44,125 nt of DNA from the IMG/VR virus record IMGVR_UViG_3300044513_001984, positions 1 to 44,125 of that record. One strand, written 5' to 3'. The notes beneath the pieces are model-generated. The model made no database searches. It was not told where the DNA came from and worked only from the letters and a program-made list of their open reading frames with translations. Below are positions 1-44,125 of this stretch, piece by piece (the stretch's first letter is position 1; every line of letters begins with the position of its first letter). Source of the stretch: a virus. Lineage: Duplodnaviria; Caudoviricetes. The position numbers and the translations under genes were made by a program.

Positions 1-50
1 GCGCTATGACTCACCGCCTTTCGGGTCTTCTCCGGTCTACTACCTCCGGA

Positions 51-209
51 TTAATCTCCAGTCCAGTTGCCAGGACCTTTGTTGTAGTCAGCCGCAGGAC
101 CAGGACCGAGATCCAGTTTGGTCCACGTTACGCCGCGTGCTTCGGCTTGTTTACGTTGCTCGGCAATGTACGCCTGTAGCTCTTCTCGTTGTTTTTGTGT
201 TGGCTTCAT
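51..209 (-). CDS. small early protein, 52 aa (MKPTQKQREELQAYIAEQRK...GPGNWTGD)
   Basis: Translated by hand; ATG at 209-207, TAA at 53-51. Below the ORF-track cutoff and packed 1 nt from the upstream ORF. Confidence 0.7.
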   Translation of the reverse strand: MKPTQKQREELQAYIAEQRKQAEARGVTWTKLDLGPGPAADYNKGPGNWTGD

Positions 210-210
210 A

Positions 211-330
211 TTAGTATATATCAGTATCGTATTCGTTTAACTCAGTTATGTATTTGTCGTGGTACAGATCTTCAAGATATGTAAAGAAGTCTTGTAGCTG
301 TTCGTGTGTGTCTTTAGAATGTGTGTTCAT
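211..330 (-). CDS. small acidic early protein, 39 aa (MNTHSKDTHEQLQDFFTYLEDLYHDKYITELNEYDTDIY)
   Basis: Hand translation; abuts both neighbours with 1-nt gaps (TAA-t-ATG). Confidence 0.6.
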   Translation of the reverse strand: MNTHSKDTHEQLQDFFTYLEDLYHDKYITELNEYDTDIY

Positions 331-331
331 A

Positions 332-469
332 TTACTTAGTATTAGTTTGTTTGTAGAATTCGATTCGGTCTAGTACATCTTGTCTGGTTAGTTCACCTTT
401 CATCTGTTGTAAGATGTATCCAGTCATATCGATTTGTTTTCCGTTAGAACATGTTAGTGTGTAAATCAT
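332..469 (-). CDS. small early protein, 45 aa (MIYTLTCSNGKQIDMTGYILQQMKGELTRQDVLDRIEFYKQTNTK)
   Basis: Hand translation; lies directly downstream of a copy of the repeated promoter-like motif. Confidence 0.7.
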   Translation of the reverse strand: MIYTLTCSNGKQIDMTGYILQQMKGELTRQDVLDRIEFYKQTNTK

Positions 470-480
470 AGTAGTAGTAT

Positions 481-517
481 TTATTTGTTACATTAATATT
501 ATCGGGTAAGATCCGTA
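481..517 (-). promoter_or_regulatory. putative phage early promoter, copy 1: TACG-N10-GATAATAT-taATGTAACAAATAA
   Basis: Near-identical to 612-648 with the same spacing; ends 11 nt upstream of the ATG at 469. Confidence 0.6.
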
Positions 518-518
518 G

Positions 519-602
519 TTAGTTTGCGGTGGTTACATTCACAAGAATGGTTACACATACACAGAAAATTGAATAGGCAATTAAGAAATTTTTTGTTGAC
601 AT
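519..602 (-). CDS. tiny hydrophobic (single-TM) peptide, 27 aa (MSTKNFLIAYSIFCVCVTILVNVTTAN)
   Basis: Hand translation; sits exactly between the two promoter-like repeats. Confidence 0.5.
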   Translation of the reverse strand: MSTKNFLIAYSIFCVCVTILVNVTTAN

Positions 603-611
603 ATTTATTAT

Positions 612-648
612 TTATTTGTTACATATATATTATCATAACCACTACGTA
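612..648 (-). promoter_or_regulatory. putative phage early promoter, copy 2: TACG-N10-GATAATAT-atATGTAACAAATAA
   Basis: Repeat of 481-517; ends 9 nt upstream of the ATG at 602. Confidence 0.6.
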
Positions 649-649
649 T

Positions 650-1000
650 TCCGCTTGCGATGCTATACGCGCTGCGCTGCGCTCCGCTGTGCCAGGGCTA
701 GAGCCCCCGGGAAAAGCTAAAAGATCTGGCGTAACTGCCTGGAAACCTGGTATATATGCGGCCAAAGCTTGAAAACGCTGGGGGGCTGGGCAAAACAAAA
801 CGGAAAAGGTAAAGCGCTGACAATCAGTAAGTTAGGGGGTAGCCCCGTAGCTCTCAATATCTAACAATTTTTCAAAAACAGTGACATTAGCTAATTAAGT
901 ATCTATAATAAGTGGCTTATGTCGCCTTCTGAAGTATAATTTAAGGTTGTAAAATAAGAATATTATACGTAAATATACTACTGTATATACTTATTCAAAA
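650..1000. other. GC-rich non-coding early/late divergence region (candidate genome terminus, packaging site or origin)
   Basis: Strand switch point; contains GCGCT pentamer repeats, several hairpins and an imperfect inverted repeat 881-891/915-925. Confidence 0.5.
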
Positions 1001-1282
1001 ATGGCCCAAAAATTATCACTAAAAGCGGCTAGGGCTAAGGCCATAAGAGATAAAAAATACGCTATGACGCCTGATCGTAAGCGTAAAAAAGCCCATGCTC
1101 AGCGCGAAAGACGCAAATGTAACCCTGGAAAAGGGTGGGATTGGGACCATGAAGATGGAAAATGGGAAAAAGTAAGTGCTAACCGCGGTAATGAAGGCAA
1201 TGGCACTAAAAGTGAGGGTAAAAAACGCTATAAAGTTCCCCCTAAAACTAGATGTACAACTACACCGAAGAAAAGAAAATAA
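1001..1282 (+). CDS. small basic protein, degenerate HNH-like
   Basis: DWDH...G...SANRG resembles a minimal HNH core; K/R-rich. Confidence 0.55.
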   Translation: MAQKLSLKAARAKAIRDKKYAMTPDRKRKKAHAQRERRKCNPGKGWDWDHEDGKWEKVSANRGNEGNGTKSEGKKRYKVPPKTRCTTTPKKRK

Positions 1283-1285
1283 TAA

Positions 1286-1984
1286 ATGGGGTTAATTTAT
1301 AATTATCCATACGATAATGACGTTCAAGACAGTGACGCTTGGATAGGTACAAACCAGCCAAATAGAAAAACTAAGCAGTACACTGCATTGGCTGTGGCTA
1401 ATTATTTAAATACCCAAGGCAAAATTTCTATTGCAGGTCAAATGACCTATAAATTTGTAACTTCACCATATGTTGATCCTGGAACTATTGCATTTCCAGC
1501 CGGTGGGGGCAGTGGTACAAATTTTTCGGCTATAACAACATTGGTAATTGCCGATACAGACCTTGGTAGCCAAAACGTAGTAAACTTTCTTACTTATTTA
1601 GTTGGTGGTACTATACTAATAGTGCATCAACAAGATATTAGTGTGTTTGGTCATTATACGGTGGATTCATATTCTACTACCGCAACACCAGGTTTTCATG
1701 TATTTACATTGACACAGCTTGGTAGTGCGGGAGCAATTGAAGCAAATGAGGTATATGACATTGCATCGTTTTTTACAGCAGAAACGGGAGATAAAAATTA
1801 TATTTTTACTCAAATTGCCGCGGCTGCAACTTGGAATGTAACGCATAACTTAAATAAATATCCATCAGTTTCAGTAGTTGACTCAGGAAATAACTGGGTT
1901 GTTGGAGATGTAGAATATATAAACGAAAATCAATTAACAATAACTTTTAATGCGGCTTTTTCAGGTAAAGCTTATCTAAACTAA
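1286..1984 (+). CDS. virion structural or tail-fibre-associated protein
   Basis: C-terminal W-x-V-x-HNL...PSVSVVD...GDV.Y...N.LTITF...FSGKAYLN module typical of phage tail-associated proteins. Confidence 0.7.
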   Translation: MGLIYNYPYDNDVQDSDAWIGTNQPNRKTKQYTALAVANYLNTQGKISIAGQMTYKFVTSPYVDPGTIAFPAGGGSGTNFSAITTLVIADTDLGSQNVVNFLTYLVGGTILIVHQQDISVFGHYTVDSYSTTATPGFHVFTLTQLGSAGAIEANEVYDIASFFTAETGDKNYIFTQIAAAATWNVTHNLNKYPSVSVVDSGNNWVVGDVEYINENQLTITFNAAFSGKAYLN

Positions 1985-1990
1985 CACAAA

Positions 1991-3655
1991 ATGGCAAAAT
2001 ATTTAGTAAACATTGATTTAAACAATAATCAATTACAAAATGCAGCATTGCATCCAGTGGGCACGGCCCCTTCTTCACCCGTAGAAGGTCAAGTTTATTT
2101 TGACACAAGTCCCGGTGATAAAGAAATGTATTTTTGGAATGGCACGGCATGGATAGCTATGGGCTCTCAGGGTGATATTACAGAAATTCAATCATCAACC
2201 ACCAATCAATTAACTGTAACAAACGGTACTGGACCAATACCGTCTTTAGCAATTGTAACAGGCGCTGTAACTAATGGCGGAACTGCTCTTGCTACTGGTG
2301 ATCAAATCTATGATTTTGTTACTGGTCTTGGCTATGTTGAAAGTGTAGGCGTAAATAACTCTACATTTATTAACTTAGTTGATAGTGGGACGGCTGCTGC
2401 TCCAGATCTTACAGCTTCATTGTCGGCCACTGGCACACCAGATAGCACAAAGTATTTACGAGGTGACAATACATGGTCCGCTATTAGCGGTATATATTCT
2501 TGGACCGTTGCAGGTGATACCGGGTCAGAAACTATAATTAATGCAGACACTGTTACTTTTGCTGGTGGTACAAATGTTACAACGGCTTACGACACTGGAA
2601 CAAATACGTTAACGATAAATTCTACAGACCAATACGTTGGTACTGTAACAAGTGTTGGAACAGGCAACTCAACATTTATTTCTGGTTCTGGTGGGCCAAT
2701 TACAACTTCTGGTTCTTTAACATATAGCTTAAGTGCAACAGGAACACCAAGCTCAAGTACATATCTTCGAGGTGACAATACCTGGGCTACCTTACCCGCC
2801 GACACTGACAACTATGTAGATTCTATCAGCTTCAGCACTGCAACAGGTATTTTAACCCTTGGAAGAACTGGCGCTCTTGCGGATTTAACTCAAAGTTTAG
2901 ATGGGCGCTACTTAATAGGCAACCAAACAATTACTCTTTCAGGAGAAGTAACTGGGTCCGGAACAACATCTATTTCAACTACCGTTGCAAATAATGTTCT
3001 TGATATTAATAACTTCACAGCGGCTACTATTGTAACAGAAGCTGAAGGTATTGCAAACAATGATAATGATACCACGTTGCCAACCTCAGCGGCGGTTAAA
3101 GATTATGTTGACAATGCTATTGTTGGCGGTCTTGTTTATCAAGGCGGTTATAATGCTGCAACAAATACACCAGACTTAGATTCTTCGCCAAGCGCAAGTA
3201 TTAAAAAAGGTTGGACTTATACTGTAACCGCGGATGGTAGTTTCTTTACTGAACAAGTACGCGTAGGTGATGTGTTAATTGCTGAAGTTGATGCTCCGAC
3301 AGCTTTAGCCGACTGGACCACAGTACAAAATAATATTGATCTCGCAAGCGCTTCTCAGGTTGGTATTGGTAATGTTGCCGCGGGAACTGGAATTAGTGTT
3401 TCTTATTCATCTGGTACAGCCACTGTAACAAACACTGATACTAACTCTGCTAATACAGCCACCGGAACAATTACTGCCGGTAATACTTCTGGAACTGTTA
3501 CACATAGCTTTGGAATAAATACTATAGTTCAAACTATTGATTCATCCGGAAATACTGTATATTGCGATATTGCAAGAACAACAACTTCAGTAACTGCTTC
3601 AATCAGCGCGGCGCAATCCGGTAATATAACTATCCTTGTTCAGAAAATTGGATAA
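1991..3655 (+). CDS. tail fibre protein
   Basis: G/S/T-rich; repeated SLSATGTP..YLRGDNTW, LDGRYL, PTSAAVKDYVD and a YQGGYNAATNTP module. Confidence 0.8.
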   Translation: MAKYLVNIDLNNNQLQNAALHPVGTAPSSPVEGQVYFDTSPGDKEMYFWNGTAWIAMGSQGDITEIQSSTTNQLTVTNGTGPIPSLAIVTGAVTNGGTALATGDQIYDFVTGLGYVESVGVNNSTFINLVDSGTAAAPDLTASLSATGTPDSTKYLRGDNTWSAISGIYSWTVAGDTGSETIINADTVTFAGGTNVTTAYDTGTNTLTINSTDQYVGTVTSVGTGNSTFISGSGGPITTSGSLTYSLSATGTPSSSTYLRGDNTWATLPADTDNYVDSISFSTATGILTLGRTGALADLTQSLDGRYLIGNQTITLSGEVTGSGTTSISTTVANNVLDINNFTAATIVTEAEGIANNDNDTTLPTSAAVKDYVDNAIVGGLVYQGGYNAATNTPDLDSSPSASIKKGWTYTVTADGSFFTEQVRVGDVLIAEVDAPTALADWTTVQNNIDLASASQVGIGNVAAGTGISVSYSSGTATVTNTDTNSANTATGTITAGNTSGTVTHSFGINTIVQTIDSSGNTVYCDIARTTTSVTASISAAQSGNITILVQKIG

Positions 3656-3673
3656 TTAATTAAACACAATTAA

Positions 3674-6600
3674 ATGGCAAATAAGTTTCTAACAAATATA
3701 GAACTTGATGCTGGTCTTGTAGACGGTAGTAACTCAACTGGAACTTCTGGTTATGTGCTATCGTCTACCGGTACGGCAACAAGCTGGGTTGACCCTGCAG
3801 CATTATCAGTAGGAGAATCTGAACAAGTACACATTGCTTGTAAAAATACTTCTGGTGTTGCTATCAGCAAAGGTGATCCTGTATATATAACTGGAACTGT
3901 AGGAACATCTTATATAATTGAAATAGCAAAGGCAGACGCTAGTAATTCAACTAAAATGCCTGCCGTAGGGCTCGCAGAAACTGATTTAGCTAACAACGCA
4001 GAAGGATATGTTATTGTATCTGGTGTTCTTAAAAATTTGACAACAGATCCTTTATCTACTGGTGATGGCACGCCGTCTTCGAATAATACTGTATATGTAA
4101 AAGCTGGTGGTGGTCTTACAAAAACAAAACCAACCGGTAGTGGCAACTTGATTCAAAACGTTGGTAAGGTTGGCAGGGTAAATTCAGCTAATGCTGGTTC
4201 TCTTGCGGTATCAACCATCATGCGTACTAATGATGTGCCTAATCTTACAACGGGTAAGATATGGGTTGGATCATCTACATACACCACTGAGTCTACTGTT
4301 GTCCACTTAGACGAAAGCAATGGGCGCATGGGAATTGAGACAAATAGTCCTGGGGCTACATTACAGGTTGGTGATGGTAGTTTTGATGCTAATGCAAGAG
4401 TTTTCCACAGCGACTCAACCTACACAGAGATGCGTGGTTATGGGATTGTTACAAACAGAAACAATGCTTATATAAGACCTCTAGGAGATAAGACACAAGT
4501 TTTATCAATAGGTAATGATAATAATACTTGGAACTATATAGCTCATAACGCTAACTATCATACCTTCTCAACAGACCTAGCTGAAAGAATGCGTATTCAT
4601 TTAGGAGGGAAAATACAGTTTAATACTTACGGCTCAGGAACATTTACAGGCACAGCAACACAGCGTTTAGGAGTAGACTCATCCGGTAACGTTATAGAAA
4701 TCCCTATTGGATCAGGCCCTGTTGATGGGTCAGGTGCAGCTGGCCAAGTTACATTCTGGACTGATGCCGATACAATCAGTGGCGAGAATGATCTGTATTG
4801 GGACAGTACAAATAATGAACTTGGGATTGGAACAAATAACCCAAGTTATAATTTGCATATTCTTGACGCTGATCCTTATATAGCTTTAAATGGGACCGCT
4901 AATTCAGATGATATTAGTTTATTATATCACAAAGGAGGCACATTGAATTTAATTGCCCGCTTCAGCTCTACGGTTGGAGGAGGGGTAGATATTGTATCAC
5001 GGAATAACACCGGAGACACGGACCTTGCAAATTTTGATCCCTCCGGGCAATTAGCATTACCACAATACGGCGGGGGTACTTTTACAGGTACTGCTACTAA
5101 AATGCTGGCTGTTGACACCGCTGGTAATGTTATTGAAGAAACTTTGCCTGGTGGTGGAATAACAGGATCTGGGGCTAACACAAGGCTTACAATATGGAGT
5201 GGCACAAGCACGGTAACTTCTGATTCAACTTTAACTTATAATACAACAACAGATGCTTTATATGTTGGTAACGTTATATATGGAACGAGTGATACTGACA
5301 CTGGTATTAGTTGGCCTGGTGGTAATACTTTAAGATTTATTGCTGGGGGCAATACAAGACTTACTGTTGAAACAGCTGGGATTACAGCGGGTGTTGCTAC
5401 GGTATTTGACAGTAGTATTGAATTAAACAGCACGTTAATTGATATCAATGGATCAACTGGAACTAGTGGTCAAATTCTATCTTCAACAGGATCTGGTGTT
5501 GATTGGATTGATTCACCATCCGGCGATAATTATTATGTAACAGGAGCATCATTTAGCACAAGCACTGGTGTATTAACAATAACAGGAAACAATGCTGCTG
5601 TAGGTGCCACTGTAGATTTAGATGGTAGATTTTTACTTGATACAACAGATACATTTACAGGAGCGCTTACAATTAATGGAGATATTAGGGGAAATGGACA
5701 GCAGCTTGTTTTAAATGCTGGCGAATCTTATTCTTATGCCACTGGTCAAACAAATGAGTTTGTATATATAAATGCAGAAAGTGGCCTAGAAATAAATTCA
5801 TCACCTGATAACTGGGCTAGTGGTTGGGCAGGAAGAAATACAACAACAATAAATGACACGAGTGGTAATTCTACTTTTGCTAATGACATTTCTGTATTAG
5901 GCGGTGATATTGTATTAGGTGGCACAGGGCGTATTCAAGGAATTGATACAGTAAGCGCTGGTACTGATGCGGTAAACAAAAACTACGTAGATAATAATTT
6001 TGTAGCAGATACCGACACTCTTTGGTCGTTTGACGCGGACGGGGCTGGAACATCACAAAGTATTACCGTTGGTGATAGCGTTTGGTTTGAAGGTTCAAAT
6101 GGTATTACATTTACATCTGGTACAGGGCCGGTAGGTTTTGATCATCAAGTTGGTGCTACTTTAGACGCAACAGGTGTTAGTGCAGGCTCTTATACAAACG
6201 CTAATATTACAGTCGATGCCTATGGTAGAATATCCGCGGCATCTAATGGAACAAGCGGTGATATCACGGGTGTAACAGCGGGCACTGGTTTAAGCGGTGG
6301 AGGTTCATCTGGGACAGTAACTCTTAACCTTGACCTAGGCGAATTAACTGTTGGTGGCACCTTAGTTGCTACAGATTATTTAATTGCTGAAAATGGAGGT
6401 ACAGATAATCGCCAATTAATTTCTGATATACCATTAAGTATATTCAGCAATGATGCGGGTTGGACTTCAAATAGTGGAGACATTACGTCTGTTACCGCCG
6501 GAACAAACTTAAATGGCGGAGGTACTTCTGGCGCTGTAACTTTAAACTTAGATTCAGCAATTAGCTTAACTTCGGCAACCTTTGGGTCAGGGGTTACTCT

Positions 6601-8320
6601 TACAGAATCTACAGATAGAGCAGATTTACTATATATCAACAGTTCAACCTCATCATGGGGCGGTCTTCAAATAGGCAATACATCAAACGAGTTTATATTC
6701 TCTTTGATGGGAGATGGAACTACAGGTGGTATTTATGATGATCAAAATTCTGATTGGCTTATTCAATGGACTGAAAACGCAGGTGTTAGATTATACCATA
6801 ATGCTGGGCAAAAGCTTACAACAACTTCTACTGGAATAACAATAACTGGTGAGATTGTAACCACAGCCGGGAATTCTACAAACTGGACTACAGCCTATAA
6901 CAATTCAATTACCTCTGCTGCTGTAACCGGTACAACTACAAAAACACTTACACTCAATCAACAAGACGGAGGCACAGTTACAGCTAGTTGGTCCGACGAA
7001 ACAGGAAGTAATAACTATGTTACCGGGGCTAGTTTTTCAACACTTACCGGGAATTTAACTTTAACCAGAAGCGGGCTTACAGATATTACAACATCGCTAG
7101 ATGGTAGATATTTAACAGGAAACGAAACAATAACTTTAAGTGGGGACGTAACTGGAAGTGGCACAACATCAATTTCTACTAGTATATCCGCAAACGTAGT
7201 TGGGGCTGCCGAATTAAATGTATCTGGTAATGGTACTTCTGGTCAAGTATTAACGTCTGATGGTGATGGTACTTTTTCATGGACAACACCCACTACCGGA
7301 GATATTACCGGAGTTACGGCTGGCACTGGTTTAAGTGGCGGTGGTTCTTCAGGAACTGTTACGCTTAATCTTGATCTTGGTGAATTAACTGTAGGAGGAA
7401 CGTTGGTTGGAACAGATTATTTAATCGCGGAAAACGGAGGAGTTGATAATAGACAATTGATTTCTGATATACCGTTAAGTATATTTAATAATGACCAGGG
7501 GTGGACAAGTAACACTGGTGATATTACTGGGGTAACCGCTGGAACAAACCTAACAGGAGGTGGTACGTCTGGAACTGTAACTCTTAATATGGCCACAGGT
7601 GGTATTGGGGCCGGGGTCTATGGCTCAACCGCAGATGACACTAAAATTGACACAATTACAGTTGACGCTTATGGAAGAGTAACCGCTGTAGCAACAGGTG
7701 CAACCGGTGACATTACGGCTGTTACCGCAGGAACAGGTCTATCAGGTGGTGGTACATCTGGAAGCGTAACATTAACAAATTCAGATCCGGGATCAGCTCA
7801 AAATATATTTAAAAACGTTGCTGTATTAGGCCAAAGCACCGTTGTTGCAGATTCAAACAATGACACGCTTAACTTAGCTGCTGGTAATAATATTGCCATA
7901 ACAACAAGCGCAAGCTCAGACACCGTAACATTTGCGGCTAAAACATTAGATGTTTACAACATGTGGTTGGCTTTTAAATCTCCGGCTGGTGGAAGTACTT
8001 ACGCAAATTGGCGTGGAGTAGGTGGTCATGGATCTACGTTGGAGCTAACTTCTAAATTAATTGTTCCGTATTCGGGTAATTTAGATATAGTTAAAATTAC
8101 ATCAGATGTAAGCGTTAGTGGGGTTTCAATGACATTGTACAAGGGGTCTGGAACATCTGTATGGGCTTCTGGTAGCTTTAACTTAACAGCTAATACAGTA
8201 TATTCAATGTCTCCATCAAGCGCGGCTGTTACTGCAAATGATTTACTTTATTTACAATTTAATTATCCGTCCAGCGCCACTCTTACATATGCTATAACAA
8301 TGGGATTTTTATATGATTAA
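3674..8320 (+). CDS. long tail fibre / receptor-binding protein with internal duplications
   Basis: 1548 aa, G/S/T-rich; five GDITxVTAGTxLxGGGxSGxVTL repeats, TVDAYGR and ERMRI motifs, and a non-repetitive C-terminal tip. Confidence 0.85.
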   Translation: MANKFLTNIELDAGLVDGSNSTGTSGYVLSSTGTATSWVDPAALSVGESEQVHIACKNTSGVAISKGDPVYITGTVGTSYIIEIAKADASNSTKMPAVGLAETDLANNAEGYVIVSGVLKNLTTDPLSTGDGTPSSNNTVYVKAGGGLTKTKPTGSGNLIQNVGKVGRVNSANAGSLAVSTIMRTNDVPNLTTGKIWVGSSTYTTESTVVHLDESNGRMGIETNSPGATLQVGDGSFDANARVFHSDSTYTEMRGYGIVTNRNNAYIRPLGDKTQVLSIGNDNNTWNYIAHNANYHTFSTDLAERMRIHLGGKIQFNTYGSGTFTGTATQRLGVDSSGNVIEIPIGSGPVDGSGAAGQVTFWTDADTISGENDLYWDSTNNELGIGTNNPSYNLHILDADPYIALNGTANSDDISLLYHKGGTLNLIARFSSTVGGGVDIVSRNNTGDTDLANFDPSGQLALPQYGGGTFTGTATKMLAVDTAGNVIEETLPGGGITGSGANTRLTIWSGTSTVTSDSTLTYNTTTDALYVGNVIYGTSDTDTGISWPGGNTLRFIAGGNTRLTVETAGITAGVATVFDSSIELNSTLIDINGSTGTSGQILSSTGSGVDWIDSPSGDNYYVTGASFSTSTGVLTITGNNAAVGATVDLDGRFLLDTTDTFTGALTINGDIRGNGQQLVLNAGESYSYATGQTNEFVYINAESGLEINSSPDNWASGWAGRNTTTINDTSGNSTFANDISVLGGDIVLGGTGRIQGIDTVSAGTDAVNKNYVDNNFVADTDTLWSFDADGAGTSQSITVGDSVWFEGSNGITFTSGTGPVGFDHQVGATLDATGVSAGSYTNANITVDAYGRISAASNGTSGDITGVTAGTGLSGGGSSGTVTLNLDLGELTVGGTLVATDYLIAENGGTDNRQLISDIPLSIFSNDAGWTSNSGDITSVTAGTNLNGGGTSGAVTLNLDSAISLTSATFGSGVTLTESTDRADLLYINSSTSSWGGLQIGNTSNEFIFSLMGDGTTGGIYDDQNSDWLIQWTENAGVRLYHNAGQKLTTTSTGITITGEIVTTAGNSTNWTTAYNNSITSAAVTGTTTKTLTLNQQDGGTVTASWSDETGSNNYVTGASFSTLTGNLTLTRSGLTDITTSLDGRYLTGNETITLSGDVTGSGTTSISTSISANVVGAAELNVSGNGTSGQVLTSDGDGTFSWTTPTTGDITGVTAGTGLSGGGSSGTVTLNLDLGELTVGGTLVGTDYLIAENGGVDNRQLISDIPLSIFNNDQGWTSNTGDITGVTAGTNLTGGGTSGTVTLNMATGGIGAGVYGSTADDTKIDTITVDAYGRVTAVATGATGDITAVTAGTGLSGGGTSGSVTLTNSDPGSAQNIFKNVAVLGQSTVVADSNNDTLNLAAGNNIAITTSASSDTVTFAAKTLDVYNMWLAFKSPAGGSTYANWRGVGGHGSTLELTSKLIVPYSGNLDIVKITSDVSVSGVSMTLYKGSGTSVWASGSFNLTANTVYSMSPSSAAVTANDLLYLQFNYPSSATLTYAITMGFLYD
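6257..7591 (+). repeat. ~98-codon intragenic duplication (6257-6550 and 7298-7591)
   Basis: Near-identical peptide GDITGVTAGTGLSGGGSSGTVTLNLDLGELTVGGTLV.TDYLIAENGG.DNRQLISDIPLSIF.ND.GWTSN.GDIT..., with many synonymous DNA differences. Confidence 0.9.
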
Positions 8321-8337
8321 AATTTAAAAACAAAAAA

Positions 8338-8679
8338 ATGACAACTTTTAGCTGGGATTGTACAAACGTCGAAGTTTTATTGACAGAAAAAAATTATAGT
8401 AACGTTGTGTACAATGTTAATTGGGTGTTAACCGGTACGTCTGATCAATTAGATGGAGAAAGTAATCCATATACAAGTTCACTAGATGGATGGCAAATAT
8501 TAAACACAGACAATATTACAGAGTTTGTTCCATTTGCTGATTTAACAAATGCTATAGTCACACAGTGGGTTAAAGATACTATGGGTTTAGATCAAGTTTC
8601 ATTACTTGAGTCAAACATTGAAAACGCCATTAATATTCAAATAAACCCCATTACCGCTGAAATGACAATAGGATCTTAA
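8338..8679 (+). CDS. small tail-fibre-associated protein
   Basis: MTTFSW...NVVYNVNW...FVPFADLT...V.QWV pattern, commonly seen right after fibre genes. Confidence 0.65.
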   Translation: MTTFSWDCTNVEVLLTEKNYSNVVYNVNWVLTGTSDQLDGESNPYTSSLDGWQILNTDNITEFVPFADLTNAIVTQWVKDTMGLDQVSLLESNIENAINIQINPITAEMTIGS

Positions 8680-8749
8680 TAAAGTAAAAACCAGTAAAAA
8701 CAAGTAATATACTTAATATAACCAATGTTAAACTTTTAAAACCAAAACC

Positions 8750-9067
8750 ATGACGTTTTATTACAAAACCACATCTTGGAGCGGTAGCCCAAGTGTGAAC
8801 CAAGAGACCATTGAATTTTGGAAGCATTTAGCGACCAAAGCTAACTGGCGAATTGTGCAATTACCAAATGGGTACTATCAAACCGAATACAAAAATCCCG
8901 AGTGCGGCTGTGATCCAGCAAAAGATCATGACTGCAATAATTGGATGGATGTTACAAGGCGAGAAACAATTGAAGCAGCTGAACGTGCTATCGATGCATC
9001 GGTAGAACATTACAGCAAAAAAGTTGAATTCTCAAAAGGACCTGTAGTGGTAAAAACCTTTAAGTAA
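8750..9067 (+). CDS. hypothetical protein (CxC...C), first gene of the chaperonin cluster
   Basis: Clean ORF with an A-rich leader; no family recognised. Confidence 0.7.
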   Translation: MTFYYKTTSWSGSPSVNQETIEFWKHLATKANWRIVQLPNGYYQTEYKNPECGCDPAKDHDCNNWMDVTRRETIEAAERAIDASVEHYSKKVEFSKGPVVVKTFK

Positions 9068-9096
9068 CAATTACTATAATTTAATTTAATTTAATC

Positions 9097-10653
9097 ATGT
9101 CAGACGCTATTGTCAAAAATCTTAACTTCGGCGACGAAGCTAGGAAACAAGTATTTAAAGGTATTGAAAAACTCACAAAAGCCGTTAGCTCCACTTTAGG
9201 GGCTAGCGGTAAATGTGTGATGTTAGAAGACAATACTGGAAAGCCATTAATTACAAAAGACGGTGTAACTGTTGCTGATTCAATTGTTTTATTGGATCCA
9301 GTTGAAAATATGGGAGCTACGCTATTAAAAGAAGCAGCTCGTAAAACAGTACAAGAAGCCGGAGACGGAACCACTACAGCAACTGTATTGGCCCATGCTA
9401 TTTTAGAAGAAGCATATGCTGTAGGCGACAAAGTAAGCTTTAGAGACTTAAAAAACGGTATTAATTTAGCCGTAGAAAAAGTTGTAAAATATTTAGAAAA
9501 TATTTCTGTCAAAGTCGAAGGAGACATGATGGACCAAATAGCAACAATATCAACAAACAATGATCCTGAGCTTGGCAAAATTATTGCAAATGCTTTTAGA
9601 TCGGTTGATAAAACAGGTGTTGTTATGATGGAAACCTCAGCATCAGGTAAAACCGAAATGGAAGTTATAGAAGGAGTTCAATACGAAAAAGGTTTAAAAA
9701 ACTCTCACTTTATAACAAATAAACAAAAGAAAACAGCGGAGCTTGATAATCCGCTTGTGCTATTAGTTGAATCACCAATTGAATCTATTAGACAAATTCA
9801 ATCAGTATTAGAGTTTGTTATAAAAAACAATAAGTCTTTACTTATTATTGGTGATGTTGAGCAAGGTGTTTTATCAGCGCTTGCGATGAACAAATCAAAA
9901 GGCACTATAAAGGTAAATATTATAGACGCACCGACATATGGTATTAATAAGCAACAAATGCTTAGTGATCTTTCACTGCTTACCGGCGCAACTATTATAA
10001 ATGAAGACTTAGGTGATGATATGGATTTAATACAACCTGATCACCTAGGCGCGTGTTTAAAATCTATAACAACTTACGAACAAACTGTTTTGCAAATAGA
10101 AAGCCAGTCTCAAGAAGTTTTAGATATAATTTTAGATATTAAAAATAAACTAATTACTGAAAAACACCCTAACGAAATTGTAAAGCTTGAACGACGCTTA
10201 TCAATGCTTGCTGCTAAAATTGCTACAATAAAAGTTGGTGCAAATTCAGATATTGAATTAAAAGAAAAAACAGATAGGGTAGAAGATGCCATCTGTGCTA
10301 CTAAAGCTGCGATTAAAGAAGGTATAGTCCCTGGCGGCGGCATTGCTTTACTTAATGCTTCTAACTACATAAAACCAAAATTAATTGGCGAAGAAGTTTT
10401 ATTAAAAGCAATTAAAGCGCCTTTTAATACCATTTTAAGAAACGCGGGTATTGAAAATTATGAAATGCCTAAAACGCGCGGTAGAGGTTTAGATGTGGTT
10501 ACAGGCAATATGGTACATATGATTAAATCTGGAATTATCGATCCTCTACAAGTTACCAAAAGTGCGTTACAAAACGCAGCTTCAGTAGCCACAACAATAT
10601 TGTCAACAGATTGTGTAATTAATAATTTACGAATCAATGAAGGCAATAGGTAA
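9097..10653 (+). CDS. groEL: group I chaperonin GroEL (Cpn60), phage-encoded
   Basis: ITKDGVTVA, AGDGTTTATVLA, EKTDRVEDA and GIVPGGG, GIIDP.QVT.SALQNAAS motifs; lacks the GGM tail. Confidence 0.97.
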   Translation: MSDAIVKNLNFGDEARKQVFKGIEKLTKAVSSTLGASGKCVMLEDNTGKPLITKDGVTVADSIVLLDPVENMGATLLKEAARKTVQEAGDGTTTATVLAHAILEEAYAVGDKVSFRDLKNGINLAVEKVVKYLENISVKVEGDMMDQIATISTNNDPELGKIIANAFRSVDKTGVVMMETSASGKTEMEVIEGVQYEKGLKNSHFITNKQKKTAELDNPLVLLVESPIESIRQIQSVLEFVIKNNKSLLIIGDVEQGVLSALAMNKSKGTIKVNIIDAPTYGINKQQMLSDLSLLTGATIINEDLGDDMDLIQPDHLGACLKSITTYEQTVLQIESQSQEVLDIILDIKNKLITEKHPNEIVKLERRLSMLAAKIATIKVGANSDIELKEKTDRVEDAICATKAAIKEGIVPGGGIALLNASNYIKPKLIGEEVLLKAIKAPFNTILRNAGIENYEMPKTRGRGLDVVTGNMVHMIKSGIIDPLQVTKSALQNAASVATTILSTDCVINNLRINEGNR

Positions 10654-10897
10654 AAATTTAATTATACAAAAAGCAAAAGAAGGAACTACTGAAACAAAAG
10701 GTGGCTTACTTCTTGCTGAAACACATAAAAACGATATTAGATACCATAAAGCCACAATTATTTCTGCGGGTGATGAAGTAGCCGGAATTAAAAGTGGAGA
10801 TATTATTTATTACGATAAGCATGCTGGTCATCAAATAGAGTTTGAAAAAAATATATATCACGTAATTAAAGCATCAGATGTTGTTGTTGTTTTATGA
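10637..10897 (+). CDS. groES: co-chaperonin GroES (Cpn10)
   Basis: Mobile loop TETKGGLLL, IKSGDIIYY.K.AG, DVVVVL; overlaps the groEL 3' end. Confidence 0.9.
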   Translation: MKAIGKNLIIQKAKEGTTETKGGLLLAETHKNDIRYHKATIISAGDEVAGIKSGDIIYYDKHAGHQIEFEKNIYHVIKASDVVVVL

Positions 10898-11346
10898 AAA
10901 GGCTGGAAGCAAGTGATTTAAAAGAAATAGGCTTGTTAAAACACTACAGAATTATTAGAAAGTGGGCTTGCAAAAACAACAACTTAACTGATGGAGATCT
11001 TGAGCTTTTGTTATATTTAGAATGTATTGGACATTTTAGTAAACAAGACTTTATAGATGGTGTTTATTCGTATTCTTGGGATAATAGAAGATGGAATAGA
11101 TTGCTTAAGCAAGGCTGGATTGTTGTATGGAGACATAGAAATAGAACAACCCAAAAGTACAATATATATGAAGTTTCTTTTAAGTTTAAAATTTTAAGTG
11201 CTAAAATATATAGAATAATGCTTGGTGAAGAAGATTTGCCTATAAGCGAAAGAAGAAATAAAATAATGCGCGGTAAAACATATACTGATAAAGTTTTAAA
11301 AACCGCAATAAAAAATGTAAATAACGACAAAACTAGATGGCTATGA
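10894..11346 (+). CDS. hypothetical basic protein, possibly winged-helix
   Basis: LTDGDLELLLYL...RLLKQGWI...Y pattern resembles a wHTH; ATGA-coupled to groES. Confidence 0.55.
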   Translation: MKRLEASDLKEIGLLKHYRIIRKWACKNNNLTDGDLELLLYLECIGHFSKQDFIDGVYSYSWDNRRWNRLLKQGWIVVWRHRNRTTQKYNIYEVSFKFKILSAKIYRIMLGEEDLPISERRNKIMRGKTYTDKVLKTAIKNVNNDKTRWL

Positions 11347-11648
11347 ATGATTTCATGTATAACCCAATGGCAGTTCGCCAACAACCTGTTGACCCAATGG
11401 CAGTTCGCCAGCAGCCAATGCCTATGGCAGCGGTGCAATCTAAAATGGGACTAATGGCAGACCCAATGGTTCCTATGCCTCAAAACCCAGCGGTATATAA
11501 CAATGCAGGCGCAATTAATACTGGTATAGCTATGTATGGATCTCCTGAAATGAGACAAAATAGTGTAATGATGGTAGATCAAAATGGAGATGGTAAAGTA
11601 ACTTATGGTGATGTAATAGAGGCCAGAATAAATGGATATAAAGAATAA
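11337..11648 (+). CDS. Met/Pro/Gln-rich small protein with a C-terminal EF-hand-like loop
   Basis: Tandem PMAVRQQP repeat; DQNGDGKVTYGD. Confidence 0.65.
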   Translation: MAMNDFMYNPMAVRQQPVDPMAVRQQPMPMAAVQSKMGLMADPMVPMPQNPAVYNNAGAINTGIAMYGSPEMRQNSVMMVDQNGDGKVTYGDVIEARINGYKE

Positions 11649-11665
11649 ATAATATAACTACAAAT

Positions 11666-11890
11666 ATGAAAAGAGAAACTTCACCTGCAGTAAAAAAAAT
11701 TGAAACTAATGGCATTACAGGGGCAAATGCCCTATGGGATGGGCCACTAGATGTTAGCGAATTTCCAATGGGCAAAGGCTCTAGTTCTGGTAAAAACGGA
11801 ATGGAAGTAAGCAAATACTATTGTGGTTGTGATTCATTAAAAGCACCTATTACTAATCGCGCAATGGGGCGTGGAAAAATGGTAAGATAA
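11666..11890 (+). CDS. hypothetical protein
   Basis: ORF in operon context; TAATG overlap with the next gene. Confidence 0.65.
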   Translation: MKRETSPAVKKIETNGITGANALWDGPLDVSEFPMGKGSSSGKNGMEVSKYYCGCDSLKAPITNRAMGRGKMVR

Positions 11891-12180
11891 TGGCTGACAA
11901 GAGTAAAATGGCTTGTAATAAGCCAATGAAATCTGATCGCCCTAAAAAGAAAAAAATGGTTAAAGCCTGCGAAGGTGGTAAAGAAAAAATTATTCATTTT
12001 GGGCACACTGATTATGGACATAATTACTCTGCTGCTGCGCGCAAATCTTTTAAAGCGCGCCATAAATGTAGTACAGCTAAAAGCAAATTAACCGCTCGTT
12101 ACTGGTCTTGTAAAAACTTATGGGCTGGTAAAGGCGGTAGTACTAAATCAAACCCAAAAGGTGTTCGCGGAAAATATTAA
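11890..12180 (+). CDS. small basic viral protein (DUF5754-like)
   Basis: KIIHFG..DY......RKSFKARH.C......ARYWSCK.LW motif; family assignment from memory. Confidence 0.6.
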   Translation: MADKSKMACNKPMKSDRPKKKKMVKACEGGKEKIIHFGHTDYGHNYSAAARKSFKARHKCSTAKSKLTARYWSCKNLWAGKGGSTKSNPKGVRGKY

Positions 12181-12182
12181 TC

Positions 12183-12503
12183 ATGGCTTTCAAAATCAAC
12201 CCACCATACAGTACAGATAACATGTACACTCAAATAAGATTTGCAGATCTTGGCAAAGGCATTATGGGTAGAACAGAAAGAGATGGGACTATTTTTATAA
12301 ATAAAAATTTAAGCGGAAAAGATATAGAAAAAGCTATTGCTCACGAAAAAATTCATAAAAAACAGTTTGAAAACGAAGAACTTGATTATGACAATGAAGC
12401 TCTTTACTGGCGTGGAAAGCGATACAAAAGAACAAATATAAACATGGGCAGTCGCAGATTACCTTGGGAAGGTCCAGCATATAAAGCTTCAGATAATGTC
12501 TAA
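12183..12503 (+). CDS. small zincin-like metallopeptidase
   Basis: G..IFIN...AIAHEKIH..Q and a downstream PWE..AY motif. Confidence 0.7.
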   Translation: MAFKINPPYSTDNMYTQIRFADLGKGIMGRTERDGTIFINKNLSGKDIEKAIAHEKIHKKQFENEELDYDNEALYWRGKRYKRTNINMGSRRLPWEGPAYKASDNV

Positions 12504-12927
12504 AAAACCTTTTAAAGAAACAGCTGTCGGTAAGTTTTTACTTAAAAAGCTACCAGGTGTTGTAACAGATGTATTGCCAGATAAAGGTGTACTTGGTATT
12601 GTAAAAAACCTTATTGATGGTGATGAGTCTATATCGCCAGAAGAAAAAGCAGCTTTAAAAAAAGAATTATATGAAATAGAAGTTGCTGATAGAGATAGTG
12701 CTCGCAAAAGAGAAACTGAAATTAAAAAAGCAGGCGGGCAAGACTGGATGATGTTTGTCACGGGTATTGTAGGTTTACTTTCTTTTGTTTTTATGATTTA
12801 TGCGGTTGTTTATATTCCAACGGTTTCTGAAAATGATTTATTCGTGCATTTAATGGGAATGATAGAAGGGGTAGTAATTTCAAACATATTTGCATATTAC
12901 TACGGAACCTCATCAGATAAAAAATAA
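12496..12927 (+). CDS. putative holin (GTA_holin_3TM-like)
   Basis: E..DRDSARKRE followed by two TM helices and YYYGTS. Confidence 0.65.
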   Translation: MSKKPFKETAVGKFLLKKLPGVVTDVLPDKGVLGIVKNLIDGDESISPEEKAALKKELYEIEVADRDSARKRETEIKKAGGQDWMMFVTGIVGLLSFVFMIYAVVYIPTVSENDLFVHLMGMIEGVVISNIFAYYYGTSSDKK

Positions 12928-12981
12928 AAAACTAACAATTAAAAATTAATAATTAAAAATTAACAATTAAAAACTAAAAAA

Positions 12982-13392
12982 ATGGCTTACGATCAAAAAA
13001 ACCAAGCGGGCCGCGGCCCAATGATGAAAACAGGAAGAGGAATTCCAATGAAATTTTACGGACCAATGGCTACCCAAGACGGCTTTTTGGATGATGTTAA
13101 GCGTGGCGCCAAAGCAGTAGGACAAAGATTGTCCGCAGCAGCTGATAGAGCAAGTAACAAATATTACACAAACACAAGTTCTTCGAAAGGCTGGGGTGAT
13201 TTTGGTGGCGGCGGCGGCCGTTCTCAAACAACTTATAATCCTGTTAACTATGTAACCGGATTTGTTCAAGGCTTGACGAGCGGTGAATCAACGGCACCTG
13301 ACGCTTTAAGCGCAAAACAGCGCAAAGACAGATATGACGCCCTCGTAGCAGAAGACTATGCAAGACGTAGTGGCCTCAGACGTAAAAAATAA
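12982..13392 (+). CDS. small basic protein with GRGPMMKTGRGIPM leader (paralog A)
   Basis: Leader shared with 13834-14457; ends in RRKK. Confidence 0.75.
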   Translation: MAYDQKNQAGRGPMMKTGRGIPMKFYGPMATQDGFLDDVKRGAKAVGQRLSAAADRASNKYYTNTSSSKGWGDFGGGGGRSQTTYNPVNYVTGFVQGLTSGESTAPDALSAKQRKDRYDALVAEDYARRSGLRRKK

Positions 13393-13465
13393 TAATAGAA
13401 AGCAATTAAATAAAAATATAAAATTGTATATTTATATATTAAAATTTAATTAAATATATAATATT

Positions 13466-13813
13466 ATGAAAAATTTATTTTTATTGTTTGCTTTGTTTTG
13501 TTCAACAAGTTTATTTGCTCAAAAAGAATTAGACCCGTGGGATTTTGTTGGATCTTGGACATATCCTGAATGTCTAAATGTTTTTGTTTTTTATCCAGAA
13601 AATAATATTTTAAAAATAAAGTTAGTAGAAAAATATACAGGATATACTGCTGATATGAGTATTTTGAGCGTTAAAAAAGACTCTTTAATTACCGAGCTGT
13701 ACACACCAAAAAACAATTGGTATGTTAGAAAAGTTTTTTATATAGAAAATAATATACTAATCGCTAAAACAACAGGCAACTCAAATAAAACAGAATACTA
13801 TAAAAAAATATAA
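13466..13813 (+). CDS. secreted protein with Sec signal peptide (moron-like)
   Basis: MKNLFLLFALFCSTSLFAQ is a Bacteroidota-type signal with Q at +1; FVGSW beta-barrel-like start; very AT-rich. Confidence 0.7.
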   Translation: MKNLFLLFALFCSTSLFAQKELDPWDFVGSWTYPECLNVFVFYPENNILKIKLVEKYTGYTADMSILSVKKDSLITELYTPKNNWYVRKVFYIENNILIAKTTGNSNKTEYYKKI

Positions 13814-13833
13814 ATTAATAAAAAAGAAAAATT

Positions 13834-14457
13834 ATGAAATCAGCGTCAGGACCGTATATGCAAAAACCAGGGCGTGGCCCAATGATGAAAACAGGCAGAG
13901 GAATACCAATGGAACTTCAGGGCCCGCTTTCACACAAGCCTGGTCACAACCCGACAGATCCGCCAGTAGGGACTACATACGAGGTAGTGGTTAATGATGA
14001 TACCGGGAATCAAACAGGGTTAAGAGCAACAGACTCAAGTGGTAATGTAAGAAATTATGACCGCCCAACCAACGCAGAAATTAGACATTCTAAAGAAAGA
14101 ATAAGCAAAGGACTAGATACAGTGTCTCCTTTTTCTCAGAAGCATACCTATAAAAGTAATTTAATATTTGTTGATGGCAAACCAAGAACGGATTTTACCC
14201 AAAATACAGGTTATGCAATGGATAGTCAGAATATACGAAATGCAATAAGAAGTGCCGGTCAAGATCCAGCAAATGTGCATATGGGAAATCTTAAAATTAA
14301 AAACCCTAAAGCGCATCAAATGATTGTTGATGCATTTAATAGTGACACCGCCAACCAAACTGCAAAACTACAATCTCAAAATAGCCTTGTAGCGGCTAGG
14401 TCAACAGTTAAAGAGCGCCCTGAATTAGCCCCTAACATGTACAAAAAGAAAAAATAA
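13834..14457 (+). CDS. protein with GRGPMMKTGRGIPM leader (paralog B)
   Basis: Leader shared with 12982-13392; ends in KKKK. Confidence 0.75.
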   Translation: MKSASGPYMQKPGRGPMMKTGRGIPMELQGPLSHKPGHNPTDPPVGTTYEVVVNDDTGNQTGLRATDSSGNVRNYDRPTNAEIRHSKERISKGLDTVSPFSQKHTYKSNLIFVDGKPRTDFTQNTGYAMDSQNIRNAIRSAGQDPANVHMGNLKIKNPKAHQMIVDAFNSDTANQTAKLQSQNSLVAARSTVKERPELAPNMYKKKK

Positions 14458-14486
14458 CTACTTATTAATCAATTAAATTTAATCAA

Positions 14487-14765
14487 ATGGGAAAAACAAA
14501 AAAAATCAAAAACGTAATTTCTGAAGAGCATTTAGAAAAACTAAACTCTCAACAGTTAGCTTTAAACGAATTAATTACTCGCATAGGAGCAATGGAAGCA
14601 GAAAAACACAGTATGCTGCATCGTATTGCTGAGGTTAATAAAGCAATTGAAACTTTTAAAGTTGAGCTTGAAGAAGCTTATGGACCTGTAAGTATTGATT
14701 TAAAAACCGGTGAATACAAGCCAATCGAAAATAAGGATAATGCAGTCGAACATACGGAAAATTAG
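14487..14765 (+). CDS. small coiled-coil protein
   Basis: Heptad pattern ending in LEEAYG.VSIDLKTGEY. Confidence 0.7.
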   Translation: MGKTKKIKNVISEEHLEKLNSQQLALNELITRIGAMEAEKHSMLHRIAEVNKAIETFKVELEEAYGPVSIDLKTGEYKPIENKDNAVEHTEN

Positions 14766-14967
14766 TATCGGTTCTGATTATAAGAACGATGCGATGCATT
14801 ATTCCGTTGGCCAACAAGTATACGGGGGTCATGAGATAGCTTATATTATTTTTGATGACAAAGACGCATCGTATAACATTCACATTAAAAAAAACGACGA
14901 GGTAATGCCATGGAAGAAATTTAATTCTAACATGGCTATCTCCGTCGAATATGATTTAGAATACTAA
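14740..14967 (+). CDS. hypothetical protein (IRKISIG.DYK.DAMHY.VGQ)
   Basis: ATG at 14740 preferred over the track's GTG at 14710 because it gives a shorter overlap. Confidence 0.7.
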   Translation: MQSNIRKISIGSDYKNDAMHYSVGQQVYGGHEIAYIIFDDKDASYNIHIKKNDEVMPWKKFNSNMAISVEYDLEY

Positions 14968-15575
14968 TGAATAGCTTATACGATTTTATTGTTAAACCTT
15001 ATAATGAAAAACGTTATGATAATTCAGTTAAGGTTGGCAATAAAGAGCTTGTGCTAAATACTAAAATAGAAGCATTTAAAGCTGTGAACAATATAGCGGA
15101 AGTAATAGCTGTGCCTCTTGCTTATAAAACAAGCATAAAAGTTGGCGATAAAGTTATTATTCACCACAATGTGTTTAGAGTATTTTATGATATGAAAGGT
15201 CGCAAAAAAAATAGCAGATCTATGTTTATAGATAATATGTTTTTTGTGGCTCCAGATCAAGTTTATATGTACGGGGATTTTGGTAATTGGAAAGCTTTTG
15301 GCGACAGATGCTTTATTATGCCGTTAAAAAATAATGACCCTTTAACGCTTGATAAAGAGCGAAAGCTTATTGGTATACTAAAGTATGGCAATAGTTCCTT
15401 AAACGCGCTTAAAATCAATCCTGGTGATCTAGTTGGGTATACTCCGTATGGCGAATTTGATTTTATTATAGATGATCAGCGATTATATTGTATGAAATCA
15501 AATGATATTGTAATAAAATATGAATACCAAGGAGACGAAGTTGAAAATAATCCAAGCTGGGCAAAAAGCAGTTGA
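14967..15575 (+). CDS. tandem double GroES-like domain protein
   Basis: Domain 1: DFIVKP...AEVIAVP...IKVGDKVII. Domain 2: KAFGDRCFIMP...INPGDLVGY...LYCMKSNDI. Confidence 0.7.
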   Translation: MNSLYDFIVKPYNEKRYDNSVKVGNKELVLNTKIEAFKAVNNIAEVIAVPLAYKTSIKVGDKVIIHHNVFRVFYDMKGRKKNSRSMFIDNMFFVAPDQVYMYGDFGNWKAFGDRCFIMPLKNNDPLTLDKERKLIGILKYGNSSLNALKINPGDLVGYTPYGEFDFIIDDQRLYCMKSNDIVIKYEYQGDEVENNPSWAKSS

Positions 15576-15795
15576 GGAATTAATAAAAGTAGCACAAGAA
15601 AAAATTGTTGATTCAGGCGATGATATTTCGGCTGACAGACTTAAAAATGCGGCTGCTACTAAAAAATTAGCAGTATTTGACGCTTTTGAGATTCTACATA
15701 GAATACAAGAAGAAGAAAATATGTTAAATGAAAAGCCTAAAGAAGAAAAAGAAATAAAGTCTTTTAAAGGTTTTGCAGAAGGAAGGTCTAGATAA
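15520..15795 (+). CDS. putative terminase small subunit
   Basis: Helical 91-aa ORF translationally coupled to the large terminase. Confidence 0.55.
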   Translation: MNTKETKLKIIQAGQKAVEELIKVAQEKIVDSGDDISADRLKNAAATKKLAVFDAFEILHRIQEEENMLNEKPKEEKEIKSFKGFAEGRSR

Positions 15796-18005
15796 TGTAC
15801 GAACAAACTTTATATAAGGTTCTTAATAACCATATAAACCCAAAAGTTATTAGCAAGTTAAATCGCTACAATAAATGGGAGTATGGTTATAATAAAAATC
15901 ACGATGTCGTTGTTATTAGCAAAACTGGCAAAATTGGAAAAATTTATGAAATACAAGGGTTATATATAGCATTGCCGGAAGAAGAAAACGTGCACACGTT
16001 TAAATCAAATCAATGGGAATATACAGAATATCCAAAAGAGCTAAGCAAAATAAAAACAGTATTTGACTGGAAAGAGCTTGATAGCGAATTTCATGAAAAG
16101 TGGTATGATTATATTGACGGTGAATTTAAAAAACGAGATGAAGGTTTTTGGTTTTACAATAAAAGCAAACCAACATACATAACCGGAACTCATTATATGT
16201 ATCTACAATGGAGTAAAATTGATGTAGGTAAACCGGATTTTAGAGAGGCAAATAGATTATTTTTTATATTTTGGGAGGCTTGTAAAGCGGATAGTAGGTG
16301 TTACGGCATGTGTTATCTTAAAAACCGCCGGTCTGGTTTTTCATTTATGGCTTCAGGCGAAGTAGTTAATTTAGCTACAATATCTAGCGATAGTCGATAT
16401 GGCATATTATCAAAGTCTGGTCCCGACGCTAAAAAAATGTTTACAGATAAAGTAGTGCCAATATCAGTTAACTATCCTTTTTTCTTTAAACCAATACAAG
16501 ACGGTATGGACCGTCCAAAAACAGAATTAGCTTATCGTGTGCCAGCGTCTAAATTTACAAGACGTAAATTAGATGTAAATGAAAAAGTTGAAGATATAGA
16601 AGGTCTTGATACAACTATTGATTGGAAAAATACTGGTGACAACTCTTATGACGGTGAAAAATTAAAACTACTAGTACACGACGAAAGTGGCAAGTGGGAA
16701 AAACCAAATAACATATTAAACAACTGGCGTGTAACTAAAACAACACTACGACTTGGTTCTAGAATTATAGGTAAGTGCATGATGGGAAGCACGTCAAATG
16801 CTTTAGATAAAGGCGGTGATAACTTCAAAAAATTATATTACGATTCAGACGTTACTAAACGAAACGCCAATGGACAGACTCGCTCGGGACTATATTCTTT
16901 GTTCATACCTATGGAGTGGAATTACGAAGGATACATTGACGCTTATGGAGCACCTGTATTTGACACACCGTCAGAACCAGTTAAAGCACCAGATGGATCA
17001 TTAATAGATATTGGTGTAATTGATTATTGGCAAAATGAAGTTGATGGTTTAAAGCAAGATCAAGATGCTTTAAACGAATTTTATAGACAGTTTCCAAGAA
17101 CAGAGCAGCATGCTTTTAGAGACGAAACAAAGCAGTCTTTGTTTAATCTTACAAAAATTTACGAACAAATAGATTATAATGAAGATATAAATAATTCTTC
17201 ATTAATAACCACCGGTAGTTTTCAATGGGAAAATGGCAAAAAAGACGGAAAAGTTATATTTGTACCACATAAAGATGGGCGGTTTAAAATAAGTTGGGTT
17301 CCTCCTAAACATTTGCAAAATCGCGTAATAGTAAAAAACGGGGTTAAATATCCAGGAAATGAGCATTGTGGCGCGTTTGGTTGTGATCCATACGACATAT
17401 CAGGAACAACTGATGGCAGAGGGTCTAACGGATCTTTGCATGGGTTAACAAAATTTTCAATGGAAGATGTCCCCGTCAGCCAGTTTTTTTTAGAATATAT
17501 TGCAAGGCCTCAAACGGCTGAAATATTTTTTGAAGACGTTTTAATGGCTTGTGTATTTTATGGGATGCCAATACTTGCTGAAAACAACAAGCCAAGACTT
17601 TTATATCACTTTAAAAGAAGAGGCTATAGAGGGTTTGCAATGAATAGGCCGGATAAAGTTTATAATAAATTATCAATAGCAGAAAGAGAAATAGGCGGAA
17701 TACCTAACTCTAGTGAAGATATTAAACAAGCGCACGCAGCAGCAATTGAATCGTACATAGAAAATTATGTCGGTTATTTAAATCCTGGCTACGGTAATAT
17801 GTATTTTCAACGAACGCTAGAAGACTGGGCTAAATTTAATATTAATAATAGAACAAAGCACGATGCCTCTATCAGCTCGGGCTTGGCTATAATGGCCTGC
17901 AACAAACATTTATATGTGCCTGTTGCCCCCATTAAAAAAGAAGTTTATAACTTAGGATTTAAAAGATATGACAACAAGGGTCTTGTGTCTAAAATAATAG
18001 AATAA
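15795..18005 (+). CDS. terL: terminase large subunit
   Basis: Walker A-like KNRRSGFS, Walker B LLVHDE, MGST coupling motif, nuclease GCDPYD and HDA. Confidence 0.92.
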   Translation: MYEQTLYKVLNNHINPKVISKLNRYNKWEYGYNKNHDVVVISKTGKIGKIYEIQGLYIALPEEENVHTFKSNQWEYTEYPKELSKIKTVFDWKELDSEFHEKWYDYIDGEFKKRDEGFWFYNKSKPTYITGTHYMYLQWSKIDVGKPDFREANRLFFIFWEACKADSRCYGMCYLKNRRSGFSFMASGEVVNLATISSDSRYGILSKSGPDAKKMFTDKVVPISVNYPFFFKPIQDGMDRPKTELAYRVPASKFTRRKLDVNEKVEDIEGLDTTIDWKNTGDNSYDGEKLKLLVHDESGKWEKPNNILNNWRVTKTTLRLGSRIIGKCMMGSTSNALDKGGDNFKKLYYDSDVTKRNANGQTRSGLYSLFIPMEWNYEGYIDAYGAPVFDTPSEPVKAPDGSLIDIGVIDYWQNEVDGLKQDQDALNEFYRQFPRTEQHAFRDETKQSLFNLTKIYEQIDYNEDINNSSLITTGSFQWENGKKDGKVIFVPHKDGRFKISWVPPKHLQNRVIVKNGVKYPGNEHCGAFGCDPYDISGTTDGRGSNGSLHGLTKFSMEDVPVSQFFLEYIARPQTAEIFFEDVLMACVFYGMPILAENNKPRLLYHFKRRGYRGFAMNRPDKVYNKLSIAEREIGGIPNSSEDIKQAHAAAIESYIENYVGYLNPGYGNMYFQRTLEDWAKFNINNRTKHDASISSGLAIMACNKHLYVPVAPIKKEVYNLGFKRYDNKGLVSKIIE

Positions 18006-20417
18006 ATGAAGGTATACACAAATACTAATAGTTCTTTTCCTAGCCAGGTTGTTAGTGATGCGGTAAAAGCTAGTTATGATTACGGCTTGCAAGTATCAAG
18101 AGCAATAGAGCAAGAATGGTTTGATCAAGGAAGAACAAATCAAAACCGCTATCAAACTAATTGGAATAATTATCATCAATTAAGGTTATATGCTAGAGGA
18201 GAACAATCTACACAAAAATATAAAGATGAATTATCTATTAACGGCGATTTGTCATATCTTAATTTAGATTGGAAACCTGTTCCTGTTATTTCAAAATTTG
18301 TAGATATTGTTGTTAATGGAATATCTCAAAAAACATATGACATAAAAGCTTTTGCTCAAGATCCAGAATCTTTGAAAAAAAGAACGGAATATGCAACCGC
18401 AGTGGCACAAGATATGTTTGCTCAAGACTTAATACAGCAAGCTTTGCAAACAACTGGTGTTGATCTTTCAAGAACAAACATTCCTGCTGATCAATTACCA
18501 GAAACAAAAGAAGAGCTTGAGCTGCATATGCAACTATCTTACAAGCAGTCAATTGAAATAGCCGAAGAAGAAGCTATTAATAATATTTTAAGCAAAAATA
18601 AATACGACGAAGTACGTCGAAGAATCAATTACGATTTAACCGTTTTAGGTATTAGTGCAGTTAAAACTAATTTTAATGTTTCAAACGGTATAACAGTAGA
18701 GTATGTTGATCCTGCTTATATGGTATATTCTTATACTGAAGATCCTAATTTTGATGATATATATTATGTAGGAGAAGTAAAAGCAATTACAATCCCAGAG
18801 CTTAAAAAACAATTTCCACATATTTCGGAAGAAGAATTATACGAAATTCAGCAAATGCCCGGCAACCGTCAATACATAACAGGCTGGGGCAATTATGATA
18901 GTAACACAGTACAAGTTTTATATTTTGAATATAAAACTTATATGAATCAAGTGTTTAAAATTAAAAAGACGGAAAACGGTTTAGAAAAAGCTTTAGAAAA
19001 AACAGACGAGTTTAATCCTCCACCAAATGACAACTTTGAGCGGGTATATAGAACAATAGAAGTTTTATACTCAGGGGCTAAAGTAATGGGCACTAACACT
19101 ATGCTTAAATGGGAATTGGCAGAAAATATGACTCGCCCTTTTGCCGATACTACTAAAGTTGTAATGAATTATAATATATGTGCCCCAAGAATGTATAAAG
19201 GGCGTATTGACTCGTTGGTTAGTAGAATTACCGGGTTTGCCGATATGATTCAACTAACTCACTTAAAGCTACAACAAGTTATGTCTAGAATTATACCTGA
19301 CGGTATATTTTTAGACATGGATGGTTTAGCTGAAGTCGACCTTGGAAACGGTACAACTTATAATCCAGCGGAAGCCTTAAATATGTATTTTCAAACGGGT
19401 AGCATTGTTGGTAGATCATTAACTCAAGACGGTGATTTAAATAGAGGAACAATCCCTGTACAACAATTAGCTTCATCTTCTGGCCAAGCTAAAATTGCAT
19501 CGCTTATTCAAACATATCAGTATTATTTACAAATGATACGTGATGTAACTGGTTTAAACGAAGCAAGAGATGGTAGCAACCCTGATAAAGATACTTTGCT
19601 TGGGCTACAAAAAATGGCCGCTAATGCTTCTAATGTGGCTACAAGACATATAAATCTTGCAAGCAACTTTTTAACCTTAAGAACTTGCGAAAATATTGCT
19701 TTAAAAATTAGCGATGTTTTAAATTTTCCGCTTACAAGGGCTGCTTTAATGGAAAGTATTTCTATATATAATGTAGAAACCTTAAAAGAAATACAAAATT
19801 TAAACTTACATGATTTTGGAATTTATTTAGAGCTAGAGCCTGATGAAGAAGAAAAAGCACAGCTTGAACAAAATATACAAATAGCTTTACAGTCGGGAGG
19901 AATTGATTTGGAAGACGCGATTGATATTAGACAAATTAAAAATTTAAAACTTGCGAACGAGCTGCTAAAACAAAAAAGAAAGAAAAAGCAGCAAGCTATG
20001 CAACAACAACAAATGGCCAATATACAAGCTCAAGCACAAGCAAACGCTGAAGCAAGTGAAAAAGCGGCATTAGCGGAAGTACAAAAACAACAAGCTCTTA
20101 CTCAAGAAAAAGTAAGCATTGAGCAAGCAAAATCGCAATTTGAAATTCAAAGATTACAAACAGAAGCTCAAATTAAAAAAGAGCTTATGGCGGAAGAATT
20201 TAATTATCAAATGCAATTAGCAAAAATTCGCGCTGAAGCAGAAAGAGATAAAGACATGCAAATTGAAGATCGCAAAGATAAGCGAATTAAAATGACAGGA
20301 ACACAACAAAGCGAGCTTATAGATCAAAGAAAAAACGACACTTTGCCAAAAGATTTTGAATCTGCAGGCAATGACGCATTAGGAGGGTTTAATTTAGAAG
20401 CATTTGTCCCTAAATAA
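18006..20417 (+). CDS. portal protein
   Basis: Follows terL; WKPVPVISKFVDIVVNG and IRDVTGLNEARDG; C-terminal Q-rich coiled coil. Confidence 0.88.
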   Translation: MKVYTNTNSSFPSQVVSDAVKASYDYGLQVSRAIEQEWFDQGRTNQNRYQTNWNNYHQLRLYARGEQSTQKYKDELSINGDLSYLNLDWKPVPVISKFVDIVVNGISQKTYDIKAFAQDPESLKKRTEYATAVAQDMFAQDLIQQALQTTGVDLSRTNIPADQLPETKEELELHMQLSYKQSIEIAEEEAINNILSKNKYDEVRRRINYDLTVLGISAVKTNFNVSNGITVEYVDPAYMVYSYTEDPNFDDIYYVGEVKAITIPELKKQFPHISEEELYEIQQMPGNRQYITGWGNYDSNTVQVLYFEYKTYMNQVFKIKKTENGLEKALEKTDEFNPPPNDNFERVYRTIEVLYSGAKVMGTNTMLKWELAENMTRPFADTTKVVMNYNICAPRMYKGRIDSLVSRITGFADMIQLTHLKLQQVMSRIIPDGIFLDMDGLAEVDLGNGTTYNPAEALNMYFQTGSIVGRSLTQDGDLNRGTIPVQQLASSSGQAKIASLIQTYQYYLQMIRDVTGLNEARDGSNPDKDTLLGLQKMAANASNVATRHINLASNFLTLRTCENIALKISDVLNFPLTRAALMESISIYNVETLKEIQNLNLHDFGIYLELEPDEEEKAQLEQNIQIALQSGGIDLEDAIDIRQIKNLKLANELLKQKRKKKQQAMQQQQMANIQAQAQANAEASEKAALAEVQKQQALTQEKVSIEQAKSQFEIQRLQTEAQIKKELMAEEFNYQMQLAKIRAEAERDKDMQIEDRKDKRIKMTGTQQSELIDQRKNDTLPKDFESAGNDALGGFNLEAFVPK

Positions 20418-20448
20418 AAACTATTAATTAATTATATATTATTTTATT

Positions 20449-21648
20449 ATGTCAACACAAACAAAACAAGAAGGTGATTTCAAAATGAAAAAACCTAAAG
20501 CTAAACAATTGGGAAAAGTTGATGAGGTTGTTAAAGTAGATTTAAGTAAACCTAAACAACAAGAAGAAGAGCCAATTAAAGTAGATTTAACAAAAAAAGA
20601 AGAAAATGCCGTTCAAGAGCCAAAGCCAGAGAGCAGCGTGTTGGAACCAATGGACCAAAGCAAAGAAGATGGGGAAAACACCAAAGTGGAATTGCAAAGC
20701 GTGGGAGAAGAAAACAAAAAAGAAGCTCCAATAATTCAAGAAATAACCGAAGAAGAGGTACAAGAAAAATCAGAAAAACTTGTAGACCAGTTTAATGACG
20801 CTATAGATGTACAACAACAAACAGGTAAACCTCTTCCTGAAAATATTGAAAAGCTTGTTTCTTTTATGGAAGAAACCGGCGGAACAGTTGAAGATTATGT
20901 TCGTCTAAATGCTGATTATTCTAATATAAATGAATCGGCATTACTCCGCGAATATTATTCTAAAACAAAACCTTATTTAGATTCTGAAGACGTAAATCTT
21001 TTATTAGAAGATTTTTCTTGGGATGAAGAATTAGATGATGAGCGAGACATCAGAAAGAAAAAACTCGCATTTAAAGAAGAAGTTGGAAAAGCCAGAAATT
21101 TTTTGGACAATCTAAAGAGTAAATATTACGACGAGATCAAGTTGAGACCGGGCGTAACTCAAGAGCAACAAAAAGCTATGGACTTTTTTAACCGATATAA
21201 TGAAGAGCAAGCTATGCGCGCTAAGCAGCATGAGAATTTTAAAAACCAAACTAAACAAATGTTTAACAATGATTTCAAAGGTTTTGATTTCAATTTAGGC
21301 GAAAAAAAGTTTAGATACGGCCTTCAAAATCCTTCTCAAGTTGCCGAAACACAATCAGATATTAATAATTTTATTGGGAAGTTCCTGGATGAAAAAGGTA
21401 ATGTCAAAGATACACCTGGGTATCATAAAGCCGTATATGCCGCAATGAATGCAGATAAACTTGCAAGTCATTTTTATGAACAAGGAAAAGCAGACGCCAC
21501 AAAAGAAATTATTGCGTCGTCTAAAAATCCAGCTAGTTCAGAGCCAAGAAAAGCTCCCGAAGCTGTTTATATAAACGGACTTAAAGTTAAAGCAATTAGC
21601 GGCCAAGACTCTTCAAAACTTAAAATTAAAACAAAAAAATTTAACTAA
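20449..21648 (+). CDS. putative capsid scaffolding protein
   Basis: Acidic, disordered N-terminus and helical body; located between portal and capsid genes. Confidence 0.65.
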   Translation: MSTQTKQEGDFKMKKPKAKQLGKVDEVVKVDLSKPKQQEEEPIKVDLTKKEENAVQEPKPESSVLEPMDQSKEDGENTKVELQSVGEENKKEAPIIQEITEEEVQEKSEKLVDQFNDAIDVQQQTGKPLPENIEKLVSFMEETGGTVEDYVRLNADYSNINESALLREYYSKTKPYLDSEDVNLLLEDFSWDEELDDERDIRKKKLAFKEEVGKARNFLDNLKSKYYDEIKLRPGVTQEQQKAMDFFNRYNEEQAMRAKQHENFKNQTKQMFNNDFKGFDFNLGEKKFRYGLQNPSQVAETQSDINNFIGKFLDEKGNVKDTPGYHKAVYAAMNADKLASHFYEQGKADATKEIIASSKNPASSEPRKAPEAVYINGLKVKAISGQDSSKLKIKTKKFN

Positions 21649-21664
21649 TTAAAAATTTGAAATT

Positions 21665-23116
21665 ATGGCTAATGTAAGTCCTGTGTTTGGTTCTATTGTA
21701 CCATCACAAAAACAACAAACACTTGCTTCAAATTACTTGAACTTTACAGACGGAACAAGTGACTTTGCTCAGCAATATTTACCTGAAATTTATGAGCAAG
21801 AAGTAGAGCGCTACGGTAATCGCACTCTTTCTGGCTTTTTGCGTATGGTTGGCGCTGAAATGCCAATGACTTCTGATCAAGTTATTTGGTCAGAGCAAAA
21901 CCGTTTGCACATTGCTTATAATGGTTTAACTGCGACTGCAGCTACAACTATTCGTATTGTACAAAGTGCTTCTGTTCAAGGCGTAATTGGCAAAAACGAC
22001 ACTATTGTTGTTATGAATACTGCTAATGGCGATGAACTAAAATGTTTGGTAACTGCTGTTACCGGCACATCTGGCACATCTGGAAACTATGACCTTACCG
22101 TATTACCTTATACTCAAGCTGATTTAGCTGGAGGTGGGGCCGGTGAAGTTACTCTTTATGATGCTGGAACTCCTATTACAACTTTGAAAATTTTTGTATA
22201 CGGTTCAGAATATGCAAAAGGAACTGGAGCAAGCTCTTCAGATTATGATCCATTATCTATTGAGCCTCAATTTACTCAATACAATAATAAGCCAATTATT
22301 ATTCGTGATCGTTATGAAATCAACGGATCTGATATGGCTCAAATTGGTTGGGTTGAAGTAGCTACTGAAGATGGAACTTCTGGATACCTTTGGTATTTGA
22401 AAGCTGAATCTGAAACTCGTTTGCGTTTTGAAGATTATCTTGAAATGTCAGTTGTAGAAGGTGAATTAGTTGGCGGTGGTTCAACTATTAGCGGTGTAAC
22501 TGGTACTCAAGGTCTTTTTGCTGCTATTAAAGAGCGCGGAAATATTCTTTCTGGTTTTTCTGCAACTCCTGCAAATGCTTTAAGCGAATTTGATTCTATT
22601 CTTAAAAACCTAGATACTCAAGGGGCTATTGAAGAAAACATGCTTTTCTTAAATCGTTCTACTGCTTTAGAATTTGATGATATGCTAGCAGGTATTTCTT
22701 CTGGAACTAACGGTGGTACTGCTTATGGATTGTTTGATAATTCTGAAGAGATGGCTTTAAATCTTGGATTTAGCGGTTTCCGTCGTGGTTCTTACGATTT
22801 CTATAAGACTGACTGGAAATATTTGAATGATGCTTCTACTCGCGGTGGCGTTGCCGTTGCTGGTATTGACGGAGTTCTTGTTCCTGCTGGTACTTCAACT
22901 GTATATGATCAAATTTTAGGAACCAATATTCGTCGTCCTTTCTTGCATACTCGCTATCGTGCTTCTCAAGCTGATGATCGTCGTATGAAAAACTGGATTA
23001 CCGGTTCCGCTGGAGGTGCTTATACTTCTGCTCTTGATGCAATGCAAGTACATTTCTTATCTGAAAGATGTCTTGTAGTACAAGGAGCTAACAATTTTGT
23101 ATTGTTTACAGCTTAA
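21665..23116 (+). CDS. major capsid protein
   Basis: Position, strong T-ending codon bias of a highly expressed gene, downstream terminator; WSEQNRLH, GTQGLF and GFSGFRRG motifs. Confidence 0.88.
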   Translation: MANVSPVFGSIVPSQKQQTLASNYLNFTDGTSDFAQQYLPEIYEQEVERYGNRTLSGFLRMVGAEMPMTSDQVIWSEQNRLHIAYNGLTATAATTIRIVQSASVQGVIGKNDTIVVMNTANGDELKCLVTAVTGTSGTSGNYDLTVLPYTQADLAGGGAGEVTLYDAGTPITTLKIFVYGSEYAKGTGASSSDYDPLSIEPQFTQYNNKPIIIRDRYEINGSDMAQIGWVEVATEDGTSGYLWYLKAESETRLRFEDYLEMSVVEGELVGGGSTISGVTGTQGLFAAIKERGNILSGFSATPANALSEFDSILKNLDTQGAIEENMLFLNRSTALEFDDMLAGISSGTNGGTAYGLFDNSEEMALNLGFSGFRRGSYDFYKTDWKYLNDASTRGGVAVAGIDGVLVPAGTSTVYDQILGTNIRRPFLHTRYRASQADDRRMKNWITGSAGGAYTSALDAMQVHFLSERCLVVQGANNFVLFTA

Positions 23117-23123
23117 TTATTTT

Positions 23124-23165
23124 TAAGGTTAAGGGCCCTTCGGGGCCCAAAGCCTTATTTTTTTT
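23124..23165 (+). terminator. Rho-independent terminator after the capsid gene
   Basis: taaggtt-aa-GGGCCC-TTCG-GGGCCC-aa-agcctta followed by T8. Confidence 0.9.
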
Positions 23166-23187
23166 AACTATTTAATTTTATTATATT

Positions 23188-24027
23188 ATGGCAACAGCTA
23201 AAAAAACAACAACTATAAATAAAGAAGTTGTTGAAACAGAAGTTATGGAAGCACCAGTGGTTTCCAAGAAAAAAGAAGAACCACAAAAACCTCAGTGGGA
23301 AATTAAAGATAGAACGTATTTGCTAAAAGGAGCAACAACTCCTTTGACATTTACACTGCAATCAAGGCATTCAAGAAGATACCCTCTTCTTTATTTTGAT
23401 CCAGTTACAACTGAACAAAAAGAATTACGATATGCAACTAATCAAAGTTCTCCTTTTGTAGAAGAACAAAAAGGTGAGGCCACGCTAGGGCATATTGTTT
23501 TTTACGACGGAGTTTTAACGGTTCCTAAAGAAAAACAAAATTTACAAAAATTATTATCATTATATCATCCGGCATTAAACAGAAAATATTATGAATTTAA
23601 TTCTGTTGAAATTGCTGAAGATGAATTAGATGATCTTGAAATTCAAATTGATGCTCTTAATGCAGCGCGAACGATGGAGATTGATCAAGCAGAAGCAATT
23701 ATGCGAGTTGAGCTTGGTTCTAAAGTTTCTGAAATGAGTTCTAAAGAATTAAAGCGAGATTTATTGTTATTTGCTAAAAAGAATCCAATATTATTTATGG
23801 ATCTTGCGAACGATGATAATGTCCAGCTTCGTAATGTAGCTATCCGTGCTACGGAGCTTGGTATTTTAAGATTATCTCCAGATCAACGATCTTTTCATTG
23901 GGGATCTAATGATAGAAAATTAATGAATGTGCCTTTTGATGAAAACCCATATTCAGCAATGGCTGCTTGGTTTAAGACAGATGAAGGGATGGATGTCTAT
24001 AGAAATATAGAGAAAAATTTAAAATAA
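23188..24027 (+). CDS. structural or assembly protein of unknown function
   Basis: Position after the capsid gene; clean 279-aa ORF. Confidence 0.7.
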   Translation: MATAKKTTTINKEVVETEVMEAPVVSKKKEEPQKPQWEIKDRTYLLKGATTPLTFTLQSRHSRRYPLLYFDPVTTEQKELRYATNQSSPFVEEQKGEATLGHIVFYDGVLTVPKEKQNLQKLLSLYHPALNRKYYEFNSVEIAEDELDDLEIQIDALNAARTMEIDQAEAIMRVELGSKVSEMSSKELKRDLLLFAKKNPILFMDLANDDNVQLRNVAIRATELGILRLSPDQRSFHWGSNDRKLMNVPFDENPYSAMAAWFKTDEGMDVYRNIEKNLK

Positions 24028-24040
24028 CACGTAATATTAA

Positions 24041-24073
24041 TATAGGGTAGCCGCATAAGCGGCTGCCTTGTAT
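24041..24073 (+). other. strong intergenic stem-loop without a U-tract
   Basis: tatagggtagccgc-ataa-gcggctgccttgta. Confidence 0.65.
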
Positions 24074-24090
24074 TATAATAAAAAAATAAA

Positions 24091-24864
24091 ATGGCATTAA
24101 ACGTAGATACAGTTTATAAAACTGTGTTGCTTATAATGAATAAAGAACAACGCGGGTATGTCACACCTGATGAGTTTAATAAAATAGCAACACAAGTACA
24201 ATTGCAGATTTTTGAAAATTATTTTGAAGATTATACACAACAACTACGCGTGCCTCAAAACACGAGTGAATACTCCGAAAGATTAAAAGAATTAGATAAT
24301 AAAATATCTATATTTAAAACAACTGCTACCGGAGCAGCATTAACATATACAGCCCCCGCTGGAACTACGCCCGGCTATTTTAAAGGGCCTACTTATACTT
24401 CTTCTTCAATTCCATCTGGCCAATCACCGCAAACTGCAGTATATAAACTTGGAACAGTCTATTATGCGCCAAGTATTGGTTATGATATAGAATGTCAAAG
24501 AATTCAAAAAAATAATTTTTTGCAAATTAATAAATCTCCTTTAACTCGTCCAACAGAATCTTTTCCGCAGTATTTATGGGAGCAAGAAAGAATTATTATA
24601 TATCCTCAAACTATAAATGATATTAATGATATAACAATATCTTATATAAGAAAACCTTTAGACGTTATTTGGGGATATACTCAAAGCGGCAATGCTTATA
24701 TTTACAATGCAAATAGCTCTGTATGGCCTGAGCTTGATGCTACGGAGCAAGTTAATTTTATTTTAAAGATATTGATGTACATGGGTATTATTGTTAATGA
24801 CCCAATGATCGTACAAGCTGCCGCTGCTGAATCACAAAAAATAGAAGTTAACGCTAAAAGCTAA
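24091..24864 (+). CDS. tail tubular/ring (adaptor) protein
   Basis: NK...G...P.EFN..A...Q N-terminus and I.YIRKP motif, as in crAss-like ring proteins. Confidence 0.7.
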   Translation: MALNVDTVYKTVLLIMNKEQRGYVTPDEFNKIATQVQLQIFENYFEDYTQQLRVPQNTSEYSERLKELDNKISIFKTTATGAALTYTAPAGTTPGYFKGPTYTSSSIPSGQSPQTAVYKLGTVYYAPSIGYDIECQRIQKNNFLQINKSPLTRPTESFPQYLWEQERIIIYPQTINDINDITISYIRKPLDVIWGYTQSGNAYIYNANSSVWPELDATEQVNFILKILMYMGIIVNDPMIVQAAAAESQKIEVNAKS

Positions 24865-24870
24865 TAAGAT

Positions 24871-26106
24871 ATGCCAATTCCAAATGGTGGATTAATCACC
24901 GAAACTAATCAACAATATTACGAGGGGGCTCAGGGATTTCAACAAAACGGAGCAGGAAGCTTAACTGATTTTACTACTACATTTAATACTAATCTTGTAT
25001 TTGGAAATTATAACCCAGCAAGTGATAATTATTATTTAAACAATTTTAAGCTTTATACGAGCGCTACCGGTTTACCTGAATCATATACAGAATATACGTC
25101 TCAATATAGCGTAACAGGAAACACTATATCTTTTGCAGTTGCACCAGCGGCTAATACATACATTGTAGTACAATTAAAATCACTTGATGGCGGTAATTAT
25201 GGAAATGAAGACGCTTTTGGTACAGCTGTAAATGATAATTATGGGGGTTATGCCTACATTAAATTAGACGATATTATAAACAACTTTTTAATTGCATATG
25301 TTGGTCAAGATAAATTGATCCCAAATGTTAGTAGAACAGATGTTTTGTTTCATGCTAAAAGAGGATTGCAAGAATTTAGTTATGATACACTTAAAAGCAT
25401 TAAGTCCCAAGAGCTCACAGTGCCACCAAGCCTGAGTGTTATATTACCACAAGATTATGTAAATTATACAGCGTTATCATGGATTGATGCGCTTGGCGTT
25501 AAACATCCAATTTATCCAGCAAATAATTTGCATATTAGCCCAAAAGAAATTCCAATACAAGATAGTGCCGGAATACCGACTCAAGATGATTTAGGTGACA
25601 ATTTAGAAAGTACATCTATAATTAATGAAAGATGGCAAAATGCAAATGTTATATTTTTAAACGGCGCTTGGACTGTTGTTGATTATAATGACTTTCCAAA
25701 TTGGTATGCGCAAGATCAACTAGGCATAGGGCCATGGTATGGGCAAGATTATGGAATGGACACAAGATATTCTCAAATTAATGGTTGGTTTAATATTGAT
25801 CCGCGCTCTGGGAAAATGTCTTTTTCTAGTAATTTAGCAAATGTGTTAATTTTATTTGAATATATTTCAGACGGATTGGCTTATGAGCTAGATACAAAAG
25901 TGCCTAAAATGGCAGAAGAAGCATTATATGCACATATATTGCACTCTATTGTTTCTAATCGTATTAATTATCCAGAATATATTGTACAGCGTTTAAAACG
26001 CGAAAGAAGCGCAAAATTACGTAATGCTAAAATTAGACTTTCTAATATTAAAATGACCGAGTTTATTCAAGTTATGCGGGGTCAGTCTAAATGGCTAAAA
26101 CACTAA
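24871..26106 (+). CDS. tail ring/structural protein
   Basis: LPQDYVNY, EYISDG...VPKMAEEALYAHI; synteny. Confidence 0.7.
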   Translation: MPIPNGGLITETNQQYYEGAQGFQQNGAGSLTDFTTTFNTNLVFGNYNPASDNYYLNNFKLYTSATGLPESYTEYTSQYSVTGNTISFAVAPAANTYIVVQLKSLDGGNYGNEDAFGTAVNDNYGGYAYIKLDDIINNFLIAYVGQDKLIPNVSRTDVLFHAKRGLQEFSYDTLKSIKSQELTVPPSLSVILPQDYVNYTALSWIDALGVKHPIYPANNLHISPKEIPIQDSAGIPTQDDLGDNLESTSIINERWQNANVIFLNGAWTVVDYNDFPNWYAQDQLGIGPWYGQDYGMDTRYSQINGWFNIDPRSGKMSFSSNLANVLILFEYISDGLAYELDTKVPKMAEEALYAHILHSIVSNRINYPEYIVQRLKRERSAKLRNAKIRLSNIKMTEFIQVMRGQSKWLKH

Positions 26107-26112
26107 AATTAA

Positions 26113-29100
26113 ATGGCTGAAATTAAAAATACTTTCATAAAATCCAAAATGAACAAAGATCTTGACGATCGAATTGTTCCGCCTGGAGAATATCGAGATG
26201 CTTTAAATATTGCTATAAGTAGATCAGAAGGAGATGACGTTGGCGCTTTAGAAACTATATTGGGAAACATAGTTGAACAAAATGGTGCTACTACTAATAA
26301 ATGTATAGGTGTATATATAGATAGAGTCGCTAAAAATATATATTATTTTGTTACTAATTATATTGATTCTTCTGCTAGCGGCTTAGACAATTATGCGCCG
26401 CCATCGGCTTATTGTGCTATAAAAGTATATAATGCAAATACTTTTACAAATACAACTTTAGTTTCTGGAAGCTTTTTAAACTTTTCTGCAAGAAGCCCTA
26501 TTATTGGTATAAATATTATTGAAGATTTATTATTTTGGACAGATAATAGAAATCAGCCAAGAAAAATAAACACAAATACAGCCCTTGCTTTTCCCGCCGG
26601 AAGTAATGCTTATTATACAAAAGAAGACCAAATATCGGTTGCAAAGTATTATCCGTGGAAGCCAATCAGCCTAATGAATATTAACAATGTAGCAGTTGGA
26701 GCAACTCCTACTCAATCTACAATGTCTAATCCTTCGGAACAAGCCTACCCAAATGGCAGCGCTAAGCCAGACTATGATGCGTCTTGGCCGGGAGACCCGG
26801 ATTATTTGTCGGATAAATTTATTAGATTAAGCTATCGCTTTCAATTTGATGATAATGAATATTCTTTAATTGCTCCTTTTACTCAGCCGTGTTTTATCCC
26901 CAAGCAATTTGGTTATTTTTTTGACACTGCGGAAGAAGACACATATAAAAGTACTATAGTTGATTTTTTTGAAAATAATGTAACTCAAATTATCGCTAAT
27001 ATAGAATTTGAAACATTAACGCCAAAAAAAGATTTTAAAATAAAAAAACTAGAAGTTCTTTATAAAGAATCTGATGGTCTTCAAATTAAAGTGATAGATA
27101 GCATTGATATTGAAGACGTAGAAGAAGCTATGGCAAATAATACAAACCCTTATGTGTTTGATTATAAATATATTTCAACAAAGCCGTATAAAAATTTAGC
27201 CGAAGATCAAACTGTTCGTGTTTTTGATAAAGTACCGGTTAAAGCTTTAGCTCAAGAAGTATCTGGTAATAGGGTTATATACGGTAATTTTTACACTGTA
27301 CAATCTCCCCCAAAATCTTTAGATTATAACGTAACTTATGCGGATAAAAATTTTCTTTTAGGAGTTAGCCAAAAAGAATATCCAAACCATACATTAAAAC
27401 AGAACAGAAACTACCAAGTCGGCTTTGTTCTTGCAGATAGATTTGGAAGACAAACCGGCGTTATACTTTCGTCAAATGATATTTCAGTCGATGATGGAAC
27501 TTATAATTATGGGGGATCCACCGTTTATGTTCCATATAAACCAAATTCTGGAACATCCATTTTAAATTGGCCGGGCTATGCACTAAGAACAATTATAAAT
27601 TCACCTATCCCTGACAGTGACCAATATAATGCGGTTGGTTATCCTGGTTTATACAAAGATCCAAATTACGGCGTTGATAGAATTGTTAAAAATACAGCCG
27701 GAACTGGATATAGCGTTGCAAACGGCGTTGCAACCTCAGGAGGGACTGGATCTGGATTAACTGTAGATATTTTAACTGTAAATGCTACTAAAGTAGGTAA
27801 TGTAAGTATAAGTAATCCCGGTTCTGGATATACTGATGGAGATGTTGTAACAATTGACGGCGGCACAACCCCTTGTGAACTTACTGTTACTGTTTTAAAA
27901 CCAAACCCAACAGGGTGGTATTCTTATAAAATTGTTGTAAAACAAAAAGAACAAGAATACTATAACGTTTATTTGCCTGGTATATTAAATGGCTATCCAT
28001 ATTCTTATAAAGATTCAACAGGCGCCAGCAATACAACTTTTGAGCGAGGAGAGACAGCAAATATAGTCTTATTTAATGATAATATAAATAAAATACCAAA
28101 AGACTTAGACCAGGTTGGCCCAGACACTATACAATATAGAAGCGGCACCAGACTTTTTGGGCGAGTGTCACCAATTAATAATAATAATGTTAACTATAAT
28201 CAACAATATTACCCTAGCATTATTGGAGATACTGTTACAGCTATTTCAACTTTATCTGAAGCGAACTACAACGATACAACAGCCTCTGGCGCAGACCCAG
28301 CTTCTTTTGATATAAATTATCCAGAATTTTATCAAAGTAATACAAATCCAAGTATTGCTAGAATAAAAACAACAAATCAAATAGGAAAAGACAATGTAGC
28401 GTCTGGTTATGAAAATGCTTTGGCTGTATATGAAACAGACCCCAGAGAGTCTTTATTAGATATATTTTGGGAAACAACATCTGCCGGGCTTATTAGTGAT
28501 TTAAACGCCGCTATTTTAGAGGGAGGATTTGAAGGGGCTGTAGCCACAAATGGATATACGTTTAGATTAAACGAAAATACCGCTCCTGGATCAAATGCTT
28601 TTAATGGTATTATAAATGTAGTAGACGCTTTTTCTAATGTAATAGAAAATAATATTGTATTCCAGCTAGTTAGCGTTTATGATGCAACAAACACAGAAAG
28701 AACAAATGAATTTTGGCTAGAAAATGGAGGTACTGGAACGCCAGCAGACCCTAAAGGCTTTAGAATAAAAACAAAGTCTATAGCAGGAGGACAAGACCGT
28801 GATTCTTATTTTTATTACGGAACAAATTCTGCAGCAAGAACGTTTAACATGCTCGTTAGATGTGTTTACACAAACACAGGAACAGGAGAAGTTTATATTT
28901 CTACAATTTCTTTATCTGATTTGTCTTTAGGTAATACACCACCAACTTTTATTACAGCTATCACTTGTCCTGCAACAATTATTTCATCTTTAACGCCAAT
29001 ATATACCGCAACTGTAAATGACACTATAGATTCAAACGGGGTTGTAGTATATACTTTTTATGCACAGAATGGGGCGCTTTGCGACGGCGGAAGATATACA

Positions 29101-29733
29101 GATGAAATAACATTTTCAGAAGTTAGCGGGGATTTATTGCCAAATATGTTTGAGCTTAGAACAAGTCCAGAAAATCCAGGTGTTTGCGAATTAGTACAAC
29201 TTCCTTATGAAGATATGGAATTACCCCAAGAAACATTTGACTGTTATGTTAGAGTTAGCGACGCTGGTGCTTCAAGAATTGCTTTTGCAAGAATTACTAT
29301 AAATAAACTTTTAAACTTATCAATTAACGCTATTACAGGCGGGCTTGGGGTTTGCAGCCCTGACGGCTCTTGGTATGCTGGGCAAGTTGCACAAGGAAAA
29401 TTAAGATACCGGGTTGATTTTGAAAATTTAAATCAAAATACAACGTATAATATAACAACAAAAAGTTTTCCTAATTCTCAAAGTGCTACCGGCACATTTA
29501 GTTTACCAGCGGGGTGTGCAATACCAAATTCGTTTACAACAGGAGCTTTAGAAACAGAAAAAACATATTATTTTGACGTTACTTGGACTAATGCTTGGGA
29601 TCCTGGGGCTCAAATTACACTTAACCTACGTATAGAAGATCCTGCGGAAGGAAACTCGGCGGAAATTAATCAAGTTATATTTAGACCTTTCCCAGCCCCG
29701 CAAACTAGCCCATGCCCAACTTGCACTCCCTAG
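26113..29733 (+). CDS. tail stabilization/muzzle protein, N-terminal part, with appended beta-sandwich domains
   Basis: MNKDLDDR..PGEYRDALNI, LLFWTDN..QPRKIN and YQVG.VL.DRFGR motifs. Confidence 0.78.
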   Translation: MAEIKNTFIKSKMNKDLDDRIVPPGEYRDALNIAISRSEGDDVGALETILGNIVEQNGATTNKCIGVYIDRVAKNIYYFVTNYIDSSASGLDNYAPPSAYCAIKVYNANTFTNTTLVSGSFLNFSARSPIIGINIIEDLLFWTDNRNQPRKINTNTALAFPAGSNAYYTKEDQISVAKYYPWKPISLMNINNVAVGATPTQSTMSNPSEQAYPNGSAKPDYDASWPGDPDYLSDKFIRLSYRFQFDDNEYSLIAPFTQPCFIPKQFGYFFDTAEEDTYKSTIVDFFENNVTQIIANIEFETLTPKKDFKIKKLEVLYKESDGLQIKVIDSIDIEDVEEAMANNTNPYVFDYKYISTKPYKNLAEDQTVRVFDKVPVKALAQEVSGNRVIYGNFYTVQSPPKSLDYNVTYADKNFLLGVSQKEYPNHTLKQNRNYQVGFVLADRFGRQTGVILSSNDISVDDGTYNYGGSTVYVPYKPNSGTSILNWPGYALRTIINSPIPDSDQYNAVGYPGLYKDPNYGVDRIVKNTAGTGYSVANGVATSGGTGSGLTVDILTVNATKVGNVSISNPGSGYTDGDVVTIDGGTTPCELTVTVLKPNPTGWYSYKIVVKQKEQEYYNVYLPGILNGYPYSYKDSTGASNTTFERGETANIVLFNDNINKIPKDLDQVGPDTIQYRSGTRLFGRVSPINNNNVNYNQQYYPSIIGDTVTAISTLSEANYNDTTASGADPASFDINYPEFYQSNTNPSIARIKTTNQIGKDNVASGYENALAVYETDPRESLLDIFWETTSAGLISDLNAAILEGGFEGAVATNGYTFRLNENTAPGSNAFNGIINVVDAFSNVIENNIVFQLVSVYDATNTERTNEFWLENGGTGTPADPKGFRIKTKSIAGGQDRDSYFYYGTNSAARTFNMLVRCVYTNTGTGEVYISTISLSDLSLGNTPPTFITAITCPATIISSLTPIYTATVNDTIDSNGVVVYTFYAQNGALCDGGRYTDEITFSEVSGDLLPNMFELRTSPENPGVCELVQLPYEDMELPQETFDCYVRVSDAGASRIAFARITINKLLNLSINAITGGLGVCSPDGSWYAGQVAQGKLRYRVDFENLNQNTTYNITTKSFPNSQSATGTFSLPAGCAIPNSFTTGALETEKTYYFDVTWTNAWDPGAQITLNLRIEDPAEGNSAEINQVIFRPFPAPQTSPCPTCTP

Positions 29734-29765
29734 TAATATTTAATAAAAATAAGTAATAATAAAAT

Positions 29766-31463
29766 ATGGCTACCACAATAGAAATATCTTACTTTAACTC
29801 ATATTGGATGAAGCAAGTAAATGATGCAAATTCAGTGCCGGTTTGGCCGTTTGGGTGGCCTTATAACACCGGCAGTGATGCTTTGCCGGCCTCCGGCGGC
29901 GGAACACTTGCGGCTTTTCCTAATACCGCTGTAAATACGGTTACAAATCCTGTCCAAGTTGCTGGTAGAGATTTAAACTGGTTTGTCGAAGAATCTAGAA
30001 TACGTGGTGGATACAATAATGTTGAAACAGATTTGGGCGTTAAAGCTTATATTGTTGAGGAAGAAACAACTCAGCAAAATAGATTTAATTCTTTAATCTA
30101 TTCTGGAGTGTATAATTCTAGAACAGGAATTAATGATACAAATCAATTTTCAGTAGCTCAAGATATTACTAAAAGCTTAGATCCCGCTAATGGTTCTATA
30201 CAAAAGCTTTTTGCTGAAAATACAAATTTAACTATATTCCAAGAAAATAAAGTTAGCTCTGCTTTAATTGATAAAGATGCGTTGTATACCGCAGAAGGCA
30301 CACCAGTGCAAGCAACATCAAATGTTGTAATAGGACAAGTTCAAGCATATTTAGGCGAATACGGCATAAGTAAAAATCCAGAGTCATTTGCTGTATATGG
30401 CTTTCAAAAATATTTTACAGACCAAGATCGCGGGGTTGTTTTGCGTTTGTCTAGAGATGGTATTACAGAAATTTCTCAATATGGAATGATAGATTATTTT
30501 AGAGATAATTTACCAAAAGTTAAAGAAAATAATACTTGGATTATTGAAGCGGGATCAAGCAGCGTGAGTAATCCATCTAATGATTTAGAAATTTTTGTGT
30601 ATAACGTAAATGTTGATACTTTATTACTGGGCATGCAGGTATTTCAAGACGGTAATTTTATTGGTTATATAATTGACAGAAGCAATGTAGGGATAGGCTA
30701 TCAAGTAATAACTTTAGATAGACCTGCTTCTGTTATAGCTGGTGATGTTGTAACTATAAGTTCTGTTGCGCCTGGAAAACTATTAGGTGGCTATGATATA
30801 CATAATAAAAATTATGTGTTATCTTTACAAGAAACACCACAATATCAAAGCGACAATAGCAATTATAGCACTCTTGCTTTTGATGAATTAATAAATGGAT
30901 GGGTTAGCTTTTATTCTTATAAGCCAGCTCAAATGTTTAGTGTAAAAAATGATTTTTATACTATAAAAAATGAAACCATTTGGAAACATTATTCTGAAAG
31001 CGCTAATGTTGCCACTTTTTATAACATAAGCGGCGGGGCAAATATTACTTTTGTTTTTAACCAAAACCCATCTAACAACAAAGTATTTAAAACTGTTAAT
31101 TACGAAGGCGACAATGGATGGCAAGTAGATTCGTTTATTTCAGAGCCGACCGGATATGATTTTACAACTAATGGCTGGGAAAAATTCAATGACTCTATCC
31201 AAAATATTCAAAGCTATGTTGATGGGGCTTATATTGAAAATGGAATAAAATACTATTCTGGATTTAACAGAAAAGAAAATAAATATTATGCTAACCTTAT
31301 TAATAATTCACCTGTACAACCAGGTGAAGTTGTATTTGGCAGCAGCATGTCAGGAATCAAAGGAAGATTTGCAACAGTAAAGTTTTCAATAGACAATTCT
31401 ACAGATGTAGGAAATCAAAAAGAACTTTGGTCAGTTGGCACTGAAGTTACTTATTTAAAATAA
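29766..31463 (+). CDS. tail stabilization/muzzle protein, C-terminal part
   Basis: GSIQKL...IFQENKVS, YGISKNPESF, YFTD..RG.VLRLSRDG, GWVSFYSYKP, KVFKTVNYEG. Confidence 0.78.
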   Translation: MATTIEISYFNSYWMKQVNDANSVPVWPFGWPYNTGSDALPASGGGTLAAFPNTAVNTVTNPVQVAGRDLNWFVEESRIRGGYNNVETDLGVKAYIVEEETTQQNRFNSLIYSGVYNSRTGINDTNQFSVAQDITKSLDPANGSIQKLFAENTNLTIFQENKVSSALIDKDALYTAEGTPVQATSNVVIGQVQAYLGEYGISKNPESFAVYGFQKYFTDQDRGVVLRLSRDGITEISQYGMIDYFRDNLPKVKENNTWIIEAGSSSVSNPSNDLEIFVYNVNVDTLLLGMQVFQDGNFIGYIIDRSNVGIGYQVITLDRPASVIAGDVVTISSVAPGKLLGGYDIHNKNYVLSLQETPQYQSDNSNYSTLAFDELINGWVSFYSYKPAQMFSVKNDFYTIKNETIWKHYSESANVATFYNISGGANITFVFNQNPSNNKVFKTVNYEGDNGWQVDSFISEPTGYDFTTNGWEKFNDSIQNIQSYVDGAYIENGIKYYSGFNRKENKYYANLINNSPVQPGEVVFGSSMSGIKGRFATVKFSIDNSTDVGNQKELWSVGTEVTYLK

Positions 31464-31468
31464 ATTAA

Positions 31469-31879
31469 ATGGAATTAAATATTAGACGATTAAAAGAATC
31501 AGATTGGAAAACACTAGTTCAATGGTGGGATGAGTGGCCTGAATGGGTAAACCCGCCAAAAGACTTTTTGCCAGACAATGGGATTGGTGGCCTTATGGTA
31601 GAAAAAAATAATTTGCCAATTGTTGCTGGTTTTATATATTTTACAAATTCTAAAGGCGCTTTGCTTGAATGGATTGTTTCTAATCCAAAATATAAAGAAC
31701 GCGACAGAAAAGAAGCAATAGAATTATTAATAATGGGGGCTGAAGAAGTTTGCAAGGCTCAAGGTTTTAAATACATGTTTACCATCGGAAGAAATAAACA
31801 TCTTATAGAAACACATAAAAAATTAAATTGGGTTGTAGATAAAGATCCATCATACGAAATAACTAAAAAAATTAATTAA
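31469..31879 (+). CDS. GNAT-family acetyltransferase-like protein
   Basis: LNIRRLKESD start and GNAT-like layout; position before internal virion genes, analogous to T7 gp13. Confidence 0.65.
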   Translation: MELNIRRLKESDWKTLVQWWDEWPEWVNPPKDFLPDNGIGGLMVEKNNLPIVAGFIYFTNSKGALLEWIVSNPKYKERDRKEAIELLIMGAEEVCKAQGFKYMFTIGRNKHLIETHKKLNWVVDKDPSYEITKKIN

Positions 31880-31880
31880 T

Positions 31881-32627
31881 ATGGCAGTAGTAGCAGCAGT
31901 AGCGGTAGGTGTTGGCGTTGCGGCAAATGTCGCCGGCGGTGCAATAGCATCTTCTCAGGCTAAAAAAGCAAGCAAAGCAGCCGGAAGAAGGGCTGATGCG
32001 GCAGCCCGCGAAGTTGAAGCTTTAAAAGCCAGTCGCCAAGAAATTATAGACCCATATGCCGGTGTTGAAAATTTAAGCGGGTTAGCGCAAGACTTAAGCG
32101 GCCAAATGAGCAATCCTTTTGCATCTTTAGGTGTTGCAACAAAATCCGCAGAAATTCAAATGGAGCAAACAGATATTGCTTTAGCAAATACCTTGGATAC
32201 ACTTAGGTCAACCGGGGCGAGTGCCGGGGGCGCAACTGCTCTTGCTCAAGCTGCCCTAGCTAGTAAAAAAGGCGTTGCAGCTAATATTGAACAGCAAGAA
32301 GCTCAAAATGAAAAGCTTAGAGCTCAGGGAGAACAACAGCTACAACAACAAAAAATATCTGAACAACAAAGACTTCAAAGTATTGCTATTTCAGAAGGGC
32401 AAAGACTTCAACAGGCTCAAGTTGCTGGGCAACAATTTATGTTCCAAGCGCAAGAAGATAGAACAAATGCTGATCTTAATAGAGCGGCTGGTATTCAACA
32501 ACAACAGCAACAGCTTCAGGCTCAGTCTGATGCTAATGCTGCCGCGGCTTGGGCGGGGGCTATGTCCGGCATTGGCAGCATAGCAGGATCAGTGGCTGGA
32601 GCAGCAATTGGCGCGCCGGGAAAGTAG
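31881..32627 (+). CDS. putative ejection/pilot (internal virion) protein; candidate -1 frameshift extension to 32719
   Basis: Hydrophobic Ala/Gly termini and a Gln-rich coiled coil; ends at G GGA AAG TAG. Confidence 0.75.
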   Translation: MAVVAAVAVGVGVAANVAGGAIASSQAKKASKAAGRRADAAAREVEALKASRQEIIDPYAGVENLSGLAQDLSGQMSNPFASLGVATKSAEIQMEQTDIALANTLDTLRSTGASAGGATALAQAALASKKGVAANIEQQEAQNEKLRAQGEQQLQQQKISEQQRLQSIAISEGQRLQQAQVAGQQFMFQAQEDRTNADLNRAAGIQQQQQQLQAQSDANAAAAWAGAMSGIGSIAGSVAGAAIGAPGK

Positions 32628-32649
32628 GAGGGCCGGAAATAGGCCCGCC
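32618..32649 (+). promoter_or_regulatory. candidate -1 programmed ribosomal frameshift signal
   Basis: Slippery heptamer GGGAAAG at 32618-32624 in the correct phase, 5-nt spacer, hairpin GGGCC-ggaaata-GGCCC at 32630-32646. Confidence 0.6.
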
Positions 32650-32737
32650 ACAAAACAATAATTTTGAATTTATAGATACCAATGCAACCACATTTACAGG
32701 CGGTTTTGGTGAAACTTAAAATAATAAAATATAAAAA

Positions 32738-34441
32738 ATGGGAGCATACGAAAATCCAGCAATGATACAAGGCCCCGATATTGGTAAAATTTGGGGACAG
32801 GCATTTGCTAGCCTTGGCCAATCTATAGGGCAAGGTGTTGCAAGTGGGCTGCAGCAATATTATTCTAAATTAGAAGAAGCAAAAAAAGAACAAAAAGCAG
32901 AAAATGCTAGGGTTCAGCAAATTGGTTATGAAATTGAAGAGCGTGCTTATGACCAAGCTAATGAAAATTATAATGCTTTAAAAAGACAAAACCCTGGGCT
33001 TGCTGAGCAATTTCAACCAATGGTTGCTAATCTTCTTAATGGTACAGGTGTTGCAGGTGAAGAAGGATATAAAATGGGCGCAATTGAAGCACAAACACTT
33101 TTAGCAACAAAAAGTAATTTAAGCAAAGAAGAAAAAGAATATTACAGAAATATTGTACAACGCGCAAAGCTTTTTCAAGATAGAGTTATTTCTGGAGGCG
33201 CAGATATAATTTCTGATCTTTCCGATATGGAAAAAATTAAACCACAGGATATTGGTAATACTCATTATTATGTTGGTAATAATGCAAAAGAAAAGTTAAC
33301 TTCCCAATATTCCGCGTATGTTTTAAATAATAAAGAAATTCCCGGCGCAACAACTTCTAAAAATTTAGGGATAGACAACGATGGAAATCCAATTGTTTCC
33401 GTAAGCACCGTGTTTGACGCAAGCTCTACTGCGGGTAAAGCACTGTTAAAAAAATTTCCTGAATTAGAATCAGAAATAAAAAACGGGCAAATATCTTTTA
33501 AATGGGAAAAAGATATAACTCAGCTTGGAGATGGATTTATTCGCGAAATTCCAGCAGGTATTGACGCAACACAAGTTTATCAAGATTCTGGGGCAATGGA
33601 CGACCAAGGCAAACTTACACAAAATATGCTTATTGGAAATCCCATTATGCGTCGGGAAGCTAGTGGCGCAAAAGGAATTGATAATTTAATTGAAACACAA
33701 TATTTAAATGTACCCGGCTTAATGCAAAGCAAAACATTTAATGCCGCTGCTAAAGCAAAAGCAACTGCAATTATATCTTATGATCCTGGAGATTTAAAAG
33801 CATATATGCAAAACACCCTTGAGCTTGGCCCAAAATATGACTATTCAAGTTTTATGAAAAAATCGGCTGAAGAAAAAATTAGTATTTTACAAGAACTTGA
33901 AAAACAAAAATTAATTAAAACAAAGTTTTCCGGTTATAAATCTAGACCAGCCACGGCAGAAGACGTTAAATATATAAATGCTAATGCTAAAGATCTTCAA
34001 TCAGGTGAATCACTGGCCCCTATTCAAGAAGGACAAATGATATATTATCAAGAAGAAGCTAAAGGTATTTCAGAATATCAACGAAGTGGTGGCGGTGGCT
34101 CTACGGGCGACAAAGCAACTACTATTTCTAAAGACCGATGGGAGGGAATGAAAGAGTCTGGCTATAGCAAAGGAAGTTATAAATATAAATGGAATAATGC
34201 ACTAGGTGGATTTGAGCAATATTTTCTTTCGTCAATAGACGGAATTCAAAACGAAGAAAAAGTTAGTGGTGTTTTAGCCAGATCTCCGCAAGAACTTGGT
34301 AATATATCAGGTGGTCAAAACTGGGGTAATCCTCGGGGATTTGAAATACAAGAGCCCGAATTAATAACACAGAATATAATTGGGCCAATAAATCAATCTT
34401 CAGGAACAGTAAACCTAGACGAAGAACTTAATACACAATAA
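32738..34441 (+). CDS. putative internal virion/ejection protein
   Basis: MGAYENP start then an amphipathic helix and coiled coil; lies between pilot-like and giant virion genes. Confidence 0.7.
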   Translation: MGAYENPAMIQGPDIGKIWGQAFASLGQSIGQGVASGLQQYYSKLEEAKKEQKAENARVQQIGYEIEERAYDQANENYNALKRQNPGLAEQFQPMVANLLNGTGVAGEEGYKMGAIEAQTLLATKSNLSKEEKEYYRNIVQRAKLFQDRVISGGADIISDLSDMEKIKPQDIGNTHYYVGNNAKEKLTSQYSAYVLNNKEIPGATTSKNLGIDNDGNPIVSVSTVFDASSTAGKALLKKFPELESEIKNGQISFKWEKDITQLGDGFIREIPAGIDATQVYQDSGAMDDQGKLTQNMLIGNPIMRREASGAKGIDNLIETQYLNVPGLMQSKTFNAAAKAKATAIISYDPGDLKAYMQNTLELGPKYDYSSFMKKSAEEKISILQELEKQKLIKTKFSGYKSRPATAEDVKYINANAKDLQSGESLAPIQEGQMIYYQEEAKGISEYQRSGGGGSTGDKATTISKDRWEGMKESGYSKGSYKYKWNNALGGFEQYFLSSIDGIQNEEKVSGVLARSPQELGNISGGQNWGNPRGFEIQEPELITQNIIGPINQSSGTVNLDEELNTQ

Positions 34442-34447
34442 AAAATT

Positions 34448-37400
34448 ATGCCTAAATATAAATTAGTTAGCGGTAATATTGTTGATGAACAACAATTAGT
34501 GGATTTTGCAGCATCTAAAAATTTAACATTAGAAGAATTACTTAGCAAAAATCCTGGCATTGAAATTGTTCAAGACGAATCTTTTCAAATCGACCCTATA
34601 GCGGAGGTTGCGGCTGTGGGGTCAACAACAAAACCTCAAGCAGCCGTTATGGATTCTGTATCGGAAAATATTTCTTCGGAATCACCAAAAGCCGATAAAG
34701 GTTTTTTTGAAAATACCTGGGATTCTTTAGTTGCTTCAACTTATGATTGGATAGGCAGCAAGGTGGATCAGTTTAGTATAGTTAGAGAAAACAAAGCTAT
34801 GCTAGCTGCTAACATTAGTGATCTTATTTTTGGAACTAATGCCGCCGACCAGCTTAATAATATGTCTTATGAAGAAAGAAACAAAGTTATTAATGCAGTT
34901 TCAGATATTTCAGACCGGGCCGGAATACTGAGTATAGGAGGCAGCGGTACAGAAAAAGTATATGAAAATTTTAAAGAAAAAGCCACAAATTTAAGAAAAA
35001 CTTTAAACACATACGACCAAAGTATTACAGAAGATTTTCTTAGCGGTAATTTTGCGAGAGGAACAGCTAGAGCGACAACTGAAGCAATTAGTTCTATTCC
35101 GTCTATAGCTGAATCTATGGCTCCTTTGGGCATTCTTTCTATTGCCTTAGGAGCAGCGTCTGAAGCATCGAAAGAAGCCCAAAAAGAAGGAGAAGATTTA
35201 GACTTAACTACACTAGCTTACTCAACAACTGTAGGGGCTTCTGAAGGGCTACTTGAATTAGTTACCAGAAGAATTGGTGGCAAAATGTTTAAAGATTTAT
35301 TAGACAAGCCAAAAGCTGTTATAAATAAAACAGTTAAAGAAACTTTTTTAGATATGGCTAAAGACTTTGGCGCAGAAGGATTAAGTGAATCAGGAACGTT
35401 ACTAGTTAATAAAGCTGCTGAAAGTATTATTTTAGGAAGAGAAGATGTTTTTAATGACTCTTTTACAGAATTTGTTGATACATTTATTGTTGGTGGTTTT
35501 GCCGGTGGAGGTATGACTGCCACTGGTAGTGGTTCCCAAATATTACGTCAAACTGTTCAAGGAAAGCAAATTAAAAAGCAATTAGCACAGACACCTTACG
35601 AAAATTTATCTGATGCATATAAATTGCCAGATGTGCCCCCTGGGCTTGTAGCTCTTACTGAAAATTCTGCTACAGAAAAATTTCTTGAAACAGACTTAAA
35701 GCAAAAGGTAAATTCAGGCGAAATGACAACTGATGAAGCCGATGCTATACGCATAAACTTTCGCAATACACAAGGTACCATAAACCGCTTAAAAGCAATT
35801 GGATTTGCTGAGTCAGACTATAGCAAGGCAATTGAATTAGCTAAAGAAAAAAAAGAATTACAAGATAAAATTAAAGAAGTCGGCGACCCTGTTTTAACTG
35901 AAAAAGAAAAAGCTAGAATTGAAGAAATTGATAATGAGCTTAGACAAATTCTTTCAGGCAAAAAGCTTGAAGCTAATTTAGCAGGGACAACAGCTACTGC
36001 TGAAAAATTAGGCTTTACAGAATCCCTTCAAATTTTATCTGATGAAGAATTTTTAGAAGAGCGCGCTAAAAGACTTTCAAAAGATAAAGATATTGATATT
36101 CAAGAAGCCAGAAAACAAATACAAGAAGAAGCAAAAGAAGCTGTAGAAAAAGGAGAAGGCACTGCCACAGGGTTTTTTACTAGTGATGGAGAAATATTAA
36201 TAAATAAAGACGCCGCGCTTGAAGTTGGAGATATTGGTGTTGGATCGCACGAACTTTTACACCCTATATTAAATGCTATAGTGGGTGACGCAACACAGCA
36301 AGGAAAACTTGTTGCTGATTTTGAAGCTTTATTAGCAAAAAATAATCCTAAAATGAAAGCCAAAATGGATGAGCTATTAAAAGCTTATGAAGTTGATGGT
36401 GTTTTAGACCCTAATATAAAAGCAACAGAATATTTAACTGTATTCTCAAGTGCTATTCAAAATGGCGATATAAAATACAGTGAAAGTGTTTTTGCTAAAA
36501 TTGGTGACTATATTTTAAATATTTTAAGAAGCCTTGGTTTTGAAAATGCAAATTTTAATTCTGCAAAAGGTGTTTATAATTTCTTAAAAGAATACAATAA
36601 TACAATATCAAGCGCAGAAGGACTTAGCGATAGAGCAATTAAACTTATTAAAGACGCTGAAACTGCAAGAGGCGTTAAGGTTTCTGAGGCTGGTGCTGTT
36701 AAAACTGATCAGGCTTCAAAAAAATTGGCTCCTGAAGTTTCTACGCAAGTTGCAGAGCAAATTACTGAAATTAAAAATCTTCAAAAAGAAGGAGAAGCTT
36801 TAGCAAAAAGATTTAATAAAGAATTTATTAAGTCTCCAAAACAAATAAGAATTGAACAACAGCTTTCAGAAAATATTGCTCCCGCTTTAGATGCTTTAGC
36901 AGAATCTACAACCAAAAGATTATATGATCCAATTGCACCAGATGCAAAAAGAAGTGTATCAAGACAAGATTATAAAGATGCATTAAAAGCTAATTGGACA
37001 TCAATGGTTATTAATGAGTTCGACCCAGCTAAACAAGATGTTGAAACATTTTTATCTACCCGTGGTAATTTACGCGCTAATAGCTTAGCTAAAGAACTTG
37101 GTATTGAAGGGATTACAGAAGGCGGTATTAAAGCAGATGTTACAGAGCAAAAAGCTTTAACAACGGAAGATGCAACAGAAGTTGGGATTGATGAAGGAAT
37201 AGAAATTACCCGTCGAGAAGCCAAGCTTATTAATCCAGTTAATCTTATACCAGATGAAAATCTTCGGGAAAAATACAGAAATACTGTAAAAGAAAAAGTT
37301 AAAAATTTAAATACAAAAGGCTTGTCATTTAAAACTTTAAAAGACCAAGCTCCAGAAGTGACAGCCGAATTATTTGGTATACCTGTTAAAAAAGTAACAG

Positions 37401-40400
37401 ATGCGGCTGCTAATTTATCTACAGGAGACTTAAGCGCAATTCAAAATTTTATTAATAAAAATGCAGATACTCTTTTAAAGCTTTTGCCAGAAGGGGGCAT
37501 CGATCAAAATCAAGCGGCTTCTGAAAGTCTTTTAGGTACTTCAACTGGTGTTCCTAAAAAATTACTTGATGCATTTTATGATCCAAAACCAAGAGGAACA
37601 AAAGGCGCTGGATTAGCAATACAAAATAAAAGAAAAGGAATAACACGAAAAGAGTTTTTAGAAACTTTTGGTATTGTTGATGGCAAAAAACTAGAAGGAT
37701 TATCGCCGCGAGGCCCTCAAGCGCAAGCAATGAAAGGAATGATTTCTTTGTTTGGCCGCATGATGACTAATACTGTGGTAAGACAAGAATTATCACAACA
37801 ATCAGGAACTGAAGCGGCAATTCAAGATATAGCGGCTGGTAAATCGGATCAACAATTTAGTAGAAGAAATAAAAAGATATTAGACGATTTTGGAATAGGC
37901 GGGCTATATTATAAATTAGACAGTGAAGAAAATTTGGATAGGTATGTAAAAGATTTTGAAACTAATCTTCTTCCTGTTTTTGGTCCAAACTTTTTTAAGC
38001 CATCTCAAGTTGTACCGCTTGGCTCTATACCTTATAATTTAGGTAATCTTAAAGAAAGAAAAAAAATACAAGAAAATTACGAGAAAAAAATACGTGAAGC
38101 AATACAAAACTACACCGGGGCAGCAGTTAATTGGAAAATAGAAGGGAATACAAACTCTCCATTTGAAAGGTTATCGTTTTATAAGCCTTCTAAAGCTTAT
38201 GGAATAACACCTAAACAAATTGCAAAAAATTTTAAAAACGGTAGAATTGCAAAATACAATGAAAAGTACAATTCTATTTTTACCGAAATGTGGGTAAAAA
38301 CAGCTGAAGCTGTAAGAGAAAATCCTGCTATTGCCCCGGCTTTAATGATATATTATCAAGCTGCAGCTAATAATGCCGCACATCCCCATAGATTAGGAGC
38401 AGAAATGATAGGTTATTCTTCTGATCCAAAAGGTATAAAAGATATTAGCGCAAAAGGAAATAAATTTGATAGAAATTATATTTATGAACATGCAGTCCAG
38501 TCCGTTGTTGCATATGAAACACTAATGAGAGCGGCCATGGATAAAAATGTAAATTTTGAATCCGTTTTATTTGACGTTAAACAAAATTATAAATTAATCG
38601 CATTAGACGCCGCTTTAAATAAAAAACTTGATGAAGCTGGCTTTGCAAGTAAAATGCCTGCAAACTGGAAAAGTTGGCTAGACCGTTATTTTAACGAAAA
38701 AGTTGCAGACATAGATGGGGGTATTAACCCGGAAACAATTTTAGATGCAGACGGAATAACTTTTGCTGAAAAATATAATGTTACTAATAAAGGTCCACTT
38801 TCCAAAGATCAGTTTAGCAAAAAGCAAAAAAAATTAAGCAAAGAATTTAATAATATTCTTGAAAATAAAACTGGCATCCCTTCAAATAAAGAAATTGATG
38901 CAGCTAAAGCTGAAGTTGTAGGTGCCAACAAAGGCCGATTTAATTGGTTTATTCCACCAACAGCAGAAGATTTTGTAGGGTTATTATATCAGTTTTTAGG
39001 CAAAGGAGCAGTTGGAGATAAGCAAATGGCTTGGTTTAAAGTTAATTTGCTTAACCCTTATGCTAAAGCAATGAGTGCAATTTCAAGAGACCGTACAAGT
39101 TTAGCTAGAAATTACAGAGCGCTTAAAAAAGAATTAAAAATTGTACCTAAAAATCTTAAAAAAGAAATACCTGGAGAAGGCTATACTGTTGAACAAGGAG
39201 TGCGTGTTTACATATGGACAAAGCAAGGCTACGATATTCCTGGAATTAACAAAAAAGACGCTAAGGCTTTGCGCGATTATGTTAATGCAAATCCTGAACT
39301 TAAAGAATTTGCAGACAAACTAATTGTATTAAATAAAAACGAATATGCAAAGCCAAAAGACGGCTGGACCGCAGGTACATTAACGACAGACATGTTAACT
39401 TCTTTAAACGAAGGCGGCCGTGAAAAACATTTAGCAGAATGGCAGGCGAATGTTGATGTAATTTTTAGTGAACAAAACTTAAATAAAATAGAGGCTGCCT
39501 ACGGCAAAACTTTTCGTAATGCTTTGGAAAATTCTTTAACAAGAATGAAAACAGGGCGCAATAGAACTTATGGTACAGACAATTTAACTGGTAGGTTTAC
39601 GGATTGGTTAACAAATTCGGTCGGGGCTATTATGTTCTTTAATACACGCTCGGCTATACTACAAACAATTTCTGCTTCTAACTTTATAAACTTTAGCGAC
39701 AATAATCCAATAAAAGCAGCCGGGGCTTTTGCTAATCAAAAACAATATTGGAGTGATTTTATAAAATTATGGAATTCAGACTTTTTAGTTGATCGTCGCG
39801 ATGGTTTGCGTTTAAATGTAAATGAGAGTGATATTGCGGACATGGCTAAAAAAGGCGGAGTTCGTGGTGTTATATCTGAACTATTAAAATTAGGTTTTAC
39901 ACCGACACAACTTGCAGATAGTTTTGCAATTGCCGCAGGTGGATCAACTTTTTATAGAAATAGGGTAAAAACTTATTTAAAACAAGGGTTAGATCAAAAT
40001 GCCGCAGAAAAAAAAGCTTTTCAAGATTTTAGAGAAACAGCCGAAGAGTCTCAGCAATCAAGTCGCCCAGATAAAATTAGTCAAGAACAAGCGGGGCCAT
40101 TAGGTCGTATTATATTAGCTTTTGCAAATACACCGGCGCAATATGCCAGATTAATGAAAAAAGCTTTTCTTGATCTTAAAAACGGGCGTGGAGACGCTAA
40201 AACAAATATATCAAAGCTTATATATTATGGTGCAGTGCAAAATTTAGTATTTACTGCAATGCAACAAGCATTATTTGGCATCATGTTTGGAGATGAAGAA
40301 GAAGATGAAGAAAACCAAAAGATATTAAATATAATGAGCGATGAAGAGTTTGAAAAATATAAAAAAACTGTGTCTCCTGAAAATATCCGTGCTGTAATAA

Positions 40401-41053
40401 AACAAAGAAAAATTGATGTTGATAAAAAGAAAGCATTAGAAAAAAAATTAGCAAAAGAACAAAATAAAGCTACTAATGTAGCTAATGGCATGGCGGATAG
40501 TATTTTACGTGGTATGGGTATATATGGTGCTATTATTTCTGTATTAAAAAATACTACAAAAAAAATAATTGAAAGATCAGAATATAAAAATCCTAATTAT
40601 TCTACAGAAGCAATTTTTGAATTGTTAAAAATATCTCCGCCTATATCTTCAAAAGCAACTAAAATTAGAAATGCTTTACGTTCTTACGAATGGGATAAAG
40701 ATAAAATGTATGAAAAAGGTTTGGCTTTAGAAAATCCAGCTTATTTAGCAGCCGGTAATATTATATCAGCAGCAACTAATATTCCGCTGGATAGGGTTGT
40801 TAAAAAAGTAACTAATATTAAAAATTCTTTAAATGAAGAACTAGAAACTTGGCAAAGAATTGCATTGTTAGGAGGATGGGCTGATTGGGAAATTGGTGCT
40901 AAAACAGAAAAAACTGCGGCTGAAATTAAACTGGAAGAAGAACAAAAAGAATTAGAGCTATTAAAAAATATGACCTCACAAGAAAAGGCTAATTACCTTT
41001 TAGAAAAGAAAAGAAAAGCAAGATTAGAACGAGAAAAAAACAAAAATAAATAA
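34448..41053 (+). CDS. giant multi-domain ejection protein with zincin (HELLH) domain
   Basis: 2201 aa; G.F...GEILIN...SHELLH...E; Gly/Ala-rich membrane-like segments; helical C-terminal domain. Confidence 0.8.
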   Translation: MPKYKLVSGNIVDEQQLVDFAASKNLTLEELLSKNPGIEIVQDESFQIDPIAEVAAVGSTTKPQAAVMDSVSENISSESPKADKGFFENTWDSLVASTYDWIGSKVDQFSIVRENKAMLAANISDLIFGTNAADQLNNMSYEERNKVINAVSDISDRAGILSIGGSGTEKVYENFKEKATNLRKTLNTYDQSITEDFLSGNFARGTARATTEAISSIPSIAESMAPLGILSIALGAASEASKEAQKEGEDLDLTTLAYSTTVGASEGLLELVTRRIGGKMFKDLLDKPKAVINKTVKETFLDMAKDFGAEGLSESGTLLVNKAAESIILGREDVFNDSFTEFVDTFIVGGFAGGGMTATGSGSQILRQTVQGKQIKKQLAQTPYENLSDAYKLPDVPPGLVALTENSATEKFLETDLKQKVNSGEMTTDEADAIRINFRNTQGTINRLKAIGFAESDYSKAIELAKEKKELQDKIKEVGDPVLTEKEKARIEEIDNELRQILSGKKLEANLAGTTATAEKLGFTESLQILSDEEFLEERAKRLSKDKDIDIQEARKQIQEEAKEAVEKGEGTATGFFTSDGEILINKDAALEVGDIGVGSHELLHPILNAIVGDATQQGKLVADFEALLAKNNPKMKAKMDELLKAYEVDGVLDPNIKATEYLTVFSSAIQNGDIKYSESVFAKIGDYILNILRSLGFENANFNSAKGVYNFLKEYNNTISSAEGLSDRAIKLIKDAETARGVKVSEAGAVKTDQASKKLAPEVSTQVAEQITEIKNLQKEGEALAKRFNKEFIKSPKQIRIEQQLSENIAPALDALAESTTKRLYDPIAPDAKRSVSRQDYKDALKANWTSMVINEFDPAKQDVETFLSTRGNLRANSLAKELGIEGITEGGIKADVTEQKALTTEDATEVGIDEGIEITRREAKLINPVNLIPDENLREKYRNTVKEKVKNLNTKGLSFKTLKDQAPEVTAELFGIPVKKVTDAAANLSTGDLSAIQNFINKNADTLLKLLPEGGIDQNQAASESLLGTSTGVPKKLLDAFYDPKPRGTKGAGLAIQNKRKGITRKEFLETFGIVDGKKLEGLSPRGPQAQAMKGMISLFGRMMTNTVVRQELSQQSGTEAAIQDIAAGKSDQQFSRRNKKILDDFGIGGLYYKLDSEENLDRYVKDFETNLLPVFGPNFFKPSQVVPLGSIPYNLGNLKERKKIQENYEKKIREAIQNYTGAAVNWKIEGNTNSPFERLSFYKPSKAYGITPKQIAKNFKNGRIAKYNEKYNSIFTEMWVKTAEAVRENPAIAPALMIYYQAAANNAAHPHRLGAEMIGYSSDPKGIKDISAKGNKFDRNYIYEHAVQSVVAYETLMRAAMDKNVNFESVLFDVKQNYKLIALDAALNKKLDEAGFASKMPANWKSWLDRYFNEKVADIDGGINPETILDADGITFAEKYNVTNKGPLSKDQFSKKQKKLSKEFNNILENKTGIPSNKEIDAAKAEVVGANKGRFNWFIPPTAEDFVGLLYQFLGKGAVGDKQMAWFKVNLLNPYAKAMSAISRDRTSLARNYRALKKELKIVPKNLKKEIPGEGYTVEQGVRVYIWTKQGYDIPGINKKDAKALRDYVNANPELKEFADKLIVLNKNEYAKPKDGWTAGTLTTDMLTSLNEGGREKHLAEWQANVDVIFSEQNLNKIEAAYGKTFRNALENSLTRMKTGRNRTYGTDNLTGRFTDWLTNSVGAIMFFNTRSAILQTISASNFINFSDNNPIKAAGAFANQKQYWSDFIKLWNSDFLVDRRDGLRLNVNESDIADMAKKGGVRGVISELLKLGFTPTQLADSFAIAAGGSTFYRNRVKTYLKQGLDQNAAEKKAFQDFRETAEESQQSSRPDKISQEQAGPLGRIILAFANTPAQYARLMKKAFLDLKNGRGDAKTNISKLIYYGAVQNLVFTAMQQALFGIMFGDEEEDEENQKILNIMSDEEFEKYKKTVSPENIRAVIKQRKIDVDKKKALEKKLAKEQNKATNVANGMADSILRGMGIYGAIISVLKNTTKKIIERSEYKNPNYSTEAIFELLKISPPISSKATKIRNALRSYEWDKDKMYEKGLALENPAYLAAGNIISAATNIPLDRVVKKVTNIKNSLNEELETWQRIALLGGWADWEIGAKTEKTAAEIKLEEEQKELELLKNMTSQEKANYLLEKKRKARLEREKNKNK

Positions 41054-41055
41054 AA

Positions 41056-41337
41056 ATGGCAGAAATTTCAAAAGACAGCAAATTTACATTAACTGTTGAA
41101 TCAATGGTTATTTTAGGAGGCGTAATAGTAACCACGGTGGGCATGTGGTTTACGCTTAAATCCGAAATAGAAGAAGCAAAAAAGCTGCCACCCAGCGAAG
41201 TATCGCGGACTGAATATGATCTTAAAGATCAATTAATTCGTGAAACAATAATGAACACTCAGCAGCAAGTCCAGCAAAACAGTGAAAAGCTAGATGATAT
41301 AGACGAAAAACTATACGAACTGATTAAATCAAAATAA
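41056..41337 (+). CDS. single-TM coiled-coil membrane protein
   Basis: TM segment MVILGGVIVTTVGMWFTL followed by a heptad repeat. Confidence 0.7.
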   Translation: MAEISKDSKFTLTVESMVILGGVIVTTVGMWFTLKSEIEEAKKLPPSEVSRTEYDLKDQLIRETIMNTQQQVQQNSEKLDDIDEKLYELIKSK

Positions 41338-41338
41338 A

Positions 41339-41653
41339 ATGAAAAAATTAATTTTAATTGCAGGATTATTATTCGGTCTAAACGCAGCCGCTCAACAATT
41401 TGATTTAGTACAGATTAACGCAGATTGGAACTCTAAAAACAATATTGATTTTACAGAAGTATCTGGTATACCTATTAAATACGCTCGGCTTGAAGATCAA
41501 CCACCACATTTTAAAGAAACTATAAAATCTGTACCAACACTTATACTTTATGTTGACGGACGACTAAGTTACAGCTGGCAAGCTGGTATTGATTTAAAAT
41601 GCCCTGCTACTCGCGAGAATGTTGCTGATATAATCAAAAAGTTTAAAAATTAA
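41339..41653 (+). CDS. secreted thioredoxin-fold protein lacking CxxC
   Basis: Signal peptide; VQINADWNSKN at the WCxxC position; IKSVPTLILYVDG cis-Pro motif. Confidence 0.65.
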   Translation: MKKLILIAGLLFGLNAAAQQFDLVQINADWNSKNNIDFTEVSGIPIKYARLEDQPPHFKETIKSVPTLILYVDGRLSYSWQAGIDLKCPATRENVADIIKKFKN

Positions 41654-41667
41654 TAAAACGCATAATA

Positions 41668-41808
41668 ATGGCAATTAAAAATAAAAAATCAACAACAAAA
41701 AAAGATGCTTGTTACCATAAAGCAAAAGCTAAATATGATGTATTTCCGTCTGCTTACGCTTCGGGTTATATTGCTAAATGTAGAAAAAGAAGAGGAAATA
41801 TAAAATAA
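41668..41808 (+). CDS. small basic protein, 46 aa (KKDACYHKAKAKYDVFPSAYASGYIAKCRK)
   Basis: Hand translation, missed by the track; PSAYASG motif recurrent in marine viruses. Confidence 0.75.
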   Translation: MAIKNKKSTTKKDACYHKAKAKYDVFPSAYASGYIAKCRKRRGNIK

Positions 41809-41813
41809 ACATT

Positions 41814-41936
41814 ATGGCACAAAAATTTAAAGCACACATGATGTATTCTAAAGCCGGAAAAGGTATTATGGCAAAAACTATGCAAAAGCATTTAGAATTA
41901 AAAAAGAAAGGTTATACCCATAAAAAACCAAAATAA
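41814..41936 (+). CDS. small basic protein, 40 aa (MAQKFKAHMMYSKAGKGIMAKTMQKHLELKKKGYTHKKPK)
   Basis: Hand translation, missed by the track; fills the intergenic gap. Confidence 0.7.
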   Translation: MAQKFKAHMMYSKAGKGIMAKTMQKHLELKKKGYTHKKPK

Positions 41937-41946
41937 ATATAGTAAT

Positions 41947-42222
41947 ATGGCTGTAAGAAAAACAGAAAAAGGAGCAAATCTTAAACGCTGGTTTAAAGAA
42001 GAGTGGATTGATGTTCGTACAGGTAAACCATGCGGAAGATCAGAAGGCGAAAAGCGTGGGGTGCCTTATTGCCGCCCTAAAAAACGCATATCAAGCAAAA
42101 CACCTAAAACAGCTAGCGAAATGTCTGCAGCCGAAAAAGCTAAAAAAATTAAAGAAAAAAAAGCGTTAGGCCAACCTAAAGGCAAACCTCGCCGTGTTAA
42201 ACCTGTAAAACGTAAAAAATGA
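41947..42222 (+). CDS. small basic viral protein (DUF5872-like)
   Basis: LKRWFKEEWIDV..GKPCGR...PYCRP.KR....TPKT motif; family assignment from memory. Confidence 0.7.
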   Translation: MAVRKTEKGANLKRWFKEEWIDVRTGKPCGRSEGEKRGVPYCRPKKRISSKTPKTASEMSAAEKAKKIKEKKALGQPKGKPRRVKPVKRKK

Positions 42223-42668
42223 GACACATAAACAAAATTATACTGCATTGCAGTGCAACATGTGAAGGCAAACATTATGATGTAGATGAAATCCGCAAAT
42301 GGCATGTAGAAGGCCGCGGATGGAGAGATATAGGCTATCACTATGTTATTTACCTTGACGGGACAATTCACGAAGGTAGACCAGTAGAACAAGCCGGGGC
42401 TCACACTAAAGGATTAAATAAAAATTCTATAGGTATATGTTATATTGGTGGTGTATCTAATATTAAAGATAAGCGTGGTAAATTTCCAGCAAAAGATACA
42501 AGAACGCCAGAACAAAAAGAGGCTTTAGATAAGTTTATTAATGAGCTTATGGAAAAATATCCAGATGCAACATTGCATGGCCATAATGAGTTTGCAGCTA
42601 AGGCTTGTCCAAGTTTTGACGTACAAGTGGAATATAAAGATATTATAAACTGCTTTGGTAGACAATAA
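42219..42668 (+). CDS. N-acetylmuramoyl-L-alanine amidase endolysin (T7 lysozyme / Amidase_2 type)
   Basis: IILHCSA, GWRDIGYHY, GAHTKG.N..SIGICYIGG, GHNE...KACPSFDV. Confidence 0.93.
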   Translation: MRHINKIILHCSATCEGKHYDVDEIRKWHVEGRGWRDIGYHYVIYLDGTIHEGRPVEQAGAHTKGLNKNSIGICYIGGVSNIKDKRGKFPAKDTRTPEQKEALDKFINELMEKYPDATLHGHNEFAAKACPSFDVQVEYKDIINCFGRQ

Positions 42669-42717
42669 ATAAGGAACACAATAAAATGGGCGTACCATAC
42701 CCAAAGTTCCTGTAACC

Positions 42718-42748
42718 AAAGGGGATCTCAGAACGAGGTCCCCTTTTT
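42718..42748. terminator. probably bidirectional intrinsic terminator between convergent genes
   Basis: aaa-GGGGATCTC-agaac-GAGGTCCCC-ttttt. Confidence 0.85.
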
Positions 42749-42802
42749 GATTACGGGACTAACTAAACTAACTACATGAAAAACTATATTATGCTATACA
42801 TA

Positions 42803-44125
42803 TTATCCGTCGCAAGACAAACAATCAGGATCCATGGCAGCGGCTGCAATATCTCCGCGTAGCACAGATTCTGTACGCACATAATACAATGTCTTAATAC
42901 CTTTTTTCCAAGCTTCCATATGAACTTGATTAATCCACTTTGGTGTAGCAGTGCTTGGAAAGGCTAAATTTAAACTGACAGACTGGTCTATATACTGCTG
43001 TCGTATTCCCGCTTGGTTAACCAATTCAAGCTGGTTAATCTCTTTAAACGTTTTGAAAACTTCCTTAGCAGGAATATCGTGCGCCATTTGTATATTATCC
43101 AGTTCGTCAATATCCTGAACCGAACCTCCGTCAGCCAAGATCTTATCCCAGATTTCATCAGTATTTAATTTGTGCTTCTTTAAAAGTTTAACAAGTGTTG
43201 GGTTTTTTCTTATGAAAGTTCCTTTAGCGCTTTGTTCAGTAAATACATTAGCCGCCCAAGGCTCAATGCCAGGGGAAACATTACCAGATAATTTACTGTT
43301 ACTAACAGTTGGTGCGATTGCGCGGAGATGTGTGTTGCGTAAGCCAGTGCCAGCACACCACAAAGGTTCACCATAAGTTTCAGCCAAAGCGCGCGATGCT
43401 CTTTCAGACTCAATTTTAATTTGAGAAAATATCTTCCGAGTTTCATACTGAGCAAGTAAACCTTCAAAAGGAAGACCCTTTTCTTGGAGATAGGTGTGCC
43501 ATCCAAGTACACCCAGCCCCAGCGCGCGCCCTCTCTGAGCAGAACGAACGGAGTTTTCAAAACCGCGCAGTCCTTTGGCTCTTTGAATAAATTCCTCCAT
43601 AACCCCATCAAGAAACCATATGGCGTCGTATATAAGGTTAGTGTCTTTCCATTCTTCATATTTAGCTAGATTAATTGATGATAAACAACAAACAAAGCTA
43701 TGGTTTTCATCTGTGTGTAATGTAATTTCACTACAGATATTAGTCATATGAACTTTTAATCCGTTTGTTTTATATGCTTGTGGATTTGCTTTATTAGTGT
43801 TTCCTTTAAATAATATGTACGGTTCTCCAGTTGCTTTTCGCTTTCTAAGTAGTTTACTCCATCTAGCTCTAGCATTCGCATCTCCTTGTTCAAGGCGTCG
43901 CATAAATTTATCACCCACAACTGCGCACTGATGTAGATTAAGCGACTGTCTGTTGACATCCCCTTTAGGCTCTCGTATTTCCAACCATTCTTCGAAATCG
44001 TCGTGCTCAATATTGATGTTAACCGAAGCAGCTCCTCGTCTGACTGATCCTTGATTAGTCGCAAGTATTGTGCTATCATAGATTTTACAAAATGGTACAA
44101 CTCCGTCTGATGTTCCATTACCAGT
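42803..44125 (-). CDS. nrdA: class I ribonucleotide reductase alpha subunit, 5'-truncated by the window edge
   Basis: TNICSEI, CCLSS, IAPTVSNS, KTLYY and C-terminal CLSCDG; the frame stays open to 44125 (TGNGTSDGVVPFCK...QGSVRRGA). Confidence 0.95.
   Translation of the reverse strand, partial: TGNGTSDGVVPFCKIYDSTILATNQGSVRRGAASVNINIEHDDFEEWLEIREPKGDVNRQSLNLHQCAVVGDKFMRRLEQGDANARARWSKLLRKRKATGEPYILFKGNTNKANPQAYKTNGLKVHMTNICSEITLHTDENHSFVCCLSSINLAKYEEWKDTNLIYDAIWFLDGVMEEFIQRAKGLRGFENSVRSAQRGRALGLGVLGWHTYLQEKGLPFEGLLAQYETRKIFSQIKIESERASRALAETYGEPLWCAGTGLRNTHLRAIAPTVSNSKLSGNVSPGIEPWAANVFTEQSAKGTFIRKNPTLVKLLKKHKLNTDEIWDKILADGGSVQDIDELDNIQMAHDIPAKEVFKTFKEINQLELVNQAGIRQQYIDQSVSLNLAFPSTATPKWINQVHMEAWKKGIKTLYYVRTESVLRGDIAAAAMDPDCLSCDG

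Follow-up and report, generated by a model that had tools for sequence, protein, structure and literature searches.

The gene at positions 31,881 to 32,627 of the window (the whole stretch of 44,125 nt that was analysed) ended in a slippery heptamer, which was followed directly by a TAG stop codon and then by a predicted hairpin. Judging from its sequence, this arrangement probably forms a programmed −1 frameshift signal, from which a majority product of 248 aa and a minority product of 279 aa with a 31-residue tail would be made. The site has this anatomy, and the anatomy recurs at the ends of orthologous genes. The gene product is likely an ejection protein of the T7 gp14/P22 gp7 type, as suggested by synteny and weak homology. 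Extensions of the T7 10A/10B kind have been described for capsid and tail proteins, while the gene class would be new. Phage frameshifts described so far are found mainly in genes for tail chaperones, capsids and tail tubes; if this reading is true, the ejection apparatus would be added to them.

The phage and its gene neighbourhood

The virus record was linear, with a length of 44 kb and a completeness estimate of 69%. Its terminase showed 31-44% identity to those of cultured Flavobacteriia phages, Pachyviridae and Pervagoviridae among them, and 64% identity to that of an uncultured spring phage. The capsid protein was 42-48% identical to those of cultured Flavobacteriia phages. In the region 9097-10897, GroEL was encoded, with a GroES-sized gene after it. 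GroEL is described as common to many 'group 2' putative Flavobacteriaceae phages (PMC5332604). Because of the terminase and capsid identities and GroEL, a Bacteroidota host was inferred, and the phage is likely a Bacteroidota-infecting podophage related to Pachyviridae/Pervagoviridae. No tRNA genes were found.

The features around the site were as follows.

29766..31463, + strand: short-tail muzzle protein (Pfam crAss_MUZ_C, E 2e-8, above the cut-off; crAss_MUZ, E 9e-6, below the cut-off)
31469..31879, + strand: 136-aa GNAT-like gene, directly 5' of the 248-aa gene (0.99 to GNAT-named viral clusters)
31881..32627, + strand: 248-aa gene, predicted small ejection protein of the T7 gp14/P22 gp7 type, 0-frame product (ESM Atlas, BFVD, profile, AF2 model)
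32618..32624, + strand: slippery heptamer G_GGA_AAG, in X_XXY_YYZ phase with the 0 frame (sequence; motif class at the gene ends of 29/214 loci)
32624..32719, + strand: −1 frame, 31-codon low-complexity extension ending in TAA, which would give the 279-aa long form (sequence; related copy in run X13)
32625..32627, + strand: 0-frame stop TAG directly after the heptamer (sequence)
32630..32646, + strand: predicted 3' stimulatory hairpin with a 5-bp GC stem and a 7-nt loop, extendable to 32627-32649 (folding)
32720..32737, + strand: A-rich 18-nt spacer before the next start (same length class as the stop-to-start spacers of orthologs, median 13 nt)
32738..34441, + strand: 567-aa gene at the gp15/gp20-like position of the predicted ejection triad (size and order alone)
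34448..41053, + strand: 2201-aa gene at the gp16-like position of the predicted ejection triad (size and order alone)

The order of muzzle gene, GNAT-like gene and the triad of 248-, 567- and 2201-aa genes was the same in cultured relatives. In MW202828, the slot equivalent to the GNAT-like gene was annotated as acetyltransferase. We take this gene to sit at the position of T7 gp13/P22 gp14. The 567-aa and 2201-aa genes gave no family match in Pfam or PHROG.

Upstream, at 26113-31463, cultured relatives have a single ORF for a tail gene that was present here as two (1206 and 565 aa). The two ORFs matched different parts of phrog_14478, and a similar split region was seen in MW202828. At the other end of the window, a gene on the − strand (42803-44125) ran off the end of the record with its frame open to the edge; it may encode the large subunit of ribonucleotide reductase.

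Assignment of the 248-aa protein

The earlier note had called the product a podovirus ejection protein, and this label received moderate support. Look-alikes in the ESM Atlas were T7_gp14 clusters (0.94) and P22_gp7 clusters (0.90), and the best fold match in BFVD was an 'Internal virion protein' (E 1.5e-3). A profile of 133 sequences matched five proteins encoded at the syntenic position in four cultured phages and in MW202828, with 96.4% probability and an E value of 1.3e-9. For one of the five, phi18:3 gp120, the annotation as a virion protein comes from MS/MS. The AF2 model was all-helical (pLDDT 78, pTM 0.49), and two hydrophobic segments were located at residues 1-27 and 220-247.

Against the label, the Pfam evidence was weak and no PDB match was obtained, either by sequence or by fold. 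The T7_gp14 family of Pfam was hit by 4/82 family members, all below the cut-off (best E 0.008). The 248-aa protein itself had no match in PHROG or Pfam, PF24072 and PF25688 included, and no tblastn match among GenBank phages; the search with PF24072/PF25688 gave elemo gp20 with an E value of 0.004. With single sequences, hhalign gave no significant match for elemo gp20 and a weak one for Panino CDS0072; both were linked to the protein only through the broader profile. In Gundel, the syntenic gene was not located within the genome region examined.

The gene resembles those of T7 gp14 and P22 gp7 as reviewed in PMC8954989. It opens a triad of small, medium and large genes, of which it is the smallest, and the product has about 200-250 aa, is predicted to be helical and has hydrophobic segments. 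Two such segments were found here, as predicted in P-SSP7, whereas four or five are predicted in T7-like gp14 (PMC8954989). The tail region corresponds to a part of T7 gp14, residues 130-196, that is described as not resolved in virions (PMC11784390).

The slippery site, the stop and the hairpin

The end of the ORF, CCG GGA AAG TAG, was borne out by the sequence, and its coordinates held. GGGAAAG occurred only once on the + strand of the window, at this site. Most genes were said to end in TAA, and the stops of the 38 + strand genes examined agreed with this (31 TAA, 4 TGA and 3 TAG). The stem of the hairpin started 5 nt downstream of the heptamer, with the first pair 6 nt after it. The fold of 32625-32660 had an energy of −14.5 kcal/mol and a z-score of −3.3, and 2/200 shuffles were as good; in the wider window 32590-32680 (91 nt), the z-score was only −1.3. 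The GC-rich hairpin was thus placed correctly in the earlier note, but the DNA around it was AT-rich only downstream, since the upstream 100 nt had 53-70% GC. No Rfam match was found.

The −1 frame was open for 31 codons up to the TAA at 32717-32719, which lay 18 nt before the ATG at 32738 within a gap of 110 nt, as had been claimed. Since trypsin cleaves behind the Lys of the site, the 31-residue extension would form a single tryptic peptide. After the TAG, the 0 frame was open for 4 codons and the +1 frame for 11. Stop readthrough would add those 4 codons only, which argues against it. A second, weaker predicted stem-loop was located within the −1 ORF at 32677-32711, in a region that folded variably in other motif loci.

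The site in contigs from sequencing runs

A 1-nt indel in the assembly would make the same picture. Read evidence was taken from Logan contigs of 8 runs. Contigs of four of the 8 runs (X1, X6, X7 and X11) spanned the site with 0 differences and 0 gaps, at depths of 46.8, 3.8, 12.7 and 2.5, respectively; X1 may be the source run, and X7 may belong to the same campaign. Runs X4, X5 and X12 gave no contig piece over the heptamer. Judged by the spanning contigs, the arrangement of heptamer and TAG is not an assembly indel.

A contig of run X13 carried a related copy of 32615-32740 with six differences. Four of the six were placed, one synonymous and three conservative in the −1 frame, and none of these four was in the heptamer or the stem. 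Upstream of the site, this contig had a different core allele, which by eye read like the ends of P0006 and P0008.

We consider it very improbable that the site is an artefact or a product of decay, that is, a 1-nt error in assembly, or a deletion that recently truncated the gene, with a dead tail behind it and a hairpin that is a terminator or a chance fold. One pair of loci, L064 and L066, does look like this. These near-identical loci have an A run of 9-10 nt, in which a difference of one base leaves one in frame and the other truncated, and there is no hairpin; the difference may be an assembly error, slippage or phase variation. The read evidence also consisted of contigs, two of them at low depth. 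However, four spanning contigs were free of gaps, the same anatomy was found at 29 loci, and there was no terminator-like call at the hairpin.

Recurrence among orthologous loci

The ortholog set was built from the best matches of each of five scans and therefore leans towards closer relatives. The family comprises at least 7,927 protein clusters. A first set of 190 entries, including the window, gave 142 usable loci after 41 duplicates, 6 run-offs and 1 entry with an internal stop were dropped. A second, later set of 105 loci gave 72 new ones (30 duplicates and 3 run-offs dropped). The first rule was fixed as any X_XXY_YYZ within 2 codons of the stop, and a gap of at least 60 nt was counted as long. 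Under this rule, loci of the first set with a heptamer had 21 long gaps, 2 short and 1 unknown, against 4, 110 and 4 for loci without one. In the second set, the numbers were 6, 3 and 1 with a heptamer and 4, 57 and 1 without.

The recurrence that would be expected of a functional signal was found: heptamer, hairpin and −1 ORF recurred at gene ends, and the motif was present in 29/214 distinct loci, window included. The motif here was narrowed to G_GGA_AAN or A_AAA_AAG, at a distance of at most two codons from the stop. With this motif and a 55-nt cut-off, both picked after the data were seen, and with the gap of L041 set by hand from the alignment, the pooled sets showed a long gap in 27/27 measurable motif loci and the motif in 0/171 short-gap loci. 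The loci are related, so a Fisher p for the association of motif and gap is not a true probability. The anatomy spanned proteins down to 33% identity. TAG was the stop in 20/29 motif loci and in 21/185 of the others. Nine of the 29 sites were G_GGA_AAC, G_GGA_AAT or G_GGA_AAA.

The gap was filled by the −1 frame. In 26 of the 27 measurable motif loci, this frame ended no more than 35 nt from the following ATG; the 0 frame did so in 4 and the +1 frame in 2. It is extremely improbable that the −1 ORF is an independent small gene that overlaps the 248-aa gene and has a start codon to itself. In the window, a TTG was present in the −1 frame 25 codons upstream of the site, as such a gene would need. 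However, 23/29 motif loci had no upstream ATG, GTG or TTG in this frame, and the other six differed in codon and position.

The same spacing bears on translational coupling. According to this explanation, the frameshift is real, but shifted ribosomes terminate beside the gp15-like start and thereby control how much of that gene is expressed, while the tail is incidental. The distance from the −1 stop to the next ATG was −8 to 45 nt, in most loci 9-21, compared with 59-126 nt for the 0-frame stop, and the extensions of different lineages shared little sequence, as coupling would allow. However, orthologs without the motif ordinarily have a spacer of this length (median 13 nt), as is expected if the −1 ORF is the end of the gene. 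The next gene also has its own A-rich leader, and several extensions kept their peptide sequence between loci and also where it is encoded in frame. Coupling as the purpose of the shift therefore appears quite unlikely.

The motif was absent in 185/214 loci, with very close relatives among them, which the earlier note had not foreseen. None of the three best protein matches (95%, 92% and 87% identical) ended in Gly-Lys, and there was no slippery site at the stop in 5/5 syntenic genes, from four cultured phages and MW202828. Since many close relatives are without the signal, two forms are not essential family-wide. On the tree, the motif label required 24 changes for 28 of 210 rows, against a shuffled mean of 26.7, which is a near-random spread. 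By inference, both exchange of 3' ends and repeated loss contributed to this scatter.

Nine long-gap loci had no motif. Three of these had G_GGG_RAR variants, namely G_GGG_AAG in L093, G_GGG_GAA in L123 and G_GGG_GAG in L278, with the −1 frame open for 26-38 codons; the extensions of L123 and L278 matched that of L178, which has G_GGA_AAG. Three were of a candidate +1 type. L021, L166 and L208 ended in GCC TTT GGG TAA, with gaps of 73-123 nt and the +1 frame open for 39, 40 and 21 codons, respectively. This ending is a candidate +1 shifty-stop site, at which such tails are likely reached through a +1 shift. The remaining loci were L066, with its A-run indel, and two that were unexplained (L219 and L275).

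An inverted arrangement, in which an internal slippery site within an in-frame tail would give the short form, was also considered and rejected. An in-phase G_GGA_AAT in the tail region was seen in L020 and L060 only and may be due to chance.

In an exact scan of viral contigs with the 14-base site of the window, 1/119 matches fell in the family, and this was L024, which was already in the set. The scan is uninformative on motif frequency because several other matches read by eye like gpG/gpGT chaperones. In five of the matching loci from unrelated phages (L313, L349, L387, L388 and L407), both frames looked by eye like such chaperones.

Possible selection on the signal

A G before GGA was found in only 86/1041 gene-body GGA codons and in 4/53 cases of GGA-AAN. 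At the sites, this G was supplied by the rare codons CCG, GCG, TCG and TTG (2-11% usage), a sign of synonymous constraint. A simple hairpin of −4 kcal/mol or lower that started +5 to +8 after the heptamer was present in 17/20 non-redundant loci and in 21/29 loci of the full set. Other windows averaged 5%, and control positions gave 3.9% of 5,500. The start of the hairpin peaked sharply at +6 (+5 to +7 across loci), while its sequence varied between loci. The other 8/29 motif loci were without a simple hairpin, and several of these folded as bulged stems.

The offset of the hairpin was set by the heptamer and was the same with the stop 0 or 1 codon away. Such behaviour is more in line with a stimulator of frameshifting than with an element for readthrough or termination. 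One exact 4-bp register was shared by 9/26 loci with five different sequences, and 0/2000 permutations of the arms reached this; the figure is for the best out of many registers, in related loci. Substitutions in the extensions of 8 pairs gave no clear third-position bias.

The tail across the family

The extensions had 15-36 residues and were rich in G, T, S and N. Seven of the 29 matched tails that other orthologs encode in frame. In the case of the window, the extension had no significant match to in-frame tails (score 39, shuffle maximum 49). L161 corresponded to L002 with a 16-nt insertion, which brought the tail into frame and left heptamer, stop and hairpin as an out-of-phase relic. Nearly the same peptide was encoded by the +1 extension of L208 and the −1 extension of L223, and the +1 peptide of L021 resembled the in-frame tail of L007 by eye. 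Fewer than 5 residues past profile position 240 were present in 49/182 orthologs. We regard the tail as a hypervariable C-terminal appendage of the family, which in other orthologs is in frame, replaced by an S74-like domain, or absent.

A second relic is possible in L237, next to the motif locus L235, where an in-frame tail contained an out-of-phase GGGAAAG with a hairpin after it. An in-frame C-terminal domain of about 75 aa that resembled the Peptidase_S74 intramolecular chaperone was seen in L160, L013, L035, L068, L097 and L120 and in P0011, P0017 and P0110. The S74 match of P0110 was below the cut-off (E 0.004), and there was none for P0011 or P0017.

The exchange of tails raises the explanation that they recombine into the gene in any frame and that slippage restores the long form, with the short form as a by-product. 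A rescue idea of this kind is cited for Ig-like extensions (PMC5009743). It would account for the same peptide being reached by −1 in L223 and +1 in L208 with similar tails in frame, and for the scattered motif label on the tree. However, the same anatomy was found in proteins as little as 33% identical. In addition, the unit of run X13 from the heptamer onward was joined to a different core allele, which means that the signal travels with the tail, and the 49 nearly tail-less orthologs make the short form a normal state. Rescue is thus distinctly unlikely, and a programmed output of two forms is the reading that we prefer.

Proposed mechanism

By the established rules of −1 frameshifting, GGA would be in the P site and AAG in the A site while the hairpin 5 nt downstream paused the ribosome. 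tRNA-Gly and tRNA-Lys would then re-pair on GGG and AAA. Ribosomes that did not slip would meet the TAG at once and give the tail-less 248-aa protein. The slip rate may be a few percent to a quarter, which is a guess. G_GGA_AAG and A_AAA_AAG are described as among the most efficient motifs in E. coli, G_GGA_AAC is called low-efficiency there, and stimulators start 5-8 nt downstream (PMC4066793); these efficiencies and rules are for E. coli, and the predicted host here is a member of Bacteroidota.

The last hydrophobic segment (residues 220-247) ends just before the site, and both forms would therefore keep the predicted channel-forming core. The frameshift would make an optional and fast-changing tail sub-stoichiometric, as in T7 10B for the capsid. 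Both forms would be packaged, and the tail would be on a few of the roughly 8-20 copies per virion, a figure taken from T7. It might tune packaging or contact with the host envelope without being essential. A role of the tail in evasion of defence is possible. In P22, escape from SieA is reported to map to gp16 and gp20, not gp7 (PMC10883804).

A more far-reaching version can be formulated, which we regard as unlikely. Heptamer, stop, hairpin and tail would be an exchangeable recoding cassette, through which each ejection ring receives about one subunit with a tail. This subunit would break the symmetry and show a hypervariable, host-matched peptide at entry. Mixed output would be selected strongly enough that L021, L166 and L208 regained it by a +1 shift at GCC UUU GGG UAA.

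Comparison with known systems

Virion proteins extended by frameshift are described for T7/T3 gp10A/10B, the capsid and tail of Lactobacillus A2, Listeria PSA/A118/A500 and SPP1 gp17.1* (PMC5009743, PMC9022992). As in this group, a minority of structural subunits would gain a C-terminal extension through a shift near the stop, and relatives reach the extensions by −1, by +1 or in frame. These proteins form the outer capsid or the tail tube, and what they gain is in most cases an Ig-like or FN3 domain; T7 10B is not Ig-like. In contrast, a predicted internal ejection protein would gain a low-complexity peptide of 15-36 residues here.

The slippery site of the lambda tail-assembly chaperone gpG/gpGT is G_GGA_AAG. 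The site of HCTV-5 is also G_GGA_AAG, and the gpG/gpGT ratio in lambda is given as 30:1 (PMC5009743). Unlike lambda, the window has the site outside a chaperone gene and without a tape-measure context, near a short-tail muzzle gene and within a predicted ejection triad. gpG and gpGT are absent from virions, whereas distant homologs of the 248-aa protein are annotated as virion proteins (phi18:3 gp120, MS/MS).

In the literature searched, which included few subscription journals and no supplementary annotation tables, a frameshift was described neither for a gp14/gp7-type gene nor for these phages, and no study of phage −1 signals in Bacteroidota was found. The available text of the review of ejection proteins (PMC8954989) had 0 mentions of frameshifting. 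The nearest precedent is a predicted −1 frameshift of genes 39/40 in the marine podovirus Alteromonas phage vB_AspP-H4/4, which involves an internal virion protein (PMC5658483). That shift joins an endolysin gene to the downstream internal virion protein and is a one-line annotation in one genome (PMC5658483), whereas a short C-terminal tail recurs across the family here.

If the reading is correct, long forms in a large family of uncultured aquatic phages escape standard gene calling. The C-terminus of gp14-type proteins becomes testable, as natural short-only, long-only and mixed alleles coexist. The 29 sites also provide a natural series of minimal hairpin stimulators in phages of a predicted Bacteroidota host.

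Another in-phase heptamer was noticed elsewhere in the window. C_CCA_AAA at 12153-12159 lay six codons before the stop of the gene at 11890-12180, and the −1 frame there was open for 114 codons, into the gene at 12183-12503, which has its own ATG.
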